The notes below the pieces were generated by a model that was not told where the DNA came from, searched no databases, and worked only from the letters and a program-made list of their open reading frames with translations. 64,000 nt of DNA from Escherichia coli (GTDB lineage Bacteria > Pseudomonadota > Gammaproteobacteria > Enterobacterales > Enterobacteriaceae): NCBI RefSeq assembly GCF_011045215.1, contig NZ_CP049201.1; one strand, given 5' to 3'. The position numbers were made by a program, and so were the translations under genes. Each line of letters opens with the position of its first letter. Positions within the stretch are counted from its first letter, which is position 1. Below are positions 1 to 64,000 of the stretch, one piece after another.

Positions 1-21
1 CAACCAAAAAAGAAGGTCGTT

Positions 22-2001
22 ATGAATCGTTTTATTATGGCCAACAGTCAGCAATGTCTGGGTTGTCATGCTTGTGAAATCGCTTGTGTCATGGCTCACA
101 ATGATGAGCAACATGTCCTGAGCCAACATCATTTTCATCCCCGAATTACGGTTATCAAACATCAGCAGCAACGTAGTGCAGTGACCTGTCACCATTGTGA
201 AGATGCGCCCTGCGCCCGTAGCTGCCCTAATGGCGCAATCAGCCACGTTGATGACAGCATTCAGGTCAATCAGCAAAAGTGTATTGGCTGTAAATCCTGC
301 GTGGTGGCCTGTCCGTTTGGTACGATGCAAATCGTCCTGACACCCGTCGCAGCGGGCAAAGTTAAAGCCACGGCGCATAAATGCGACCTTTGTGCAGGGC
401 GCGAAAACGGTCCTGCCTGTGTCGAGAATTGCCCGGCGGACGCGCTGCAACTGGTCACTGATGCCGCACTCTCCGGCATGGCGAAATCCCGCCGCTTGCG
501 CACCGCACGTCAGGAACATCAACCGTGGCATGCCAGTACCGCTGCACAAGAAATGCCGGTAATGAGTAAAGTCGAACAAATGCAGGCAACGCCCGCGCGT
601 GGCGAGCCGGATAAACTGGCGATTGAAGTGCGCAAAACCGGTTTTGATGAAATTTATCTGCCATTCCGTGCCGATCAGGCACAACGGGAAGCCTCGCGCT
701 GCCTTAAATGCGGCGAGCACAGCGTTTGTGAATGGACCTGCCCGCTGCATAACCATATACCGCAGTGGATTGAACTGGTGAAAGCCGGAAACATCGACGC
801 CGCCGTCGAGCTTTCTCACCTGACCAACACCCTGCCGGAAATTACCGGACGCGTTTGTCCGCAAGACCGTTTGTGTGAAGGTGCCTGTACTATTCGCGAT
901 GAGCACGGTGCGGTAACTATCGGCAACATTGAACGCTACATTTCAGATCAGGCGTTGGCGAAAGGTTGGCGTCCTGACTTAAGCCATGTCACCAAAGTGG
1001 ACAAGCGGGTGGCGATTATCGGTGCTGGTCCGGCAGGGCTGGCCTGTGCGGATGTTCTGACCCGCAATGGCATGGCGGTGACGGTGTACGATCGCCATCC
1101 AGAAATCGGTGGCTTGCTCACTTTCGGCATTCCTTCTTTCAAACTGGATAAATCCCTGCTGGCACGCCGTCGGGAAATCTTCAGCGCGATGGGGATTCAC
1201 TTCGAACTCAATTGTGAAGTGGGTAAAGATGTCTCTTTGGATTCGCTTTTGGAACAATACGACGCGGTCTTCGTTGGCGTAGGCACTTACCGTTCCATGA
1301 AAGCGGGTTTACCCAATGAAGATGCGCCGGGCGTTTATGACGCGCTGCCGTTCCTCATCGCCAACACTAAACAGGTGATGGGGCTCGAAGAGCTACCGGA
1401 AGAGCCGTTTATCAATACCGCCGGACTTAACGTCGTGGTACTGGGCGGCGGCGACACCGCGATGGACTGTGTGCGTACTGCGCTGCGCCACGGCGCGAGT
1501 AACGTCACCTGCGCTTATCGTCGTGATGAAGCTAACATGCCAGGCTCGAAGAAAGAGGTGAAGAACGCCCGCGAAGAGGGGGCCAACTTCGAATTTAACG
1601 TCCAGCCGGTGGCGCTTGAGCTGAATGAACAAGGTCACGTTTGCGGGATTCGTTTCCTGCGTACGCGTCTTGGCGAGCCGGATGCCCAGGGGCGTCGGCG
1701 TCCAGTACCGGTGGAAGGCAGTGAATTTGTCATGCCAGCCGACGCGGTGATTATGGCGTTTGGCTTCAATCCGCACGGGATGCCGTGGCTGGAGTCGCAC
1801 GGTGTAACGGTAGACAAATGGGGCCGCATCATCGCGGATGTGGAAAGCCAGTACCGTTACCAGACCACCAATCCGAAAATCTTCGCCGGTGGCGACGCCG
1901 TGCGTGGTGCGGATCTGGTGGTTACCGCAATGGCAGAAGGACGTCATGCGGCACAGGGGATTATTGACTGGCTGGGGGTAAAATCAGTCAAATCTCACTG
2001 A
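22..2001 (+). CDS. aegA: Putative Fe-S oxidoreductase AegA (ferredoxin-like N-terminus fused to GltD-like NAD(P)H-binding domain)
   Basis: 659-aa ORF; repeated Cys-rich 4Fe-4S motifs (CxxCxxCxxxCP) followed by GAGPAG dinucleotide-binding motif; position upstream of nudK matches E. coli. Confidence 0.8.
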   Translation: MNRFIMANSQQCLGCHACEIACVMAHNDEQHVLSQHHFHPRITVIKHQQQRSAVTCHHCEDAPCARSCPNGAISHVDDSIQVNQQKCIGCKSCVVACPFGTMQIVLTPVAAGKVKATAHKCDLCAGRENGPACVENCPADALQLVTDAALSGMAKSRRLRTARQEHQPWHASTAAQEMPVMSKVEQMQATPARGEPDKLAIEVRKTGFDEIYLPFRADQAQREASRCLKCGEHSVCEWTCPLHNHIPQWIELVKAGNIDAAVELSHLTNTLPEITGRVCPQDRLCEGACTIRDEHGAVTIGNIERYISDQALAKGWRPDLSHVTKVDKRVAIIGAGPAGLACADVLTRNGMAVTVYDRHPEIGGLLTFGIPSFKLDKSLLARRREIFSAMGIHFELNCEVGKDVSLDSLLEQYDAVFVGVGTYRSMKAGLPNEDAPGVYDALPFLIANTKQVMGLEELPEEPFINTAGLNVVVLGGGDTAMDCVRTALRHGASNVTCAYRRDEANMPGSKKEVKNAREEGANFEFNVQPVALELNEQGHVCGIRFLRTRLGEPDAQGRRRPVPVEGSEFVMPADAVIMAFGFNPHGMPWLESHGVTVDKWGRIIADVESQYRYQTTNPKIFAGGDAVRGADLVVTAMAEGRHAAQGIIDWLGVKSVKSH

Positions 2002-2068
2002 TAGCCTGCGCAGACAAACCCGACTTCACAGCGTAAGATAATTGTTCATTTCGCGCTGTGGAGTCGGT

Positions 2069-2644
2069 ATGACGCAACAAATCACCCTCATTAAAGACAA
2101 AATTCTCTCCGATAACTATTTCACCCTGCACAACATTACTTACGATCTCACGCGCAAAGATGGCGAAGTTATCCGCCATAAACGTGAAGTTTACGATCGC
2201 GGTAATGGTGCGACGATCCTCCTGTACAACGCGAAGAAAAAGACCGTGGTTCTGATTCGTCAGTTCCGTGTCGCTACCTGGGTTAATGGCAATGAAAGCG
2301 GGCAGCTGATTGAAACCTGCGCCGGGCTGCTGGATAACGACGAACCGGAAGTGTGTATTCGCAAAGAAGCGATTGAAGAGACGGGCTATGAAGTGGGCGA
2401 AGTGCGCAAATTATTTGAACTGTATATGTCGCCAGGCGGTGTGACTGAGCTAATCCACTTTTTTATCGCCGAATACAGTGACAATCAGCGCGCTAACGCC
2501 GGTGGCGGTGTCGAAGATGAAGATATTGAAGTGCTCGAGCTGCCGTTCAGCCAGGCGCTGGAGATGATCAAAACCGGCGAGATACGTGACGGTAAGACGG
2601 TGTTATTGCTTAACTATTTGCAAACGTCACATTTAATGGACTGA
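2069..2644 (+). CDS. nudK: GDP-mannose pyrophosphatase (Nudix hydrolase)
   Basis: 191-aa product from internal ATG at 2069 (track ORF starts 2042); Nudix box region [11 protein letters not shown]; synteny aegA-nudK-ypfG. Confidence 0.85.
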
Positions 2645-2769
2645 AAAATAACAATAATATTTCGTTGTTTATTGTTGGCTCAATCCGACAAATCCGATTG
2701 AGCCGCGCTACCTGCGCAACGAAGATACGACTTGTGCTGTTTGTTTGAACTTCTGGGGTCGTACCGTCC

Positions 2770-3813
2770 ATGCGCTATCGCATTTTCCTTCTCTTTTTTT
2801 TCGCTTTGTTGCCGACGTCTTTGGTGTGGGCGGCACCAGCGCAACGGGCGTTTTCCGACTGGCAGGTCACCTGTAATAACCAAAACTTCTGCGTGGCGCG
2901 TAATACGGGCGATCATAATGGACTGGTGATGACCCTGAGCCGCAGCGCCGGGGCGCATACCGATGCCGTTTTACGTATTGAGCGCGGCGGGTTGAAGTCG
3001 CCGGATGCGTCTGAAGGGGAGATAGCGCCACGGCTGCTGTTAGATGGTGAGCCGTTGGCGTTAAGTGGTGACAAGTGGCGGATTTCACCATGGTTATTAG
3101 TAACCGATGATACGGCAACCATCACCGAGTTTTTGCAGATGATTCAGGAAGGGAAGGCGATCACCTTACGCGACGGCAATCAGACCATTTCTCTGAGTGG
3201 CTTAAAAGCGGCGTTGTTGTTTATTGATGCTCAGCAAAAGCGCGTTGGCAGTGAAACCGCCTGGATAAAGAAAGGGGACGAACCGCCGCTCAGCGTACCG
3301 CCAGCGCCTGCGTTGAAAGAGGTCGCGGTGGTTAACCCAACGCCGACGCCACTCTCACTCGAAGAACGTAACGATTTGCTGGATTATGGAAACTGGCGGA
3401 TGAATGGTCTGCGCTGCTCGCTTGATCCGTTACGTCGTGAGGTGAATGTCACTGCGCTGACTGATGATAAAGCGCTGATGATGATTAGCTGTGAGGCAGG
3501 GGCCTATAACACCATTGATTTGGCATGGATTGTGTCGCGTAAAAAGCCACTAGCCTCGCGCCCGGTTCGGTTGCGTTTGCCGTTCAACAACGGTCAGGAG
3601 ACGAATGAACTGGAACTGATGAACGCAACATTTGATGAGAAATCGCGTGAACTGGTGACCTTAGCGAAAGGGCGCGGATTAAGCGATTGTGGCATTCAGG
3701 CGCGCTGGCGCTTTGACGGTCAGCGTTTTCGCCTAGTGCGTTACGCCGCAGAACCGACCTGCGATAACTGGCATGGGCCAGATGCCTGGCCCACGTTGTG
3801 GATCACCCGTTAA
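2770..3813 (+). CDS. ypfG: Periplasmic protein YpfG (signal peptide, DUF-type)
   Basis: 347-aa ORF with N-terminal hydrophobic signal sequence; synteny between nudK and tktB. Confidence 0.7.
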   Translation: MRYRIFLLFFFALLPTSLVWAAPAQRAFSDWQVTCNNQNFCVARNTGDHNGLVMTLSRSAGAHTDAVLRIERGGLKSPDASEGEIAPRLLLDGEPLALSGDKWRISPWLLVTDDTATITEFLQMIQEGKAITLRDGNQTISLSGLKAALLFIDAQQKRVGSETAWIKKGDEPPLSVPPAPALKEVAVVNPTPTPLSLEERNDLLDYGNWRMNGLRCSLDPLRREVNVTALTDDKALMMISCEAGAYNTIDLAWIVSRKKPLASRPVRLRLPFNNGQETNELELMNATFDEKSRELVTLAKGRGLSDCGIQARWRFDGQRFRLVRYAAEPTCDNWHGPDAWPTLWITR

Positions 3814-3825
3814 ACAAAATAGCGG

Positions 3826-3905
3826 GACATGTAGGCCGGATAAGACGCTGTAGGCCGGATAAGACGCGTCAGCGTCGCATCCGGCAATCAGCGTCCGGCA
3901 ATCAG
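3826..3905. repeat. REP (repetitive extragenic palindromic) elements, at least two copies
   Basis: Repeated gtaggccggataagacgc units and gcatccggcaatcag units between convergent ypfG and tktB. Confidence 0.6.
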
Positions 3906-3921
3906 CATCTGCCGGTCAGTA

Positions 3922-5925
3922 TCAGGCATCTTTCACTCCCAGCACCTTATGCGCTTTTGCCACAATATTCTCGGCGGTAAAGCCAAAGAACGGGAACAGC
4001 TTATCCGCCGGAGCAGATTCCCCGTAACCCGTCATCCCGACAATTGCCCCTTTCAGACCAACATACTTGTACCAGTAATCGGCAATACCTGCTTCCACCG
4101 CCACGCGAGCCGCAACGTTAGAAGGCAACACCGACTCCCGATATTCCTCATCCTGGGCGTCGAAAATATCGGTCGAGGGCAGGGAAACTACGCGAACATT
4201 GCGACCTTCTCCCGCTAATTTCTCTGCCGCTTGCAGGGTGATTTCCATCTCTGAACCGGTGGCAATCAAAATAATATCTGGCTTACCGCCGCTGTCTTTC
4301 AGCACATAACCGCCACGAGCAATCTCTTTAACCTGATCCGGCGTACGTTCCACCTGGGCCAGATTCTGCCTGGAGAGAATCAGTGCCGTCGGTCCGTTGT
4401 GGCGCTCAACCGCCAGCTTCCAGCCCACCGCCGCTTCCACCTGATCGCACGGTCGCCAGGTGCTGAAATTTGGCGTTAAGCGCAGGCTGGCCAGTTGCTC
4501 AACAGCCTGGTGCGTCGGACCATCTTCGCCCAGGCCAATTGAGTCGTGGGTATAAACCATAATCTGCCGCGCTTTCATCAGTGCCGCCATCCGCGCGGCG
4601 TTACGGGCGTATTCAACAAACATCAGGAACGTCGCGGTATACGGCACAAAGCCACCGTGGTGCGCAATGCCATTGGCGATAGCGGTCATGCCAAATTCAC
4701 GCACCCCGTAGTGAATGTAGTTGCCCGCCGGATCTTCCTTCAGCGAAACAGAACCTTTCCAGATGGTCAGGTTGCTGGGAGCCAGATCCGCCGAACCGCC
4801 GAGCAGCTCCGGTAGTATCGGCCCGTAAGCGTTAAGCGTATTTTGCGAAGCCTTACGGGTAGCGATTTTCGCCGGATTCGCCTGCAACTCATTGATATAT
4901 TTCTGAGTCGTTTTCTCCCAGTCCTTCGGTAAACCACCGCTCATCCGACGGGTAAACTCTTCTGCCAGTTGCGGATGAGCCTTTTTATAGGCGGCAAACT
5001 TCTCATTCCAGCTCTGCTGCGCTTTTTCGCCTTTTTCGCGGGCATCCCAGGCGTGATAAATCTCTTTAGGGATCTCAAATGGCGGATGGTGCCAGCCCAG
5101 TTTTTGCCGTGCCAGCGCCACTTCTTCTTCCCCCAGCGGTGCGCCGTGCGCCTCTTCCTTACCTGCTTTATTCGGCGAACCAAAACCAATCACCGTACGG
5201 CAGATAATCAGCGACGGCTTATCTTTCACGCTTTGCGCTTCAAGGATCGCTTCCTTCACCGCCTGCGGATCGTGACCGTCGATTTCATGGATCACATGCC
5301 AGTGATAGGCTTCAAAACGTTTTGCCGTATCGTCGGTAAACCAGCCTTCGGTTTCTCCATCAATCGAAATACCGTTGTGATCGTAAAAACCAATCAGCTT
5401 GCCCAGTCCCAGCGTGCCCGCCAGCGAACAGACTTCGTGGGAAATACCTTCCATCAGGCAGCCGTCGCCCATAAACACATAGGTGAAGTGATCGACGATC
5501 TCATGGTCTGGCTGGTTAAACTGTGCAGCCAGCGTACGTTCCGCTATCGCCAGCCCGACGGCGTTCGCCAAACCTTGTCCAAGAGGACCGGTGGTGGTTT
5601 CAACTCCGGGCGTATAGCCGATTTCCGGGTGGCCAGGGGTTTTCGAATGCAGTTGACGAAAGTTCTTCAGCTCTTCCAGCGGCAGGTCGTAACCGGTCAG
5701 ATGCAGCAAACTGTAGAGCAGCATCGATGCGTGACCGTTGGAAAGAATAAAGCGGTCGCGATCATACCAGGTTGGGTCGGTAGGGTTATGTTTAAGAAAA
5801 TCGTTCCACAGCACTTCAGCAATATCAGCCATGCCCATCGGCGCGCCGGGATGACCAGAATTGGCTTTTTGTACCGCATCCATACTGAGTGCGCGAATCG
5901 CATTGGCAAGGTCTTTTCGGGACAT
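3922..5925 (-). CDS. tktB: Transketolase 2
   Basis: 667-aa product from ATG at 5925 ([14 protein letters not shown]...); TPP-binding transketolase motifs; co-located with talA as in the E. coli talA-tktB operon. Confidence 0.9.
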
Positions 5926-5944
5926 ATAACACTCCGTGGCTGGT

Positions 5945-6895
5945 TTATAGTTTGGCGGCAAGAAGATCTTCCAGTTTGCGTTGATCAACGGCGAACAGAC
6001 GAATGCCTTCAGACAGTTTTTCTACCGCCATCGCATCCTGATTGTGCTCCCAACGGAACTCCGCTTCGCTCATGGGAGCTGGGCGTGGGAACGTCTGAGA
6101 AGGTGGGATTAATTTACGTACCACTGGCGAAACTTTTTCCTGCAGCTCCTTCAGCAAATTCGGTGCGATAGTCAGTCGATCGCAGCCGGTTAAGGCGAGG
6201 ATTTGTTCGGTGCGACGGAAGCTCGCGCCCATCACAATGGTTTCATAGTGGTGTTGCTTATAGTAGTCGTAGATATTGCGCACCGATTTAACGCCCGGAT
6301 CTTCTTCCACCACATATGGGTCCATCGGCTTGCGTGCCTGATACCAGTCATAAATACGCCCGACAAACGGCGAAATCAGAAAAACGCCCGCTTCTGCACA
6401 GGCCCGCGCCTGTGCAAAAGAAAACAGCAGCGTCAGGTTGCAGTTAATACCTTCTTTTTCCAGCTCTTCTGCCGCGCGAATTCCTTCCCAGGTCGAAGCC
6501 AGTTTGATCAGAATGCGTGATTTCTCAACGCCTTGTTGCTGATACAAGTCCACCAGATGGCGCGCCTTCTCAATACTCTTTTCTTTATCAAAAGAGAGGC
6601 GTGCATCAACTTCTGTTGACACGCGACCGGGTACGATTTTGAGAATTTCAGCACCGAAATTGACCGCCAGTTTGTCACACGCTGCGACCACCTGTTGTTC
6701 CTGGGTCTTGCCATTTTTTTTACCCCAGGCGATAGCATCGTCTATTAAATGCTCATATTGTGATAATCCGGCAGCCTTGAGTAACAGCGAAGGATTGGTG
6801 GTGGCATCCTGGGGATGATAATGGCGAATGGACTCAATATCGCCGCTGTCTGCCACGACAGTGGTGAACTGTTTGATGCCGTCTAACTCGTTCAT
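5945..6895 (-). CDS. talA: Transaldolase A
   Basis: 316-aa ORF immediately upstream of tktB on the same strand; transaldolase family sequence. Confidence 0.9.
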
Positions 6896-7183
6896 AGGAA
6901 ATACTCCTTGAAAAGTAAAGTGTTAGATGAGTGCGTTAATTCACACTTCTGAGAAATTTCGCTAAACGCATCAAAAAAGCATAGCAGACAGGCATGGTAT
7001 TGCTGGATTAAGCAGGTAACATCAGTGTTATAGGATTATTACCAAAACATTATATTAATGGTGAGAGTTTGGACTTGCTCAAAGTCTGTAGACTCCGGCA
7101 AGGTAATAATGTGCGCCACGTTGTGGGCAGGGGCTGTTGCCCACACACTTTATTTGTGAACGTTACGTGAAAGGAACAACCAA

Positions 7184-9463
7184 ATGGATGACCAGTTAAA
7201 ACAAAGTGCACTTGATTTCCATGAATTTCCAGTTCCAGGGAAAATCCAGGTTTCTCCAACCAAGCCTCTGGCAACGCAGCGCGATCTGGCGCTGGCCTAC
7301 TCACCAGGCGTTGCCGCACCTTGTCTTGAAATCGAAAAAGACCCGTTAAAAGCCTACAAATATACCGCGCGCGGTAACCTGGTGGCGGTGATCTCTAACG
7401 GTACGGCGGTGCTGGGGTTAGGCAACATTGGCGCGCTGGCAGGCAAACCGGTGATGGAAGGCAAGGGCGTTCTGTTTAAGAAATTCGCCGGGATTGATGT
7501 ATTTGACATTGAAGTTGATGAACTCGACCCGGACAAATTTATTGAAGTCGTCGCTGCGCTCGAACCGACCTTCGGCGGAATCAACCTCGAAGACATTAAA
7601 GCGCCAGAATGTTTCTATATTGAACAGAAACTGCGCGAGCGGATGAATATTCCGGTATTCCACGACGATCAGCACGGCACGGCAATTATCAGCACTGCCG
7701 CCATCCTCAACGGCTTGCGCGTGGTGGAGAAAAACATCTCTGACGTGCGGATGGTGGTTTCCGGCGCGGGCGCCGCAGCAATCGCCTGTATGAACCTGCT
7801 GGTAGCGCTGGGTCTGCAAAAACATAACATCGTGGTTTGCGATTCAAAAGGCGTTATCTATCAGGGCCGTGAGCCAAACATGGCGGAAACCAAAGCCGCA
7901 TATGCGGTGGTGGATGACGGCAAACGTACCCTCGATGATGTAATTGAAGGCGCGGATATTTTCCTCGGCTGTTCCGGCCCGAAAGTGCTGACCCAGGAAA
8001 TGGTGAAGAAAATGGCTCGGGCACCAATGATCCTGGCGCTGGCGAACCCGGAACCGGAAATTCTGCCGCCGCTGGCGAAAGAAGTGCGTCCGGATGCCAT
8101 CATCTGTACCGGCCGTTCCGACTACCCGAACCAGGTGAACAACGTCCTTTGCTTCCCGTTCATCTTCCGTGGCGCGCTGGACGTTGGCGCAACCGCCATC
8201 AACGAAGAGATGAAACTGGCGGCGGTACGCGCGATTGCAGAACTGGCCCATGCGGAACAGAGTGAAGTGGTGGCTTCAGCGTATGGCGATCAGGATCTGA
8301 GCTTTGGTCCGGAATACATCATTCCAAAACCGTTTGATCCGCGCTTGATCGTTAAGATCGCTCCTGCGGTCGCGAAAGCGGCGATGGAGTCGGGCGTGGC
8401 GACGCGTCCGATTGCTGATTTCGACGTATACATCGACAAGCTGACTGAGTTCGTTTACAAAACCAACCTGTTTATGAAGCCGATTTTCTCCCAGGCTCGC
8501 AAAGCGCCGAAGCGCGTAGTTCTGCCGGAAGGGGAAGAGGCGCGCGTTCTGCATGCCACTCAGGAACTGGTAACGCTGGGACTGGCGAAACCGATCCTTA
8601 TCGGTCGTCCGAACGTGATCGAAATGCGCATTCAGAAACTGGGCTTGCAGATCAAAGCGGGCGTTGATTTTGAGATCGTCAATAACGAATCCGATCCGCG
8701 CTTTAAAGAGTACTGGACCGAATACTTCCAGATCATGAAGCGTCGCGGCGTCACTCAGGAACAGGCGCAGCGGGCGTTGATCAGTAACCCGACAGTGATC
8801 GGCGCGATCATGGTTCAGCGTGGCGAAGCCGATGCAATGATTTGCGGTACGGTGGGTGATTATCATGAACATTTTAGCGTGGTGAAAAATGTCTTTGGTT
8901 ATCGCGATGGCGTTCACACCGCAGGTGCCATGAACGCGCTGCTGCTGCCGAGTGGTAACACCTTTATTGCCGATACATATGTTAATGATGAACCGGATGC
9001 AGAAGAGCTGGCGGAGATCACCTTGATGGCGGCAGAAACTGTCCGTCGTTTTGGTATTGAGCCGCGCGTTGCTTTGTTGTCGCACTCCAACTTTGGTTCT
9101 TCTGACTGCCCGTCGTCGAGCAAAATGCGTCAGGCGCTGGAACTGGTCAGGGAACGTGCACCAGAACTGATGATTGATGGTGAAATGCACGGCGATGCAG
9201 CGCTGGTGGAAGCGATTCGCAACGACCGTATGCCGGACAGCTCTTTGAAAGGTTCCGCCAATATTCTGGTGATGCCGAACATGGAAGCTGCCCGCATTAG
9301 TTACAACTTACTGCGTGTTTCCAGCTCGGAAGGTGTGACTGTCGGCCCGGTGCTGATGGGTGTGGCGAAACCGGTTCACGTGTTAACGCCGATCGCATCG
9401 GTGCGTCGTATCGTCAACATGGTGGCGCTGGCCGTGGTAGAAGCGCAAACCCAACCGCTGTAA
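7184..9463 (+). CDS. maeB: NADP-dependent malic enzyme (malic enzyme domain fused to PTA-like domain)
   Basis: 759-aa ORF; N-terminal malic enzyme domain and C-terminal phosphotransacetylase-like domain; divergent from talA. Confidence 0.9.
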
Positions 9464-9755
9464 TTTTTTTTAACTCTCACGCTTACCCTGAATATTCAGG
9501 GTAAGCAGTTTAGCTGCAATATATTAGTAAAGCTTATTACTGAGTTTGCGAATAATAAAAAAAAGCAGTCTATATAATATCTCGATATTATTTTATTTAT
9601 ATTCATGCGTTGCATATGAAAGTTTATGCACCACAGCGAATATCTCTCCATTCTTAGTGATCTACCTCACCTTTTAAACGCGCTTGCCGAATTTTGTTAT
9701 TTACTCTGACGAAAAATTGTCACGATACACGCAAGTTTTTCACAGGCGGCGACTC
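9464..9755 (+). promoter_or_regulatory. AT-rich eut operon upstream control region (expected EutR-dependent promoter)
   Basis: 292-bp AT-rich non-coding stretch directly upstream of eutS; contains 26-bp perfect palindrome at 9481-9506; promoter assignment is from established knowledge of eut regulation, not a mapped site. Confidence 0.4.
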
Positions 9756-10091
9756 ATGGATAAAGAACGCATCATTCAGGAATTTGTGCCCGGCAAACAG
9801 GTCACGCTGGCGCATCTCATCGCGCATCCCGGCGAGGAACTGGCGAAGAAAATCGGCGTTCCGGATGCTGGCGCAATCGGCATTATGACGCTAACTCCTG
9901 GCGAAACGGCGATGATCGCCGGTGATTTAGCATTGAAAGCCGCCGATGTGCATATCGGTTTTCTCGACCGTTTTAGCGGCGCGCTGGTGATTTATGGCTC
10001 GGTGGGTGCAGTAGAAGAAGCGTTATCACAAACCGTCAGTGGTTTAGGTCGCTTATTAAATTATACGCTTTGTGAAATGACCAAAAGTTAA
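9756..10091 (+). CDS. eutS: Ethanolamine utilisation microcompartment shell protein EutS
   Basis: 111-aa product from internal ATG ([10 protein letters not shown]...); BMC-domain protein; first gene of eut cluster. Confidence 0.85.
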
Positions 10092-10103
10092 TACGAGGCA
10101 TTC

Positions 10104-10583
10104 ATGAAACGAATTGCGTTTGTGGGTACCGTCGGGGCAGGGAAAACAACGTTATTTAATGCGTTGCAGGGGAATTATACCCTCGCCAGAAAAACACAGG
10201 CCGTGGAATTTAATGATAAGGGCGATATTGATACGCCGGGTGAATATTTTAGCCATCCCCGCTGGTATCACGCCTTAATTACCACGCTACAGGATGTGGA
10301 CATGCTGATCTATGTCCACGGCGCGAATGACCCGGAAAGTCGGTTGCCTGCCGGGTTGCTGGATATTGGCGTCAGCAAACGGCAAATCGCCGTCATCAGT
10401 AAAACGGACATGCCAGATGCTGACGTCGCCGCAACGCGAAAGTTATTGCTTGAGACTGGCTTCGAAGAGCCGATTTTCGAGCTAAACAGCCACGACCCGC
10501 AAAGCGTGCAGCAACTGGTGGATTATCTGGCATCTCTCACCAAACAGGAGGAAGCAGGTGAAAAAACTCATCACAGCGAATGA
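10104..10583 (+). CDS. eutP: Ethanolamine utilisation GTPase/acetate kinase-like protein EutP
   Basis: 159-aa ORF with P-loop GTVGAGKTT; eut operon synteny. Confidence 0.85.
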   Translation: MKRIAFVGTVGAGKTTLFNALQGNYTLARKTQAVEFNDKGDIDTPGEYFSHPRWYHALITTLQDVDMLIYVHGANDPESRLPAGLLDIGVSKRQIAVISKTDMPDADVAATRKLLLETGFEEPIFELNSHDPQSVQQLVDYLASLTKQEEAGEKTHHSE

Positions 10584-11259
10584 TATTCGTGAAGCACACG
10601 CGCGCGGCGAACAGGCAATGTCCGTGGTTCTGCGCGCCAGCATTATTACCCCGGAAGCCCGTGAAGTGGCGGATCTACTGGGTTTTACCATCACCGAATG
10701 TGATGAATCGTCCCCGGTAACGGCGTCCGTTCCCGCCAGCGTGCCAGCCGATAAAACCGAAAGCCAGCGCATCCGCGAAACCATTATCGCCCAACTGCCG
10801 GAAGGCCAGTTTACCGAAAGCCTGGTCGCGCAGCTGATGGAAAAAGTGATGAGGGAAAAACAGTCGCTGGAGCAGGGTGCAATGCAGTCGAGCTTTAAAT
10901 CGGTGACCGGCAAAGGCGGCATCAAAGTGATTGATGGCAGCAGCGTCAAGTTTGGTCGTTTCGATGGCGCAGAGCCGCATTGCGTGGGCTTAACTGATCT
11001 TGTGACCGGAGACGACGGCAGCAGCATGGCCGCTGGTTTTATGCAGTGGGACAACGCATTCTTCCCGTGGACCCTGAACTACGACGAAATCGATATGGTG
11101 CTGGAAGGGGAGCTGCATGTTCGCCACGCAGGAGAAACCATGATCGCCAAAGCGGGCGATGTGATGTTTATCCCGAAAGGCTCCAGCATCGAATTTGGTA
11201 CGACATCCAGCGTGAAATTCCTGTATGTCGCCTGGCCGGCTAACTGGCAATCCCTATGA
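10558..11259 (+). CDS. eutQ: Ethanolamine utilisation protein EutQ (cupin-fold)
   Basis: 233-aa ORF overlapping eutP end; eut operon synteny. Confidence 0.85.
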   Translation: MKKLITANDIREAHARGEQAMSVVLRASIITPEAREVADLLGFTITECDESSPVTASVPASVPADKTESQRIRETIIAQLPEGQFTESLVAQLMEKVMREKQSLEQGAMQSSFKSVTGKGGIKVIDGSSVKFGRFDGAEPHCVGLTDLVTGDDGSSMAAGFMQWDNAFFPWTLNYDEIDMVLEGELHVRHAGETMIAKAGDVMFIPKGSSIEFGTTSSVKFLYVAWPANWQSL

Positions 11260-12059
11260 AAGATTTCATCACCGAAGCATGGCTAAGAGCGAACCATACG
11301 CTCAGCGAAGGCGCAGAGATCCATCTCCCTGCGGACAGTCGCCTGACGCCCTCTGCCCGGGAGTTACTGGAAAGCCGCCATCTGCGCATCAAGTTTATTG
11401 ACGAGCAGGGCCGCCTGTTTGTTGACGATGAGCAGCAGCAGCCACAGCCCGTTCACGGGCTGACCAGTAGCGATGAACATCCGCAGGCGTGCTGCGAACT
11501 GTGCCGCCAGCCGGTGGCAAAAAAGCCGGATACGCTGACTCATCTGTCGGCGGAAAAAATGGTTGCCAAAAGCGATCCGCGTCTGGGTTTTCGCGCGGTT
11601 CTCGACAGCACCATTGCGCTGGCTGTGTGGCTGCAAATTGAACTGGCGGAACCGTGGCAGCCGTGGCTGGCGGATATCCGTTCGCGTCTTGGCAACATTA
11701 TGCGTGCCGATGCGCTGGGGGAACCGCTGGGCGATCAAGCGATTGTCGGGCTTTCTGACGAAGATCTGCATCGGCTTTCTCACCAGCCGCTGCGCTATCT
11801 CGACCACGATCATCTGGTGCCGGAAGCCAGCCACGGGCGCGATGCTGCGTTGCTCAATCTGCTACGCACCAAAGTGCGGGAAACCGAAACCGTAGCGGCG
11901 CAGGTGTTTATCACCCGCAGCTTTGAAGTATTACGCCCGGACATCTTGCAGGCGCTGAACCGCCTTTCGAGCACGGTCTACGTGATGATGATCCTGAGCG
12001 TAACGAAGCAGCCGCTAACGGTGAAGCAGATCCAACAACGACTGGGGGAAACGCAATGA
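11256..12059 (+). CDS. eutT: Ethanolamine utilisation cobalamin adenosyltransferase EutT
   Basis: 267-aa ORF, 4-nt overlap with eutQ; eut operon synteny. Confidence 0.85.
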
Positions 12060-13072
12060 TTATTGAACGTTGTCGTGAACTGGCGTTGCGAGCGCCCGCC
12101 AGAGTGGTTTTTCCGGATGCGTTAGATCAACGTGTGCTGAAAGCTGCGCAATATTTACATCAACAAGGTCTGGCAACGCCCATTCTGGTCGCCAATCCGT
12201 TTGAACTTCGTCAGTTTGCGCTCAGTCATGGCGTAGCGATGGACGGGCTACAGGTTATTGATCCGCATGGCAACCTCGCAATGCGGGAAGAATTTGCTCA
12301 TCGCTGGCTGGCCCGCGCGGGCGAAAAAACGCCGCCGGATGCGCTGGAAAAACTTACCGATCCGCTGATGTTCGCCGCCGCAATGGTCAGCGCCGGTAAA
12401 GCGGATGTCTGTATCGCGGGCAACCTCTCTTCCACGGCGAATGTGCTGCGTGCCGGATTACGCATTATCGGCTTGCAGCCAGGCTGTAAAACGCTCTCAT
12501 CCATTTTCCTGATGCTGCCACAGTACAGCGGTCCGGCGTTGGGCTTTGCCGATTGCAGCGTGGTACCACAGCCGACGGCGGCGCAGCTGGCGGATATCGC
12601 GCTTGCCAGCGCCGAAACCTGGCGCGCCATCACCGGAGAAGAGCCGCGCGTGGCGATGCTGTCGTTTTCCAGTAACGGTAGCGCCCGTCACCCCTGCGTT
12701 GCCAATGTCCAGCAGGCGACAGAAATCGTCCGTGAGCGCGCACCAAAGCTGGTAGTCGATGGCGAGTTGCAGTTTGACGCCGCCTTCGTGCCGGAAGTGG
12801 CGGCGCAAAAAGCGCCTGCCAGCCCGCTACAGGGCAAGGCCAATGTGATGGTTTTTCCGTCGCTGGAAGCCGGAAATATTGGCTACAAAATCGCACAACG
12901 ACTCGGCGGATATCGTGCCGTCGGGCCATTGATACAAGGACTTGCCGCGCCGATGCACGATCTCTCTCGTGGTTGTAGCGTGCAGGAAATTATCGAGCTG
13001 GCGCTGGTGGCAGCTGTGCCGCGTCAGACAGAAGTAAACCGTGAAAGCAGTTTACAAACACTGGTTGAATGA
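12056..13072 (+). CDS. eutD: Phosphotransacetylase EutD
   Basis: 338-aa PTA-family ORF, 4-nt overlap with eutT; eut operon synteny. Confidence 0.85.
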
Positions 13073-13110
13073 ACGGTCCCGTTCTGGACCCTGATAAAGA
13101 GGAAAGCACA

Positions 13111-13404
13111 ATGGAAGCATTAGGAATGATCGAAACCCGGGGCCTGGTTGCACTGATTGAGGCTTCTGACGCGATGGTGAAAGCTGCGCGCGTCAAGCTG
13201 GTTGGTGTTAAGCAGATTGGCGGCGGCCTGTGTACTGCCATGGTTCGTGGTGATGTTGCAGCCTGTAAAGCGGCGACCGATGCCGGTGCCGCAGCGGCAC
13301 AGCGTATCGGCGAGCTGGTATCTGTACACGTTATCCCGCGTCCGCACGGCGACCTGGAAGAAGTGTTCCCGATCGGCCTGAAAGGCGATAGCAGCAACCT
13401 GTAA
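13111..13404 (+). CDS. eutM: Major BMC shell protein EutM
   Basis: 97-aa product from internal ATG ([26 protein letters not shown]...); canonical BMC-H domain. Confidence 0.9.
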
Positions 13405-13510
13405 TCACCCTGTGTGACGTCGATTCGGGCGTCACGCTCTCTCATTTTTCATTTTACCTTCCGCGGAGGGTAGGGGGAGCTTTTACCTGAAATACGCCAC
13501 GGAGGCGGGT

Positions 13511-13798
13511 ATGAAACTGGCAGTCGTCACTGGACAAATTGTTTGTACCGTACGCCATCACGGACTGGCGCATGACAAATTGCTGATGGTGGAAATGATT
13601 GATCCACAAGGTAATCCTGACGGGCAATGCGCCGTCGCCATCGACAATATTGGCGCGGGAACCGGGGAGTGGGTGTTACTGGTGAGTGGCAGTTCCGCCC
13701 GCCAGGCGCATAAAAGCGAAACGTCACCGGTCGATCTGTGCGTGATTGGCATTGTCGATGAGGTGGTGTCTGGCGGTCAGGTAATTTTCCACAAATAA
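13511..13798 (+). CDS. eutN: BMC vertex (pentamer) protein EutN
   Basis: 95-aa ORF MKLAVVTGQIVCTVRH...; EutN/CcmL family. Confidence 0.9.
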   Translation: MKLAVVTGQIVCTVRHHGLAHDKLLMVEMIDPQGNPDGQCAVAIDNIGAGTGEWVLLVSGSSARQAHKSETSPVDLCVIGIVDEVVSGGQVIFHK

Positions 13799-13809
13799 GG
13801 CAGAACATC

Positions 13810-15213
13810 ATGAATCAACAGGATATTGAACAGGTGGTGAAAGCGGTACTGCTGAAAATGCAAAGCAGTGACACGCCGCCCGCCGCCGTTCATGAGATGG
13901 GCGTTTTCGCGTCCCTGGATGACGCTGTTGCGGCAGCCAAAATTGCCCAGCAAGGGTTAAAGAGCGTGGCAATGCGCCAGTTAGCCATTGCTGCCATTCG
14001 TGAAGCAGGCGAAAAACACGCCAGAGATTTAGCGGAACTTGCCGTCAGTGAAACCGGCATGGGTCGCGTTGAAGATAAATTTGCCAAAAACGTCGCTCAG
14101 GCACGCGGCACGCCAGGCGTTGAGTGTCTCTCTCCGCAAGTGCTGACGGGCGACAACGGCCTGACTTTAATTGAAAACGCGCCATGGGGCGTGGTGGCTT
14201 CGGTGACGCCGTCCACTAACCCGGCGGCAACCGTAATTAATAACGCCATCAGCCTGATTGCCGCGGGCAACAGCGTCATTTTTGCCCCGCATCCGGCGGC
14301 GAAAAAAGTCTCCCAGCGGGCGATCACGCTGCTCAACCAGGCGATTGTTGCCGCAGGCGGGCCGGAAAACTTACTGGTTACTGTGGCAAATCCGGATATC
14401 GAAACCGCGCAACGCTTGTTCAAGTTTCCGGGTATCGGCATGCTGGTGGTGACCGGCGGCGAAGCGGTAGTAGAAGCGGCGCGTAAACACACCAATAAAC
14501 GTCTGATTGCCGCAGGCGCTGGCAACCCGCCGGTAGTGGTGGATGAAACCGCTGACCTCGCCCGTGCTGCTCAGTCCATCGTCAAAGGCGCGTCTTTCGA
14601 TAACAACATCATTTGTGCCGACGAAAAGGTACTGATTGTTGTTGATAGCGTAGCCGATGAACTGATGCGTCTGATGGAAGGCCAGCACGCGGTGAAACTG
14701 ACCGCAGAACAGGCGCAGCAGCTGCAACCGGTGTTGCTGAAAAATATCGACGAGCGCGGAAAAGGCACCGTCAGCCGTGACTGGGTTGGTCGCGACGCAG
14801 GCAAAATCGCGGCGGCAATCGGCCTTAAAGTTCCGCAAGAAACGCGCCTGCTGTTTGTGGAAACCACCGCAGAACATCCGTTTGCCGTGACTGAACTGAT
14901 GATGCCGGTGTTGCCCGTCGTGCGCGTCGCCAACGTGGCGGATGCCATTGCGCTAGCGGTGAAACTGGAAGGCGGTTGCCACCACACGGCGGCAATGCAC
15001 TCGCGCAACATCGAAAACATGAACCAGATGGCGAATGCTATTGATACCAGCATTTTCGTTAAGAACGGACCGTGCATTGCCGGGCTGGGGCTGGGCGGGG
15101 AAGGCTGGACCACCATGACCATCACCACGCCAACCGGTGAAGGGGTAACCAGCGCGCGTACGTTTGTCCGTCTGCGTCGCTGTGTATTAGTCGATGCGTT
15201 TCGCATTGTTTAA
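13810..15213 (+). CDS. eutE: Acetaldehyde dehydrogenase (CoA-acylating) EutE
   Basis: 467-aa aldehyde dehydrogenase family ORF in eut operon. Confidence 0.9.
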   Translation: MNQQDIEQVVKAVLLKMQSSDTPPAAVHEMGVFASLDDAVAAAKIAQQGLKSVAMRQLAIAAIREAGEKHARDLAELAVSETGMGRVEDKFAKNVAQARGTPGVECLSPQVLTGDNGLTLIENAPWGVVASVTPSTNPAATVINNAISLIAAGNSVIFAPHPAAKKVSQRAITLLNQAIVAAGGPENLLVTVANPDIETAQRLFKFPGIGMLVVTGGEAVVEAARKHTNKRLIAAGAGNPPVVVDETADLARAAQSIVKGASFDNNIICADEKVLIVVDSVADELMRLMEGQHAVKLTAEQAQQLQPVLLKNIDERGKGTVSRDWVGRDAGKIAAAIGLKVPQETRLLFVETTAEHPFAVTELMMPVLPVVRVANVADAIALAVKLEGGCHHTAAMHSRNIENMNQMANAIDTSIFVKNGPCIAGLGLGGEGWTTMTITTPTGEGVTSARTFVRLRRCVLVDAFRIV

Positions 15214-15223
15214 GGAGTAACAG

Positions 15224-16060
15224 ATGGCGCACGACGAACAATGGCTCACCCCACGTCTGCAAACGGCGGCAACGCTGTGTAACCAGACGCCCGCCGCGAC
15301 GGAATCTCCGCTGTGGCTGGGGGTGGATCTGGGCACCTGCGATGTGGTGTCGATGGTTGTCGACCGCGACGGTCAGCCAGTGGCGGTATGCCTCGACTGG
15401 GCCGATGTGGTTCGCGACGGCATCGTCTGGGATTTCTTCGGCGCTGTCACCATTGTTCGTCGCCATCTCGACACGCTCGAGCAGCAATTCGGTCGTCGTT
15501 TTAGCCATGCGGCGACTTCATTTCCTCCAGGTACGGACCCGCGTATTTCCATCAACGTGCTGGAATCTGCCGGACTGGAAGTGAGCCATGTGCTGGATGA
15601 GCCAACCGCAGTTGCGGATCTGCTGCAACTGGACAACGCCGGTGTAGTGGATATCGGCGGCGGCACTACCGGCATTGCCATCGTGAAAAAGGGCAAGGTG
15701 ACGTACTCGGCGGATGAAGCCACCGGCGGACATCACATCTCTCTGACTCTCGCCGGAAATCGCCGTATTTCGCTGGAAGAGGCGGAGCAGTACAAGCGCG
15801 GTCACGGTGACGAGATTTGGCCTGCGGTGAAACCGGTGTACGAAAAAATGGCGGACATTGTCGCCCGGCATATTGAAGGGCAGGGCATTACTGATTTATG
15901 GCTGGCGGGCGGCTCTTGTATGCAACCGGGCGTGGCGGAACTGTTTCGCAAACAATTCCCGGCGTTACAGGTGCATTTACCGCAGCACAGTTTGTTTATG
16001 ACCCCGCTGGCGATCGCCAGTAGTGGGCGAGAGAAAGCGGAGGGGCTATATGCAAAATGA
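15224..16060 (+). CDS. eutJ: Ethanolamine utilisation chaperone-like protein EutJ (actin/Hsp70-like ATPase fold)
   Basis: 278-aa ORF with DIGGGTTG motif; eut operon synteny. Confidence 0.85.
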   Translation: MAHDEQWLTPRLQTAATLCNQTPAATESPLWLGVDLGTCDVVSMVVDRDGQPVAVCLDWADVVRDGIVWDFFGAVTIVRRHLDTLEQQFGRRFSHAATSFPPGTDPRISINVLESAGLEVSHVLDEPTAVADLLQLDNAGVVDIGGGTTGIAIVKKGKVTYSADEATGGHHISLTLAGNRRISLEEAEQYKRGHGDEIWPAVKPVYEKMADIVARHIEGQGITDLWLAGGSCMQPGVAELFRKQFPALQVHLPQHSLFMTPLAIASSGREKAEGLYAK

Positions 16061-17237
16061 ATTGCAGACCGCGCTCTTTCAGGCGTTCGATACCCTGAAT
16101 CTGCAACGGGTAAAAACATTTAGCGTTCCACCGGTGACGCTTTGCGGTCCGGGCTCGGTGAGCAGTTGCGGACAGCAAGCGCAAACGCGTGGGCTGAAAC
16201 ATCTGTTCGTGATGGCAGACAGCTTTTTGCATCAGGCAGGGATGACCGCCGGGCTGACGCGTAGCCTGGCCGTTAAAGGTATCGCCATGACGCTCTGGCC
16301 ATGTCCGGTGGGCGAACCGTGCATTACCGACGTGTGTGCAGCCGTGGCGCAGTTGCGTGAGTCAGGTTGTGACGGGGTGATCGCATTTGGCGGCGGCTCG
16401 GTGCTGGATGCGGCGAAAGCCGTGGCGTTGCTGGTGACGAACCCGGATAGCACGCTGGCAGAGATGTCAGAAACCAGCGTTCTGCAACCGCGCTTGCCGC
16501 TGATTGCCATTCCAACTACCGCCGGAACCGGCTCTGAAACCACCAATGTAACGGTGATTATCGACGCGGTGAGCGGGCGCAAGCAGGTGTTAGCCCATGC
16601 CTCGCTGATGCCGGATGTGGCGATCCTCGACGCCGCATTGACCGAAGGTGTGCCGTCGCATGTCACGGCGATGACCGGCATTGATGCGTTAACCCATGCC
16701 ATTGAAGCATACAGCGCCCTGAACGCTACACCGTTTACCGACAGTCTGGCGATTGGTGCCATTGCGATGATTGGCAAATCGCTGCCGAAAGCGGTGGGCT
16801 ACGGTCACGACCTTGCCGCGCGCGAGAGCATGTTGCTGGCTTCATGTATGGCGGGAATGGCGTTTTCCAGTGCGGGTCTTGGGTTGTGCCACGCGATGGC
16901 GCATCAGCCGGGCGCGGCGCTGCATATTCCGCACGGTCTCGCGAACGCTATGTTGCTGCCAACGGTGATGGAGTTTAACCGGATGGTTTGTCGTGAACGC
17001 TTTAGTCAGATTGGTCGGGCACTGCGAACTAAAAAATCCGACGATCGTGACGCTATTAACGCGGTAAGTGAGCTGATTGCGGAAGTTGGGATTGGTAAAC
17101 GACTGGGCGATGTTGGCGCGACATCTGCGCATTACGGTGCATGGGCGCAGGCCGCGCAGGAAGATATTTGTCTGCGCAGCAACCCGCGTACCGCCAGCCT
17201 GGAGCAGATTGTCGGCCTGTACGCAGCGGCGCAATAA
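16050..17237 (+). CDS. eutG: Alcohol dehydrogenase EutG (iron-containing ADH family)
   Basis: 395-aa product from ATG at 16050 (MQNELQTALF...); Fe-ADH motifs; overlaps eutJ end. Confidence 0.85.
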   Translation: MQNELQTALFQAFDTLNLQRVKTFSVPPVTLCGPGSVSSCGQQAQTRGLKHLFVMADSFLHQAGMTAGLTRSLAVKGIAMTLWPCPVGEPCITDVCAAVAQLRESGCDGVIAFGGGSVLDAAKAVALLVTNPDSTLAEMSETSVLQPRLPLIAIPTTAGTGSETTNVTVIIDAVSGRKQVLAHASLMPDVAILDAALTEGVPSHVTAMTGIDALTHAIEAYSALNATPFTDSLAIGAIAMIGKSLPKAVGYGHDLAARESMLLASCMAGMAFSSAGLGLCHAMAHQPGAALHIPHGLANAMLLPTVMEFNRMVCRERFSQIGRALRTKKSDDRDAINAVSELIAEVGIGKRLGDVGATSAHYGAWAQAAQEDICLRSNPRTASLEQIVGLYAAAQ

Positions 17238-17420
17238 ATGCCGGATGCGACGCTTGCCGCGTCTTATCCGGCCTACGGGATTGCACATGTAGAGCGGATA
17301 AAGCGTTCACGCCGCATCCGCCAGTGGCGCGGTGCAATTGCCGGATGCGACGCTTGCCGCGTCTTATCCGGCCTACGGGATTGCACATGTAGTGCGGATA
17401 AGGCTTCACGCCGCATCCGC
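17238..17420. repeat. BIME/REP cluster (two near-identical ~85-bp units)
   Basis: Unit gccggatgcgacgcttgccgcgtcttatccggcctacgggattgcacatgtag...gcggataa..cacgccgcatccgc present twice between eutG and eutH. Confidence 0.7.
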
Positions 17421-17452
17421 TAATAAATAACAACTAACAGGGAGTAAAGGCG

Positions 17453-18679
17453 ATGGGAATTAACGAAATCATCATGTACATCATGATGTTCTTTATGCTG
17501 ATAGCTGCCGTAGACAGGATCCTGTCGCAGTTCGGCGGTTCTGCTCGTTTCCTCGGTAAGTTCGGTAAAAGTATCGAAGGATCAGGCGGTCAGTTCGAAG
17601 AAGGCTTTATGGCAATGGGCGCACTGGGCCTGGCGATGGTCGGTATGACCGCGCTGGCACCGGTACTGGCTCACGTACTCGGGCCGGTAATTATCCCGGT
17701 TTACGAAATGCTCGGCGCAAACCCGTCAATGTTCGCCGGAACGCTGCTGGCGTGCGATATGGGCGGCTTCTTCCTCGCCAAAGAGCTGGCGGGCGGCGAC
17801 GTAGCAGCGTGGCTATACTCTGGGTTAATTCTCGGGTCGATGATGGGGCCAACGATTGTGTTTTCCATTCCGGTGGCGCTCGGCATTATCGAACCTTCTG
17901 ACCGTCGTTATCTGGCGCTCGGCGTGCTGGCGGGCATTGTGACCATTCCGATTGGTTGTATCGCTGGTGGTCTGGTAGCTATGTACTCCGGTGTGCAGAT
18001 CAACGGCCAGCCGGTGGAATTCACTTTCGCCCTGATCCTGATGAACATGATCCCGGTGATCATTGTTGCGATTCTGGTGGCGCTGGGGCTGAAATTCATC
18101 CCGGAAAAAATGATCAACGGCTTCCAGATCTTCGCCAAATTCCTCGTTGCATTGATCACCCTCGGTCTTGCCGCTGCGGTAGTGAAATTCCTGCTTGGCT
18201 GGGAACTGATCCCCGGTCTGGATCCTATCTTTATGGCCCCTGGCGATAAACCCGGTGAGGTGATGCGCGCCATTGAAGTTATCGGTTCTATCTCCTGCGT
18301 TCTGTTAGGGGCGTATCCGATGGTGCTGCTGCTGACCCGCTGGTTTGAAAAACCGCTGATGAGCGTCGGTAAAGTGCTGAATATGAACAACATCGCGGCA
18401 GCCGGCATGGTGGCAACGCTTGCCAACAACATCCCGATGTTCGGCATGATGAAGCAGATGGATACCCGCGGCAAAGTCATCAACTGCGCCTTCGCCGTTT
18501 CTGCTGCTTTCGCCCTGGGCGACCACTTAGGGTTCGCCGCTGCCAACATGAATGCCATGATCTTCCCGATGATTGTCGGCAAGTTGATCGGCGGCGTAAC
18601 GGCGATTGGCGTGGCGATGATGCTGGTGCCAAAAGACGACGCGACCGCAGCTAAAACCGAAGCGGAGGCACAATCGTGA
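17453..18679 (+). CDS. eutH: Ethanolamine permease EutH
   Basis: 408-aa highly hydrophobic multi-pass membrane ORF in eut operon. Confidence 0.9.
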   Translation: MGINEIIMYIMMFFMLIAAVDRILSQFGGSARFLGKFGKSIEGSGGQFEEGFMAMGALGLAMVGMTALAPVLAHVLGPVIIPVYEMLGANPSMFAGTLLACDMGGFFLAKELAGGDVAAWLYSGLILGSMMGPTIVFSIPVALGIIEPSDRRYLALGVLAGIVTIPIGCIAGGLVAMYSGVQINGQPVEFTFALILMNMIPVIIVAILVALGLKFIPEKMINGFQIFAKFLVALITLGLAAAVVKFLLGWELIPGLDPIFMAPGDKPGEVMRAIEVIGSISCVLLGAYPMVLLLTRWFEKPLMSVGKVLNMNNIAAAGMVATLANNIPMFGMMKQMDTRGKVINCAFAVSAAFALGDHLGFAAANMNAMIFPMIVGKLIGGVTAIGVAMMLVPKDDATAAKTEAEAQS

Positions 18680-20079
18680 ACACTCGCCAGCTACTGAGCG
18701 TCGGTATCGATATCGGCACTACCACCACCCAGGTGATTTTCTCCCACCTGGAACTGGTTAACCGTGCGGCGGTGTCGCAGGTGCCGCGCTACGAATTCAT
18801 CAAACGCGAAATTAGCTGGCAAAGCCCGGTGTTCTTTACCCCTGTCGATAAACAGGGTGATTTAAAAGAAGCGGAACTGAAATCGCTGATTTTAGAGCAA
18901 TATCAGGCTGCGGGCATTGCACCGGAAAGCGTTGATTCTGGTGCCATCATCATCACCGGTGAAAGCGCGAAAACCCGCAATGCTCGCCCGGCGGTGATGG
19001 CGCTCTCTCAGTCGCTGGGCGATTTTGTCGTTGCCAGCGCCGGGCCGCACCTCGAATCCGTGATCGCCGGTCACGGAGCCGGGGCACAAACCCTTTCTGA
19101 ACAACGGCTGTGTCGGGTACTGAATATCGACATCGGCGGTGGCACCGCGAACTACGCCCTGTTCGATGCCGGAAAAATCAGCGGCACTGCCTGCCTCAAC
19201 GTCGGTGGTCGCCTGCTGGAAACCGACAGCCAGGGGCGCGTGGTTTACGCTCATAAACCGGGGCAGATGATTGTGGATGAGTGCTTCGGCGCAGGCACCG
19301 ACGCCCGTTCGCTGACCGGCGCGCAGCTGGTGCAGGTTACCCGGCGGATGGCAGAGCTGATTGTCGAAGTGATTGACGGAACGCTCTCGCCGCTCGCGCA
19401 GGCATTGATGCAAACCGGTTTGCTGCCCGCAGGTGTTACGCCCGAAATCATTACGCTTTCTGGCGGCGTGGGCGAATGTTATCGCCACCAGCCCGCCGAC
19501 CCGTTCTGTTTTGCCGATATTGGCCCGCTTCTGGCAACGGCGCTGCATGACCATCCGCGCCTGCGTGAGATGAACGTGCAGTTTCCGGCGCAAACCGTGC
19601 GTGCCACGGTGATTGGCGCGGGGGCACATACCCTTTCGCTCTCTGGCAGCACAATCTGGCTTGAGGGCGTACAACTGCCGCTGCGCAATTTGCCGGTGGC
19701 GATCCCGATTGATGAAACGGATCTGGTGAGTGCCTGGCAACAGGCGCTGATTCAACTGGATCTTGATCCCAAAACTGACGCGTACGTGCTGGCGCTTCCC
19801 GCCTCGCTGCCTGTGCGTTACGCCGCGGTACTGACGGTCATCAACGCGTTGGTCGATTTCGTCGCGCGTTTTCCGAATCCGCATCCCCTGCTGGTGGTGG
19901 CCGGGCAGGACTTTGGTAAAGCTCTGGGCATGTTGTTGCGCCCACAGCTACAACAACTCCCGTTGGCAGTCATTGACGAAGTGATTGTCCGCGCGGGGGA
20001 CTATATCGACATTGGTACGCCTCTTTTTGGCGGATCGGTTGTGCCGGTGACGGTGAAATCACTCGCATTTCCTTCCTGA
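18676..20079 (+). CDS. eutA: Ethanolamine ammonia-lyase reactivase EutA
   Basis: 467-aa ORF, 4-nt overlap with eutH; eut operon synteny; followed by the inserted element. Confidence 0.9.
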   Translation: MNTRQLLSVGIDIGTTTTQVIFSHLELVNRAAVSQVPRYEFIKREISWQSPVFFTPVDKQGDLKEAELKSLILEQYQAAGIAPESVDSGAIIITGESAKTRNARPAVMALSQSLGDFVVASAGPHLESVIAGHGAGAQTLSEQRLCRVLNIDIGGGTANYALFDAGKISGTACLNVGGRLLETDSQGRVVYAHKPGQMIVDECFGAGTDARSLTGAQLVQVTRRMAELIVEVIDGTLSPLAQALMQTGLLPAGVTPEIITLSGGVGECYRHQPADPFCFADIGPLLATALHDHPRLREMNVQFPAQTVRATVIGAGAHTLSLSGSTIWLEGVQLPLRNLPVAIPIDETDLVSAWQQALIQLDLDPKTDAYVLALPASLPVRYAAVLTVINALVDFVARFPNPHPLLVVAGQDFGKALGMLLRPQLQQLPLAVIDEVIVRAGDYIDIGTPLFGGSVVPVTVKSLAFPS

Positions 20080-20172
20080 ATACTGTAGTTATCAGGCGTG
20101 GCGCTGGGTTGCGGGGTGTTAGTGGGATTATATCCGGCTGTGTATCCGGTCGGGGTGATTGGTCTGTATAGC

Positions 20173-20194
20173 AAAACCCGGCGCGGGGCCGGGT
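20173..20194 (-). terminator. Intrinsic terminator (minus-strand orientation)
   Basis: On minus strand reads ACCCGGCCCCGCGCCGGGTTTT: GC stem CCCGGC/GCCGGG followed by U-run, 7 nt after stop of the 20201-20761 gene; identical copy at 21822-21843. Confidence 0.6.
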
Positions 20195-20200
20195 GAACTA

Positions 20201-20761
20201 TCATTCAGGGAACAAGTTGATTTGAAGCAAACTGCCAATGTATTTACCAGTGCTTTTAATTTTTCGCTTTGATGGCTTACACGAATTCAGGTTGACACCA
20301 GCCTGGCTAGATATTGGCTTGTATTGCCGCTCCGCCAGTACGATCAGGTCTGCCGCGTCTTTTAGCTTTCCATCGTTAGCCAGTTCCAATGCTCGATCCG
20401 CCATTTGCCCGCATTGTTGAATCAGCTTAAGTTGCGATACCTCCAGTCGCAATTGCTGGATTCGTTCTACCACTTTCGCCCTAATGCGCTTAGTTTCACG
20501 CATTCCCATTCTTAATGCCTGGTTGCCAGTAAGTGAGTAAACCTCTTTTTCTTTCCTGAAGTTTGCGGCTTTACCGTCAGCTTGGACGCGCATTTTATGC
20601 GCTTCCAAGAATTCGCCCTCCAATTCATCCCTGATCTTCGCGTTGAATCTGTCGTTCTTGAGTTCATTTAACCCTTCCGCCTTGCGGATCTGGTTGATTA
20701 ACTCCAACAATTCATCACTGCGGATACGCCACTCGCTATCAACCTGTACCAAGTCAAACAT
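20201..20761 (-). CDS. Hypothetical phage protein (186 aa from ATG with GGGAG RBS; coiled-coil, possibly regulatory)
   Basis: ORF with good RBS upstream of internal ATG at 20761 (track start 20854 is TTG); no confidently recognised domain. Confidence 0.55.
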   Translation of the reverse strand: MFDLVQVDSEWRIRSDELLELINQIRKAEGLNELKNDRFNAKIRDELEGEFLEAHKMRVQADGKAANFRKEKEVYSLTGNQALRMGMRETKRIRAKVVERIQQLRLEVSQLKLIQQCGQMADRALELANDGKLKDAADLIVLAERQYKPISSQAGVNLNSCKPSKRKIKSTGKYIGSLLQINLFPE

Positions 20762-20924
20762 GTTGTTGCTCCCGTTTTGCTGCCATAGGGCAACGGCTCG
20801 CCAGCCTTTATCACCTCCTTTAGTTGTTGCGATTCTTAACTGAATGGTTATCAAAACGCTGCGTTAATATCATTGATATGTATCAAATTTGTTTTGTGAC
20901 GCGACAATGCCTTGTGAATATCAA

Positions 20925-20949
20925 TAAAAAACCCAGCGCTATGGCTGGG
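20925..20949 (-). terminator. Intrinsic terminator (minus-strand orientation)
   Basis: Minus strand CCCAGCcatagcGCTGGG followed by UUUUUU, 45 nt downstream of stop of 20995-21723 gene. Confidence 0.5.
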
Positions 20950-20994
20950 CTTCTCTTGATGGCTGGTTTTGTAGCTAATCGTTGGCTTTAAGGG

Positions 20995-21723
20995 TTAAGC
21001 AACAATATTAATCCCGCTCCTTGTCGCTGCCTCTTTGGCAATTTTCCCCTCGTCCTCCAGTTTAGCTAACGCCTTGTACATCCAGTGGCGGCCCGGTGCG
21101 CCATGCAGCTTGCCATCTTTGCCGATCTTACCGAACGCATGTAACGCCAAATCGTCGATAGTCCCCTTGTATCCGCCTTGCTCCTTAAGCCATTGCTCAA
21201 GCTGTTCTACTTTGAATTTTGCCGGACGTCCGCCAGCCGCTTTTTGTTGTTTAGCTGGTTCTTCTGCAATATCGCTTTTGTTGTTTAAGTCCGTCATGAC
21301 TGGTTCTCCTACAATAGCGTCGCCCTTGGTCTCGATTTGTTGATTAACTGGTTTGTCTACAATATCGATTTTGTTGTTTAGCTGGTTTTTCAACATATCA
21401 ATCTCAGCCTTTAGCGCCTCGTTTTCTCTGGCTAGTTCTTCGCAACGCTTGATAAATTTTTGTTCCATGCCGTCCGGGCTATCAACGTGCGCCGTACCCA
21501 TTACGATCTTCCCGTTGCTATCGAAGATGACAGCTTGCCAACCGACTGCGGCGAGCATTTTAAACACATCATCAGCGGTCTTGTTTGTTGTATCGCGACG
21601 CCCTTTAAACTTGTGGCTAGCAGCGCCTTTGCCTTTGAAGCCCATTGCCTCAGCGACATCTTGCCGCGTCATCTTGCGAGCGCGCTTGTTCATGCCTAAC
21701 TCAACCCAATCCATGTATTCCAT
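20995..21723 (-). CDS. Hypothetical phage protein with internal tandem peptide repeats (242 aa)
   Basis: ORF with GAGGT RBS; DNA and protein contain imperfect tandem repeats (LNNKIDIVDKPVNQQ / LNNKSDIAEEPAKQQ); basic N-terminal region possibly DNA-binding. Confidence 0.6.
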   Translation of the reverse strand: MEYMDWVELGMNKRARKMTRQDVAEAMGFKGKGAASHKFKGRRDTTNKTADDVFKMLAAVGWQAVIFDSNGKIVMGTAHVDSPDGMEQKFIKRCEELARENEALKAEIDMLKNQLNNKIDIVDKPVNQQIETKGDAIVGEPVMTDLNNKSDIAEEPAKQQKAAGGRPAKFKVEQLEQWLKEQGGYKGTIDDLALHAFGKIGKDGKLHGAPGRHWMYKALAKLEDEGKIAKEAATRSGINIVA

Positions 21724-21821
21724 ACATTACCTCATTTTGTCGCTAAACGTTTTGCTTTCTAATTTATCAACAAAAAAGCGGGTGATGGTAGCCGCTTTGA
21801 TGGGGAAGTTGACAGGGATCA

Positions 21822-21843
21822 AAAACCCGGCGCGGGGCCGGGT
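21822..21843 (-). terminator. Intrinsic terminator (minus-strand orientation), identical copy of 20173-20194
   Basis: Same 22-bp sequence aaaacccggcgcggggccgggt; 18 nt downstream of stop of AlpA-like gene 21861-22091. Confidence 0.6.
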
Positions 21844-21860
21844 ATTAGCAAGTTAGATGA

Positions 21861-22091
21861 TTACTGGGTATCGCTGTCAGAAAGTAGTCCAATTGATTTA
21901 AAGAATTTCATCACATCCTGATAGCGATACATGACGCCCCGCCCGGTTCCCAGCACATCAACAGGGTCGGGGAATGGAGTTCCGTTCTGTTCCCATTTCT
22001 TACGCCACGAATAAAACGTTCCCCTGCTAATTCCGCCCAGCATCCGGCAGATGGCAGGGCGGCTAAGAAGGATTACTTCATTTTTATCCAT
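21861..22091 (-). CDS. AlpA-family phage transcriptional regulator / excisionase-like HTH protein (76 aa)
   Basis: Motif LSRPAICRMLGGISRGTFYSWRKK...FPDPV typical of AlpA/Xis-type HTH; GGGAGA RBS. Confidence 0.6.
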   Translation of the reverse strand: MDKNEVILLSRPAICRMLGGISRGTFYSWRKKWEQNGTPFPDPVDVLGTGRGVMYRYQDVMKFFKSIGLLSDSDTQ

Positions 22092-22110
22092 TGTTTAATC
22101 TCCCGTGTGT

Positions 22111-22299
22111 TTATTTTGCGTAGATTAAGGCAAATGCTCTTTTGGCTTTGCTTAGTTCGTATTCGCGTTTTTCTATGATTGCCATCAGTTCTTGTGCGGT
22201 GGCTGGCACGCCCGCTCTTATCAGCGCAATCTTAGTATCCATAGCGCACACTCTTTCACGCACCATATCGAAGATAATTTCCGCTCTATCGTGTTTCAT
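22111..22299 (-). CDS. Small hypothetical protein (62 aa)
   Basis: ORF with strong GAGGTGA RBS 5 nt upstream of ATG; 19 bp upstream of AlpA-like gene, likely co-transcribed. Confidence 0.5.
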   Translation of the reverse strand: MKHDRAEIIFDMVRERVCAMDTKIALIRAGVPATAQELMAIIEKREYELSKAKRAFALIYAK

Positions 22300-22648
22300 G
22301 ATTTCACCTCATATTTGTTGCTAAACCTTGTAAACCCTTGTTTGACTACAAAATACACCTGGTTAAGCGACTGATAAAATGATTTAGGTCAATTTATTGG
22401 TTGATGATTTATGTCTGATTGGATTTGTCTACAAATGGCAGGTTAGTCAACAAATGATGAAACCAGGGAATGGCGGTTATAATGTCAGCGGGGATTGTGA
22501 GAAAGGCCCGGGTAGGTTGCTAACTGCCTGGGCCTTTATTTTTGGCGCGTGTACGTGAAATCTGGAAAATTTGCAGGGTAGTTGTTGAGGGATTTTTCGC
22601 GTAGGAGCGTGAAGGGTCCGCCAGTCATCGCCCTGACGTAGCGGTGAA

Positions 22649-23050
22649 TTACTTGCGAGGCTCACCCATCGGCCAGGCACCTTCATTGCGACGATAACCA
22701 ATCCGGTACTCTTCCGGCAGCGGCAAGCCCTGCTCACGATATGGACGCAGATCGAAGCCAAAAACAGGATCGTCGTCGTAGGCGAGGAATAGCCCGGCAG
22801 GCTCTGCCACGCGTTCGATAATCAGTTCCCCATCTTCAACGAAGAAGATCAGATTATCGCGAAAGTCCGTTACCTCACTGACGTGATAACATTCGGCATG
22901 TGCGTCCAGCCAGGCTTCTCGGTATTCCTGAATCTCGGCTTCTGACCATGTTGAAACAGGACGCTCCCAAATTCCCAGGCTGGATTTGCCCTGGCGGGAG
23001 AATAATTTTGCCTCTTTGCTCTGCTCTGGTTTTCTGTTTAAAAAGCTCAT
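22649..23050 (-). CDS. Hypothetical protein (133 aa)
   Basis: ORF with AAGGAGAA RBS; no recognised domain. Confidence 0.55.
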   Translation of the reverse strand: MSFLNRKPEQSKEAKLFSRQGKSSLGIWERPVSTWSEAEIQEYREAWLDAHAECYHVSEVTDFRDNLIFFVEDGELIIERVAEPAGLFLAYDDDPVFGFDLRPYREQGLPLPEEYRIGYRRNEGAWPMGEPRK

Positions 23051-23186
23051 TATTCTTCTCCTTTGAACGGATTGTTCTTGCTCTCTAATAACTTAGCGCG
23101 ACCCAGTAACGTCCGGGCAAGCGCCTCCGCCTTCCTTAGCCTAAGCCCTGCGTCTTCTGCGTCCAGATCTACATTCCTGATAGCCT

Positions 23187-23450
23187 CTACAGCCTGCTCC
23201 GCTGCGTCCGGGCGTGAATCCACTTAAATATGCCGATATGCTCACGAAAGTCTGGATGCTCATATTGCCAGCGGCAGATTGTTCTGAAGCTCGGCATGTC
23301 AGGCATGTTGCCAATCTCTCTGAGACTATGGCCTTCAGCTACCAGCAAGCAGATTTCTTCAGCGATAGCGACCCCATACTTAGCGCTTTTTCTGCTTAAA
23401 CTTGTGACATCAACAGGTAAGTTATTGATTTCTTTATCATCACCCTTCAT
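23187..23450 (-). CDS. Small HTH protein resembling the DNA-binding domain of phage terminase small subunits (87 aa)
   Basis: Motif AEGHSLREIGNMPDMPSFRTICRWQYEHPDFRE resembles TerS-type HTH; GGGGGTAA RBS; family assignment is from memory and tentative. Confidence 0.4.
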   Translation of the reverse strand: MKGDDKEINNLPVDVTSLSRKSAKYGVAIAEEICLLVAEGHSLREIGNMPDMPSFRTICRWQYEHPDFREHIGIFKWIHARTQRSRL

Positions 23451-23525
23451 AATTACCCCCGAATTGATAGCGAATTGATAGCGAATTACCCCGAATTACC
23501 CCCGAATTACCCCCGAATCACCATC
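23451..23525. repeat. Tandem array of about 6.5 copies of an 11-bp unit (AATTACCCC(C)G x4 and AATTGATAGCG x2)
   Basis: Directly visible: aattaccccc g aattgatagc g aattgatagc g aattacccc g aattaccccc g aattaccccc g aatcaccatc, exactly filling the gap between the 93-aa gene stop and the 87-aa gene start. Confidence 0.85.
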
Positions 23526-23527
23526 AT

Positions 23528-23809
23528 TTAACCCTCGCCTACGTCTGCGTCGATGCTTGCTAACTGGCTGTGTAGATCGCGTTCAATCATTTTTACCTTT
23601 TTCACAAAATCCCTTTCCTCGGCGGTGGCGGGCGCGCCCTGGGCTATGTTTTTCGTGAGGTCGTGGAAAGTGCCGAAAACATAAAGGGAGAACAGCCTTA
23701 ATTGTTGCCGCTTCATTGGCAAATCACTGTTGCTATGTTTGATCTCAGCGACGCCTTTCGAAATAACACGGGCCATCCCATGACAAATTCTTAACGTAAG
23801 CGCAGACAT
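23528..23809 (-). CDS. Hypothetical protein (93 aa)
   Basis: ORF with GGGGAG RBS; no recognised domain. Confidence 0.5.
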   Translation of the reverse strand: MSALTLRICHGMARVISKGVAEIKHSNSDLPMKRQQLRLFSLYVFGTFHDLTKNIAQGAPATAEERDFVKKVKMIERDLHSQLASIDADVGEG

Positions 23810-23930
23810 GATATTTACTCCCCGACTGGTATAATGAACGTGGTTTTAAACGTTGCTATTTGCTAACCATTTAATCTGTTAACTCAATTTCGCATTGTTG
23901 GCCCGGCACGAACACCGGGCTTTTCTTTAC

Positions 23931-24272
23931 CTATTCGAAATAGCTTCCAATATCCGGTGTCCGGGTATCAGTTTTCCGGGTCGGCTCGAAGTACGATTCC
24001 AGATCCGGCGTTTTCGGCCCACGCTGGGCGTTGGCGGCGGGTTGCTTTTCTTCTGGCTGTTCCGGCTGTTTACTACCAAATCGGCGCTCCAGTTGGTCCA
24101 TCAGCACTACCATCATTTCCTGGACCAGCTTTTCATCGGCTTTATCAAGGTTCTCCAATACCATCGCCATCCCTTTGCGGAATTTAAGCTCAGCGTCGTC
24201 CGGTTCCGGTGCTGATTCGTTTGCTTTAACTGCCAGGGCGATCCGGCGTTTTGCTTCATCCAAAAAATTCAT
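23931..24272 (-). CDS. Hypothetical acidic protein ending in repeated SYFE motif (113 aa)
   Basis: ORF with GGGGGAA RBS overlapping stop of upstream gene; C-terminus ...DLESYFEPTRKTDTRTPDIGSYFE. Confidence 0.5.
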   Translation of the reverse strand: MNFLDEAKRRIALAVKANESAPEPDDAELKFRKGMAMVLENLDKADEKLVQEMMVVLMDQLERRFGSKQPEQPEEKQPAANAQRGPKTPDLESYFEPTRKTDTRTPDIGSYFE

Positions 24273-24277
24273 TTTGT

Positions 24278-24721
24278 TTATTCCCCCATGTGGAAATAGT
24301 CATCTAAGCGGCGATTAAACTCGTCGCTGCCATCGAAATATTCACGGATACTTTTATTGACCAGATCATCACCGTCGAAATACTGGCGCGTGAAATCGTC
24401 CAATTCCCCATCGAAGTATTGACGTGTGAAATCGTCTAATTCCCCTTCAAAATATTGACGCGCATCAGGCGCTCTGTTTGGCGCTGTAGCAATCTCAGAT
24501 TGATTGCCCTGTAACTTATCGACGTTTGCTAAATACACGCCCAGTGAGCTGTTTGTTCCCATTACCGCAAGCATTTTCCGGCGATCTGCCATGTTCGGCG
24601 CGAGCGATGATAATTGAGCTTTAATTTTGTCCACTTCCTGATTAACAATACGGTCAATCAGTGGTTGATTCGTGCGAATAATTTCCTGTGCCAACTGGCG
24701 AATATATTCTTTGCGTGTCAT
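24278..24721 (-). CDS. Hypothetical protein with C-terminal tandem RQYF(D/E)GELDDFT repeats (147 aa)
   Basis: ORF with GGAGAT RBS; encoded by about 3.5 tandem 36-bp DNA repeats near 24330-24465. Confidence 0.55.
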   Translation of the reverse strand: MTRKEYIRQLAQEIIRTNQPLIDRIVNQEVDKIKAQLSSLAPNMADRRKMLAVMGTNSSLGVYLANVDKLQGNQSEIATAPNRAPDARQYFEGELDDFTRQYFDGELDDFTRQYFDGDDLVNKSIREYFDGSDEFNRRLDDYFHMGE

Positions 24722-24739
24722 TTCTTATCTCCGTTCATC

Positions 24740-25123
24740 TCATTTCTGTAAAAAACCCATACCGTGGCCCAGGCGATTTGAAATTTTCCCGGCAAGCATC
24801 CGGCGAATATGTTTTTCGTTGATGATGTCGTGAGTGACCGGATCTTCACCTTTCATACATTCCGGCATCTGGTCAAACAATACGGAAGCGCCTTCATCAA
24901 TAATCTCAGTTAAGACTGCTGGCAGCATATTAATGATGCGTTCTGCTTCGTCGTTCATTGCTTTATCGAACGCTTTTTTATCCATTGCTTCGGCGGATGG
25001 TTTGTAATTGTCGCCAGTCAGGTTAAGGTAAGTGTTGTTTGGGTGATACATGGCATTCACTCCTTTTACTTTGATTGTTGCGATTTCTTTGTTTTTGTTA
25101 ATTGTGGTGCCTTTGACTTTCAT
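24740..25123 (-). CDS. Hypothetical protein (127 aa)
   Basis: ATG overlaps stop of HNH gene (ATGA), suggesting translational coupling; no recognised domain. Confidence 0.5.
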   Translation of the reverse strand: MKVKGTTINKNKEIATIKVKGVNAMYHPNNTYLNLTGDNYKPSAEAMDKKAFDKAMNDEAERIINMLPAVLTEIIDEGASVLFDQMPECMKGEDPVTHDIINEKHIRRMLAGKISNRLGHGMGFLQK

Positions 25124-25539
25124 GCTGCTTCTTCCTTCAATAATTGTGGCAATTTGCCTGTTAGTTCGATTTCTTCATTAATAGATGCAAGTAACTGTCT
25201 CAGTTTGCGATGTAATAGCTGGTGACGCTCTCTCGGCATTTTTACCAGGTTGCTTAAGCGGTTATTCTGCGGATCGTAGTCCCGGTGATGGATATCATAT
25301 TTTCGCTCATCGTAAACACCGTAGCACCATAACCAGGCAGCCTTTTCTATTGTCATGCAGGTACGTTTTCCGTTGCTTAAACAAATGGTTATACTCAGGT
25401 GACCGCGATGTTTTTCGTTTAAGCTGCCTTTAATTACCTGGCCTGTGCTGCGGTTGTGAAATAAACCAGTTTCAGGGTCGTAGTGATATTTCTGTCGTAA
25501 TATATCAACTGATAACCGTAGTCTTGTAAGATTGTCCAT
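25120..25539 (-). CDS. HNH homing-type endonuclease (139 aa)
   Basis: Motif YDIHHRDYDPQNNRLSNLVKMPRERHQ (HH...N...N...H) typical of phage HNH nucleases; GAGGTAG RBS. Confidence 0.7.
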   Translation of the reverse strand: MDNLTRLRLSVDILRQKYHYDPETGLFHNRSTGQVIKGSLNEKHRGHLSITICLSNGKRTCMTIEKAAWLWCYGVYDERKYDIHHRDYDPQNNRLSNLVKMPRERHQLLHRKLRQLLASINEEIELTGKLPQLLKEEAA

Positions 25540-25571
25540 GATGTTCTACCTCAATGTGATTGCTGTGTTAA

Positions 25572-25757
25572 TTATCTTTCTTCTTGTGGCCTATTCAGCC
25601 AGGCCTCGATCTCGCTACGCCAGAATAATAAACGACAATTTCGCGGCGTAAATGGTTGGGGTATTGTCTTATCTTTTAATAGCCATCTTCGAATCGTTCT
25701 TGTTGATACCCCCGCTATTAATGCGAAAGCTCGCAGATCTATAACTTCATCTCTCAT
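25572..25757 (-). CDS. AlpA-like HTH regulator (61 aa from ATG with GAGGT RBS)
   Basis: Sequence LIAGVSTRTIRRWLLKDKTIPQPF...WRSEIEAWL matches AlpA/Xis-type HTH pattern; track ORF start 25862 is a TTG extension. Confidence 0.55.
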   Translation of the reverse strand: MRDEVIDLRAFALIAGVSTRTIRRWLLKDKTIPQPFTPRNCRLLFWRSEIEAWLNRPQEER

Positions 25758-26537
25758 GTTCTTACCTCGATTAAAAAGGACCGCCCCCAGGGAAAGAAGA
25801 AAGAGGAAAGAGGAAAGAGGAAAAACTTCCTGGAGGCGGGTAATTCGGATTCCTTGAATCAATATCCCATGTGATACTTAATATTATAAAGGGCGGCGGG
25901 CTATGTCGCTATTTTTGCCATAGTGTGACACCATTAATTTATTAACAAAAAGTGCTATTTATTAAATCTTTTTTCGGCAGGTGCAAGAAAAATAATTGCG
26001 ACACGGTAGGGTAGCGGGCGATAATAATCATGTAAGGAGTAGCCACCTTACGCCTCCAAATGTGATCGATAAAAATAATAGTCTCAATTCTTTCTCCCGC
26101 TTCTCGGCGGTTTTTTTGCCTGCAATCACACATCAAAAAAACACATCGAATTGATATGCCTTTAAAACGCAATATAACGCATTTTGACGGCCTTAATTTT
26201 TGCCTATCCACTCGGAAGCGTAAGCCTGTTTTGATTCGTCTGGCGTGGAATGGTGCGGCGGTAATATCAGATCTCAGCGTTCTGTGTGGTGGGATGGAAT
26301 AGCCTGGCAGGATCTGCGTGTGATTTCATTCATCCAACCTTGGATGAATGGTCCGATCTGGTCAGTAGTCCGGCACAAATAAAAAGCGCCTGCGGGCGTA
26401 GCAGACGCTTTGTGTACAGGCTTATCAGTACGGGATGTGCACGAATGATTATACCACCCTCAGAAAAACGTTTGCTTTTGCACTTAAACGGATAAGTGGT
26501 ATTTCTTGGTCTTCATTGGTTTTAGCTCACCATAGGC

Positions 26538-26765
26538 TCATTTAGGTGCGCCCCTGTCGATAATTCGGTACATGTTCTCGGTATATCTCCCGTTAATCAC
26601 CGTTCTGGTAACAACAATCACACCGTTTTCCTCCAGAAAGGCAATGGCCCGCTTCACTCCCTGGCGGCTTACACCGGATAGCTGCGCCAGCCTGTCAATG
26701 GAGATGTTGTATTTGTCCGGCTGGCTTGTCAGGATCTGGAATACCGCTCGTGCTGTTTTCGTCAT
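26538..26765 (-). CDS. Small winged-helix DNA-binding protein (75 aa), candidate regulator
   Basis: Sequence ISIDRLAQLSGVSRQGVKRAIAFLEENGVIV has HTH character; divergent from the plus-strand cassette; RBS weak. Confidence 0.45.
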   Translation of the reverse strand: MTKTARAVFQILTSQPDKYNISIDRLAQLSGVSRQGVKRAIAFLEENGVIVVTRTVINGRYTENMYRIIDRGAPK

Positions 26766-27037
26766 GGCAAAAACTCATTGAAATTGGATACCCTTAGAAC
26801 GCTCTCAAACGCTCCGTAATGCGATGAGAATTTTACCTAAGCAAGTGTAGCTCTTTATTAGTTTTATGATGCCGTAGGCCGATAGAAGGTGCGCTCTCTG
26901 AAGTTTCATTGTCTATCAGTGGTGGGTAATGCTGCCTTTACTATTGGCGTCAAGAAAATCACTGGTGTAGATTGGGCGAATAGTTTACTATTCAAACAAG
27001 GCACAATGGCCTTAGCGGATTGATGTCAGGAGATACC

Positions 27038-27385
27038 ATGTCAAAAATAGTTACTTTGTTTGCGACTAAGCGAGAAGGGAAATCCCTTTCTGTGCGCACT
27101 CGTAAGCCAAAAGCTATGACTGGCTTGCGTAAAACAAATCGTCTGACGCATCTTGACGCGTTAGCGTATCGACTAGGATACCAGTTGGTGCGCGGTAAAA
27201 GTGTCATGTTTCGCTACACTGCTACTCTCGATCACGAAGAAAACAAAGTGATGAATGCGGCCTCGCCTATGGCTGTACCACGAGTAAAAAAAATGACGTT
27301 CACACAAGCGTGTGATTTATCAAAAGATTTATTCGATTCACGAGAAGAACGCTTAAAGAGTGTAAGCTTTGATGGTCCAGAATGA
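27038..27385 (+). CDS. Basic 115-aa protein, candidate partner (antitoxin or regulator) of downstream YafO-like gene
   Basis: ATG at 27038 preceded by AGGAGA RBS; stop overlaps start of next gene by 14 nt; basic N-terminus and acidic C-terminus; no recognised family. Confidence 0.5.
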   Translation: MSKIVTLFATKREGKSLSVRTRKPKAMTGLRKTNRLTHLDALAYRLGYQLVRGKSVMFRYTATLDHEENKVMNAASPMAVPRVKKMTFTQACDLSKDLFDSREERLKSVSFDGPE

Positions 27386-27887
27386 ATTTATTGGTAAGGT
27401 CTACAGTGATAACAAGTTTAAAACAAACGATGAATTAAAGAGCTTTAAGGATTCGTTTATTTATCATTGGAGATATGGACATCATCCTGATTTTGGAAAG
27501 GATACTCTTTTCCATAAACCCCCGTGTGTATATCCTATCCATTTACGTAAAGTCCATGTAAATATTGGTCTTTATACCAATCAGTACGGCTATAGCGGGA
27601 CAGAACAATGCTGGGATGACTGGTCTACTGGTCGTTATGGTCCCGGTGGTTTCGAAAAAGTTACCCCTACATCTGATGCTTATCTTATATACGCTGTATG
27701 TAAAAATAGAAATGCTGGCGTGTTAGACTTCTGGTTTCCTCCCGCACACAAAAACGCTGAGTTCGAATCCTCTGTACAGTTTGTGGCTGAGATGGCTGAT
27801 AAGTTTTATGAGTCTATCAAGGCGGACCCGATGCCGCGCGATCAGAATCCTTGGCATACGGGGTATATAGTTAAAAAACCAGCCTGA
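27372..27887 (+). CDS. YafO-family toxin-like protein (171 aa)
   Basis: Motifs F-I-Y-H-W-R-Y-G...PDFGKDTLF, YPIHLRKVHVN and SDAYLIYAV line up with recalled YafO motifs (FISYKRDG...PDIFGRDALY, ERVAHIHLAN, DEAHLVYCQG); similarity judged from memory, not computed. Confidence 0.45.
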   Translation: MVQNEFIGKVYSDNKFKTNDELKSFKDSFIYHWRYGHHPDFGKDTLFHKPPCVYPIHLRKVHVNIGLYTNQYGYSGTEQCWDDWSTGRYGPGGFEKVTPTSDAYLIYAVCKNRNAGVLDFWFPPAHKNAEFESSVQFVAEMADKFYESIKADPMPRDQNPWHTGYIVKKPA

Positions 27888-28438
27888 TCCACGCAATACT
27901 GATTGTTTTTGGCCTTGTATGGTGTGGTCTGATTTGAGGCAAAATTATTTAATCCCTTAAAAAACTAACTTCAAAAGACTAAAACCAGGGGGATGGTCCC
28001 TCTCGCTCCGCTCCAGGTACCATCCCTGTCGGGATGGGTTTATTGTAGAGTTAAAATTAATTACTCACATCGTCACACCTTGCGAAAGTTTTGCTCAATT
28101 ATCATTCAAACATAGCACAAAAAATATTCGATTTAGTTAGTGTGCACTGACTTTTTTATCAATTTACTTTCATTCGAAAGTCATGGGTTAAATATTAATC
28201 ATCTGGCTGTGGCACGCATGGATTCACCGAGGGTATTTTGGACCATTTGGTCAAAATTCATAAGTACATGATTTCATGGTGATTTATTTTTCTGTATCTT
28301 GCTTTCATTCGAAAGTGGAAACGAAGAATTGGCAATTTATTGATTCAGATCATTGACATTGCATATTTGTGGCGGTTGTCACGGTTGTTTTTTGAGCGCT
28401 TCAACCGTCGATATTGAGTATAAACCCGGCCTTATAGT

Positions 28439-29644
28439 TCACGGTTCAAGTGGATTACCGTCACCAGCCAATATTGAATCAATAGCGTCGGCGTAATCCT
28501 GCATCATTGCTCGCCGTTGCTTCAGGTAGGCCGCCTGGTTATAAACGCCGCGCACACCTTTCGGGACGTGGGCCAATTGGATTTCGATCCAGTCTGGTGA
28601 GTATCTGCCAGACTCATTAAGCGCCGTTGAAAAGGTGGTCCGCCAGCCATGACCAGTGGCAATGGATTTATAGCCGATCCTCTCAAGCGCCTTCAGTATC
28701 GCGCTGGCTGAAAGTGGCTTATCCATGAATCGACCAGGGAAGACGAAAGCACTGTATCCGCTCCTTGTAAACTGGTCCTGTAATAGCTCCACCGCCTGCC
28801 GTGATAGCGGGACCACATGCGGGCGGCGGGCCTTCATGACTTCAGCGGGCAATGTGATTGTTGCGTCCTCCAGGTTTATCCATTCCCAACGGCACAAACG
28901 CAGTTCTGCGGTCCTTAATGCCGTTAATATAAGCAAACGTATTGCCGTCTGAATCTGGACGCTCCCGGCCCTCTCAAGGGCTTTGTAGAAGGCCGGAATT
29001 TCACTAATCGGTATCCACGCGTTGTGACCAGGTCGGCGGGCCTTCAGTGCCGTATCAAGATCTGCAACCGGATTCCTCGTTACCAGTTCGGTGATAACGG
29101 CAAACTTGAAGATCTCACCGATGCGCTGGCGTAGCTTGCGGGCCTGCTCCGGTGCGGTACGTTCTTTCTTCTGGAGTAATGCCAGCACGTCACGGGCGGT
29201 TATATCGACAATCGACCGCTTGCCAAGTACCGGATAGACGTCTTTTTCTAGGGCCGATCTGACCTGTTTTGCATAGGATTCCGACCACCCTCCAACCCTA
29301 GTAGCAAACCAGTCTTCCGCCACCTTCTTAAATCCTGCCGCCATGTTGAGCGCATCAATGGCTTTTTCCTTGCGGGCTTGTTCCACTGGGTTAATTCCAT
29401 TGGCAATAAGGGATCTGCTCTCCGTGGCGCGCCTGCGTGCTTCTTTGAGTGTGATTAGCGGGTAAACACCAATAGCCTGCAAAAACTCTCGTTTATTCAA
29501 CCAATACCTGAATCGCCAGTATTTCGAACCGTTGGGATGCACCAGCAAAAACAGCCCCGGCGTCAGTGAATCGGTGAGTTTATAGGGCTTGTCCTGCGGC
29601 TGTGCGGCGTCTATGGCCTTTGCTGTGAGTGGTGTCTTGCTCAA
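28439..29644 (-). CDS. intZ: Tyrosine-type site-specific integrase (prophage integrase)
   Basis: 401-aa ORF with phage integrase features (N-terminal arm-binding domain, C-terminal catalytic region with ...HGWRTT...); sits at the element end beside eutB as intZ does in E. coli K-12; start appears to be TTG. Confidence 0.8.
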   Translation of the reverse strand: MSKTPLTAKAIDAAQPQDKPYKLTDSLTPGLFLLVHPNGSKYWRFRYWLNKREFLQAIGVYPLITLKEARRRATESRSLIANGINPVEQARKEKAIDALNMAAGFKKVAEDWFATRVGGWSESYAKQVRSALEKDVYPVLGKRSIVDITARDVLALLQKKERTAPEQARKLRQRIGEIFKFAVITELVTRNPVADLDTALKARRPGHNAWIPISEIPAFYKALERAGSVQIQTAIRLLILTALRTAELRLCRWEWINLEDATITLPAEVMKARRPHVVPLSRQAVELLQDQFTRSGYSAFVFPGRFMDKPLSASAILKALERIGYKSIATGHGWRTTFSTALNESGRYSPDWIEIQLAHVPKGVRGVYNQAAYLKQRRAMMQDYADAIDSILAGDGNPLEP

Positions 29645-29832
29645 AACCGGATACCTTGATTTAACGACTGGATAACCCCGATCATGTATCCGGCGCGTTC
29701 GGTTGCGTTCGGCAGGATAAGTAACGGGCGTATTAAGTGGAACACCTTACAGGACAAGGGCTAACGATGAAATAGAATTGTTTGCAGGCTGTGAGAAATG
29801 TTAATCGTCACTTCTTCCTGAGGGAACGACTT

Positions 29833-31194
29833 ATGAAACTAAAGACCACATTGTTCGGCAATGTATATCAGTTTAAGGATGTAAAAGAGGTGCTGGCTAA
29901 AGCCAACGAACTGCGTTCGGGGGATGTGCTGGCGGGCGTCGCAGCGGCAAGCTCACAGGAGCGCGTGGCGGCAAAGCAGGTGTTGTCGGAAATGACCGTA
30001 GCGGACATCCGCAATAATCCGGTGATTGCCTATGAAGATGACTGCGTGACGCGGCTGATTCAGGACGATGTTAACGAAACGGCCTACAACCAGATTAAAA
30101 ACTGGAGCATCAGCGAACTGCGTGAGTATGTGCTGAGCGATGAAACCAGCGTGGACGACATTGCCTTTACCCGCAAAGGGCTGACCTCGGAAGTGGTCGC
30201 GGCGGTAGCGAAGATTTGCTCCAACGCGGACCTGATCTACGGCGCGAAGAAAATGCCGGTAATCAAAAAGGCCAATACCACCATCGGTATTCCGGGCACC
30301 TTCAGCGCCCGTTTGCAGCCAAATGACACTCGTGACGACGTGCAAAGTATCGCCGCGCAAATCTACGAAGGGCTTTCCTTCGGGGTGGGCGATGCGGTGA
30401 TCGGCGTTAACCCGGTGACTGACGACGTGGAAAACTTAAGCCGCGTGCTGGATACCATTTATGGCGTGATCGACAAATTCAACATCCCAACTCAGGGCTG
30501 CGTACTGGCGCACGTCACCACTCAGATCGAAGCGATTCGTCGTGGCGCACCAGGCGGGCTGATTTTCCAGAGTATCTGTGGCAGTGAAAAAGGGCTGAAA
30601 GAGTTTGGCGTGGAACTTGCGATGCTCGACGAAGCGCGCGCAGTGGGTGCAGAGTTCAACCGTATCGCCGGGGAAAACTGCCTCTACTTCGAAACCGGAC
30701 AAGGTTCAGCGCTATCCGCTGGCGCTAACTTCGGCGCAGACCAGGTGACGATGGAAGCACGTAACTATGGGCTGGCGCGTCATTACGATCCGTTTATCGT
30801 CAACACCGTGGTCGGCTTTATTGGGCCGGAGTATCTCTACAACGACCGCCAGATTATCCGTGCGGGCTTAGAAGATCACTTTATGGGCAAGCTGAGCGGC
30901 ATCTCTATGGGCTGTGACTGCTGTTACACCAACCACGCTGACGCTGACCAGAACCTCAACGAAAACCTGATGATCCTGCTCGCCACCGCAGGCTGCAACT
31001 ACATCATGGGGATGCCGTTGGGCGATGACATCATGCTCAACTACCAGACCACGGCCTTCCACGACACTGCCACTGTGCGTCAGTTACTCAACCTGCGCCC
31101 GTCACCGGAGTTTGAACGCTGGCTGGAAAGCATGGGCATTATGGCAAACGGTCGCTTGACCAAACGGGCGGGCGATCCGTCACTGTTCTTCTGA
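29833..31194 (+). CDS. eutB: Ethanolamine ammonia-lyase large subunit
   Basis: 453-aa product from ATG at 29833 (MKLKTTLFGNVYQFKDVKEV...); EutB family. Confidence 0.9.
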   Translation: MKLKTTLFGNVYQFKDVKEVLAKANELRSGDVLAGVAAASSQERVAAKQVLSEMTVADIRNNPVIAYEDDCVTRLIQDDVNETAYNQIKNWSISELREYVLSDETSVDDIAFTRKGLTSEVVAAVAKICSNADLIYGAKKMPVIKKANTTIGIPGTFSARLQPNDTRDDVQSIAAQIYEGLSFGVGDAVIGVNPVTDDVENLSRVLDTIYGVIDKFNIPTQGCVLAHVTTQIEAIRRGAPGGLIFQSICGSEKGLKEFGVELAMLDEARAVGAEFNRIAGENCLYFETGQGSALSAGANFGADQVTMEARNYGLARHYDPFIVNTVVGFIGPEYLYNDRQIIRAGLEDHFMGKLSGISMGCDCCYTNHADADQNLNENLMILLATAGCNYIMGMPLGDDIMLNYQTTAFHDTATVRQLLNLRPSPEFERWLESMGIMANGRLTKRAGDPSLFF

Positions 31195-31214
31195 TGACGC
31201 GGAGATAACACATC

Positions 31215-32102
31215 ATGGATCAAAAACAGATTGAAGAAATTGTACGCAGCGTGATGGCGTCAATGGGACAAACGGCCACCGCGCCGTCAGAAGCAAAGTG
31301 CACCACCACCACCTGTGCGGCACCGGTGACCTCGGAAAGCTGCGCGCTGGATTTAGGTTCTGCGGAAGCAAAAGCGTGGATTGGTGTTGAAAACCCACAT
31401 CGTGCGGATGTGTTAACAGAACTGCGTCGCAGCACCGTGGCCCGCGTTTGTACCGGTCGTGCCGGTCCGCGTCCGCGTACCCAGGCGTTGCTGCGTTTCC
31501 TGGCCGATCACTCTCGTTCGAAAGATACCGTACTTAAAGAAGTGCCGGAAGAGTGGGTGAAAGCGCAGGGCTTGCTGGAAGTACGCTCTGAAATTAGCGA
31601 CAAAAATCTCTACCTGACTCGCCCGGATATGGGCCGCCGCCTGTGTGCAGAAGCTGTTGAAGCGCTGAAAGCACAGTGTGTTGCTAATCCGGACGTACAG
31701 GTCGTTATTTCTGATGGCCTGTCAACTGATGCCATCACTGTGAACTACGAAGAGATCCTGCCGCCGCTGATGGCGGGCCTGAAACAGGCCGGGCTGAAAG
31801 TCGGCACGCCATTCTTTGTTCGTTATGGTCGCGTGAAGATTGAAGATCAGATCGGTGAGATCCTCGGCGCGAAAGTGGTGATCCTGCTGGTGGGGGAACG
31901 TCCGGGGTTAGGGCAGTCAGAAAGCCTCTCCTGCTACGCCGTTTACTCGCCGCGTATGGCGACCACCGTTGAGGCCGATCGCACCTGTATCTCTAACATT
32001 CACCAGGGCGGCACGCCGCCGGTTGAAGCCGCAGCCGTCATTGTGGATTTGGCGAAACGTATGCTGGAGCAGAAAGCATCCGGCATCAACATGACCCGAT
32101 AA
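31215..32102 (+). CDS. eutC: Ethanolamine ammonia-lyase small subunit
   Basis: 295-aa ORF immediately downstream of eutB. Confidence 0.9.
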
Positions 32103-32111
32103 GGAGGCATC

Positions 32112-32771
32112 ATGCCAGCTTTAGATTTGATTCGACCGTCTGTCACCGCTATGCGGGTGATTGCCTCCGTTAACGCCGATTTTGCGCGTGAACTGAAATT
32201 GCCGCCGCATATTCGTAGCCTCGGTCTGATTTCTGCCGACTCCGATGACGTCACCTACATTGCCGCTGATGAAGCGACCAAGCAGGCGATGGTGGAAGTG
32301 GTGTATGGCCGCTCGCTGTATGCGGGCGCTGCACACGGCCCGTCACCGACTGCCGGTGAAGTGCTGATTATGCTTGGTGGGCCAAACCCGGCGGAAGTGC
32401 GTGCAGGTCTGGATGCGATGGTTGCGCATATTGAAAATGGCGCAGCTTTCCAGTGGGCTAATGACGCGCAAGATACGGCATTCCTGGCACATGTAGTTTC
32501 GCGTACCGGTTCTTATCTCTCATCAACCGCCGGGATCACGCTTGGCGATCCGATGGCGTATCTGGTGGCACCGCCGCTGGAAGCGACCTATGGCATTGAT
32601 GCAGCCCTGAAGTCTGCCGACGTACAGCTGGTGACCTATGTCCCGCCACCGTCTGAAACCAACTACTCGGCAGCATTTTTAACCGGTAGCCAGGCAGCGT
32701 GTAAAGCAGCCTGTAACGCCTTTACCGATGCAGTGCTGGAAATCGCGCGTAATCCAATCCAGCGTGCGTAA
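32112..32771 (+). CDS. eutL: BMC shell protein EutL (tandem BMC domain)
   Basis: 219-aa ORF; eut operon synteny. Confidence 0.9.
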
Positions 32772-32783
32772 CGGAGGTTGCCG

Positions 32784-33284
32784 ATGATCAATGCACTGGG
32801 ATTGCTGGAAGTGGACGGCATGGTCGCTGCGATAGATGCAGCGGATGCCATGCTCAAAGCAGCTAACGTTCGTCTGCTCAGTCACGAAGTGCTTGACCCT
32901 GGTCGCTTAACGCTGGTGGTGGAAGGCGATCTGGCGGCGTGTCGTGCGGCGCTGGACGCAGGTTGTGCTGCCGCGATGCGTACCGGGCGTGTCATCAGCC
33001 GTAAGGAGATCGGTCGGCCAGACGATGACACCCAGTGGCTGGTTACTGGCTTTAACCGCCAGCCGAAGCAACCCGTAAAGGAACCCGACGCGCCAGTTAT
33101 CGTCGCGGAATCTGCTGACGAGTTGTTGGCGCTGTTAACATCAGTACGTCAGGGAATGACGGCAGGAGAAGTGGCTGCCCACTTTGGCTGGCCGCTGGAA
33201 AAAGCCAGAAATGTGCTCGAACAGCTCTTTTCTGCCGGGACGTTACGTAAACGCAGTAGTCGTTATCGTCTCAAGCCCCATTAA
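32784..33284 (+). CDS. eutK: BMC shell protein EutK
   Basis: 166-aa product from ATG at 32784 (MINALGLLEVDGMVAA...); BMC domain plus C-terminal extension. Confidence 0.85.
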   Translation: MINALGLLEVDGMVAAIDAADAMLKAANVRLLSHEVLDPGRLTLVVEGDLAACRAALDAGCAAAMRTGRVISRKEIGRPDDDTQWLVTGFNRQPKQPVKEPDAPVIVAESADELLALLTSVRQGMTAGEVAAHFGWPLEKARNVLEQLFSAGTLRKRSSRYRLKPH

Positions 33285-33329
33285 CCTGTCGGAGGTGCCG
33301 GGTGTCCTACAACACCCGGCATTAACATC

Positions 33330-34382
33330 ATGAAAAAGACCCGTACAGCCAATTTGCACCATCTTTATCATGAACCCTTACCCGAAAACCTGAAGCTCAC
33401 GCCGAAGGTCGAAGTGGATAATGTTCATCAACGACAGACAACGGATGTCTATGAACATGCTTTGACGATTACCGCCTGGCAGCAGATTTACGATCAGCTG
33501 CATCCGGGCAAGTTTCATGGTGAATTTACGGAAATTCTACTCGATGATATTCAGGTTTTTCGTGAATACACCGGTCTGGCGCTGCGTCAGTCGTGTCTGG
33601 TCTGGCCGAACTCGTTCTGGTTTGGCATTCCGGCGACGCGCGGTGAGCAGGGATTTATCGGTTCGCAATGTCTGGGAAGCGCAGAAATAGCGACGCGCCC
33701 TGGTGGAACCGAGTTTGAATTAAGTACGCCGGACGATTACACGATCCTGGGCGTAGTGCTTTCTGAAGATGTCATCACCCGTCAGGCTAACTTTTTGCAT
33801 AATCCGGATCGGGTATTACATATGTTGCGTAGCCAGTCGGCGCTGGAAGTGAAAGAGCAGCATAAAGCCGCGCTGTGGGGCTTTGTCCAACAGGCGCTGG
33901 CGACGTTTTGCGAGAACCCGGAAAATCTTCATCAGCCTGCAGTGCGAAAAGTGCTGGGGGATAATTTGCTAATGGCGATGGGGGCGATGCTGGAAGAAGC
34001 GCAACCAATGGTGACGGCGGAAAGCATCAGTCATCAGAGTTACCGTAGATTACTTTCCCGCGCCCGTGAATATGTGCTGGAAAACATGTCCGAACCGGTG
34101 ACGGTGCTGGATTTGTGTAATCAACTGCATGTCAGCCGCCGCACGCTACAAAACGCGTTTCACGCTATTTTAGGCATTGGCCCAAACGCGTGGCTGAAAC
34201 GCATTCACCTGAACGCCGTACGCCGCGAACTGATAAGCCCGTGGTCGCAAAGCACAACGGTAAAAGACGCCGCCATGCAGTGGGGATTCTGGCATCTGGG
34301 GCAATTTGCCACGGATTACCAGCAGCTGTTTGCCGAGAAGCCGTCGTTGACGTTGCATCAGCGGATGCGGGAATGGGGGTGA
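33330..34382 (+). CDS. eutR: AraC-family transcriptional activator of the eut operon
   Basis: 350-aa ORF with C-terminal AraC-type HTH; last gene of eut cluster. Confidence 0.85.
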
Positions 34383-34387
34383 GGGAG

Positions 34388-35290
<903 letters not shown>

Positions 35291-36160
35291 TTATCGCTTT
35301 TTCGAATGTGCTTTCTGGTTGTCGAACCAGTGGAAATAACTGATCACGCCTTCAGCAATCGCTGTGGCGATTTTCTGACGAAACGCCGCCGTGCCTAACA
35401 GTCGCTCTTCTTCCGGGTTGGTGATAAACGAGGTTTCCACCAGCACCGAAGGAACCGACGGCGATTTCAACACCACAAACGCGGCTTGTTCGGTGTTGCG
35501 GCTGTGCAGTTTATGCACCGGCTTAATCTTTTTCAGAATATGCGAGCCGAGCGTCAGGCTGTTTTTAATAGTATCGGTTTGCACCAGATCAAACAGCACT
35601 TGCTGCAATAGATGATCCTTGTCAGTCGCCTTTTTACCGGCAACTTCATCGGCGCGGTTTTCGCGTTCAGACAGGTATTTCGCCATTGCGCTACTTGCCC
35701 CACGGTTAGAGAGGGCAAATACCGAAGCACCGGCAGCTTTCGGGTTGGTAAAGCCATCGGCATGAATTGACATAAACAGATCTGCGCCATGTTTATGGGC
35801 GATTTCAACGCGATCGTAAAGTGGGATAAACGTATCGCCAGAACGCGTTAAACGCGCATCAATCCCATGATTACGCAAAATGGAACGGACGTTTTTAGCA
35901 ATCGCCAGCACCACATGTTTTTCTTTCGAACCGTTGCGCCCGATCGCTCCAGTATCAATCCCGCCGTGGCCTGGATCGAGAACAACGACACGTTTGCCGC
36001 CAGATTTTTTAGCTTTCGGCTTGCTGTGTCCGTTGCTGGTTTTTAAAGGTTCGTCTTTGGCGATGGCTTGCGACATTCCTGACAACGTCAGGGCAGCCAA
36101 ACCGGCTTTCAGCACCTGGCGGCGCGAAGTGAGTGTTTTTAGTGGTTTAAAAGTGCTCAT
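35291..36160 (-). CDS. amiA: N-acetylmuramoyl-L-alanine amidase AmiA
   Basis: 289-aa ORF with Tat-type signal (SRRQVLKAGLAAL) and amidase_3 domain; upstream of hemF on same strand. Confidence 0.9.
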   Translation of the reverse strand: MSTFKPLKTLTSRRQVLKAGLAALTLSGMSQAIAKDEPLKTSNGHSKPKAKKSGGKRVVVLDPGHGGIDTGAIGRNGSKEKHVVLAIAKNVRSILRNHGIDARLTRSGDTFIPLYDRVEIAHKHGADLFMSIHADGFTNPKAAGASVFALSNRGASSAMAKYLSERENRADEVAGKKATDKDHLLQQVLFDLVQTDTIKNSLTLGSHILKKIKPVHKLHSRNTEQAAFVVLKSPSVPSVLVETSFITNPEEERLLGTAAFRQKIATAIAEGVISYFHWFDNQKAHSKKR

Positions 36161-36373
36161 ACGGCCTGAGTTGTAATAATAAAGTTCCAGATGTTATATC
36201 GTATCGCGTAATCCGTTACGACCGTTTGCTGTTGAGAATTGTTTTACTTTTCATTTCAATAGTTGACAACTCCCCATTATGCCACTTTTTCAACCGATTT
36301 TCGTCAGATATTGGCTAATTCGACCGTTCACGCCATAATCAGCCTTTTAACCCGCAAAAAGGTAACGAATACC

Positions 36374-36799
36374 ATGGAGATACGCGTATTTCGCCAGGAA
36401 GATTTCGAAGAGGTCATCACCCTTTGGGAGCGTTGCGACTTGCTGCGTCCGTGGAACGATCCGGAAATGGACATCGAGCGTAAGATGAACCATGACGTCA
36501 GTTTGTTTCTGGTCGCTGAGGTAAACGGTGAAGTGGTCGGAACGGTGATGGGCGGTTATGACGGGCATCGCGGGTCTGCTTATTATCTTGGCGTGCATCC
36601 AGAGTTTCGTGGGCGTGGGATTGCCAATGCGTTGCTTAATCGGCTGGAGAAAAAGCTGATTGCTCGTGGCTGCCCGAAAATTCAGATCAATGTGCCGGAA
36701 GATAACGACATGGTGCTCGGAATGTATGAACGCCTGGGATATGAACACGCCGACGTGCTGAGTCTGGGTAAGCGTTTGATTGAAGATGAAGAGTACTGA
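36374..36799 (+). CDS. ypeA: GNAT-family acetyltransferase
   Basis: 141-aa product from ATG at 36374 ([14 protein letters not shown]...); GNAT motif [10 protein letters not shown]. Confidence 0.8.
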
Positions 36800-37235
36800 G
36801 TTCCATCCTGTCCATTATGATGCGCACGGACGCCTGCGTTTACCCTTGCTCTTCTGGCTTGTGCTATTGCTTCAGGCGCGAACCTGGGTGCTGTTTGTCA
36901 TTGCCGGTGCGTCGCGTGAGCAGGGTACTGCGCTGCTAAATCTGTTTTATCCCGATCACGATAATTTCTGGCTGGGGCTGATTCCTGGCATTCCGGCGGT
37001 GCTGGCGTTTTTGTTGAGCGGTCGGCGGGCTACGTTTCCTCGCACCTGGCGTGTACTCTATTTTCTGTTGCTGTTGGCGCAGGTGGTTTTACTTTGCTGG
37101 CAACCGTGGCTGTGGCTGAACGGTGAATCCGTTAGCGGTATCGGTCTGGCGCTGGTAGTGGCGGATATTGTGGCGTTAATCTGGCTGCTGACCAATCGAC
37201 GTTTACGCGCTTGTTTTAATGAAGTAAAAGAATAA
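36786..37235 (+). CDS. yfeZ: Inner membrane protein YfeZ
   Basis: 149-aa hydrophobic ORF from ATG at 36786 overlapping ypeA stop; synteny. Confidence 0.7.
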
Positions 37236-37295
37236 CGGCACTTTTTGGTGAATTTGCACTCCAAGCAACGTTATTGAATAACCAAAGGAAGTGAG

Positions 37296-37871
37296 ATGAA
37301 ATCGCTGCGTTTAATGTTATGCGCTATGCCATTGATGCTGACCGGCTGTTCCACGATGTCGTCAGTTAACTGGTCTGCCGCTAACCCGTGGAACTGGTTT
37401 GGGTCGTCCACCAAAGTGAGCGAGCAGGGCGTTGGTGAATTAACGGCGTCCACACCACTGCAAGAACAAGCCATTGCCGATGCGCTTGATGGCGATTATC
37501 GCCTGCGCAGCGGAATGAAAACCGCGAACGGCAACGTGGTGCGCTTTTTTGAAGTGATGAAGGGCGACAACGTGGCGATGGTGATTAACGGCGATCAAGG
37601 CACGATTAGTCGCATTGACGTGCTGGATAGCGATATTCCTGCTGACACCGGTGTTAAAATCGGTACACCGTTTAGCGACCTTTACAGCAAAGCATTTGGC
37701 AATTGCCAAAAAGCTGATGGTGATGATAATCGTGCCGTCGAATGTAAAGCCGAAGGCAGTCAACATATTAGCTACCAGTTCAGCGGGGAATGGCGTGGTC
37801 CTGAAGGGTTAATGCCTTCGGACGATACCCTGAAAAACTGGAAAGTCAGTAAAATTATCTGGCGGCGTTAA
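37296..37871 (+). CDS. yfeY: Lipoprotein YfeY
   Basis: 191-aa ORF with lipoprotein signal (LMLTGCSTMS); synteny. Confidence 0.75.
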   Translation: MKSLRLMLCAMPLMLTGCSTMSSVNWSAANPWNWFGSSTKVSEQGVGELTASTPLQEQAIADALDGDYRLRSGMKTANGNVVRFFEVMKGDNVAMVINGDQGTISRIDVLDSDIPADTGVKIGTPFSDLYSKAFGNCQKADGDDNRAVECKAEGSQHISYQFSGEWRGPEGLMPSDDTLKNWKVSKIIWRR

Positions 37872-37882
37872 TTTGCGTCTGA

Positions 37883-38866
<984 letters not shown>

Positions 38867-38889
38867 GCGTTTCTGATTCATTGATTAAA

Positions 38890-38917
38890 GGCCAGGCAGT
38901 AACATTACTGACTGGCC
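38890..38917. terminator. Bidirectional intrinsic terminator between convergent yfeX and yfeW
   Basis: GGCCAG-loop-CTGGCC hairpin flanked by AAA on one side and TTTTT on the other. Confidence 0.5.
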
Positions 38918-38923
38918 TTTTTA

Positions 38924-40228
38924 TTACTTTTGCTTTAACGCCGCATACACCTGATCAACTACCCAACCATACGTTGCAATCGGCAGCTGACCGCTTTCGA
39001 ACATATTGGGATTCTTTTGCGGATCGGCAACCGGCGAATGTGGCTTGTTGCTTAACATCACAATCGCCATATGATTCACCGGATCGATAACGGTCACCGT
39101 TCCGGTCCAGCCAGTGTGACCGTAGGTTTGCGGGCTTGCCAGCGTGCCAAACGTCGGCGTCATGGTGGCATTACCATTCACGCGCCAGCCGAGGCCAAAA
39201 GTGGCATCTTCCTTAGAGCTGGTGGTGAACATCTTCACCGTTTCCGCACTGAACAGCTGCACATCGCCATAGCCCCCGCCGTTCAGCATCGTTTGCATTA
39301 ACACCGCAATATCGCCGGTATTGGAAAACAAACCTGCGTGCCCGGAAACGCCGCCCATCGAATAAAAGGCTTTTTCATCGTGCACCTGACCCCAGAGAGT
39401 GGAGGTGCGGATATTCGGGAAGTGGATCACGCCATCGCGGGTATTGCCGTTCAATTCCGTGGCGGCAATTTGCTGCGGTTTAAAGCCTTTCAGCAGCGGG
39501 TTAAATACCGTATGTGTCAGGCCGAGCGGGCGATAAATCGACTCTTCAACATAGCGGTCAAGCGGCTGACCGGTGACCGACTCGACGATAAATCCAAGCA
39601 GCATATAATCGACATCACTGTAAATATGCTTGCTGCCGGGCTGATACTCCAGCGGCGTGCGCTTGATCATCTCCAGCGTCTGGCCTTTATCCTGGGAATA
39701 TAACGCGCCCGCGACCGCTTTATTCGGATATTGTGGGTCCGCCGGGAAACCGCCGCTGTGATGCAGCAGGTCAGAAATCCGCAGCGTGTTTTTGCCTTTG
39801 ATGGTGTCATTTGGACTATCGGCAAATCCCGGAATATATTTCGCAATCCGATTGTCAGGATGCAGCTTACCTTCGCTCATCAGCTTTTGCAGAGCAAAGT
39901 TAGTGGCGTACATCTTGGTATTGGAAGCCAGGTCATACAGCGTCCCGGTGGTGGCTTTGACAGGCTGTTCCATCAATACGCTGCCATCGTACTTTTTCGC
40001 CGCTCCCCAGGCTTTGCGATACACAATCTGATTATCTTTTATAATCAGCAGGTTTACGCCGGGATAACCGGCGTCCACTTGCTGGCTAATCCAGCGATCC
40101 ATCTGGTTAAGCCGTTCGACGTTGAACCCTGCTTTCTCTGGCGAACTTTCTGTCAGAACAGGGTATTTTGCGGCGCTGACGCTACAACTAACAGCCAGCA
40201 GAGAAAGATAGAGCATTGTCCGTTTCAT
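38924..40228 (-). CDS. yfeW: Penicillin-binding protein 4B-like serine beta-lactamase-fold protein
   Basis: 434-aa product from ATG at 40228 (MKRTMLYLSLLAVSCSVSA signal); beta-lactamase/PBP fold. Confidence 0.8.
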   Translation of the reverse strand: MKRTMLYLSLLAVSCSVSAAKYPVLTESSPEKAGFNVERLNQMDRWISQQVDAGYPGVNLLIIKDNQIVYRKAWGAAKKYDGSVLMEQPVKATTGTLYDLASNTKMYATNFALQKLMSEGKLHPDNRIAKYIPGFADSPNDTIKGKNTLRISDLLHHSGGFPADPQYPNKAVAGALYSQDKGQTLEMIKRTPLEYQPGSKHIYSDVDYMLLGFIVESVTGQPLDRYVEESIYRPLGLTHTVFNPLLKGFKPQQIAATELNGNTRDGVIHFPNIRTSTLWGQVHDEKAFYSMGGVSGHAGLFSNTGDIAVLMQTMLNGGGYGDVQLFSAETVKMFTTSSKEDATFGLGWRVNGNATMTPTFGTLASPQTYGHTGWTGTVTVIDPVNHMAIVMLSNKPHSPVADPQKNPNMFESGQLPIATYGWVVDQVYAALKQK

Positions 40229-40232
40229 GATA

Positions 40233-41657
<1,425 letters not shown>

Positions 41658-41660
41658 GAG

Positions 41661-42557
41661 TTATTCCTTGTCTAAAACCTTGCGAATAAAGCCGCCGTGT
41701 TGATCCAGGCGTTTTTTAGCTTCTGCGGCATCGAGATTTTTCAGCACCATCACAATGGCCGTTTTACAGTTGCGCTCGCAGGCAATTAACGCCGCTTCCG
41801 CTTGCTCTGCGCTACATCCGGTAGCGTTTTTGACGATATTGACCTGGCGCACGTGCAGTTTTTCGTTGGTGGCGACCACATCGACCATCAGGTTGCCGAA
41901 CACTTTGCCGGATTTAATCATCAGCCCGGTGGAGAGCATATTGAGCACCAGTTTCTGCGCTGTGCCTGCTTTCATTCGCGAAGAACCAGTGACCACTTCG
42001 GCACCTACAATCGGTGTAATGGCAAACTCGGCGGTGGTTGAAACGGCACTCCCCGGATTACAGGAAATTCCCACTGTACGGCAGCCGAGCTGGCGTGCAT
42101 ATTCCAGTCCGGCAATTACATACGGCGTGCGACCACTGGCCGCAATACCAACCACCACATCCTGCGCGGTTAAGTCGATGTTTTTCAAATCATTAACACC
42201 GCCTTCCCGGCTATCTTCAGCGCCTTCCACCGCGTGCTGAATGGCATATTCGCCGCCAGCAATTAATCCAACTACCAGACCCGGTTTCACGCCGTAGGTG
42301 GGCGGACATTCGCTGGCATCCAGAATCCCCAGACGACCGGATGTTCCCGCACCGAGATAAATCAGACGACCGCCGCCGCTTACCTGGGCGTGGATAACAT
42401 CGATCGCCGCGGCGATATCCGGCAGTACGCGCTCAACGGCAAGCGGTACGGTTTTATCTTCATCGTTGATAATCCGGCACATTTCCAGCGTCGATACGCG
42501 GTCAATTTCAGCCGAGGCGGCGTTGGAGCCTTCAGTAATCATCTTTTCAAGTTGCAT
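41661..42557 (-). CDS. murQ: N-acetylmuramic acid 6-phosphate etherase
   Basis: 298-aa SIS-domain ORF; murQP operon synteny. Confidence 0.9.
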
Positions 42558-42720
42558 CGGTGGTGACCTTACTATTTACGATCAAATAATTGCAGATGTA
42601 TGGAATCATATATCCCGAATTGACAGACTTAAAGGAATCATTGAGTCTACACTCGCAGAGTGTGAAGAGCGTCATAAGAACTTAAGCGGAATTTTTGCTG
42701 CCAGCCCAGGAGAGTGGAAG

Positions 42721-43578
42721 ATGTTGTACCTGACGAAAATACGCAATGCGGAAAGTGAATTTACCGAGAACGAGCAAAAAATTGCTGACTTTCTGCGGGC
42801 CAACGTGAGTGAGCTGAAATCCGTCTCTTCGCGCAAGATGGCGAAACAGCTCGGCATCAGCCAGTCGAGTATTGTGAAGTTTGCCCAGAAGCTCGGCGCA
42901 CAAGGATTTACTGAATTGCGTATGGCGTTAATAGGCGAATACAGTGCCAGCCGGGAGAAAACGAATGCCACGGCGCTGCACCTGCACAGTTCGATTACCA
43001 GTGATGATTCGCTGGAAGTGATCGCCCGTAAACTGAATCGCGAAAAAGTGCTGGCGCTGGAGCAAACCTGCGCGTTGTTTGACTTCGCGCGGCTGCAAAA
43101 AATCATTGAGGTCATCAGTAAAGCACCGTTTATCCAGATAACGGGCCTGGGCGGATCGGCGCTGGTGGGGCGCGATCTGTCGTTCAAACTGATGAAAATT
43201 GGCTATCGCGTGGCCTGCGAAGCCGACACGCACGTACAAGCCACCGTTTCCCAGGCGTTGAAAAAAGGTGATGTACAAATCGCTATCTCTTACAGCGGCA
43301 GTAAAAAAGAGATTGTCTTGTGCGCAGAAGCGGCACGAAAGCAGGGGGCAACGGTGATTGCCATTACTTCTCTGGCTGACTCTCCGCTGCGGCGGCTGGC
43401 GCATTTCACGCTCGATACCGTTTCTGGCGAAACCGAATGGCGTAGCTCGTCGATGTCTACCCGCACGGCGCAAAATTCTGTTACCGATTTACTGTTTGTT
43501 GGCCTTGTGCAACTCAATGATGTGGAGTCATTGAAAATGATTGAGCGCAGCAGTGAGCTAACACAACGCCTGAAATGA
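42721..43578 (+). CDS. murR: RpiR/MurR-family transcriptional regulator of murQP
   Basis: 285-aa product from ATG at 42721 ([14 protein letters not shown]...); HTH plus SIS domain; divergent from murQ. Confidence 0.85.
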
Positions 43579-43706
43579 TGCATAAAGCAGCGACTGGATT
43601 GAGATTTTCCTGAATTAGTGAGCTGATCCGCAGCAATATTTTGTTTATCCTGTATTTTCAGAGGGAATGGAGTGTAACGCTCTGTATTAACAAGGAGAGC
43701 ATTAAA

Positions 43707-44498
43707 ATGGGTAAACTCACGGGCAAGACAGCACTGATTACGGGCGCATTGCAGGGAATTGGCGAAGGAATTGCCAGAACTTTTGCGCGTCATGGCGCAA
43801 ACCTAATCTTGCTGGATATCTCCCCTGAGATCGAAAAGCTGGCGGACGAACTGTGTGGTCGTGGTCATCGCTGTACGGCGGTTGTCGCCGATGTGCGTGA
43901 CCCGGCGTCGGTAGCCGCAGCTATCAAACGCGCGAAGGAAAAAGAAGGGCGCATTGATATCCTGGTGAATAACGCAGGCGTTTGTCGTCTGGGCAGTTTC
44001 CTCGATATGAGCGATGACGATCGCGATTTCCATATTGACATCAATATTAAAGGCGTATGGAACGTCACGAAGGCGGTGCTGCCGGAGATGATTGCCCGCA
44101 AAGATGGTCGCATTGTGATGATGTCTTCGGTCACTGGCGATATGGTGGCCGATCCGGGTGAAACGGCGTACGCCTTAACGAAAGCGGCGATTGTTGGCCT
44201 GACAAAATCGCTGGCGGTGGAGTATGCGCAGTCTGGTATTCGCGTTAACGCCATATGCCCTGGATACGTTCGCACACCAATGGCGGAAAGCATTGCCCGC
44301 CAGTCGAACCCGGAAGATCCAGAGTCGGTGCTGACTGAAATGGCAAAAGCAATCCCGCTGCGTCGCCTCGCCGATCCGCTGGAAGTCGGCGAACTGGCGG
44401 CCTTCCTCGCATCGGATGAATCCAGCTATTTAACCGGTACACAGAATGTGATTGATGGCGGCAGCACACTGCCGGAGACGGTTAGCGTCGGTATCTGA
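43707..44498 (+). CDS. ucpA: Short-chain dehydrogenase/reductase
   Basis: 263-aa product from ATG at 43707 with AAGGAGAG RBS; SDR motifs TGALQGIG and YxxxK. Confidence 0.85.
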   Translation: MGKLTGKTALITGALQGIGEGIARTFARHGANLILLDISPEIEKLADELCGRGHRCTAVVADVRDPASVAAAIKRAKEKEGRIDILVNNAGVCRLGSFLDMSDDDRDFHIDINIKGVWNVTKAVLPEMIARKDGRIVMMSSVTGDMVADPGETAYALTKAAIVGLTKSLAVEYAQSGIRVNAICPGYVRTPMAESIARQSNPEDPESVLTEMAKAIPLRRLADPLEVGELAAFLASDESSYLTGTQNVIDGGSTLPETVSVGI

Positions 44499-44655
44499 TT
44501 CACCTCTGTTTCCTCCCTGCATGTGTGGGGAGGATTTCGTCTTATTCCCTTTTCAACTTCCAAATCACCAAACGGTATATAAAACCGTTACTCCTTTCAC
44601 GTCCGTTATAAATATGATGGCTATTAGAAAGTCATTAAATTTATAAGGGTGCGCA

Positions 44656-45672
44656 ATGGCCGTTAACTTACTGAAAAAGAACTCACTCGCGCTGGTCGCT
44701 TCTCTGCTGCTGGCGGGCCATGTACAGGCAACGGAACTGCTGAACAGTTCTTATGACGTCTCCCGCGAGCTGTTTGCCGCCCTGAACCCGCCGTTTGAAC
44801 AGCAATGGGCCAAAGATAACGGCGGCGACAAACTGACGATAAAACAATCTCATGCCGGGTCATCAAAACAGGCGCTGGCAATTTTGCAGGGCTTAAAAGC
44901 CGACGTTGTCACTTATAACCAGGTGACCGACGTACAAATTCTGCACGATAAAGGCAAGCTTATCCCGGCGGACTGGCAGTCGCGCCTGCCGAATAATAGC
45001 TCGCCGTTCTACTCCACCATGGGCTTCCTGGTGCGTAAGGGCAACCCGAAGAATATCCACGACTGGAACGACCTGGTGCGCTCCGACGTGAAACTGATTT
45101 TCCCGAACCCGAAAACGTCCGGTAACGCGCGTTATACCTACTTGGCAGCATGGGGCGCAGCGGATAAAGCTGACGGTGGCGACAAAGCCAAAACCGAACA
45201 GTTTATGACCCAGTTCCTGAAAAACGTTGAAGTGTTCGATACCGGCGGTCGTGGCGCGACCACCACCTTTGCCGAGCGCGGCCTGGGCGATGTGCTGATC
45301 AGCTTCGAGTCGGAAGTGAACAACATCCGCAAACAGTATGAAGCGCAGGGCTTTGAAGTGGTGATTCCGAAAACCAACATTCTGGCGGAATTCCCGGTGG
45401 CGTGGGTTGATAAAAACGTGCAGGCCAACGGTACGGAAAAAGCCGCCAAAGCCTACCTGAACTGGCTCTACAGCCCGCAGGCGCAAACCATCATCACCGA
45501 CTATTACTACCGCGTGAATAACCCGGAAGTCATGGACAAACTGAAAGATAAATTCCCTCAGACCGAGCTGTTCCGCGTGGAAGACAAATTTGGCTCCTGG
45601 CCGGAAGTGATGAAAACCCACTTCACCAGCGGCGGCGAGTTAGACAAGCTGTTAGCGGCGGGGCGTAATTAA
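44656..45672 (+). CDS. cysP: Thiosulfate/sulfate ABC transporter periplasmic binding protein
   Basis: 338-aa ORF with signal peptide; first gene of cysPUWAM. Confidence 0.9.
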
Positions 45673-46505
45673 TGTTTGCAGTTTCTTCAAGACGCGTGCT
45701 GCCGGGCTTTACCTTAAGCCTCGGCACCAGTCTGCTGTTTGTGTGCCTGATATTGCTGCTGCCGCTTTCCGCGCTGGTGATGCAGCTTTCTGAGATGAGC
45801 TGGGCGCAGTACTGGGAAGTGATCACCAACCCGCAGGTGGTCGCGGCCTACAAAGTGACGCTGCTGTCGGCGTTTGTGGCATCAATTTTTAACGGCGTTT
45901 TCGGCCTGCTGATGGCGTGGATTTTAACCCGTTATCGCTTTCCGGGCCGCACGCTGCTTGATGCGCTGATGGATTTACCCTTTGCGCTGCCAACGGCAGT
46001 CGCCGGTTTAACGCTGGCCTCGCTCTTTTCCGTGAACGGTTTTTACGGTGAATGGCTGGCGAAGTTTGATATCAAAGTCACCTACACCTGGCTTGGGATT
46101 GCGGTGGCGATGGCCTTTACCAGCATTCCGTTTGTGGTGCGTACCGTGCAGCCGGTGCTGGAAGAGTTAGGCCCGGAATATGAAGAAGCGGCAGAAACGC
46201 TTGGCGCAACGCGCTGGCAGAGTTTCTGCAAAGTGGTGCTGCCGGAACTTTCTCCGGCGCTGGTGGCGGGCGTGGCGTTGTCGTTTACCCGTAGTCTTGG
46301 TGAGTTTGGCGCGGTGATATTTATCGCCGGGAACATCGCCTGGAAGACGGAAGTGACGTCGCTGATGATTTTTGTGCGCTTGCAGGAGTTTGATTACCCG
46401 GCGGCGAGCGCGATTGCTTCGGTGATCCTCGCGGCATCTCTGCTGCTGCTGTTCTCAATTAACACTCTGCAAAGTCGCTTTGGTCGGCGTGTGGTAGGTC
46501 ATTAA
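45672..46505 (+). CDS. cysU: Sulfate/thiosulfate ABC transporter permease
   Basis: 277-aa membrane ORF overlapping cysP stop. Confidence 0.9.
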   Translation: MFAVSSRRVLPGFTLSLGTSLLFVCLILLLPLSALVMQLSEMSWAQYWEVITNPQVVAAYKVTLLSAFVASIFNGVFGLLMAWILTRYRFPGRTLLDALMDLPFALPTAVAGLTLASLFSVNGFYGEWLAKFDIKVTYTWLGIAVAMAFTSIPFVVRTVQPVLEELGPEYEEAAETLGATRWQSFCKVVLPELSPALVAGVALSFTRSLGEFGAVIFIAGNIAWKTEVTSLMIFVRLQEFDYPAASAIASVILAASLLLLFSINTLQSRFGRRVVGH

Positions 46506-47380
46506 TGGCGGAAGTTACCCAATTGAAGCGTTATGACGCGCGCCCGATTAACTGGGGCAAATGGTTTCTAATTGGCATCGGGATGCTGGTATCGGCGTTC
46601 ATTCTGCTGGTGCCGATGATTTATATCTTCGTACAGGCGTTCAGCAAAGGGCTGATGCCTGTTTTACAGAATCTGGCCGATCCGGATATGCTGCACGCCA
46701 TCTGGCTGACGGTGATGATCGCGCTGATTGCCGTACCGGTAAACTTGGTGTTCGGCATTCTGCTGGCCTGGCTGGTGACGCGCTTTAACTTCCCTGGACG
46801 CCAGTTACTGCTGACGCTACTGGACATTCCGTTTGCCGTATCGCCGGTGGTTGCCGGTCTGGTGTATCTGCTGTTCTACGGCTCTAACGGCCCGCTGGGC
46901 GGCTGGCTGGATGAACATAATCTGCAAATTATGTTCTCCTGGCCGGGAATGGTGCTGGTCACCATCTTTGTGACGTGTCCGTTTGTGGTGCGCGAGCTGG
47001 TACCGGTGATGTTAAGCCAGGGCAGCCAGGAAGACGAAGCGGCGATTTTGCTTGGCGCGTCTGGCTGGCAGATGTTTCGCCGCGTCACATTGCCGAACAT
47101 TCGCTGGGCGCTGCTTTATGGCGTGGTGTTGACCAACGCCCGCGCAATTGGCGAGTTTGGCGCGGTGTCGGTGGTTTCCGGCTCGATTCGCGGCGAAACC
47201 CTGTCGCTGCCGTTACAGATTGAATTGCTGGAGCAGGACTACAACACCGTCGGCTCCTTTACCGCCGCCGCGCTGTTGACGCTGATGGCGATTATCACCC
47301 TGTTTTTAAAAAGTATGTTGCAGTGGCGCCTGGAGAATCAGGAAAAACGCGCACAGCAGGAGGAACATCATGAGCATTGA
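46505..47380 (+). CDS. cysW: Sulfate/thiosulfate ABC transporter permease
   Basis: 291-aa membrane ORF overlapping cysU stop. Confidence 0.9.
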
Positions 47381-48467
47381 GATTGCCAATATTAAGAAGT
47401 CGTTTGGTCGCACCCAGGTGCTGAACGATATCTCACTGGATATTCCTTCAGGTCAGATGGTCGCGTTGCTGGGGCCGTCCGGTTCCGGGAAAACCACGCT
47501 GCTGCGCATTATCGCTGGGCTGGAGCATCAAACCAGCGGGCATATTCGCTTCCACGGCACCGACGTGAGCCGCCTGCACGCACGTGATCGTAAAGTCGGT
47601 TTCGTGTTCCAGCATTACGCGCTGTTCCGCCATATGACGGTGTTCGACAATATCGCTTTTGGCCTGACGGTGCTGCCACGTCGCGAGCGCCCGAATGCCG
47701 CGGCGATCAAAGCGAAAGTGACAAAATTGCTGGAGATGGTGCAGCTTGCTCATCTGGCGGATCGTTATCCGGCACAGCTTTCCGGCGGCCAGAAACAGCG
47801 CGTGGCGCTGGCGCGCGCGCTGGCTGTGGAACCGCAAATTCTGCTGCTTGATGAACCGTTTGGCGCGCTGGATGCGCAGGTGCGTAAAGAGCTGCGTCGC
47901 TGGCTGCGTCAACTGCATGAAGAGCTGAAATTCACCAGCGTGTTCGTGACCCACGACCAGGAAGAAGCGACCGAAGTAGCTGATCGTGTAGTGGTGATGA
48001 GCCAGGGCAATATCGAGCAGGCTGATGCGCCGGACCAGGTATGGCGCGAACCAGCGACCCGTTTTGTGCTCGAGTTTATGGGCGAAGTGAACCGCCTGCA
48101 GGGAACCATTCGCGGCGGGCAGTTCCATGTTGGCGCACATCGCTGGCCGCTGGGCTACACACCTGCGTATCAGGGGCCGGTGGATCTCTTCCTGCGCCCG
48201 TGGGAAGTGGATATCAGCCGCCGTACCAGTCTCGATTCGCCGCTGCCGGTACAGGTACTGGAAGCCAGCCCGAAAGGTCACTACACCCAATTAGTGGTGC
48301 AGCCGCTGGGGTGGTACAACGAACCGCTGACGGTCGTGATGCATGGCGACGATGCCCCGCAGCGTGGCGAGCGTTTATTCGTTGGTCTGCAACATGCGCG
48401 GCTGTATAACGGCGACGAGCGTATCGAAACCCGCGATGAGGAACTTGCTCTCGCACAAAGCGCCTGA
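47370..48467 (+). CDS. cysA: Sulfate/thiosulfate ABC transporter ATP-binding protein
   Basis: 365-aa ORF with Walker [10 protein letters not shown] and LSGGQ signature. Confidence 0.9.
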
Positions 48468-48541
48468 TAGGTTGAGTGAATGTTAAACGCCCGGAGGCGC
48501 TTCCCGCGATCCGGGTTTTTTAATGGCAAGGTTTGTAACCT

Positions 48542-48577
48542 GTAGGCCTAATAAGACGCGCAAGCGTCGCATCAGGC
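48542..48577. repeat. REP element
   Basis: gtaggcctaataagacgcgcaagcgtcgcatcaggc between cysA and cysM, preceded by terminator-like hairpin CCCGGA...TCCGGG-TTTTTT near 48490-48521. Confidence 0.5.
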
Positions 48578-48600
48578 AACACCACGTATGGACAGAGATC

Positions 48601-49512
48601 GTGAGTACATTAGAACAAACAATAGGCAATACGCCTCTGGTGAAGTTGCAGCGAATGGGGCCGAATAACGGCAGTGAAGTGTGGTTAAAACTGGAAGGCA
48701 ATAACCCGGCAGGTTCGGTGAAAGATCGTGCGGCGCTTTCGATGATCGTCGAGGCGGAAAAGCGCGGGGAAATTAAACCGGGTGATGTGTTAATCGAAGC
48801 CACCAGTGGTAACACCGGCATTGCGCTGGCAATGATTGCCGCGCTTAAAGGCTATCGCATGAAATTGCTGATGCCCGACAACATGAGTCAGGAACGCCGT
48901 GCGGCAATGCTGGCATACGGTGCGGAACTGATTCTTGTCACCAAAGAGCAGGGCATGGAAGGTGCGCGCGATCTGGCGCTGGAGATGGCGAATCGTGGTG
49001 AAGGAAAGCTGCTCGATCAGTTCAATAATCCCGATAACCCTTACGCCCATTACACCACTACCGGGCCGGAAATCTGGCAGCAGACTGGCGGGCGCATTAC
49101 CCATTTTGTCTCCAGCATGGGAACAACCGGCACTATCACCGGCGTTTCACGCTTTATGCGCGAACAATCCAAACCGGTGACCATTGTTGGCCTGCAGCCG
49201 GAAGAGGGCAGTAGCATTCCCGGCATTCGCCGCTGGCCTGCGGAATATCTGCCGGGGATTTTCAACGCTTCTCTGGTGGATGAGGTGCTGGATATTCATC
49301 AGCGCGATGCGGAAAACACCATGCGCGAACTGGCGGTGCGGGAAGGAATATTCTGTGGCGTCAGCTCCGGCGGCGCGGTTGCCGGAGCACTGCGGGTGGC
49401 AAAAGCTAACCCTGGCGCGGTGGTGGTGGCGATCATCTGCGATCGTGGCGATCGCTACCTTTCCACCGGGGTGTTTGGGGAAGAGCATTTTAGTCAGGGG
49501 GCGGGGATTTAA
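48601..49512 (+). CDS. cysM: Cysteine synthase B (O-acetylserine sulfhydrylase B)
   Basis: 303-aa product from GTG at 48601 (VSTLEQTIGNTPLVK...); PLP-dependent enzyme family. Confidence 0.9.
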   Translation: MSTLEQTIGNTPLVKLQRMGPNNGSEVWLKLEGNNPAGSVKDRAALSMIVEAEKRGEIKPGDVLIEATSGNTGIALAMIAALKGYRMKLLMPDNMSQERRAAMLAYGAELILVTKEQGMEGARDLALEMANRGEGKLLDQFNNPDNPYAHYTTTGPEIWQQTGGRITHFVSSMGTTGTITGVSRFMREQSKPVTIVGLQPEEGSSIPGIRRWPAEYLPGIFNASLVDEVLDIHQRDAENTMRELAVREGIFCGVSSGGAVAGALRVAKANPGAVVVAIICDRGDRYLSTGVFGEEHFSQGAGI

Positions 49513-49514
49513 GA

Positions 49515-49883
49515 TTATTGCGCAGGCACCGTTTTATCCGTCTGCGCAATTAACGCATGTAAAAAAGGCTGTGCGTTCTCATCGCTCTTACCGGGCATCT
49601 TCACAATATACGGCTTCCCGGTAATCGATGACGACGAAGCAACCTTATCAATAAACTGCTCGGCAGTGTCAATGCGGTTTCGGGTGTTGCCCAGCTTCAG
49701 ACGCAGATGAGAAACCGCTTCATCGCAGCTATGTTCATCACCGTTGCGCACAAATATCAAATCCTTTTTCTGTGCTAATCCCTCCAGCATGGCGTTGATG
49801 CGGGCTTCTTCATGGGCAGTTAACTTCGCGTAAGCGGGGAGTGTCATTAGTAGTGTAATGACCAGACAAATGATTTTCTTCAT
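49515..49883 (-). CDS. yfeK: Small secreted protein (signal peptide)
   Basis: 122-aa ORF with N-terminal signal [19 protein letters not shown]; position between cysM and pdxK; symbol from remembered synteny and less certain. Confidence 0.5.
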
Positions 49884-49974
<91 letters not shown>

Positions 49975-49987
49975 GAGAAAAAATTAA

Positions 49988-50839
49988 ATGAGTAGTTTGT
50001 TGTTGTTTAACGATAAGAGCAGGGCGCTGCAGGCGGATATCGTCGCCGTGCAGTCGCAGGTGGTTTACGGCAGCGTGGGCAACAGCATTGCCGTGCCTGC
50101 TATCAAACAGAACGGCCTGAATGTCTTTGCCGTGCCGACGGTATTGCTGAGCAATACGCCGCATTATGACACTTTCTACGGTGGTGCGATTCCGGACGAA
50201 TGGTTTAGCGGCTATTTGCGTGCGCTTCAGGAGCGTGATGCGCTGCGCCAACTTCGTGCTGTAACCACGGGCTATATGGGAACGGCATCGCAAATCAAAA
50301 TCCTTGCCGAGTGGCTGACTGCGCTACGCAAAGACCATCCTGACCTATTGATCATGGTCGATCCGGTGATTGGCGATATTGATAGCGGAATTTATGTCAA
50401 ACCTGACCTTCCCGAGGCGTATCGACAATATTTACTGCCGCTGGCGCAGGGAATTACCCCCAATATCTTTGAGCTGGAAATCCTGACCGGTAAAAATTGC
50501 CGCGATCTCGACAGTGCCATTGCTGCCGCAAAAAGTCTGCTTTCAGACACATTAAAATGGGTGGTGATTACCAGCGCCTCCGGTAATGAAGAAAATCAGG
50601 AGATGCAGGTGGTGGTGGTCACTGCCGACAGCGTGAATGTCATTTCCCATTCACGGGTAAAAACCGACCTGAAAGGGACTGGCGACCTGTTTTGTGCTCA
50701 GCTTATCAGTGGTTTGCTGAAAGGAAAGGCGTTAACCGATGCAGTGCACCGAGCGGGGTTGCGCGTACTGGAAGTGATGCGCTACACCCAGCAGCATGAG
50801 AGCGATGAATTGATTTTGCCGCCGCTGGCGGAAGCATAA
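49988..50839 (+). CDS. pdxK: Pyridoxal/pyridoxine/pyridoxamine kinase
   Basis: 283-aa [35 protein letters not shown]...; ribokinase-like PdxK family. Confidence 0.85.
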
Positions 50840-50867
50840 AAAAATGGCGCCGATGGGCGCCATTTTT
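50838..50867. terminator. Bidirectional intrinsic terminator between convergent pdxK and crr
   Basis: AAAAA-ATGGCGCC-gatg-GGCGCCAT-TTTTT perfect hairpin flanked by A and T runs. Confidence 0.6.
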
Positions 50868-50881
50868 CACTGCGGCAAGAA

Positions 50882-51391
50882 TTACTTCTTGATGCGGATA
50901 ACCGGGGTTTCACCCACGGTTACGCTACCGGACAGTTTGATCAGTTCTTTGATTTCGTCCATGTTGGAGATAACAACCGGAGTCAGGGTAGACTTGGCTT
51001 TCTCTTCCAGCAGCGGCAGATCAAATTCAATGACAGTATCGCCAACTTTCACGCGCTGACCTTCTTCAGCAATACGCTTGAAGCCTTCGCCTTTCAGTTC
51101 AACGGTGTCGATACCGAAGTGGACGAACAGTTCAACGCCGCTATCAGATTCGATAGAGAATGCGTGGTTGGTTTCAAAGATTTTACCAATGGTGCCGTCT
51201 ACAGGCGCGACCATTTTGTTACCCGTTGGTTTGATAGCAATACCATCACCAACGATTTTTTCCGCAAAAACGACATCCGGCACGTCTTCGATATTGACGA
51301 TCTCGCCAGAGAGCGGAGCAATGATCTCAATAGTTCCGGTATCCTTCTTGTCGTCGGAAACCAGAGATTTCAGTTTATCGAACAAACCCAT
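50882..51391 (-). CDS. crr: PTS glucose-specific EIIA component
   Basis: 169-aa [42 protein letters not shown]...; matches Crr. Confidence 0.95.
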
Positions 51392-51431
51392 GATCTTCTC
51401 CTAAGCAGTAAATTGGGCCGCATCTCGTGGA

Positions 51432-53159
51432 TTAGCAGATTGTTTTTTCTTCAATGAACTTGTTAACCAGCGTCATTAACTCGTCCGTTGTCGGTTGAGC
51501 AAGAGCCTGCTCTGCTAACACCTTCGCATCTTCGAAGTTCGTGTTACGGATAATCTTCTTAATGCGCGGGATAGAAATGGCGCTCATAGAGAATTCGTCC
51601 AGACCCATCCCCAGCAACAGAAGTGTAGCACGTTCATCGCCAGCAAGCTCACCACACATGCCAGTCCATTTGCCTTCAGCATGAGAAGCATCAATAACTT
51701 GCTTGATCAAGTTCAGCACGGACGGTGACATTGGCTGGTAAAGGTGTGAAATCATATCATTACCACGGTCAACTGCCAGAGTGTACTGCGTTAAATCATT
51801 GGTGCCGATACTAAAGAAATCAACTTCTTTGGCTAAATGACGTGCAATTGTTGCGGCAGCCGGTGTTTCCACCATTACGCCGATTTCAATTGACTCGTCA
51901 AACGCTTTACCTTCGTCGCGCAGTTCCTGTTTGTAGATTTCGATCTCTTTGCGCAGTGCACGCACTTCTTCAACAGAGATGATCATCGGGAACATAATGC
52001 GCAATTTACCGAAAGCCGAGGCACGCAGGATAGCGCGGAGCTGATCGCGCAGGATCTCTTTACGATCCATCGCGATACGGATAGCGCGCCAGCCGAGGAA
52101 CGGGTTCTCTTCTTTCGGGAAGTTCATGTATGGCAGCTCTTTGTCGCCGCCGATGTCCATGGTACGAACGATAACCGCCTGCGAGCCACACGCTTCAGCC
52201 ACTGCTTTGTAAGCAGCAAACTGTTCTTCTTCAGTGGGCAGCGCGTCGCGGTCCATGAACAGGAACTCAGTACGATACAGACCAACGCCTTCAGCGCCGT
52301 TACGCTCAGCACCTTCAACGTCACGAACCGTACCAATGTTAGCGCACACTTCTACCTGGTGACCGTCCAGCGTAATAGCTGGCAGATCTTTCAGTTTAGC
52401 AAGCTCTGCTTTTTCAGAAGCCACTTGCTCCTGAACAGCGCGCATTTTATCAATAACTTCGTTGGTTGGATTGACGTAAACCTGATTATTTACGGCATCC
52501 AGAATCAGATAGTCGTCATTTTTCACCTGAGAGGTGACGCTACCGGTACCCACGATAGCAGGCAGTTCCAGAGAACGCGCCATGATAGAGGTGTGGGAAG
52601 TACGGCCACCCGCGTCGGTGATGAAACCCAGCACCTTCTTCAGGTTCAGCTGTGCGGTTTCGGACGGCGTCAGGTCAGCGGCAACCAGAATGACTTCATC
52701 CTGAATGGCGCTCAGGTCGATAATCTTCAGGCCCAGGATGTTGCGCAGCAGGCGCTTACCGATATCACGTACGTCAGCCGCACGTTCTTTCAGGTATTCA
52801 TCATCCAGCTCTTCCAGGGCAGAAGCCTGACCTTCGATAACTTCATGAGCAGCTGCGTCAGCTGTCATGTGCTTATCTTTAATCAGGGCTATGATTTCCT
52901 GCTCCAGCTCCTCATCTTCGAGCAGCATAATATGCCCTTCAAAGATGGCTTCTTTTTCTTCACCGAACGTTTCACCAGCTTTCGTTTTGATCGTTTCCAG
53001 CTGGGCTGATGCCTTGGCACGACCGCTCAGAAAACGTTCAACTTCCTGATCAACCTGGTCGGCAGAAATTTTTTTCCGGTCAATGACAATTTCGTCTTCT
53101 TTCAGAAGCAGAGCTTTACCGAAAGCGATACCCGGGGATGCTAAAATGCCTGAAATCAT
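51432..53159 (-). CDS. ptsI: PTS enzyme I
   Basis: 575-aa [22 protein letters not shown]...; PEP-utilising enzyme family; ptsHI-crr synteny. Confidence 0.95.
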
Positions 53160-53203
53160 AACCCTACCTTACTTGTGACTGATTTTTAAAAGAACCCGGG
53201 AAA

Positions 53204-53461
53204 TTACTCGAGTTCCGCCATCAGTTTAACCAGATGTTCAACCGCTTTCTGCTCGTCTTCGCCTTCTGCGGAGATAGTCACAACGGTACCTTGAGTCAGG
53301 CCCAGAGTCTGCAGTTTAAACAGGCTTTTCGCGCTGGCGCTTTTGCCGTTGGAAGTCACAGTAATTTCAGAAGTGAAGCCCTTAGCTTCTTTTACAAACT
53401 GGGCAGCAGGGCGGGTGTGCAGACCGTTCGGAGCGGTAATGGTAACTTCTTGCTGGAACAT
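53204..53461 (-). CDS. ptsH: PTS phosphocarrier protein HPr
   Basis: 85-aa [32 protein letters not shown]...; active-site His15 context. Confidence 0.95.
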
Positions 53462-53794
53462 TGTATTTCCCCAACTTATAGGTTTAGTGTTGTGGAACTA
53501 AAGTCTAGCCTGGCGGTTCGACTTTAGCCTGTATTGTTAGCGCCAGTTTTTAACAGACGCGACGCACGAAGAGCGCAATACAGTCCATTGCTGGCGGGTG
53601 TTGACCGCTGACGTTTCGTACGTCATTAAACATTATGCCGCTAAAGGAAGAATTGAACCAAATCATAAAATCGATTCAGCTTTGGCTTTTCCTGTAACGA
53701 TTAATTTCGCGCATCAAAATAATTAGTCTGGTTAAATACCAGTTCCGACAGGCTGAATCAATGCCAGGAGGGGCGAAAGTTTGAAGCAGGCCAC

Positions 53795-53822
53795 AAAAAA
53801 GCACCTAAAAAGGTGCTTTTTT
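53795..53822. terminator. Intrinsic terminator downstream of cysK
   Basis: AAAAAA-GCACCT-aaaa-AGGTGC-TTTTTT hairpin about 25 nt after cysK stop. Confidence 0.5.
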
Positions 53823-53844
53823 ACGCATTTTTAACAAGCTGGCA

Positions 53845-54816
53845 TTACTGTTGCAATTCTTTCTCAGTGAAGAGATCGGCAAACAATGCGGTGCTTAAAT
53901 AACGCTCACCCGATGATGGTAGAATAACCACAATATTCTTGTTGGTAAAGCTTTCATCTTCTTGTAGTTTCAACGCCGCGGCAACAGCTGCTCCAGAAGA
54001 GATACCTGCAAGAATACCTTCTTCTTCCATTAGACGACGGGCGGTAGAAATGGCTTCTTCATTGGTGATGCCAATGACTTTATCGACCAGCTTGAGATCG
54101 AGGTTAGCCGGGATAAAACCAGCGCCAATACCCTGAATTTTATGCGGGCCAGGTTTAATCTCTTCACCTGCCAGCGCCTGGGCGATAACTGGAGAATCGG
54201 TTGGCTCAACGGCGACAGAGATAAGATCGGTCTTTCCTTTGGTGCCTTTAATGTAGCGGCTGACGCCAGTCAGCGTACCGCCAGTCCCAACGCCAGCAAT
54301 AAATACATCAACCTGACCGTCGGTATCTTCCCAGATCTCCGGACCGGTGGTCTTTTCGTGAATTTCAGGGTTTGCCGGATTGCTGAATTGTTGCAGCAGC
54401 AGGTATTTCTCTGGATTGCTGGCGACAATTTCTTCTGCTTTTTGGATTGCGCCTTTCATGCCTTTAGCACCTTCGGTCAGCACCAGGTTTGCACCTAACG
54501 CTTTCAGCAGCTTGCGGCGTTCAATACTCATGGTTTCTGGCATGGTCAGGGTGAGTTTGTAACCGCGAGCGGCAGCTACATAGGCCAGTGCAATCCCGGT
54601 ATTACCGCTGGTCGGTTCAACCAGTTCAACGCCTGGTTTCAGCACGCCGCGCTTTTCGGCATCCCAAATCATGTTGGCACCGATACGGCACTTAACGCTG
54701 AAGCTGGGGTTACGAGATTCCACCTTCGCCAGAATGCGTCCGTTACCGATGCGATTCAGGCGAACCAGCGGCGTGTGACCGATAGTCAGCGAGTTATCTT
54801 CAAAAATCTTACTCAT
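53845..54816 (-). CDS. cysK: Cysteine synthase A (O-acetylserine sulfhydrylase A)
   Basis: 323-aa [47 protein letters not shown]...; matches CysK. Confidence 0.95.
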
Positions 54817-55000
54817 GGCCTGTCCTTAACTGTATGAAATTGGGATACAACAGGTAGCATACCCGCTCAGAGAATATGCGGAAGTAAGGATTTAGCATAT
54901 CTATATACAGAAGGGAAATAATGACATGCAAGATGGAATAAGGGGCGGCATAAGCCACCCCTGTTTCACACAAACGGTTTACAAAATAACCGGTAGATTG

Positions 55001-55762
55001 TTACCGCCACATCGCGTGTTTATCGCGATAGCAATCGACCCACATCGCCGTCGCGCCACAAACGGCAACGGGCATGATGAACAGATTAAGCAGCGGGATC
55101 ATCGTAAACAGGCTGGTTAAAGCACCAAACTGCATATTGGTGATTTTGCGTGTGCGCAGGGCGGTGCGCATCTCTTTAAACGGTACTTTGTGGTTATCGA
55201 AGGGGTAATCGCAATACTGGATGGCTAACATCCAGGCGCTAAACAGGAACCACAGTACCGGCGCGACGGTTTGCCCAATACCAGGGATGAAGTAAAGAAT
55301 TAGCAATACAATTGCGCGTGGCAGATACCAGGCAAATTTTTGCCATTCGCGTTTCATGATTCGCGGCACATCTTTCATGATACCGAAAATCCCGGTATCT
55401 GGCGGTGTAGCGCCAGTCAATCGTGCTTCCAGTTGTTCAGCCAATAAACCGTTGAACGGAGCGGCAATCCAGTTAGCAATCGTTGAGAAGAAATAGCCAA
55501 ACACTAACAGCACAGAGATGACAGCCAGAGGCCACAACAGATAGCTCAGCCATTGTAACCAGTCCGGAACATAACTCATGAGAGTCGGGATCCAGACATC
55601 GAGTTGCGTAAAGAGCCACCAGAATGCGCCCCCCATCAACAAAATATTGACCAGCAGCGGTAAAATAACGAAACGCCGAATCCCAGGTTGCGAGACGAGC
55701 TTCCAGCCTTGCGCAAAATAGTAAAAACCGCTGCGTGGGGCAGATGTGAATGATGAAACCAT
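55001..55762 (-). CDS. cysZ: Sulfate transporter CysZ
   Basis: 253-aa multi-pass membrane ORF; divergent from zipA; synteny. Confidence 0.85.
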
Positions 55763-55991
55763 AATCAGGATGAGCTCCTTTTGACCAATCCCAGGAAAAT
55801 TGTGCGTATTTTACCGGGTAATTGCGCAATGGACAGTTAGGATATGTTCGAAAAAACAGCAAAAAGCACGATTTCATCTATCTTTGTGCTGTGAAAGTTA
55901 ATAGTGCACTTGCACTTGAGGTAATCGGCAAATACTCTTAGTGAGTAAATGTTTGCCGTGGTGGCAAGGTGTTAGAACAACAGAGAATATA

Positions 55992-56990
55992 ATGATGCAG
56001 GATTTGCGTCTGATATTAATCATTGTTGGCGCGATCGCCATAATCGCTTTACTGGTACATGGTTTCTGGACCAGCCGTAAAGAACGATCTTCTATGTTCC
56101 GCGATCGGCCATTAAAACGAATGAAGTCAAAACGTGACGACGATTCTTATGACGAGGATGTCGAAGATGATGAGGGCGTTGGTGAGGTTCGTGTTCACCG
56201 CGTGAATCATGCCCCGGCTAACGCCCAGGAGCATGAGGCTGCTCGTCCGTCGCCGCAACACCAGTACCAACCGCCTTATGCGTCTGCGCAGCCGCGTCAA
56301 CCGGTCCAGCAGCCGCCTGAAGCGCAGGTACCGCCGCAACATGCTCCGCGTCCAGCGCAGCCGGTGCAGCAACCCGTGCTGCAGCCTGCCTATCAGCCGC
56401 AGCCTGAACAGCCGTTGCAGCAGCCAGTTTCGCCACAGGTCGCGCCAGCGCCGCAGCCAGTGCATTCAGCACCGCAACCGGCACAACAGGCTTTCCAGCC
56501 TGCAGAACCCGTAGCGGCACCACAGCCTGAGCCTGTAGCGGAACCGGCTCCAGTCATGGATAAACCGAAGCGCAAAGAAGCGGTGATTATCATGAACGTC
56601 GCGGCGCATCACGGTAGCGAGCTAAACGGTGAACTGCTTCTTAACAGCATTCAACAAGCGGGCTTCATTTTTGGCGATATGAATATTTACCATCGTCATC
56701 TTAGCCCGGATGGCAGCGGCCCGGCGTTATTCAGCCTGGCGAATATGGTGAAACCGGGAACCTTTGATCCTGAAATGAAGGATTTCACTACTCCGGGTGT
56801 CACTATCTTTATGCAGGTACCGTCTTACGGTGACGAGCTGCAGAACTTCAAGCTGATGCTGCAATCTGCGCAGCATATTGCCGATGAAGTGGGCGGTGTC
56901 GTGCTTGACGATCAGCGCCGTATGATGACTCCGCAGAAATTGCGCGAGTATCAGGACATCATCCGCGAAGTTAAAGACGCCAACGCCTGA
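55992..56990 (+). CDS. zipA: Cell division protein ZipA
   Basis: Product from ATG at 55992 ([26 protein letters not shown]...) with N-terminal TM helix, Pro/Gln-rich linker and C-terminal FtsZ-binding domain. Confidence 0.85.
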
Positions 56991-57021
56991 TACACTTAAG
57001 GCAAATTAACTCCTCTTCGAA

Positions 57022-57043
57022 CCCCCGCTTGTCGGGGGTTTTT
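57022..57043 (+). terminator. Intrinsic terminator-like hairpin between zipA and ligA
   Basis: CCCCCG-cttgt-CGGGGG followed by TTTTT, 18 nt before ligA ATG. Confidence 0.5.
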
Positions 57044-57051
57044 AGCATTGA

Positions 57052-59076
<2,025 letters not shown>

Positions 59077-59077
59077 G

Positions 59078-59296
59078 ATGGAAAAAGAGCAGCTGATTGA
59101 AATAGCCAATACGATAATGCCGTTTGGCAAATACAAAGGGCGTCGCTTAATCGACCTGCCGGAGGAGTATCTGCTGTGGTTTGCCCGCAAAGATGAGTTC
59201 CCGGTAGGGAAGCTCGGTGAGCTAATGCAAATCACGCTGCTGATTAAAACCGAGGGGCTGACGCAACTGGTCCAGCCCCTGAAGCGTCCGCTTTAA
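59078..59296 (+). CDS. ypeB: Small protein YpeB (DUF3820)
   Basis: 72-aa product from ATG 1 nt after ligA stop (MEKEQLIEIANTIMPFGKYKGRRLIDLPEEYLLWF...). Confidence 0.7.
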   Translation: MEKEQLIEIANTIMPFGKYKGRRLIDLPEEYLLWFARKDEFPVGKLGELMQITLLIKTEGLTQLVQPLKRPL

Positions 59297-60291
59297 GCTT
59301 TATCGGTGCTGCTTTCCTGCTGCGCCTGTAACTGTTCGGTCTGGCGTTTGTATCGACGCGCCAGCACCGCACAGACCATCAATTGGATCTGATGGAAAAT
59401 CATCAGGGGCAGCACCATCATACCGATCACCGATGTGGGGAACAGAATGTTTGCCATCGGGATGCCATTTGCCAGACTCTTTTTCGAACCACAAAAGACG
59501 ATAGTAATTTCATCTGCCTTATTGAAGCCCAGTCGGCGTGCCATAAAGACGTTAACTACAATCACGATAGCCAGAAGAACGCAGCTGACCACCACGATAA
59601 ACAGCAATGATCCCCAGCCAACTTTATGCCAGATACCATTAACGACGGCTTCGCTGAACGCTGTATAAACCACCAACAGAATGGACGTCTGGTCAGTTTT
59701 CGCAATCCATTTTTTATTGCGCGACACCCAGTCACCAATCCACGGCCGGGAAAGATGCCCCAACACAAACGGCAGCAGCAGTTGCAGCATAATTTTACCG
59801 ACCTGCTCAAGGCTGCCCCCTGCACCGTGAACATTCATCACCAGACCAACCAGCAATGGTGAAAGGAAAATCCCCAGCAGGCTGGATGCTGACGCAGAAC
59901 AAACCGCCGCCGCGACGTTACCGCCCGCCATTGACGTGAAGGCGATTGCAGACTGCACGGTAGCCGGGAGAATGCACAAGTAGAGAAAACCGGAGTAGAG
60001 CATCGGGTCGACATTTACCGGTTTCCACCAGGCAAACAGTACACCCAGAATCGGAAACAGCACGAAGGTGCTGCACATTACCCACAAATGCAGTCGCCAG
60101 TGACCACCGCCAGCAATAATCGCCTCACGCGACAACTTCGCGCCGTGCATAAAGAACAGCAGGGCAATAGCTGCGGTGGTCAGATTTTCAAAGAAGGGGA
60201 CGAAATCGCCTCTGGCCGGAAAGAAAGAGGCCAGCAACACCACCGTGATCAGGGTTAAGGTGAAAGGATCGAGGATACGAAAAAGTTTCAT
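59293..60291 (-). CDS. yfeH: Bile acid:sodium symporter-family membrane transporter
   Basis: 332-aa multi-pass membrane ORF; divergent from yfeR. Confidence 0.8.
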   Translation of the reverse strand: MKLFRILDPFTLTLITVVLLASFFPARGDFVPFFENLTTAAIALLFFMHGAKLSREAIIAGGGHWRLHLWVMCSTFVLFPILGVLFAWWKPVNVDPMLYSGFLYLCILPATVQSAIAFTSMAGGNVAAAVCSASASSLLGIFLSPLLVGLVMNVHGAGGSLEQVGKIMLQLLLPFVLGHLSRPWIGDWVSRNKKWIAKTDQTSILLVVYTAFSEAVVNGIWHKVGWGSLLFIVVVSCVLLAIVIVVNVFMARRLGFNKADEITIVFCGSKKSLANGIPMANILFPTSVIGMMVLPLMIFHQIQLMVCAVLARRYKRQTEQLQAQQESSTDKA

Positions 60292-60380
60292 AAAGACTCC
60301 AGATGATCGATGGTTCTATTGTGCTTCTTCCAGTTTGAGAAATAAAATTGATTTATTGCATCCATTCATGAAGAAAACAG

Positions 60381-61307
60381 ATGAATTATTCTTTAAAACA
60401 ATTAAAGGTTTTCGTCACAGTAGCGCAGGAGAAAAGTTTTAGTCGTGCAGGAGAGCGTATCGGCCTGAGCCAGTCGGCAGTAAGTCACAGTGTGAAGGAG
60501 CTGGAAAATCATACTGGTGTTCGCCTGCTGGACAGAACCACGCGTGAAGTGGTGCTTACAGATGCAGGGCAGCAGTTGGCTTTGCGTCTTGAGCGACTGC
60601 TGGATGAACTTAACAGCACGTTGCGCGATACCGGGCGTATGGGGCAACAACTGAGCGGAAAAGTTCGGGTCGCTGCCAGCCAGACCATTTCCGCGCATCT
60701 TATTCCGCAATGCATTGCTGAAAGCCATCGCCGCTATCCAGATATTCAGTTTGTCCTGCACGATCGTCCGCAGCAGTGGGTGATGGAAAGTATTCGCCAG
60801 GGAGATGTCGACTTTGGCATCGTCATCGATCCAGGCCCAGTGGGCGATCTGCAATGTGAAGCGATTCTTTCCGAGCCTTTCTTTCTGCTTTGCCATCGTG
60901 ATAGCGCTTTGGCCGTGGAAGATTATGTACCCTGGCAGGCATTACAGGGAGCGAAATTGGTGTTGCAGGATTACGCGTCAGGCAGCCGACCGCTGATTGA
61001 CGCAGCGCTGGCGCGCAATGGTATTCAGGCGAATATTGTGCAGGAGATTGGACATCCGGCGACGCTGTTCCCGATGGTAGCCGCAGGCATCGGCATCAGT
61101 ATTCTTCCCGCACTGGCGCTACCATTGCCTGAAGGTAGCCCACTGGTGGTAAAGCGCATTACGCCGGTTGTTGAACGCCAGTTGATGCTGGTGCGCAGGA
61201 AGAACCGTTCACTTTCCACCGCCGCTGAAGCGTTATGGGACGTGGTACGAGACCAGGGCAATGCGCTAATGGCTGGTCGGGAAGGGGATCCGTTGTATCA
61301 GATATAG
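60381..61307 (+). CDS. yfeR: LysR-family transcriptional regulator
   Basis: 308-aa ORF with N-terminal LysR HTH ([38 protein letters not shown]) and substrate-binding domain. Confidence 0.8.
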
Positions 61308-61639
61308 ATATCGATATGAGTCGTATTTTCAACAGGATTTAGAAGGGATACATTCAGAGACAAACGCTGCTCTTTCTCCTGCGCCTTTTCTGCCTGCTGT
61401 CTCTGCAACTGCGCCAGTTGTGTTTCCAGTAGGGTGATTTGCTGTTGAATCAATTCGGCCTGTTTTTGTTTGTCTTCAGCACTGCCGCCAGTGTCTACAA
61501 TCTCTTTAATTTGTTGAGTGAGTTTGATGATTTGCTGACTTATCCGCGCGATTTGTGAAGCAACATCGCTACCTTGTGATGCCCTGTTACTACTCTGTGT
61601 TTGTATGGAAGGAATTGAAGTTGAAGAGATAGTGGCCAT
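61298..61639 (-). CDS. FlxA-like coiled-coil protein (113 aa)
   Basis: Ser/Gln-rich N-terminus followed by Q/L-rich coiled coil ([25 protein letters not shown]), resembling FlxA-family proteins; overlaps yfeR stop by 10 nt; family call is from memory. Confidence 0.45.
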
Positions 61640-61715
61640 TGTTCAGTCCTCGTCACTGTACGAGGTAATATCGGTAGAAGAACAAGGAACTTGAGAAGAA
61701 AAATCAATCTTACAG

Positions 61716-61775
61716 ATCGCAGATAGCAAAAAAGCGCCTTTAGGGCGCTTTTTTACATTGGTGGGTCGTGCAGGA
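61716..61775. repeat. Duplicated copy of the lysV 3-prime end plus its terminator (60-bp direct repeat; second copy at 61872-61931 is the native one)
   Basis: atcgcagatagcaaaaaagcgcctttagggcgcttttttacattggtgggtcgtgcagga occurs twice 156 bp apart; the last 17 nt are the tRNA-Lys acceptor/T-arm end. Confidence 0.75.
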
Positions 61776-61914
61776 TGACTCGCTTCGCTCGCCCTTCGGG
61801 CCGTCGCCGCGAGCGGCTCCGTTGTTTCGCTACGCTCAACTCAAACCTGCTGCAGGTTCGAATCTTTGAGTATCGCAGATAGCAAAAAAGCGCCTTTAGG
61901 GCGCTTTTTTACAT

Positions 61915-61990
61915 TGGTGGGTCGTGCAGGATTCGAACCTGCGACCAATTGATTAAAAGTCAACTGCTCTACCAACTGAGCTAACGACCC
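61915..61990 (-). tRNA. lysV: tRNA-Lys (anticodon UUU)
   Basis: Reverse complement gives GGGTCGTTAGCTCAGTTGGTAGAGCAGTTGACTTTTAATCAATTGGTCGCAGGTTCGAATCCTGCACGACCCACCA, 76 nt with CCA; last gene of val-val-val-lys tRNA operon. Confidence 0.9.
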
Positions 61991-61994
61991 GAAG

Positions 61995-62070
61995 TGGTGG
62001 GTGATGACGGGATCGAACCGCCGACCCCCTCCTTGTAAGGGAGGTGCTCTCCCAGCTGAGCTAATCACCC
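61995..62070 (-). tRNA. valY: tRNA-Val (anticodon UAC)
   Basis: Reverse complement gives GGGTGATTAGCTCAGCTGGGAGAGCACCTCCCTTACAAGGAGGGGGTCGGCGGTTCGATCCCGTCATCACCCACCA; third of three identical copies in transcription order. Confidence 0.85.
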
Positions 62071-62116
62071 ACTTCGGTATTTCACATTTTTACAAGAAAT
62101 TTAGCTGGTGAGAAAG

Positions 62117-62192
62117 TGGTGGGTGATGACGGGATCGAACCGCCGACCCCCTCCTTGTAAGGGAGGTGCTCTCCCAGCTGAGCTAATCACCC
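62117..62192 (-). tRNA. valX: tRNA-Val (anticodon UAC)
   Basis: Identical 76-nt tRNA-Val sequence; middle copy. Confidence 0.85.
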
Positions 62193-62238
62193 ACTTCGGT
62201 ATTTCACATTTTTACAAGAAATTTAGCTGGTGAGAAAG

Positions 62239-62314
62239 TGGTGGGTGATGACGGGATCGAACCGCCGACCCCCTCCTTGTAAGGGAGGTGCTCTCCCAGC
62301 TGAGCTAATCACCC
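62239..62314 (-). tRNA. valU: tRNA-Val (anticodon UAC)
   Basis: Identical 76-nt tRNA-Val sequence; promoter-proximal copy, divergent from gltX. Confidence 0.85.
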
Positions 62315-62572
62315 CCGCTGTGTGGAGTCGCATTATAGGGAGAGTTCAAAATGAGTCAACGCATTTTCTAAAGAAATTGTTCGTTCGTCGTAAATTTAAG
62401 CAAGATGATCGCAAAACAGACCGTGTTGCGCAATTTGTCAACGAAAACAATAATGCGTAAGGTTGCAACCCGAACTACATTGAGGAATCAGGCGGGAGTG
62501 ATAGAATATCGCCCACTCAATTTTTCCAGGATTTGCCGGTTGTCGGCATCTTTCTAAACGTAAGGCCATTTC

Positions 62573-63988
62573 ATGAAAATCAAAACTCGCTTCGCGCCAA
62601 GCCCAACAGGCTATCTGCACGTTGGCGGCGCGCGTACTGCTCTTTACTCCTGGCTTTTTGCACGTAACCACGGCGGTGAGTTCGTGCTGCGTATTGAAGA
62701 CACCGATCTTGAGCGTTCCACGCCGGAAGCTATCGAAGCCATTATGGATGGCATGAACTGGCTGAGCCTGGAGTGGGATGAAGGTCCGTACTACCAGACC
62801 AAACGTTTTGATCGCTACAACGCGGTGATCGATCAGATGCTGGAAGAGGGCACAGCTTATAAATGTTATTGCTCTAAAGAGCGCCTGGAAGCGCTGCGCG
62901 AAGAGCAAATGGCGAAAGGTGAGAAGCCGCGTTATGACGGTCGCTGCCGCCACAGTCATGAGCATCACGCTGATGATGAGCCGTGTGTCGTACGTTTTGC
63001 TAACCCGCAGGAAGGTTCTGTTGTTTTTGACGATCAGATCCGTGGTCCGATCGAGTTCAGCAACCAGGAACTGGACGATCTTATTATCCGCCGTACCGAT
63101 GGTTCCCCAACCTATAACTTCTGTGTGGTTGTCGATGACTGGGATATGGAAATCACCCACGTTATCCGTGGCGAAGACCATATCAACAACACGCCACGCC
63201 AGATCAACATTCTTAAAGCCCTGAAAGCGCCGGTACCGGTTTACGCGCACGTTTCTATGATCAACGGCGATGACGGCAAAAAACTGTCCAAACGTCACGG
63301 GGCAGTCAGCGTAATGCAGTATCGTGATGACGGTTATTTGCCAGAAGCACTGCTGAACTATCTGGTGCGTCTGGGCTGGTCCCACGGCGATCAGGAAATC
63401 TTCACTCGTGAAGAGATGATCAAATACTTCACTTTGAATGCCGTCAGCAAATCTGCCAGTGCGTTCAACACCGACAAGCTGCTGTGGCTGAACCATCACT
63501 ACATTAACGCGCTGCCGCCGGAGTATGTTGCTACTCACTTACAGTGGCACATTGAGCAGGAAAATATCGATACCCGTAACGGCCCGCAGCTGGCTGATCT
63601 GGTGAAACTGCTGGGCGAACGCTGCAAGACGCTGAAAGAGATGGCACAGAGCTGCCGTTATTTCTACGAAGATTTTGCTGAGTTCGATGCCGACGCCGCG
63701 AAAAAACATCTGCGTCCGGTAGCGCGTCAGCCGCTGGAAGTGGTTCGTGACAAACTGGCCGCGATTACTGACTGGACCGCTGAAAACGTTCATCACGCTA
63801 TTCAGGCGACGGCGGATGAGCTGGAAGTGGGTATGGGTAAAGTTGGTATGCCGCTGCGTGTCGCCGTAACCGGTGCGGGGCAGTCTCCAGCACTGGATGT
63901 TACCGTTCACGCGATCGGTAAGACACGTAGCATTGAGCGTATCAACAAAGCGCTGGCCTTTATTGCTGAACGCGAAAACCAGCAGTAA
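62573..63988 (+). CDS. gltX: Glutamyl-tRNA synthetase
   Basis: 471-aa [52 protein letters not shown]... with HVGG (HIGH) and KLSKR (KMSKS) class I motifs. Confidence 0.95.
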
Positions 63989-64000
63989 TTAGCGTGTAAA

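Follow-up and report, generated by a model that had tools for sequence, protein, structure and literature searches.

The GGGATGG-containing hairpin element that lies beside the 3′ end of intZ in the window (the whole 64,000-nucleotide stretch of E. coli DNA analyzed here) corresponds to a palindromic tandem repeat, with a unit of 41 bp, in its single-copy form. This repeat is part of the noncoding module downstream of intZ, in a satellite-like island between eutA and eutB. Comparison of loci from different genomes established its repeat nature, the variation in its copy number, its linkage to intZ, and the conservation of its hairpin. As to function, we lean with some hesitation toward a reading in which the repeat is a structured palindrome at the edge of the integrase module that may work in both directions as a leaky intrinsic terminator, or as an insulator.

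Results

Organization of the island and the hairpin site

The end of eutA (~20079) and the start of eutB (29782) delimit an island of ~9.6 kb that occupies the site held in K-12 by the cryptic prophage CPZ-55. The right edge of the island is formed by intZ, which adjoins eutB (Table 1). The pair of genes comprising the YafO-like gene and its upstream partner (27020–27887) is the only plus-strand cassette; the other main open reading frames of the island lie on the minus strand. These include genes for a small-terminase-like protein, an HNH endonuclease, AlpA-like and other helix-turn-helix proteins, and an anti-repressor-like protein, a content that indicates a phage-satellite-like make-up. 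The site analyzed here lies between the convergent YafO-like and intZ genes.

Table 1 Features of the hairpin site, the surrounding module, and the adjacent genes in the window
Feature	Positions	Strand	Remarks
Upstream partner of the YafO-like gene	27020–27385	+	
YafO-family toxin-like gene	27369–27887	+	Pfam YafO_toxin E 2.6e-4, below cut-off; RefSeq: YafO family toxin
Left flank CTTAAAAAACTAACTTCAAAAGACTAAAACCAGG	27956–27989		A-rich on plus strand; minus strand reads CCTGGTTTTAGTCTTTTGAAGTTAGTTTTTTAAG, T-rich, after the big hairpin
Hairpin unit H (A + B), GGGATGGTCCCTCTCGCTCCGCTCCAGGTACCATCCC	27990–28026		37 nt; unit plus spacer is 41 bp, one copy here
Segment A, GGGATGGTCCC	27990–28000		
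GGGATGG, copy within A	27990–27996		
Hairpin apex, minus-strand reading GAGCGGAGCGAG	28002–28013	−	Free middle base N is 28008
GCGGAGC (GCGNAGC match)	28005–28011	−	
Segment B, GGTACCATCCC	28016–28026		
CCATCCC	28020–28026		Complement of GGGATGG
Spacer TGTC	28027–28030		Loop of the B:C palindrome
Segment C, GGGATGG	28031–28037		
Tail after segment C, GTTTATTG	28038–28045		
Right flank GTTTATTGTAGAGTTAAAATTAATTACTCACATCGT	28038–28073		Begins with T-rich tail of the plus-strand B:C hairpin
Rest of noncoding module	28074–28438		From repeat to intZ stop codon
CGAAAGT, three copies	28083, 28175, 28310		In module
Palindrome (A)CTTTCATTCGAAAGT, two copies	28166–28181, 28302–28316		In module
IHF-consensus-like AATCAATAAATTG	28333–28345	−	Own reading, against the IHF consensus
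Terminator-like site	28367–28394	+	In module; terminator scan
intZ, P4-type tyrosine integrase with arm-binding domain	28439–29644	−	PHROG integrase match E 3.6e-68; RefSeq homologues

A sequence-only reading of this site had described three segments about 100 nt past the stop codon of the YafO-like gene, with A able to pair with B, B able to pair instead with C, and C followed by GTTTATTG. The sequence is indeed laid out in this way. The YafO-like ORF ends at 27887, and segment A starts 103 nt past the stop. Helices A:B and B:C are mutually exclusive because they share B, and both are kept in the diverged cassette type described below. A search for repeats recovered the A and B arms (12 nt, 92% complementary, 13 nt apart), the B and C arms (7 nt, 100% complementary, 4 nt apart), and a direct repeat formed by A and C at a spacing of 41. 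Together, B and C constitute a perfect 18-bp palindrome, CCATCCC-TGTC-GGGATGG. The A:B hairpin proved to be larger than first described and consists of 8 bp, 3 bp, and 2 bp of pairing that end in a 3-nt loop. The GGGATGG heptamer is not over-represented in the window (8 matches versus 7.1 expected); three of the eight matches fall inside 48 nt, a triplet for which the density in the window gives an estimated chance expectation of ~1e-4.

The ~480-bp noncoding stretch from 27956 to 28438 is conserved in 51 of 5426 complete E. coli genomes, with 87–98% identity over 28074–28438, and in these carrier genomes the module invariably adjoins the 3′ end of intZ. No small ORF conserved across variants was found in the module among the ORFs of the window and the aligned loci. 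What stands to the left of the cassette varies. The YafO pair is found in the window and its relatives, a different YafO-family gene lies further away in L002 and L138, and small minus-strand genes are the left neighbors in L003, L004, L009, L010, and L139, where YafO is absent beside the cassette. The hairpin element thus belongs to the module at the end of intZ, and the YafO pair is variable cargo. Its earlier assignment to the toxin cassette has to be given up, since the element is unchanged in islands where unrelated minus-strand genes replace YafO. This corrects the logic of annotation at the site: the element marks the boundary of the integrase module at eutA/eutB, not a toxin cassette.

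Loci of the L009 type carry a 54-codon minus-strand gene with a good ribosome-binding site (GAGGA-N7-ATG) that starts 74 nt downstream of the hairpin. In our reading of the alignment, positions ~27915–27950 of the window hold a decayed remnant of the start region of this gene. The remnant suggests that the ancestral left neighbor was probably a co-oriented gene and that the toxin cassette probably replaced it later.

The hairpin is the unit of a tandem repeat with variable copy number

Alignment of 22 E. coli genome loci and 12 metagenome loci revealed that A and B, together with a 4-nt spacer, make up a 41-bp tandem-repeat unit that is present in 0, 1, 2, 3, or 4 copies. One unit is found in 22 type-1 loci, including the window. 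L004 contains two units, L003 and L146 contain three, and L006 contains four; Tandem Repeats Finder reported the L006 array with a period of 41, 3.9 copies, and a 100% match. L005 has no unit and retains a single GGGATGG. Copy number changes quickly, since ES5 and 1504D004 encode identical flanking proteins and differ by one unit (4 versus 3 copies). The unit is confined to one locus per genome: its 37 occurrences in 35 genomes all map to the same locus.

In this light, segment C is the truncated start, or stub, of the next repeat unit. The stub explains why B can pair either way, which is automatic in a tandem palindromic array. The notion of a three-copy design therefore dissolves; with 0–4 units, the exact A/B/C arrangement is not fixed.

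Spacers occur as TGTC, TGAC, GACA, or GTCA. In all multi-copy arrays, internal and terminal spacers are reverse complements of each other, giving GTCA with TGAC in L003, L004, and L006 and GACA with TGTC in L146. The flanks are highly constant. Among type-1 loci, the left flank is near-invariant (one A/G site) regardless of what stands further left, and the right flank is invariant except for its first base (G/A) and the recombinant loci L144 and L147. These immediate flanks of the repeat are more conserved than the rest of the noncoding module.

A diverged cassette conserves both helices and the hairpin apex

Sixteen further genomes, including that of ATCC 8739, contain a second type of cassette that has diverged from the first, remains alignable with it, and has the same architecture. 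The two types have the module in common from 28082 rightward, and the corresponding place in type 2 carries GGGTGGACCCACTCGCTGCGCTCCTGGTTCCACCC-CTGAC-GGGGTG-TTATTAG. The type-2 equivalent of the B:C palindrome is CACCCC-TGAC-GGGGTG, and the left and right flanks have the homologues GATAAAAACAAGGA and TTATTAGTTTAAT, respectively.

The five distinct unit sequences retain every one of the 13 base pairs of the hairpin, compared with 35–49% pairing in slid controls. Three pairs show compensatory double changes (A-U to G-C once and U-A to A-U twice). In the ungapped alignment, the change in B from CCATCCC to CCACCCC in type 2 is matched in both A and C, which indicates that both helices are maintained. 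Within type 1, only two positions of the unit vary, the middle base of the loop and one column of a mismatch.

The apex, CTCGCTNCGCTC, is the same in both types. Its middle base N takes all four identities (C, A, or T in type 1 and G in type 2, plus strand), and the neighbors of N are invariant. Read on the minus strand, the apex GAGCGNAGCGAG is a putative GCGNAGC mini-hairpin with a G-N-A triloop, flanked by tandem G·A/A·G mismatches. The two G·A mismatches beneath the mini-hairpin can stack as tandem pairs, whereas their plus-strand equivalents are pyrimidine-pyrimidine mismatches. Its purine-rich apex would make the minus strand the stabler of the two when folded. GCGNAGC is known as an unusually stable DNA mini-hairpin with a G-N-A loop that accepts any N (Hirao and co-workers; reviewed in PMC13037366).

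The same cap recurs elsewhere. With one mismatch allowed, the 12-mer GAGCGNAGCGAG occurs five times in the window versus 1.3 expected. Two of these five copies are inside the RtT RNA found at 61759–61884, and the Rfam consensus of RtT contains the motif. In representative genomes, the apex pattern yielded at least 133 matches in at least 120 DNA stretches. The matches listed are spread over many phyla, and most of them belong to multi-copy repeat families built as CCCC-CTCGCTNCGCTC-GGGG; N is free among the listed matches (T 43, A 40, G 32, C 18), none of which belongs to an Rfam family. This recurrence suggests that the GAGCGNAGCGAG cap is a stable way to end a hairpin that has been reused widely, and not a sign of shared ancestry. 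Its presence both in RtT and in repeat families from many phyla deserves a study of its own.

Competing helices and their U-tracts

Considered alone as RNA, A:B has an energy of −17.2 kcal/mol on the plus strand and −19.2 kcal/mol on the minus strand; the corresponding values for B:C are −11.3 and −12.2 kcal/mol. The 86-nt stretch as RNA is only modestly better than its shuffles (z −1.5 plus, −2.5 minus). With DNA parameters, the isolated unit reaches z scores of −3.1 (plus) and −4.1 (minus), with energies of −7.3 kcal/mol for the plus strand versus −10.0 kcal/mol for the minus strand. The energy models used omit the special stability of GCGNAGC, yet they already favor the minus strand.

In both directions of transcription, the helix that does not adjoin the U-tract is transcribed first, and the two helices compete. 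Partition-function folding, the check that the sequence-only reading had looked to, gave an answer that varies with the length of upstream RNA in the fold: in some contexts little energy separates the two conformers, and on the plus strand the probability of A:B is 0.29–0.95. That of B:C ranges from 0.04 to 0.70, the upper value being obtained with the full 3′ UTR. On the minus strand, the probability of the big hairpin is 0.05–0.95. The simple view that A:B outcompetes B:C was dropped for this reason; as the equilibrium probabilities swing with the upstream RNA, a regulated switch would be compatible with the thermodynamics.

Copy number altered the predicted folds. With 40-nt flanks, one-unit arrays form the minus-strand terminator hairpin with a probability of 0.93–0.97 and the plus-strand 3′-end helix with a probability of ~0.09. 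Arrays of two or more units form an extended hairpin that ends exactly at the plus-strand tail (probability 0.97–1.0), and their minus-strand terminator hairpin is weakened (0.09–0.7).

The A-rich tract on the left and the T-rich tract on the right are homologous in the two cassette types, whose other flanking sequence has diverged. After the big hairpin, the minus strand reads CCUGGUUUUAGUCUUUUG in type 1 and UCCUUGUUUUUAU in type 2. The U-tract follows the stem directly in type 2 (TCCTTGTTTTTAT), whereas in type 1 CCTGG precedes TTTT and the U-run begins 4–5 nt past the stem. After B:C, the plus strand reads GUUUAUUG in type 1 and UUAUUAGUUUAAU in type 2. Tail scores, computed by hand in the style of TransTermHP, were about −2.1 to −2.5 (borderline) for type 1 and −3.2 for type 2 on the minus strand, and about −3.2 and −3.9, respectively, on the plus strand. 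The B:C hairpin with its tail GTTTATTGTA is the only site flagged here by a simple terminator scan (plus strand). On this strand, the helix adjoining the tail is the weaker of the two and is predicted to be mostly unformed in the one-copy context of the window.

Spacer inversion points to hairpin formation in DNA

Simple slippage between the GGGATGG copies predicts identical spacers; complementary ones are seen. Inverted duplication was rejected as the source of the flipped spacers, since the asymmetric inner loop has the same orientation in all units. Both features would be accommodated if slippage between GGGATGG repeats alters copy number and a template switch then corrects the resulting quasi-palindrome, CCATCCC-s-[hairpin]-s-GGGATGG, so that its two spacers become complementary. 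Later unequal exchange would multiply the internal spacer, and contraction of such an array would explain the lone GACA in L007. The corrected, extended palindrome is a perfect 19-bp stem with an energy of −24.4 kcal/mol as DNA and a z score of −9. We infer that the pattern of spacer flips implies formation of the hairpin in DNA in vivo. Besides selection, templated mutation could thus preserve complementarity in the element. The spacer-flip rule offers a clean example, from nature, of a quasi-palindrome corrected by template switching.

Searches for related elements

Rfam models matched nothing at the site, either between 25500 and 30000 at E values up to 10 or in the whole window at gathering scores. 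Covariance models of the P4 CI/C4 antisense RNA family likewise gave no match in 25500–30000 (E up to 10) or in the whole window. An element shared with phages or plasmids, such as a cos or pac site, was rejected because the whole module gave only chance-level matches or none; the comparison with 50,697 phage records produced only chance-level matches. The exact-arm pattern had 0 matches among viral contigs or the representative genomes of 100,044 species, and the left-flank pattern had one chance match in viral contigs (L011). A CRISPR array was rejected, as the units abut with a 4-nt spacer rather than being separated by unique spacers of ~30 nt. The cassette is absent from CPZ-55 of K-12 (L155) and from loci at the same site that encode IntZ relatives with 66–68% identity (L156 and L157). 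We found no occurrence of the unit sequence in the literature and nothing relevant in literature on CPZ-55 or on satellites together with eut. A promoter search of the module on both strands in four variants produced best candidates with 8–9 of 12 matches, none of which is conserved between the two types; between the hairpin and the 54-codon gene of L009-type loci, no promoter was found.

Discussion

The element is a structured palindrome flanked by an A-rich and a T-rich tract, one on each side, and is positioned where the integrase module meets variable cargo. These features lead us to favor, tentatively, an intrinsic terminator of the bidirectional type, or an insulator. Leftward (minus-strand) transcripts that arise from intZ or the module would end at the big hairpin and its UUUU, and rightward transcripts from YafO or other cargo would end at the short B:C hairpin and the GUUUAUUG after it. 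Because arm B is common to both helices, each terminator would compete with the alternative pairing, and termination would probably be leaky; copy number may shift both its strength and its direction. Several observations count against this reading. On the minus strand, the type-1 U-run is set off from the stem and its tail score is borderline, and on the plus strand the tail adjoins the weaker helix, which is predicted to be mostly unformed in the one-copy window. One strain (L005) has no hairpin at all. An efficient terminator would silence the 54-codon gene of L009-type loci. Finally, templated mutation, and not selection, could account for the complementary stem. Should the terminator reading be right, the element would be an ordinary insulator of unusual build, having two overlapping hairpins, a mini-hairpin cap, and a number of units that differs between closely related strains. 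The natural series of 0–4 units would then offer a convenient test of how tandem palindromes set the strength and direction of a terminator.

The sequence-only reading had raised a possible conditional terminator downstream of the toxin cassette. Spelled out, B:C with its tail would stop the YafO transcript, A:B would act as anti-terminator, and a signal would decide between them. The terminator half of this proposal has support insofar as B:C and its T-rich tail look terminator-like in both types, with decent tail scores and a hit in the terminator scan; both helices are conserved, and the two conformers approach each other in energy in some contexts, with B:C prevailing when the full 3′ UTR is present. 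For the sensing half, no sensor and no Rfam match were found. Moreover, the cassette is unchanged in islands that have no plus-strand gene upstream, its copy number varies from 0 to 4, and A:B is both transcribed first and stronger in isolation. Control of read-through into the integrase, which had also been suggested, is contradicted by gene orientation: intZ is convergent with YafO, so that transcription running on from the cassette would yield antisense RNA to the integrase gene rather than its mRNA. We consider a conditional terminator of YafO very unlikely. A regulated attenuator in a minus-strand leader is unlikely in our estimate. Here, a promoter in the module would drive a leftward operon, the big hairpin with UUUU would be the leader terminator, the 5′ stub (C′) would pair with B′ first as the seed of an anti-terminator, and a factor of the island or a helper phage, or the copy number, would set the level of read-through. 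Such a design would suit the ancestral left neighbor, a minus-strand gene 74 nt after the hairpin with no promoter-like site in between, as well as the better folding of the minus strand and a terminator helix whose probability varies with upstream context and falls in arrays of two or more copies. However, the promoter search of the whole module gave no candidate at 9/12 or above, neither a factor nor a binding site was identified, and in type 1 the U-tract does not follow the stem directly. The element of the window is unaltered even though a toxin cassette of the opposite orientation has taken the place of the downstream gene.

Other readings place the function in DNA or dispense with function. 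The extruded or single-stranded hairpin might itself be a signal, for example in single-strand initiation or priming, or CCATCCC-N4-GGGATGG might be the site of a dimeric island protein. The primosome assembly site of pBR322 may contain GAGCGCAGCGAG, and ColE1-type origins carry an ssiA site. The apex here has the sequence of the GCGNAGC DNA mini-hairpin with a free N, and GCGNAGC-type motifs are present at the G4 origin, RSF1010 ssiA, and the N4 hairpin promoters (PMC13037366). Spacer flips, best explained by hairpin formation in DNA in vivo, and the richness of the adjacent module in short repeated motifs, with its IHF-like site, also fit a DNA-level element. Against it, no replication gene was recognized in the island and nothing links the site to an origin, and an operator for a protein would leave the covarying inner stem and the conserved apex unexplained. 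A hairpin promoter for the N4 virion polymerase was rejected, since that requires a purine at N and a 5-bp Watson-Crick stem, whereas N is not purine-restricted here and no such stem is present. We give a DNA-level role only a slight chance. The repeat might instead be neutral or selfish, without a function for the island and kept by palindrome-templated mutation and slippage. The variable copy number, the loss of the unit altogether in L005, and the signature of active templated mutation in the spacers are consistent with this idea, as is a narrow distribution confined to 51 of 5426 E. coli genomes, with none in representatives of other species, phages, or plasmids. The conservation of architecture, apex, and A/T-tract flanks between two types whose other flanking sequence has diverged argues against this idea, as do immediate flanks that are more conserved than the rest of the module. 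Furthermore, the unit is not dispersed in the genome and so is not spreading. On balance, neutrality has a small chance of being correct.

A bolder extension of the terminator reading, which we regard as highly improbable, holds that the element is a copy-number-tunable terminator that switches direction, with GGGATGG slippage as a heritable switch and the GAGCGNAGCGAG cap as a member of an unrecognized class of super-stable hairpins. In one-unit arrays, folding predicts a terminator hairpin on the minus strand but none on the plus strand. In arrays of two or more units, the 19-bp extended palindrome would end at the plus-strand T-tail and take up the arm needed by the minus-strand terminator. 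If true, the switch would set the transcription that crosses between the integrase module and the rest of the satellite-like island, and the cap would be one reused by unrelated repeat families of bacterial and archaeal phyla and by RtT.

Comparison with known systems

The DNA mini-hairpin GCGNAGC is matched by the minus-strand apex GCGGAGC, whose N is free among variants. In the island, however, it caps a longer hairpin with tandem G·A pairs beneath. Known natural cases are priming sites and N4 promoters, and the same role here is only a candidate. RtT RNA (RF00391) shares the identical 12-mer, with copies in the window at 61779–61790 and 61826–61837. RtT is derived from and associated with tRNA operons, whereas the island hairpin is not and had no RtT match.

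Attenuators of the trp-leader type and the P4 immunity system, the latter with seqA, seqB, seqC, and CI RNA, share with the island site a trio of segments in which one is complementary to the other two, themselves direct copies, so that the pairings beside a U-rich tract exclude each other. P4 immunity also resembles it in having a satellite-like host element. Unlike those systems, the island site has all three segments within 48 nt, and no leader peptide, aptamer, or trans-acting RNA was found there. It also differs from attenuators and riboswitches in having no fixed 5′-leader architecture; a leader position exists on the minus strand only, in some islands (L009-type).

Bidirectional intrinsic terminators resemble the element in having a GC-rich hairpin flanked by an A-tract and, opposite it, a T-tract, set in the window between convergent genes. 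The island element differs in that, in place of a single symmetric stem, it has two overlapping hairpins with an arm in common; its unit can be amplified in tandem, and the minus-strand U-run of type 1 is offset. The REP/BIME sequences of E. coli are palindromic units arranged in clusters whose copy number varies among strains, and they have been proposed to act in termination and mRNA stabilization. Like them, the island unit is an imperfect extragenic palindrome of ~35–37 nt that is clustered and strain-variable in number. Unlike them, it is found at one locus per genome in direct rather than alternating orientation, it lacks the REP consensus and GTAG foot, and no RAYT gene is present in the island.

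Recombination at the edges of the hairpin cassette

Two metagenome loci (L144 and L147) carry the left flank and hairpin of the type-1 cassette present in the window, followed by GGGATGG(A/G)TTTATT. Beyond this motif their right flank changes to TTAATATTGAAATTGATTGTTTACATTAACGACGTCGCGAAAG, a third variant similar to type 2, the diverged cassette of strains such as ATCC 8739. L144 and L147 are recombinant cassettes; their mixed flanks therefore indicate that the edges of the hairpin cassette recombine. In the window, an imperfect 19-nt direct repeat lies on either side of the cassette. Its copies, GAGGCAAAATTATTTAATC and GAGTTAAAATTAATTACTC, are 79% identical with a spacing of 112 nt, and could reflect either chance or the trace of an insertion. 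A segment to the left of the hairpin aligns with the start region of the 54-codon minus-strand gene found in L009-type islands, where this region reads GAGGATACCATCATG; the ATG is lost in the window. This segment is probably a remnant that persisted when the YafO cassette replaced the 54-codon gene.

Coordinates of features in the window
Feature	Position	Strand	Remarks
naRNA4 (REP-derived nucleoid-associated RNA)	17292-17373	+	65.3 bits, above gathering score
OrzO-P antitoxin RNA family	26382-26449	-	weak match; 23.3 bits vs gathering score 60, E 1.7
Segment aligning with 54-codon gene	27915-27955
19-nt direct repeat	27936-27954; 28048-28066
Noncoding module adjoining intZ	28074-28438
IHF-consensus-like site (presumed)	28333-28345	-	AATCAATAAATTG
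Terminator-like site	28367-28394	+	short stem, then TTGTTTTTTG
RtT element (Rfam RF00391)	61759-61884	-	downstream of four tRNA genes
GAGCGNAGCGAG caps within RtT	61779-61790; 61826-61837

The apex cap in other genomes and in RtT elements

Scanning genome contigs with the apex pattern CCCNCTCGCTNCGCTCNNGGT returned at least 133 matches in at least 120 stretches (L014–L133). The matches listed come from Gemmatimonadota, Chloroflexota, Bacteroidales, Akkermansia, Acidobacteriota, Actinomycetota, haloarchaea, and others. The majority of them fall into multi-copy repeat families with the layout CCCC-CTCGCTNCGCTC-GGGG, in which the middle base is free and which are often followed by (A/G)TGAC; no Rfam family was found for the apex-pattern repeats among these listed matches. 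The contig ends of one Bacteroidales MAG hold dozens of CTCGCTNCGCTC-type repeat copies.

Within the window, the GAGCGNAGCGAG cap has five matches with at most one mismatch (1.3 expected), a count reached in none of 100 shuffles, and it occurs twice within the RtT element. In Escherichia sp. ESNIH1 (L052, ~430-500), two CTCGCTNCGCTC motifs adjoin a tRNA gene as well as a match to Ysr251 RNA; the pair is an RtT-like arrangement and not a relative of the island cassette. Regarding other RNA families, the naRNA4 match lies immediately upstream of a eutH-like permease gene; the OrzO-P match is essentially a terminator-like hairpin and probably arose by chance.

Noncoding module beside intZ

The module contains three copies of CGAAAGT, two copies of the palindrome (A)CTTTCATTCGAAAGT separated by 135 nt, and GCGAAAGTTTTGC, together with AATCAATAAATTG, which we take to resemble the IHF consensus. 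It holds no conserved ORF and resembles a regulatory or origin-like region. The terminator-like site, kept in all variants, is directed into intZ and lies 45 nt ahead of the stop codon of that gene; this predicted terminator might end a plus-strand noncoding transcript from the module.

Island cargo and comparison with K-12 CPZ-55

Cargo of the islands (window, 20080-29700; comparison locus L001, 2105-4285) is strongly strain-variable. The left end of the window island carries an anti-repressor-like gene and a 242-aa gene, while a 726-aa protein in L001 and ATCC 8739 has no clear family and a weak tape-measure-like match only. No replication gene was recognised in the window island or the L001/ATCC 8739 island. 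The hairpin cassette is absent from CPZ-55 of K-12 MG1655 (L155). The yffL-yffM interval of CPZ-55 (~4470-4560 of L155) contains four tandem 22-23-bp iterons, GGCAACTTTTGACCCACCTTAAC, that likely constitute an origin or binding array.

What the first reader, a model, noticed from the sequence alone, without database searches (positions are those of the whole stretch)
28167..28316. Two exact copies of CTTTCATTCGAAAGT 135 bp apart in the integrase 3-prime flank
The 15-bp motif contains the inverted repeat CTTTC/GAAAG and occurs at 28167-28181 and 28302-28316, each preceded by a T-rich tract. It lies in the about 550-bp non-coding region between the convergent cassette and int. This could be a pair of operator or arm-type recombinase binding sites, or the boundaries of a small transcribed unit.
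Basis: seen in the sequence. Interest (0 to 1): 0.4.

Follow-up and report, generated by a model that had tools for sequence, protein, structure and literature searches.

The report
Host YciT repressor sites in island
The two repeated 15-base motifs next to the integrase gene match the DNA site recognised by the E. coli sugar-phosphate repressor YciT, so this cryptic prophage-like island probably places part of itself under a host metabolic regulator.

Summary
CTTTCATTCGAAAGT occurs exactly twice in the 64-kb window, at 28167-28181 and 28302-28316. Both copies lie in the 551-bp gap between a YafO-like cassette and intZ, inside a CPZ-55-like island inserted between eutA and eutB.

The pair belongs to a ~465-bp non-coding module (~27958-28425) that sits beside intZ in about 269 of 5,426 E. 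coli genomes. The module is much better conserved than synonymous sites of int. The 135-bp spacing is the same in all 21 sequences that keep both copies.

The motif is very probably the operator of the host DeoR-family repressor YciT.
- The full 16-mer ACTTTCATTCGAAAGT lies 33 nt upstream of ybiY, and its 14-mer lies upstream of ybiV and ybiU. Published data show YciT represses ybiY, ybiU and ybiW.
- Eight further published YciT ChIP-exo peaks centre on TTTC-N4/5-GAAA palindromes.
- A weight matrix built only from six non-ybi sites ranks the two island copies first and second of 127,970 window positions (22.7 and 22.5 bits; next best 13.95).

They are not integrase arm sites, cos elements, coding sequence or a known RNA family.

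What the pair controls is not shown. A plus-strand structured RNA ending at the terminator at 28367-28395 is the best guess. Binding by YciT is inferred, not tested.

The parts
28166..28181 (+). Copy 1: ACTTTCATTCGAAAGT, a predicted YciT operator. It is identical to the element upstream of ybiY.
   Evidence: 22.7 bits, rank 1 of 127,970 window positions. 12 of 16 columns are invariant in 22 sequences.
28301..28316 (+). Copy 2: GCTTTCATTCGAAAGT, a predicted YciT operator in the same orientation, 135 bp from copy 1.
   Evidence: 22.5 bits, rank 2. Spacing is 135 bp in 21 of 21 sequences that keep both copies, with no indel between them.
27958..28425 (.). The conserved non-coding module that carries the pair. 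It is always adjacent to the intZ stop codon.
   Evidence: Alignments. Mean pairwise identity is 0.87, against 0.73 at int four-fold degenerate sites. No ORF is conserved. Flanking genes on the other side vary.
28082..28095 (+). Invariant block GCGAAAGTTTTGCT. It shares CGAAAGT with the right half of the motif and could be a half-site or a small + strand hairpin with a G.T pair.
   Evidence: Longest invariant run in 13 and in 22 sequences. The G.T pair is possible only on the + strand.
28235..28257 (+). Palindrome ATTTTGGACCAnTTGGTCAAAAT, midway between the two copies.
   Evidence: Four single-side substitutions all keep G.U pairing on the + strand and break it on the - strand.
28367..28395 (+). 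Intrinsic-terminator-like hairpin (GTGRCGGTTGTCAC) followed by TTGTTTTTTG. It reads as a terminator on the + strand only and ends 44 nt before the int stop codon.
   Evidence: Conserved in most relatives and replaced in the K99B/C41 group.
28333..28345 (-). AATCAATAAATTG, a perfect match to the IHF consensus WATCAANNNNTTR, inside an invariant block 17 nt from copy 2.
   Evidence: Read from the sequence. The block AATTTATTGATT is invariant. Consensus match only; binding not tested.
28191..28196 (+). Weak -10-like AATATT, starting 10 nt after copy 1. Candidate promoter element, speculative.
   Evidence: Relaxed scan; present in 11 of 13 sequences. The stricter scan found no promoter.
28324..28329 (+). 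Weak -10-like AAGAAT, starting 8 nt after copy 2. Candidate promoter element, speculative. It would give a ~60-nt RNA ending at the terminator.
   Evidence: Relaxed scan; 11 of 13 sequences. A at position 2 and T at position 6 are kept in the variants AATAAT, AAAAAT and AAGGAT.
27990..28037 (.). A 41-nt palindromic unit plus an overlapping short hairpin at the left edge of the module. Copy number is 0-3 in relatives. It looks like a terminator on both strands.
   Evidence: The arms covary in L003 and L011 (GGGTGGA/TCCACCC).

Best explanation
The two copies are a pair of high-affinity operators for YciT, the host chromosomal DeoR-family repressor. YciT has an HTH_DeoR domain and a DeoRC sugar-phosphate sensor domain. 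In E. coli it represses the ybiU, ybiV, ybiW and ybiY genes and fsaA, the anaerobic 1,5-anhydroglucitol pathway. The operators lie in the same orientation, 135 bp centre to centre (about 13 helical turns), inside a conserved non-coding module next to the integrase gene of a CPZ-55-like island. Proposed mechanism: YciT oligomers occupy both sites, probably cooperatively or by looping as other DeoR-family repressors do, and keep transcription in the module silent. The most likely target is a + strand non-coding RNA that starts just downstream of one or both operators and ends at the terminator at 28367-28395. When the YciT effector appears, presumably a sugar phosphate of the 1,5-anhydroglucitol pathway in the anaerobic gut, the repressor leaves and the transcript is made. 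Shown here: the sequence identity to YciT-associated sites, the conservation of the module, and the fixed spacing. Inferred: that YciT binds here, that it loops the DNA, which transcript it controls, and which effector acts.
For: 1. The exact 16-mer of copy 1 lies 33 nt upstream of the ybiY start in K-12. The 14-mer ACTTTCATTCGAAA also lies upstream of ybiV and ybiU. The 15-mer is conserved upstream of Salmonella pflE/ybiY although its flanks differ.
2. Published data: deletion of yciT raises ybiY by 7.7 and ybiU by 7.0 log2 units, and YciT ChIP-exo peaks of signal/noise 45 and 24 lie at this locus (PMC8464067). Reg-Seq with DNA-affinity mass spectrometry enriches YciT on the ybiY promoter, at a site overlapping the RNA polymerase footprint. 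The same approach found YciT on the phnA promoter.
3. I converted the ChIP-exo coordinates from genome version 2 to version 3. Eight further peaks then have a TTTC-N4/5-GAAA palindrome inside the peak, at or near its centre: ybiO, ompX-3', pdeR, yfcV, sixA, rdcA/phnA, yjiT and yjjI.
4. A weight matrix built only from six sites outside the ybi locus scores the island copies at 22.7 and 22.5 bits. These are ranks 1 and 2 of 127,970 window positions; the next best is 13.95, and the training sites themselves score 18.3-23.7.
5. The five perfect sites share only the core; their flanks are no more alike than random sequence. That is the pattern of binding sites, not of duplicated DNA.
6. Each 12-nt core is invariant at 11 of 12 columns in 22 sequences. 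The spacing is 135 bp in 21 of 21 sequences with both copies, with no indels between the copies although indels occur on both sides.
7. The module is under constraint: identity 0.87 against 0.73 at int four-fold degenerate sites.
8. For a + strand transcript: a + strand-only terminator. The RNAalifold consensus energy is -30.5 kcal/mol on the + strand (z = -4.1; 0 of 100 column shuffles reach it) against -16.3 on the - strand (z = -1.2). Single-side substitutions in hairpins mostly keep G.U pairs on the + strand.
Against: - No binding experiment exists for this island, and none could be run here.
- No convincing sigma-70 promoter lies near either copy. The standard scan found none, and a relaxed scan gave only 7-8 of 12 matches. 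The regulated transcript is therefore hypothetical.
- Folding of the single window sequence is not better than shuffles on either strand (z = -0.8 and -0.55).
- The + strand terminator is not conserved in the K99B/C41 subgroup.
- The ChIP-exo peaks labelled ybiY and ybiV lie about 100-150 bp from the perfect motifs after coordinate conversion. The Reg-Seq authors also noted this discrepancy.
- The published YciT logo is an image I could not read. The consensus used here is my own reconstruction.
- The Hfq-CRAC supplementary files for O157 that I searched contained no eutA, eutB or intZ entry and none of the ECs330x/ECs331x locus tags expected around eutB.
Confidence: 0.6

Rival explanations
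1. The copies act only as RNA. They are two identical short stem-loops (ACUUUC-AUUC-GAAAGU) in a structured + strand non-coding RNA of the island, and the resemblance to YciT sites is coincidental.
For: The + strand consensus structure is significant while the - strand is not. G.U asymmetry favours the + strand. Compensatory changes extend the hairpins around copy 1 (TTTA/TAAA to TTTG/CAAA) and copy 2 (C-G to T-A). There is a + strand terminator.
Against: The hairpins are weak, about -4.4 kcal/mol in a 39-nt context. The single-sequence fold is not significant. No promoter was found and there is no Rfam match. A coincidental 16 of 16 identity to the ybiY element, plus ranks 1 and 2 under an independently built YciT matrix, is very unlikely. 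This model is compatible with the main one if the RNA is the thing YciT controls.
Confidence: 0.14
2. The copies are operators for an island-encoded DNA-binding protein: the 75-aa HTH_11 protein, the AlpA-like protein or the XRE-like protein.
For: The island encodes several small HTH proteins. Conserved palindromes in a mobile element are often sites for its own regulators.
Against: The 75-aa HTH gene is absent from the annotated stretches of several islands that keep the module (L004, L008, L010, L011). It shows no similarity to YciT. The motif occurs nowhere else in the island, including upstream of the regulatory genes. Identity to host YciT sites points to the host protein.
Confidence: 0.08
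3. The copies are arm-type binding sites for the IntZ integrase.
For: They are direct repeats close to int. P4-type integrases have an N-terminal arm-binding domain.
Against: The copies lie about 1.5 kb from the nearer att core (29814-29821) and 8 kb from the other (20072-20079), and neither island end carries a copy. A different repeat, TATCCGG, clusters at both ends (20131, 20143, 29647, 29687). The int genes diverge strongly (four-fold site identity 0.56-0.69 to the window) while the motif stays fixed. K-12 CPZ-55 has intZ but no motif.
Confidence: 0.02
4. The copies are terminase-recognition (cosB R-type) elements of a satellite packaging site.
For: Related islands encode a TerS-like protein and an HNH endonuclease. 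E. coli PICIs have their own, still undefined, cosB sites. A perfect IHF consensus lies next to copy 2.
Against: No cosN- or cosQ-like sequence lies nearby; the best cosN-like match is at 25891, 2.3 kb away. The region has no similarity to any phage, plasmid or IMG/VR contig. It does not resemble the EcCICFT073 cos1 sequence printed (compared by eye).
Confidence: 0.03
5. The pair has no function of its own. It is a relic duplication carried along in a conserved region.
For: 56% of module columns are invariant, so the motif is not uniquely conserved.
Against: Only 18 nt are shared between the copies and the flanks are unrelated. Spacing is fixed. The sequence equals a host transcription-factor site.
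Confidence: 0.03

Closest known systems
YciT operators of the E. coli ybiU/ybiV/ybiW/ybiY-fsaA locus and other YciT ChIP-exo sites (PMC8464067; bioRxiv 10.1101/2025.05.13.653802; PMC7567609)
   Same: The core is identical: ACTTTCATTCGAAAGT equals the ybiY site, and ACTTTCATTCGAAA equals the ybiV and ybiU sites. It fits the TTTCAnnYGAAA consensus found inside eight other peaks and scores as high as the training sites.
   Different: The island sites lie in horizontally acquired DNA, between two convergent genes rather than upstream of a coding gene. They form a tandem, same-orientation pair 135 bp apart. No adjacent promoter or regulated gene has been identified.
Multi-operator control by DeoR-family repressors (DeoR at deo O1/O2/OE, GlpR tandem operators); from general knowledge
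   Same: The family is the same (HTH_DeoR plus DeoRC). There are two or more palindromic operators whose fixed spacing is close to a whole number of helical turns.
   Different: Oligomeric state and looping are not known for YciT. Nothing here shows cooperativity.
Short terminator-proximal sRNAs of prophages and islands, such as AgvB and AsxR in EHEC (PMC4104026)
   Same: The candidate ~60-nt + strand product (28336-28395) would have an AU-rich, invariant single-stranded 5' part followed by a terminator hairpin and a U tail.
   Different: No sequence similarity and no Rfam match. The Hfq-CRAC supplement showed no entry for this locus. The promoter is only a weak consensus match.
Integrase-proximal regulation in E. 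coli PICIs and P4-like elements (PMC6092414)
   Same: The island has the satellite layout: int at one end, AlpA-like and HTH genes, a TerS-like gene, an HNH gene, and accessory genes between int and the regulators.
   Different: No element comparable to this module is described there. K-12 CPZ-55 itself lacks it.

Membership tests
YciT (DeoR-family) operator | Sequence matches sites occupied or regulated by YciT | tested here: met
   16 of 16 identity to the ybiY element. A matrix built from six independent ChIP-exo sites gives 22.7 and 22.5 bits, ranks 1 and 2 in the window.
YciT (DeoR-family) operator | Palindromic arms TTTC/GAAA with a 4-nt spacer and the flanking A/G-C...G-T | tested here: met
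   Both copies have this form.
YciT (DeoR-family) operator | Physical binding by YciT | not testable with these tools
   Needs EMSA, footprinting or ChIP in a strain that carries the module. K-12, the strain used for ChIP-exo, lacks the module.
YciT (DeoR-family) operator | Overlaps or adjoins a promoter whose output changes with YciT | tested here: inconclusive
   Only weak -10-like elements lie 8-10 nt downstream of each copy. The standard scan found none.
Arm-type integrase binding sites | Lie in the P and P' arms, within a few hundred bp of the att core, usually on both arms | tested here: not met
   Cores are at 20072-20079 and 29814-29821. The motif lies 1.5 kb and 8 kb away and is absent from both ends.
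Arm-type integrase binding sites | Co-vary or co-occur with the integrase type | tested here: not met
   K-12 intZ has no motif. The int genes diverge widely while the motif is fixed.
cos site (cosQ-cosN-cosB) of lambda-type helpers or PICIs | A cosN nicking sequence and cosQ adjacent to the repeated R elements | tested here: not met
   No GGGCGGCGACCT-like sequence lies within 2 kb. No phage similarity was found.
Known RNA family (Rfam 15) | Covariance-model match at or near the gathering score | tested here: not met
   The best hit is 20.6 bits against a threshold of 115; all hits are far below their thresholds.
Independent sRNA gene | Promoter, conserved structure and intrinsic terminator on one strand | tested here: inconclusive
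   Terminator: present. Consensus structure on the + strand: z = -4.1. Promoter: not found. Single-sequence fold: not significant.
Protein-coding small ORF | An ORF conserved in frame across relatives | tested here: not met
   No ORF is present in all 22 sequences. Frameshifting indels occur in the L003 and L011 groups.

The most novel reading that the evidence does not exclude
The module is a YciT-gated non-coding RNA gene of a phage satellite or cryptic prophage family. The island would read the host's 1,5-anhydroglucitol and anaerobic-gut status through two borrowed operators. It would use that signal to control its integrase (the RNA converges on int), its own induction, or host or phage targets. 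A related possibility is that, once the island replicates, the two perfect sites titrate the roughly 100 YciT molecules per cell and derepress the host ybi pathway.
Probability: 0.22. Interest if true: 0.7.

Novelty: new member of a known kind. Interest (0 to 1): 0.5.

Why it matters
YciT is a recently characterised regulator, and its operator has not been written out in the papers I could read. The island pair, together with the ybi and ChIP-exo sites, gives a clear consensus: (A/G)CTTTCATTYGAAAG(T/G). If YciT does bind here, a mobile element found in about 5% of complete E. coli genomes, including O157:H7, has placed a strongly conserved non-coding module under a host sugar-phosphate repressor tied to anaerobic 1,5-anhydroglucitol catabolism. 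That would be a simple, testable case of an island sensing host metabolism. It would also give a handle on the function of an otherwise anonymous module that is better conserved than the integrase next to it.

Tried and rejected
- **Arm-type sites.** Rejected on position, and because a different repeat (TATCCGG) marks both island ends.
- **PICI cosB or R elements.** I read the Rpp and cos papers and searched for cosN. I also searched phages, plasmids and IMG/VR. No support.
- **Known RNA families.** None.
- **Small ORFs.** Not conserved.
- **int 3' UTR.** Unlikely as the general function. Five relatives have their own int terminator (GCCGGATTCGTCCGGC) before the module.
- **Widening the phylogeny.** This failed. 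An IntZ peptide scan of genome contigs returned only three distant integrases. The metagenome DNA pattern was too loose: of 120 stretches, only three were true homologues, all about 85-90% identical.
- **Published EHEC sRNA lists.** Nothing found at this locus. Esr41 and the Pas sRNAs map elsewhere.
- **Sigma-70, sigma-54, FNR and Fur sites.** I looked by eye and with scans and found nothing convincing.
- **Island 75-aa HTH as a YciT mimic.** No similarity.
- **YciT ChIP-exo peaks inside K-12 CPZ-55** (near yffQ and yffS). They carry no TTTC-N4-GAAA motif but share GATGGGAGGTGAA, so I do not count them as support.
- **IS200/IS605-type or REP-like hairpin ends and type I toxin loci.** Considered from memory and dropped: the stems are too short, the locus is single-copy, and no conserved peptide exists.

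Full report
**Observation.** The motif CTTTCATTCGAAAGT is present exactly at 28167-28181 and 28302-28316 on the + strand. These are the only two matches in the 64-kb window even when two mismatches are allowed; shuffles gave a mean of 0.17 matches. The repeat extends to 18 nt. Copy 1 reads ACTTTCATTCGAAAGT, with 6-nt arms around ATTC. Each copy follows a T-rich tract. The copies lie in a 551-bp gap between the stop of a YafO-family ORF (27369-27887, +) and the stop of intZ (28439-29644, -).

**Context.** The window carries the eut operon. A 9.7-kb CPZ-55-like island (20080-29821) is inserted directly after the eutA stop codon. An 8-bp core, CTTCCTGA, is repeated at 20072-20079 and 29814-29821, and eutB starts at 29833.
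- The integrase is transcribed inwards from the eutB end.
- The island has the layout of a small phage satellite or cryptic prophage: an AlpA-like gene, a 75-aa winged-helix gene, an HNH endonuclease, an anti-repressor-like gene and an XRE-like gene.
- A TerS-like gene is frameshifted in the window, and a 2.2-kb gene found in a close relative is missing.

**The motif belongs to a conserved non-coding module.**
- Megablast finds the region in 269 of 5,426 complete E. coli genomes, always on the chromosome and, in every locus I inspected, next to intZ.
- I collected 18 E. coli loci and three metagenome contigs that are true homologues.
- The module spans about 27958-28425. It is present whether the neighbouring genes are the YafO cassette, small hypothetical genes or nothing annotated, and whether the island sits in eut or in yghO.
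- K-12 CPZ-55 lacks it.
- No ORF is conserved, and some lineages carry frameshifting indels.
- Mean pairwise identity of the module is 0.87, against 0.73 at four-fold degenerate sites of the adjacent int gene. The module is therefore constrained or recently spread.
- In 22 distinct sequences, 56% of columns are invariant. Each 12-nt motif core is invariant at 11 of 12 columns.
- The two copies are 135 bp apart in all 21 sequences that keep both. No indel lies between them, although indels occur on either side.

**What the motif is not.**
- It is not an arm-type integrase site. It lies 1.5 kb and 8 kb from the two att cores, and neither end carries it. A different repeat, TATCCGG, clusters within about 175 bp of both cores.
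- It is not part of a recognisable cos site. No cosN or cosQ lies nearby, and there is no similarity to phages, plasmids or IMG/VR.
- It matches no Rfam family.

**What the motif is.** A full-text search for the motif found it in an oligonucleotide covering the Salmonella pflE (ybiY) promoter. The homologous E. coli region, between fsaA and ybiY, contains the full 16-mer ACTTTCATTCGAAAGT although the flanks differ between the two species. In K-12 the 16-mer lies 33 nt upstream of the ybiY start. The 14-mer ACTTTCATTCGAAA recurs upstream of ybiV and of ybiU.

Published work links this locus to YciT, a DeoR-family regulator (HTH_DeoR plus DeoRC).
- YciT ChIP-exo peaks of signal/noise 45 and 24 lie at the locus.
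- Deleting yciT raises ybiY by 7.7 and ybiU by 7.0 log2 units.
- Reg-Seq with DNA-affinity mass spectrometry enriches YciT on the ybiY promoter, at a site overlapping the polymerase footprint.

To test the motif independently, I converted the ChIP-exo coordinates from genome version 2 to version 3. The shift is +778 bp up to 1.3 Mb and +1,977 bp beyond; the total matches the length difference between the two versions, which I know from memory. I then read eight further peaks. Each holds a related palindrome inside the peak, at or near its centre:
- ybiO: CCTTTCACCCGAAAGG
- pdeR: ACTTTCGTTTGAAAAC
- rdcA/phnA: GTTTTCATTTGAAAGG (phnA is also a Reg-Seq YciT target)
- yjiT: ATTTTCATTTGAAATT
- yjjI: GCATTCATTTGAAAGT
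- sixA: TCTTTCATCTGAAACC
- yfcV and ompX-3': 5-nt-spacer variants

A weight matrix made only from the six 16-nt sites outside the ybi locus scores the two island copies at 22.7 and 22.5 bits. They are the two best of 127,970 positions in the window. The next best scores 13.95, and the training sites score 18.3-23.7. The five perfect sites share nothing beyond the core, which is the signature of transcription-factor sites rather than of copied DNA.

**What the pair may control.** This part is inference. Several observations suggest that the + strand is transcribed.
- A hairpin followed by a T run at 28367-28395 reads as a terminator only on the + strand. It ends 44 nt before the int stop codon.
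- With 22 sequences, the RNAalifold consensus energy is -30.5 kcal/mol on the + strand (z = -4.1; none of 100 column shuffles reach it) and -16.3 on the - strand (z = -1.2). Only 2 of 100 shuffles match the strand difference.
- Single-side substitutions in the clearly palindromic hairpins keep G.U pairs on the + strand about four times as often as on the - strand.
- Compensatory changes extend the hairpins around both copies.

Against this:
- No acceptable sigma-70 promoter was found. There are only weak -10-like elements 8-10 nt after each copy.
- The single-sequence fold is not significant.
- One subgroup lacks the terminator.
- I found no published sRNA at the locus.

The simplest combined model has YciT bound at both operators, 13 helical turns apart, repressing one or two + strand starts. 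Their RNA would end at 28395 and converge on int. YbiW is the glycyl-radical enzyme of anaerobic 1,5-anhydroglucitol-6-phosphate breakdown. The natural inducer is therefore probably a sugar phosphate of that pathway; this too is inference.

**Open problems.**
- The ChIP-exo peaks labelled ybiY and ybiV lie 100-150 bp from the perfect motifs. The Reg-Seq authors noted the same offset.
- K-12 CPZ-55 has two modest YciT peaks (near yffQ and yffS) that carry no such motif. They share GATGGGAGGTGAA instead.
- Several other blocks of the module are as conserved as the motif, and YciT does not explain them: GCGAAAGTTTTGCT, AATTTATTGATT (which holds a perfect IHF consensus), ATCATTGAC, and the palindrome at 28235-28257.

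**Verdict.** The 'operator' reading is right in kind, but the likely protein is the host repressor YciT, not the integrase or an island HTH protein. I treat this as a new pair of sites for a known regulator, set in an uncharacterised, strongly conserved module of a mobile island. Confidence is about 0.75 that these are YciT sites and about 0.35 that they gate a + strand RNA. Interest is moderate (0.5).

Noticed in passing
window 27990-28037 (and L004, L008, L012): A 41-nt palindromic unit, GGGATGGTCCCTCTCGCTnCGCTCnAGGTACCATCCC plus 4 nt, sits at the left edge of the module. Its copy number varies: 0 in L012, 1 in most, 2 in L004, 3 in L008. Its arms covary in L003 and L011 (GGGTGGA/TCCACCC). 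It overlaps a second short hairpin, which gives mutually exclusive stems and a terminator-like look on both strands.
   Followed up: partly
window 23451-23519: Iteron-like direct repeats (AATTACCCCCGAATT x3, CGAATTGATAG x2) lie directly upstream of the TerS-like gene. They could be an origin, an operator array or a packaging signal.
   Followed up: no
window 23053-23450 (-): The TerS-like gene, intact in L001 and L002, is split by a frameshift near 23208 in the window. The window island also lacks the 2.2-kb gene present in L001, so this copy looks degenerate.
   Followed up: partly
window 20131-20149 and 29647-29693: TATCCGG repeats lie at 20131 and 20143 (+), 29647 (-) and 29687 (+), within about 175 bp of the att cores (CTTCCTGA at 20072-20079 and 29814-29821). 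They are better candidates for IntZ arm-type sites than the motif under study. The heptamer is also common in REP elements elsewhere in the window.
   Followed up: partly
window 20173-20194 and 21822-21843: Two exact 22-nt copies of AAAACCCGGCGCGGGGCCGGGT, a GC-rich hairpin that looks like a terminator, lie 1.65 kb apart inside the island.
   Followed up: no
window 21243-21414: Three imperfect 45-nt direct repeats lie inside the XRE-like ORF (20995-21723, -), so the protein contains a repeated segment.
   Followed up: no
window 28439-29644 versus relatives: The intZ genes next to a nearly identical module differ strongly: four-fold site identity is 0.56-0.69 to the window and protein identity is 91-93%. 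The breakpoints lie just past the int stop (about 28421) and just past the YafO stop (about 27929). The module therefore recombines as a unit of its own.
   Followed up: partly
K-12 NC_000913.3 2563379-2563424 and 2564907-2564952 (L013): Two published YciT ChIP-exo peaks fall inside K-12 CPZ-55, near yffQ and yffS. They lack the TTTC-N4-GAAA motif and share GATGGGAGGTGAA. Unexplained.
   Followed up: partly
window 27020-27887: A two-gene + strand cassette consists of a 121-aa ORF with no family match and a 172-aa YafO-family protein whose Pfam score is below threshold. It sits between int and the regulatory genes, in the slot where satellites carry accessory or defence genes. It is absent from several islands that keep the module.
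   Followed up: no
window 17292-17373: An Rfam match to naRNA4 (65.3 bits, above its gathering score) lies in the eut operon just upstream of the eutH-sized ORF (17453-18679).
   Followed up: no

Follow-up and report, generated by a model that had tools for sequence, protein, structure and literature searches.

A conserved RNA hairpin between the Shine–Dalgarno sequence and the start codon of eutR suggests a split ribosome-binding site in enterobacteria

We found that the short region between eutK and eutR of Escherichia coli encodes an RNA hairpin that is conserved across enterobacteria, with a Shine–Dalgarno (SD) sequence directly at its 5′ foot and the eutR start codon beyond its 3′ foot. 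Most likely, it is a conserved RNA hairpin within the ribosome-binding site (RBS), a cellular case of a split RBS, joined by a second hairpin that occludes the start codon. EutR is the master activator of ethanolamine utilisation, and it also switches on virulence genes in EHEC and Salmonella. Because EutR and EutBC compete for adenosylcobalamin, the level of EutR must follow that of EutBC. The known control of eutR consists of two promoters and the sRNA MavR; to our knowledge, no control of eutR translation initiation has been described, and our search of the literature found no experiment on the eutR hairpin site.

The window, by which we mean the whole 64-kb stretch of E. coli DNA that was analysed, carries the eut locus in a K-12-like layout: eutA and eutB are split by a block of ∼9.7 kb, made up mostly of minus-strand ORFs and with a phage integrase (28439–29644) at its end, which matches the description of prophage CPZ-55, found between eutA and eutB in K-12-like strains (PMC7617246). 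A 331-nt query around the hairpin site matched 5416 of 5426 complete E. coli genomes, and the identities of eutK and eutR were given by the RefSeq annotation of the same DNA in more than 5380 of them. The first possible start of eutK is TTG at 32778, the likely one is ATG at 32784, and the gene ends with TAA at 33282–33284. After an intergenic region of 45 bp follows eutR, which encodes an AraC-type regulator (Pfam HTH_18/HTH_AraC) and has no in-frame start upstream of its ATG, back to the stop at 33282. The features on which the argument rests are:

32778..33284, plus strand: eutK coding sequence (ORF list; Pfam BMC and EutK_C; RefSeq annotation in E. coli)
33291..33295, plus strand: SD sequence GGAGG, 6 nt after the eutK stop and directly at the 5′ foot of hairpin 1
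33296..33305, plus strand: 5′ arm of hairpin 1, TGCCGGGTGT (perfect inverted repeat; pairing probability ∼1; covariation)
33306..33311, plus strand: loop of hairpin 1, CCTACA (6 nt; varies freely)
33312..33321, plus strand: 3′ arm of hairpin 1, ACACCCGGCA (perfect inverted repeat; covariation)
33322..33329, plus strand: spacer, TTAACATC (A/U-rich, without an SD; 8 nt in E. coli, 8–12 nt elsewhere), its final two bases shared with hairpin 2
33328..33339, plus strand: 5′ arm of predicted hairpin 2, TCATGAAAAAGA (start codon and codons 2–4; inverted repeat, RNAalifold consensus)
33330..34382, plus strand: eutR coding sequence, start ATG at 33330–33332 (ORF list, Pfam, RefSeq)
33362..33373, plus strand: 3′ arm of predicted hairpin 2, TCTTTATCATGA (within codons 11–15, CAT CTT TAT CAT GAA)

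The original prediction was of a perfect, GC-rich 8-bp hairpin, GCCGGGTG-tcctacaa-CACCCGGC, at 33297–33320, between the eutK stop (33282–84) and the eutR start (33330). The hairpin is indeed there, and it is both perfect and GC-rich; an inverted-repeat search, however, gave a stem of 10 bp closed by a 6-nt loop, and in RNA two further G-U pairs are possible. The gap to the start codon, given before as 10 nt, is in fact 8 nt from the 10-bp stem and 9 nt from the 8-bp one. Hairpin 1 alone has a ΔG of −18.6 kcal/mol. Its 76-nt context folds with a minimum free energy of −23.6 kcal/mol versus −15.5±3.0 kcal/mol for dinucleotide shuffles (z=−2.7), and only 4 of 200 shuffles fold as well. Perfect hairpins of at least 10 bp occur at 7 loci in the window, where 0.34 would be expected, and most of the others are A-run/T-run terminators. 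The pattern of hairpin 1 has a single match in the 64 kb even with 3 mismatches allowed, and its junction is found at a median of 1 place per E. coli genome, which led us to reject a REP-type or otherwise dispersed palindrome. A search of Rfam 15 at a permissive E-value returned no match at the gathering score; the best hits (CRISPR-DR8, CRISPR-DR29, nhaA-I and 5.8S) scored 15–16 bits against gathering scores of 37–42, that is, at chance level.

Hairpin 1 is, on comparative grounds, a selected RNA structure and more than a product of chance, because its pairing has been kept by compensatory changes while the sequence of the stem diverged. Junctions were collected from three sources: a scan with EutR of one genome for each species, which gave 63 loci; a metagenome scan that took the 3′ coding sequence of eutK as its key, and so did not depend on the presence of the hairpin; and contigs encoding EutR of intermediate identity. 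A common layout of stop codon, ∼6 nt, GGAG(G), hairpin, 8–12 nt and start codon was seen in Escherichia, Citrobacter, Klebsiella, Salmonella, Pseudocitrobacter, Pluralibacter, Phytobacter, Intestinirhabdus and further lineages, and persists down to ∼72% EutR identity. The inner stem differs by genus with its pairing kept (GGGTGT/ACACCC, GGGCGTT/AACGCCC, GGGGGCTTC/GAAGCTTCC, GGGAGCGT/ACGCTCCC, GGAAGTGC/GCGCTTCC and CGAATGCC/GGCATTCG), and one stem pair occurs as AU, GU, CG and UA. In a structural alignment of 32 distinct junctions, laid out with N-padding and fitted to hairpin 1, 93.2% of the cells held a standard pair, versus 34–49% when the partners were slid by 1–3 columns; compensatory double changes were found in 7 of 13 pairs, and none of 500 shuffles reached the observed covariation score. 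Since this layout was fitted to the hairpin, we also ran RNAalifold on 15 sequences aligned by MAFFT without any fitting; it predicted this helix too, and 6 of its pairs were compensated. Conservation, the lack of which was to count against the original prediction, was thus found among genera at the level of structure, compensatory changes included.

Within E. coli, 5361 of 5390 records match the 65-nt junction at 99% identity or more (a gap-counted difference at most), and the surrounding 331 nt fall short of 99% in 1464 records. Among the matches of at least 99% that were listed, 39 of 39 junctions were 100% identical; among the variants listed, the most divergent E. coli junction differed only in the loop and at a single 5′-flanking position close behind the stop codon. 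The loop also occurs within the species as CATATA and CGTACA.

The SD sequence at the foot of the hairpin is conserved as well. In E. coli the match to the 16S rRNA extends to GGAGGUG (33291–33297), and the linear distance from GGAGG to the eutR ATG is 34 nt, beyond the usual range (>15 nt). The duplex of the SD at the foot with the 16S 3′ end amounts to −10 to −10.8 kcal/mol in the main clade (at least 85% EutR identity), and that of GGAG in L190 and ESL0689 to −5.6 to −6.6 kcal/mol. The best duplex offered by the spacer lies between −0.9 and +0.4 kcal/mol in lineages of at least 77% EutR identity, L187/L088 excepted; read by eye, the spacers of E. coli (TTAACATC) and of the K. pneumoniae type (TTTAACGATT) likewise have no G-rich run. 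Thirteen taxa all share GGAG, although just 5 of the 90 four-fold degenerate sites of eutR (5.6%) are unchanged among them, and the motif has been kept while other intergenic bases changed (TAATGAACCGGAGA in ESL0689, TAATTAACTGGAGC in L190). The start of eutR of the K. pneumoniae type has been called from a TTG inside the hairpin loop (P0013, MPPALTIMKK...); that callers guided by SD distance choose the loop TTG implies that the real ATG has no SD nearby. The original prediction had offered three options: a stabilised end of the upstream transcript, a processing site, or an effect on eutR translation. We favour the last, because the only SD lies upstream at the hairpin foot and the spacer has none, with the correction that the hairpin would stand inside the RBS rather than before it.

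The geometry of SD, hairpin and AUG, computed with explicit rules, is nearly constant once the hairpin is folded. In 18 lineages, some with EutR as little as 72% identical, GGAG(G) ends 0–2 nt short of the 5′ foot, and the start codon lies 8–12 nt past the 3′ foot across lineages. Without folding, the SD and the AUG are 33–38 nt apart across 17 other lineages, with Intestinirhabdus at 86 nt; the folded spacing is 8 nt in E. coli and 8–13 nt elsewhere, mostly 8–11 nt. The hairpin of Intestinirhabdus alba has expanded to 77 nt (−47 kcal/mol) with feet, SD and spacer unchanged, giving a folded spacing of 9 nt. Adding the width of the helix to a folded 8–13 nt puts the spacing among the longest that work. 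The eutK stop, in turn, lies 6 nt before the SD in all lineages of at least 77% EutR identity. What the sequences show is the hairpin with its covariation, where the SD lies and how it is conserved, and a constant folded geometry. The bare geometry (GGAGG, a hairpin of at least 8 bp and a start codon 5–13 nt further on) would be expected 0.14 times per window by chance, so the weight of the argument rests on the phylogeny. The SD itself is predicted to be only partly accessible, with an unpaired probability of 0.05–0.7, and its two final G can form pairs with UU at the foot of the stem.

Two other candidate elements around the SD were rejected. A small helix, ACCU/AGGU, predicted in some species, where it would mask part of the SD, is broken without compensation in Klebsiella (ACCA) and Salmonella (ATCT). 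A mini-ORF from GTG at 33302 to TAA at 33325 (MSYNTRH*) has no equivalent start or stop in Salmonella and others. GGAGG would be ideally placed for it, and only 4 nt part its end from the eutR ATG, an arrangement that would hint at coupling through a leader peptide.

Several lineages depart from the common layout. In L187/L088 the upstream motif is degraded, from GGAGG to GAAAG, and an SD, GGTGGAG, with an anti-SD duplex of −6.4 kcal/mol, has newly arisen in the spacer between hairpin and ATG; the hairpin is kept at −21 to −23 kcal/mol. This apparent natural swap, in which an SD is lost upstream and one is gained downstream, points to GGAGG as the SD in use wherever the upstream motif is present. 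That these lineages keep the hairpin despite the downstream SD means that bridging is not the sole reason for its retention, and suggests that a second, SD-independent role is possible. L188, L189 and Yokenella (71–73% identity) show SD-like runs before the hairpin as well as after it, and the SD in use is ambiguous; together with L187/L088 they are the lineages whose spacer is not free of an SD-like run. In relatives that have no such hairpin (Buttiauxella, L191, Brenneria, Dickeya, Pectobacterium and Lonsdalea), AGGAG or GGAGG stands at a normal distance of 6–9 nt, and in Brenneria, Dickeya, Pectobacterium and Lonsdalea the gene upstream of eutR is a different one. Every hairpin-bearing lineage examined encodes EutK with EutK_C, but L191 has EutK_C without the hairpin, so the two do not strictly go together.

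The start codon itself is predicted to be held in a second hairpin, the arms of which are 12 nt long and form 11 of 12 pairs (92% complementary). The AUG has a predicted unpaired probability of 0.0, and opening the region would cost ∼10.3 kcal/mol, similar in size to the SD duplex. In a comparison of 14 taxa, codons 11–15, in which the 3′ arm lies, form the sole stretch of at least three codons in all of eutR that is free of synonymous change, against a background in which 25% of two-fold and ∼5% of four- and six-fold degenerate codons are invariant; codons 2–3, on the 5′ arm, are also invariant in these taxa. Single changes in hairpin 2 are mostly wobble-compatible (a GTG start in ESL0689, CGT in Entomohabitans, GGC in L190). 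The K. pneumoniae type and ESL0689 are without hairpin 2 and have kept hairpin 1 and the SD. We rejected an RNA thermometer, as the AUG keeps its predicted unpaired probability of 0.0 from 20 to 45 °C. In our reading of the predicted folds, initiation at eutR may be deliberately inefficient, leaning on a strong SD that is placed by structure.

With moderate confidence, we propose that hairpin 1 is the middle piece of a split, or non-contiguous, RBS of eutR; it would be an internal part of this site, because the SD abuts its 5′ foot and the 8-nt spacer contains none. In linear RNA, GGAGG, 34 nt from the AUG, would be too distant to serve it. Folding of the 26-nt hairpin would loop out the interval, so that the SD and the AUG are separated by 8 unpaired nucleotides and the width of the helix foot. 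The 30S subunit would then bind the SD, keep the hairpin folded on its surface and set the AUG in the P site. With the AUG held in the weaker hairpin 2, initiation would probably be inefficient and dependent on the strong SD, and a low rate of initiation would suit a regulator needed in small amounts. Ribosomes ending eutK may also pass to the eutR site, a hand-over that is plausible because the eutK stop lies only 6 nt before the SD. The junction combines the features that mark a split RBS: an SD too far away in linear terms, a stable hairpin in the interval, no SD at the canonical distance and a conserved structure. We infer from these that the ribosome uses GGAGG and that the hairpin enhances initiation rather than being tolerated by it. 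On the other side, many E. coli genes initiate without an SD, and the A/U-rich spacer and the AAA AAG codons could support such initiation at eutR; moreover, P2 transcripts would be without GGAGG if the P2 start falls 3′ of 33295.

An alternative that we consider unlikely, though the strongest of those weighed here, is that hairpin 1 is a barrier to mRNA decay or a processing boundary, blocking 3′-to-5′ exonucleases and/or flanking an RNase E site in the linker. Decay starting from eutR would then halt at the end of eutK and spare the structural eut mRNA, and the adjacency of the SD would be incidental or secondary. A stable, GC-rich intercistronic hairpin without a U-tract would suit this role, as would its retention in L187/L088, where the SD has moved downstream. 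Single-stranded A/U-rich linkers between stem-loops, such as 33322–27 here, are the classical setting of RNase E sites. The eutR transcript is an RNase E target (PMC8565329); the work on MavR in the same study deals with a 3′ portion of the eutR coding sequence rather than with the eutK–eutR junction. However, a decay barrier leaves unexplained both the fixed register, with the SD 0–2 nt from the 5′ foot and the ATG 8–12 nt from the 3′ foot, and the coupling of upstream SD loss to downstream SD gain, and we found no report of a 3′ end or cleavage at the junction. The two functions may nonetheless coexist: hairpin 1 may double as a 3′-exonuclease barrier for the upstream eut mRNA, which is compatible with a split site. 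We regard as rather improbable a purely negative element, in which hairpin 1, together with hairpin 2, crowds or occludes initiation, GGAGG goes unused, and eutR is translated by an SD-independent start or by re-initiation after eutK. The fully paired state predicted for the AUG, with its opening cost of ∼10.3 kcal/mol, the absence of any synonymous change in the arms of hairpin 2, and the low abundance of EutR with its weak constitutive promoter (PMC5821096) all agree with a negative element. It does not account, however, for the strict conservation of GGAG at the foot, for the SD swap in L187/L088, for the folded 77-nt hairpin with unchanged feet in Intestinirhabdus, or for the K. pneumoniae type and ESL0689, which are without hairpin 2 and yet keep hairpin 1 and the SD.

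Transcriptional roles fare worse. It is very unlikely that hairpin 1 is a terminator or attenuator lowering read-through from P1 into eutR. It is GC-rich and stands at a gene end, and in some genera 2–3 T follow the stem (GGTTTA in Klebsiella); in E. coli, however, the sequence that follows, ATTAACATC, has no U-tract, as had been noted, and a terminator scan of 32700–33600 on both strands called no terminator-like site. Furthermore, eutR mRNA rises 12.7–30-fold together with eutS and eutB in E. coli Nissle (PMC7617246), so that transcription passes through hairpin 1, and it is established for this operon that eutR is autoinduced from P1, the main promoter (PMC5821096). The hairpin is most likely a real but modest translational feature, and not a terminator. 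An action as DNA, either as a palindromic protein-binding site or as part of the P2 promoter, is to our mind extremely unlikely. The palindrome is perfect and lies in a 45-bp intergenic region, and a constitutive weak promoter, P2, is reported to precede eutR (PMC5821096). Yet pairing is conserved and the inner stem sequence is not, which is the signature of an RNA structure rather than of a sequence-specific operator; the hairpin has been able to expand to 77 nt; and a promoter consensus scan of 32700–33600 called no sigma-70-like site and did not locate P2. Hexamers resembling a −10 element that were picked by eye (TATCGT; AAAAAT in Citrobacter and Salmonella) were rejected as weak and not conserved in E. 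coli. We also give little credence to a regulated switch, in which the two-hairpin leader would be controlled by a trans-acting protein bound to hairpin 1. The candidate would be the C-terminal domain of EutK, a helix-turn-helix that resembles nucleic-acid-binding domains and whose function is not known (PMC5821096). If such binding were true, EutK outside microcompartment shells could feed back on EutR synthesis or tether the mRNA. The eutK gene ends 11 nt before the stem of hairpin 1.

If eutR does have a split RBS, EutR synthesis would hinge on an RNA fold, and mutations in the stem or in the SD could be used to tune EutR or to uncouple it from the operon. The site would show at work in a cell a mechanism otherwise known mainly from phage T4, and it would account for the misplacement of the eutR start by automatic annotation in some species. 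RBS calculators and start predictors that assume a linear SD–AUG spacing would misjudge eutR.

Among known intercistronic structures, Rho-independent terminators share with the eutR hairpin a GC-rich stem-loop at a gene end; the eutR hairpin differs in having no U-tract and in that the mRNA downstream of it is co-induced. REP-type intercistronic stem-loops, such as that of malE-malF, stabilise mRNA segments. The eutR hairpin, GC-rich, intercistronic and without a U-tract, is like them and could similarly stop 3′ exonucleases, leaving segments that differ in stability; unlike them, it is single-copy and stands in fixed register with an SD and a start codon. In the T4 genes e, soc, 49 and I-TevI, hairpins occlude the start codon or the SD (PMC3014915), and hairpin 2 of eutR would likewise pair the AUG in a local helix that must open for initiation. 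The differences are that the partner strand of hairpin 2 lies inside the coding sequence (codons 11–15) and that no relieving transcript or trigger is known.

A split site is found in E. coli itself at thrS, where a long hairpin stays folded on the 30S subunit, between the two segments that the subunit contacts (Sacerdot et al. 1998; PMC3936740). As proposed for eutR, the ribosome contacts two segments of RNA around a long hairpin without unfolding it. In thrS, however, the SD adjoins the AUG, and a single-stranded enhancer further upstream forms the distal part, whereas in eutR the distal part would be the SD itself; moreover, the thrS hairpin is the operator for ThrRS, and no repressor is known for eutR.

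The closest parallels are the split sites of phage T4 (Gold 1988; Nivinskas et al. 1999; Malys & Nivinskas 2009, as cited in PMC3014915 and PMC7297116). A hairpin cuts the distance between SD and AUG from 22 to 5 nt in gene 38 and from 27 to 11 nt in gene 25; mutations in the stems reduce translation, and the structure occurs in close T-even phages and is missing from distant ones (PMC3014915, PMC7297116). There are differences: eutR is a chromosomal regulatory gene of enterobacteria and not a phage gene, its hairpin is longer and more GC-rich (10–12 bp, −14 to −23 kcal/mol), and its AUG is predicted to be occluded by a second hairpin. The T4 sites are backed by mutations and probing, the proposed eutR site by sequence comparison and predicted folds. 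The likeness is nevertheless close, with the same order of SD, stable hairpin, short spacer and AUG in genes 38 and 25 as in eutR, and with a shortening from 34 to 8 nt in eutR to set beside those in T4. In both systems the site can lie at an intercistronic junction (26-25 in T4, eutK-eutR here), and in both the hairpin has been kept in close relatives, while distant ones have an ordinary SD.

The hairpin between the eutK stop and the eutR ATG (hairpin 1) has undergone a large expansion in Intestinirhabdus alba (locus L028, 1901-2003), where it reaches 77 nt, 30 bp and -47 kcal/mol. The enlargement is an insertion in the apical part; despite it, the SD (the GGAGG at the 5' foot of the hairpin), both hairpin feet and the spacer are all unchanged. 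At junctions of the K. pneumoniae type (L067 and its relatives), we noted that the EutR protein P0013 (MPPALTIMKK...) carries an annotated start 7 codons early, on a TTG in the loop of hairpin 1, as assigned by automatic annotation. P0013 is the representative of a 90%-identity cluster of 2937 member sequences, and the early start was read on that representative. This seems to be a systematic misplacement of the start that results from the distance of the SD.

A mini-ORF, GTG TCC TAC AAC ACC CGG CAT TAA (MSYNTRH*), occupies window 33302-33325; it starts within hairpin 1, 6 nt 3' of GGAGG, and stops 4 nt 5' of the eutR ATG. The mini-ORF is probably fortuitous, because it is not kept in Salmonella or in others. 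In P0001, a cluster of E. coli proteins derived from Logan, the mini-ORF is joined to EutR, apparently because of a 1-nt indel or an artefact of start calling.

The eutR start codon itself is paired in a second hairpin (hairpin 2), formed by the following arms:

33328-33339, 5' arm of hairpin 2
33362-33373, 3' arm of hairpin 2

Here codons 11-15 (CAT CTT TAT CAT GAA) pair with the start codon and codons 2-4. Synonymous change is absent from codons 11-15 among 14 taxa, the only such run of at least three codons in eutR. Hairpin 2 is missing from the K. pneumoniae-type sequences and from those of ESL0689. Directly 5' of the eutR ATG, nearly all genera carry GATC (for example, at loci L007, L015, L023 and L187), whereas E. 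coli has CATC (33326-33329); the last two bases of this tetranucleotide, TC, pair in hairpin 2. GATC at this position is a Dam site and is complementary to GAUC of the 16S 3' end.

Elsewhere in the window, we found two further perfect hairpins of at least 10 bp without A/T runs alongside:

9481-9506, perfect hairpin, GCTTACCCTGAATATTCAGGGTAAGC
26327-26350, perfect hairpin, CATTCATCCAACCTTGGATGAATG, within the prophage block, in a region without ORFs of at least 100 aa

A stretch of about 58 nt occurs twice in direct orientation (about 61718-61775 and 61874-61931), carrying the 3' end of tRNA-Lys together with a bidirectional terminator hairpin (AAAAAAGCGCCTTTAGGGCGCTTTTTT). The tRNA is truncated to its 3' end in the first copy, and the second copy belongs to an intact gene:

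61915-61990, minus strand, lysV, after three tRNA-Val genes

The repeat resembles a scar left by integration or duplication.

The eut operon is interrupted by about 9.7 kb between eutA and eutB (about 20080-29780), with ORFs mostly on the minus strand:

18676-20079, eutA
28439-29644, phage integrase (Pfam Phage_integrase, Arm-DNA-bind_3), at the end of the inserted block
29782-31194, eutB

In this strain eutBCLKR are therefore separated from P1, the main eut operon promoter. The insert matches the CPZ-55 prophage described in E. coli K-12 (PMC7617246).

Follow-up and report, generated by a model that had tools for sequence, protein, structure and literature searches.

The FlxA protein of Escherichia coli K-12 has been known since 1997 as strongly FliA dependent, its gene ranking among the most FliA-dependent ones known, and the late timing of flxA, after completion of the hook-basal body and export of FlgM, is established. 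K-12 FlxA (b1566) is a 110-aa member of Pfam family PF14282 and is encoded in the Qin cryptic prophage. To our knowledge, no role has been found for FlxA, which is usually written off as prophage cargo. Deletion of fliA lowered K-12 flxA expression from 280 to 2, and the gene was associated with a ChIP-seq peak (PMC4183435); in a separate study, flxA was down 28-fold in a fliA deletion (PMC1935009). FlxA was also raised in an E. coli exoproteome alongside FlgK, FliD, FliC, FlgL, FlgM, and FlgE; the same exoproteome contained cytoplasmic CheY and isocitrate lyase (PMC6391000). At 42°C, a condition with inefficient FlgM secretion, FlxA protein and mRNA are described in one report as moving in opposite directions (PMC6551532).

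In K-12, the interval between the lysV tRNA gene and yfeR carries the xanthosine-utilisation cassette yfeN-xapA-xapB-xapR. The same region includes an RtT element, a type of RNA that was first described downstream of tyrT and whose repeat unit typically carries a copy of a tRNA 3' end.

Here we describe an E. coli locus in which the lysV-yfeR interval holds a FlxA-family gene instead of the xap cassette. What is new is the conserved synteny of this gene, the predicted sigma-28 promoter shared across the family, and a replacement polymorphism between the flxA-like gene and the xap genes; the gene itself was already annotated. In searchable literature, we found no function assigned to the FlxA-like protein and no paper that uses the term "FlxA-like."

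RESULTS

A FlxA-family gene lies between yfeR and the valU-valX-valY-lysV tRNA cluster

The window is a 64,000-nt stretch of one strand of an E. coli genome (NZ_CP049201.1, assembly GCF_011045215.1), and positions are counted from its first letter. The following features define the gene and its flanks.

60381..61307, plus strand: yfeR, LysR-family regulator (ORF call, annotation of matching genomes)
61298..61639, minus strand: FlxA-like CDS, 113 aa (ORF call, PF14282 match, identity to K-12 FlxA, RefSeq name, family alignment, AlphaFold2 model, dN/dS)
61647..61651, minus strand: Shine-Dalgarno sequence GAGGA, 7 nt 5' of the FlxA-like ATG (sequence reading)
61915..61990, minus strand: lysV, tRNA-Lys(UUU), last in the valU-valX-valY-lysV operon (ARAGORN; Rfam tRNA, 79.2 bits)

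A single ORF lies in the interval between yfeR and the tRNA cluster (61915-62314, minus strand). It starts with ATG and encodes a 12.5-kDa product with a pI of 5.3; its GC content is 43%, versus 52% for the window. A first-pass annotation of this DNA had described a coiled-coil protein resembling FlxA, itself prophage borne in K-12, and on both points it was right. The protein matched PF14282 (FlxA) over residues 15 to 92 with 51.8 bits (E = 9.2e-14; the gathering score is 26.3 bits), and BLASTP against K-12 FlxA gave 43% identity over 74 aa (E = 2e-12). In a family alignment the two proteins could be aligned over their full lengths, including the C-terminal IDIY(I/V). At the identical locus in other strains, the RefSeq name is "FlxA-like family protein." A scan of the protein against NCBIfam returned sub-threshold coiled-coil noise and nothing else.

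The same annotation had the stop of this gene overlapping the stop of yfeR. The two genes are convergent, and their 3' ends do overlap, by 10 nt (61298-61307). The stop codons, however, share no bases: that of the FlxA-like gene is read as TCA at 61298-61300 (the complement of TGA), and that of yfeR is TAG at 61305-61307.

An unexpressed chance open frame could account for an ORF of this size, given that the window contains many spurious ORFs of like length, and the few FlxA-like substitutions within E. coli gave a dN/dS near 1. Orthologues in other genera, however, gave dN/dS values of 0.17 (versus Pseudocitrobacter faecalis) and 0.16 (versus K. cryocrescens), and the FlxA-like ORF is therefore not a chance frame. 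Also against chance are the PF14282 match above threshold, the intact frame and conserved length across genera, and the conservation of both the Shine-Dalgarno sequence and the putative promoter. We regard the probability of a chance ORF as negligible. The substitution ratios between genera indicate that the gene is under purifying selection, and the combined results show that the ORF is a genuine chromosomal FlxA-family (PF14282) gene.

The FlxA family shares a predicted two-helix architecture and a C-terminal motif

A word-indexed protein search gave just 8 hits, so an exhaustive search of 1.8 billion representatives was used. The family proved to be small, with 73 clusters (50% identity) at E ≤ 1e-3. 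Nearly all of the named members belong to the Enterobacteriaceae and Erwiniaceae (Enterobacter, Cedecea, Yokenella, Superficieibacter, Pantoea, and Erwinia), and a further one comes from Azonexus.

Alignment of 31 family members revealed a common architecture. The N-terminus is variable and rich in Ser, Thr, and Gly. It is followed by a conserved core, Q-I-x-K-L-T-Q-Q-L-K ... K-Q-x-E-L-I-Q-x-Q-I-x-M-L-Q-A-Q-L-A-Q-L-Q-x-x-Q-A-E, and then by a variable polar linker and a near-invariant C-terminal [IVL]-[DN]-[IV]-Y-[IV]. In the protein studied here, the N-terminus is rich in Ser, Thr, and Gln, and the C-terminus is the conserved IDIYI motif. Isoelectric points across the family range from 4.4 to 9.9.

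The AlphaFold2 model of the FlxA-like protein (mean pLDDT, 67.8) has helices at residues 24 to 49 and 54 to 100 with disordered ends, residues 1 to 22 being predicted to be disordered. The predicted fold is an antiparallel two-helix coiled-coil hairpin. K-12 FlxA likewise has a disordered N-terminus, two helices, and the C-terminal motif. The FlxA-like protein differs from it in having, in degenerate form, the "GVNxP"-type linker region of the chromosomal subgroup. A search of PDB sequences with the family profile returned designed coiled coils and compositional matches alone, and no structure of a relative. Foldseek against the PDB gave nothing at E ≤ 0.001; the best match was the hairpin of CdsO, a FliJ-like protein, which at E = 0.22 was not significant.

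A predicted sigma-28 promoter is shared across the family

The region upstream of the FlxA-like gene was analyzed for promoters and RNA structure, with the following results.

61667..61694, minus strand: predicted sigma-28 (FliA) class-3 promoter (PWM from FliA ChIP-seq sites)
61648..61665, minus strand: leader inverted repeat CCTCGT-N6-ACGAGG (RNA fold, -8.6 kcal/mol; z = -1.4)

The position weight matrix (PWM) was trained on 25 FliA ChIP-seq sites with FAT>4 (Fitzgerald et al. 2014, PMC4183435, Table 2). The predicted promoter consists of TCAAGTTC (61694-61687), an N11 spacer, and ACCGATAT (61675-61668), and it ends 27 nt 5' of the FlxA-like ATG. It scored 16.5 bits, ranking second of the 127,946 positions scored in the window. 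This value falls within the range of validated FliA sites (8.6 to 29.5 bits) and among their lower third. With flxA omitted from the training set, the site scored 15.5 bits. Its -10 element starts with A, not with G as in O157:H7 strain EDL933. No sigma-70-like promoter was found between 60900 and 62000.

Related loci were then scored on both strands. At nine orthologous loci, returned by a scan described below, the top sigma-28 score fell 27 to 30 nt upstream of the ATG, in surroundings that have otherwise diverged. A PWM free of flxA gave the same outcome at 8 of 9 further loci, including K-12 flxA (21.8 bits) and a member from the betaproteobacterium Azonexus (21.4 bits) that lies in an unrelated context. 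Overall, 17 of 18 related loci had their best sigma-28 match 22 to 37 nt 5' of the ATG; in the exception, from Erwinia/Pantoea, a site can be recognised whose spacer is 12 nt long. In K-12 flxA and the FlxA-like gene, the predicted site lies 22 to 27 nt upstream of the ATG. On the basis of these family-wide sites and the FliA dependence of K-12 flxA, we infer that the FlxA-like gene belongs to the class-3 (late) genes of the flagellar regulon.

The 3' arm of the leader inverted repeat overlaps the Shine-Dalgarno sequence of the gene. Analogous arms with different sequences, e.g., CCTTAT/ATAAGG, occur in other genera, and the leaders were predicted to fold with -3 to -8.6 kcal/mol. A translational hairpin of uncertain relevance is thus possible. 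As a regulatory element the repeat was set aside: the folds are weak (z of about -1.4), and transcription may begin downstream of the 5' arm.

The duplicated lysV 3' end is an RtT element

Between the predicted promoter and lysV lies a duplication of the end of the tRNA operon.

61716..61776, unstranded: 61-nt direct repeat, distal copy, comprising the lysV 3' end, terminator hairpin, and T-run (repeat search)
61759..61884, minus strand: RtT RNA element (Rfam RF00391, 47.1 bits versus a gathering score of 45)
61872..61932, unstranded: 61-nt direct repeat, proximal copy, overlapping the true lysV 3' end (repeat search, tRNA coordinates)

The tRNA duplication noticed in the first-pass annotation is therefore real: the two 61-nt copies are 100% identical, are spaced 156 nt apart, and contain the 3'-terminal 18 nt of lysV together with the terminator. 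The distal copy places a terminator directly upstream of the predicted sigma-28 promoter. That annotation had also treated the duplication as a scar at lysV, and this interpretation did not survive. The RF00391 match spans model positions 1 to 130 of 130, and PGAP labels the element "RtT sRNA" both in L725 and in a K-12-type genome, where a base-for-base identical element adjoins xapR. EDL933 lacks the element (a clean 156-bp indel) and carries the FlxA-like gene. The presence of RtT in the K-12 type and its absence from a flxA-like-bearing strain indicate that the duplication is an independent polymorphism of the tRNA operon tail and not an attachment-site scar. The element has the typical RtT make-up, with a tRNA 3'-end copy in its repeat unit; in contrast to the tyrT type, it follows lysV and has a single extra unit. 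RtT at lysV is thus a 156-bp unit that is present in some genomes and absent from others, independently of the flxA-like/xap polymorphism described next.

Two alternative alleles occupy the lysV-yfeR interval in E. coli

MG1655 has the order lysV-xapR-xapB-xapA-yfeN-yfeR, as the first-pass annotation had stated, so that the gene content of K-12 does differ at this locus. The difference is confined to one segment.

61309..61715, unstranded: haplotype-specific segment, 407 bp (breakpoint alignments, genome counts)

This segment contains the FlxA-like gene and its putative promoter, and nothing more; in K-12-type genomes its place is taken by a 4.4-kb yfeN-xapA-xapB-DUF1427-xapR block. The breakpoints are sharp. 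Identity runs through the yfeR stop plus 1 base (61308) and resumes from ATCGCAGATAGC (~61716), at the start of the terminator copy. The xanthosine-utilisation cassette occupies the identical interval, which starts 1 nt past the yfeR stop and reaches the lysV terminator/RtT. Its content is unrelated to the flxA-like gene, so that the two are alternative alleles and not relatives.

The arrangement had been thought special to this strain, and genome counts contradict that. The 407-bp segment was present in 1,316 of 5,426 complete E. coli genomes (~24%), and the 4.4-kb xap/yfeN block was present in 4,099 (~76%); together, the two states account for 5,415 of the genomes. The segment was always chromosomal and nearly always single copy (median, 1 place per genome; maximum, 2). 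Carriers include EDL933 and other O157:H7 strains, O145:H28, HS, and ATCC 8739, which fall in different phylogroups; K-12, with the xap state, shares a phylogroup with HS. It follows that recombination moves the two states around within the species. The flxA-like alleles of E. coli diverge among themselves by up to 3.4%, and yfeR is the same allele (99% nucleotide identity) in both haplotypes. Strain HH97 was considered as an intermediate haplotype because it contains fragments of the flxA-like gene as well as of xapB; its sequence, however, is a jumble of repeated fragments with long poly-A runs and is probably an assembly artefact.

A Qin-type flxA was found in 22% of E. coli genomes. At least half of E. 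coli genomes thus appear to carry neither the flxA-like gene nor a Qin-type flxA, and any function of the FlxA-like protein is therefore dispensable.

The gene is conserved in position across genera and does not behave as a phage remnant

Other genera were surveyed by scanning a single genome for each bacterial species with exact peptide patterns, which returned nine loci: two in Pseudocitrobacter, six in Kluyvera, and one in Pluralibacter. Wherever the contig extended far enough, the gene was flanked by yfeR, yfeH, and ligA in one direction and by the val/lys tRNAs and gltX in the opposite one. More distant relatives (33 to 52% identity) held the same position in Enterobacter roggenkampii, Enterobacter hormaechei, Pantoea, and Erwinia/Pantoea, and those of Enterobacter, Pantoea, and Erwinia usually overlap the yfeR end too. 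The order gltX, val/lys tRNAs, flxA-like, yfeR, yfeH, ypeB, ligA is therefore shared with at least six other genera (Pseudocitrobacter, Kluyvera, Pluralibacter, Enterobacter, Pantoea, and Erwinia). These results show that the FlxA-like gene has an old, conserved position between valUXY-lysV and yfeR in the Enterobacteriaceae and Erwiniaceae.

The first-pass annotation had proposed a phage-derived remnant. Spelled out, the gene would be the relic of a phage or other integrative element that inserted at lysV and left the duplicated tRNA end as an attachment scar. Several observations lend themselves to this idea. The founding member of the family, K-12 flxA, resides in the Qin prophage and is also found in one sequenced phage; the GC content of the gene is below that of its surroundings; its distribution in E. 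coli is patchy; and it adjoins a tRNA gene with a duplicated 3' end. However, both repeat copies sit on the tRNA side, between the FlxA-like gene and lysV, and do not bracket the segment as the ends of an integrated element should, and the duplication is itself an RtT that comes and goes independently of the gene. Neither an integrase nor other phage genes were found near the FlxA-like gene, and the specific segment is just 407 bp long. A tblastn search of the FlxA-like protein against 50,697 phage genomes gave no match, and the control search with K-12 FlxA matched one phage. Against PHROG 11044, the Qin-type FlxA, the FlxA-like protein scored 34.9 bits, versus 238 bits for K-12 FlxA. A gene with so weak a score, flanked by yfeR and tRNAs and syntenic across genera, is unlike the prophage-borne FlxA of K-12, and descent from a phage or integrative element inserted at lysV is in our judgment highly improbable. 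Instead, the synteny, the signature of purifying selection, and the phage and PHROG results lead to the conclusion that the chromosomal lineage is old. Most likely, the chromosomal flxA-like gene is the old resident, and the Qin flxA of K-12 is a mobile, captured paralogue of it rather than its source.

yfeR and the flxA-like gene have a history distinct from that of their neighbors

Synonymous divergence between E. coli and Pseudocitrobacter varied along the locus. dS was 1.05 to 1.17 for ligA and 1.23 to 1.29 for yfeH, versus 0.72 to 0.74 for yfeR; for the flxA-like gene it was 0.11 with one genome and 0.57 with P. faecalis. Comparisons of yfeR with Kluyvera, Citrobacter, or Enterobacter gave dS values of 2.2 to 3.3. 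The lowered dS at yfeR and flxA-like indicates that this pair was exchanged, in one direction or the other, between the Escherichia and Pseudocitrobacter lineages. The GC content of the flxA-like gene is low in E. coli (43%) and Pseudocitrobacter (45 to 46%) alone, other genera having 50 to 54%. At the same locus Citrobacter freundii carries xapA-xapB-xapR, without yfeN, and the xap state therefore also predates E. coli.

Instead of being a retained ancestral allele, the flxA-like gene of E. coli could be a later re-import, acquired when a lineage that already had xap recombined homologously with DNA of a Pseudocitrobacter-like relative. In favor of this are the drop in dS at flxA-like and yfeR relative to the adjacent ligA and yfeH, the presence of xapABR at the locus in Citrobacter, and the low-GC form of the gene, which E. 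coli shares with Pseudocitrobacter alone. However, the dS data give no direction of transfer, both E. coli haplotypes share one yfeR allele, and the divergence among flxA-like alleles means that such an event was not very recent in the species. We consider re-import a real possibility that falls somewhat short of being probable. It would alter the history of the flxA-like gene in E. coli and leave the nature of the gene unchanged.

DISCUSSION

Taken together, the locus is very probably best explained as an old chromosomal FlxA-family gene that encodes a predicted FliA-driven late protein and of which the Qin copy is a mobile paralogue. The gene would be transcribed alone from the sigma-28 (FliA) promoter just past the lysV/RtT terminator, and the protein would be made late only, after assembly of the hook-basal body has finished and FlgM has left the cell. 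In such a scheme the FlxA-like protein would be an accessory, dispensable late product and not a structural or motor component. What it does is less certain. We tentatively favor an engagement with flagellar type III export, in which the protein would most likely be a late substrate or at least a client of the secretion apparatus. This guess is prompted by four things: a promoter of the late class, an N-terminus predicted to be disordered, the exoproteome in which K-12 FlxA was co-enriched, and the discordance of protein and mRNA at 42°C. It is one that taken as a whole (an accessory, dispensable late regulon protein that interacts with export, most likely as a late substrate) we would still call unlikely to be correct in full. 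FlgM and the late filament-type substrates offer a parallel, since the FlxA-like protein is also small, has a putative FliA-dependent promoter, and is predicted to be disordered at its N-terminus. Their sequences are not similar, and they do not form a family; the likeness is in a possible mode of work.

The chief alternative is that a protein with these features stays in the cytoplasm and, as an adaptor built on a coiled coil, assists or regulates late flagellar function, binding, for example, the export gate, the ATPase stalk in a FliJ-like manner, a chaperone, or another class-3 product. The best structural match of the predicted hairpin, non-significant as it was, is CdsO, a FliJ-type stalk protein that is bound to the export gate. 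In addition, the FlxA-like protein is small, helical, and acidic, and flagellar chaperones are comparable to it in size and charge. The exoproteome that contained FlxA was, moreover, contaminated with cytoplasmic proteins. A Foldseek E value of 0.22 nevertheless carries no weight for a generic hairpin, and the wide range of pI values in the family contrasts with the chaperones, which are uniformly acidic. A substrate is also the better fit for the long N-terminus, predicted to be disordered, and for the co-enrichment of K-12 FlxA with late substrates. An adaptor that is not exported strikes us as a minority possibility, worth keeping in mind.

The substrate reading can be extended to the whole family. 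FlxA proteins could be an unrecognised, widely conserved late cargo of flagellar type III export in the Enterobacterales and some Betaproteobacteria, although at present we find this generalization doubtful. Such a cargo would be made under sigma-28 control, would use its disordered N-terminus for export through the finished hook-basal body, and would rely on its coiled coil and C-terminal I-D-I-Y-I to act extracellularly or at the filament. Prophages such as Qin would then have picked up a copy and carried it as cargo.

Whatever its role, the FlxA family has a chromosomal, syntenic lineage in the Enterobacteriaceae and Erwiniaceae, with a predicted sigma-28 site even in a betaproteobacterial member. 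FlxA is thereby recast as a conserved yet dispensable part of the flagellar regulon. The lysV-yfeR interval also provides a clean replacement polymorphism with two alleles. K-12 is without the chromosomal flxA lineage because the xap genes replaced it, and HS, ATCC 8739, and O157:H7 strains are better suited than K-12 for study of chromosomal FlxA. The annotation of the gene is unaffected, as its RefSeq name is already correct.

Probable exchange and distribution of the flxA-like tract

Divergence from Pseudocitrobacter (loci L005 and L006) was low over window 60381-61639, with dS values of 0.72 for yfeR and 0.11 to 0.57 for flxA-like, the chromosomal FlxA-family gene between yfeR and the lysV tRNA; neighboring yfeH and ligA gave values well above these (1.05 to 1.29). 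The drop in dS relative to yfeH/ligA is a sign that this short yfeR/flxA-like tract has been exchanged between genera. The GC content of flxA-like (window 61298-61639) is 43% (GC3, 41%); yfeR has 54%, and the window as a whole 52%. Its orthologues in Kluyvera, Pluralibacter, Enterobacter, and Pantoea have a GC content of 50 to 54%; thus, the low value of this gene is not explained by amino acid composition alone.

FlxA-family genes were scored by megablast detection in 5,426 complete E. coli genomes. Qin-type flxA, the K-12 prophage paralogue, was found in 1,200 genomes and chromosomal flxA-like in 1,316, so that megablast detects no gene of the FlxA family in at least 54% of the genomes.

Alternative states of the locus

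The xap/yfeN block (8929-13335 of L003, a K-12-type genome) falls into two deeply divided groups across E. coli genomes, with identity of ≥99% in 2,354 genomes and 90 to 95% in 1,473. This divergence is far above that usual for E. coli core genes and suggests more than one import. In Citrobacter freundii (L027/L028 6001-11200), the gene order is yfeR-xapA-xapB-xapR-tRNAs-gltX, and both yfeN and flxA-like are absent from this interval; the xap state is therefore also found beyond E. coli, in a shorter form.

Between yfeR and lysV, E. coli HH97 (L032 5644-6860) carries long poly-A runs and repeated pieces of flxA-like and xapB in scrambled order. This apparent third haplotype probably reflects an assembly artifact or mixed sample and not a true biological intermediate.

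A 156-bp presence/absence polymorphism downstream of lysV corresponds to an RtT element:

Window 61759-61884, RtT element 3' of lysV, repeat copies at 61716-61776 and 61872-61932

The window, strain L725, and K-12-type genomes carry the element; O157:H7 EDL933 lacks it. This polymorphism is independent of the flxA-like/xap polymorphism.

In EDL933 (L002 3001-4259), yfeR contains an internal stop and is a pseudogene in the annotation, and the FlxA-like protein ends in IGIYI, with Gly replacing the conserved Asp of the IDIYI motif. The predicted flxA-like -10 element of EDL933, GCCGATAT, is nearer to consensus than that of the window, ACCGATAT.

Leader repeat and sigma-28 matches

In the flxA-like leader, the Shine-Dalgarno region pairs with an anti-SD sequence farther upstream:

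Window 61648-61665, minus strand, inverted repeat CCTCGT/ACGAGG, with equivalent positions in nine orthologous loci of other genera (L005-L013)

The Kluyvera repeat has different arms (CCTTAT/ATAAGG) and a longer loop, and the arm change relative to the window looks compensatory. Predicted folds are weak (z of about −1.4), and transcription from the predicted sigma-28 promoter may start downstream of the 5' arm.

The top sigma-28 matrix score of the whole window lies elsewhere:

Window 39815-39842, minus strand, sigma-28 matrix match GAAATATATTCCGGGATTTGCCGATAGT, 18.6 bits

This match falls, in the sense direction, within a beta-lactamase-family ORF (463 amino acids; 38924-40315, minus strand) and resembles the numerous intragenic FliA sites reported in K-12.
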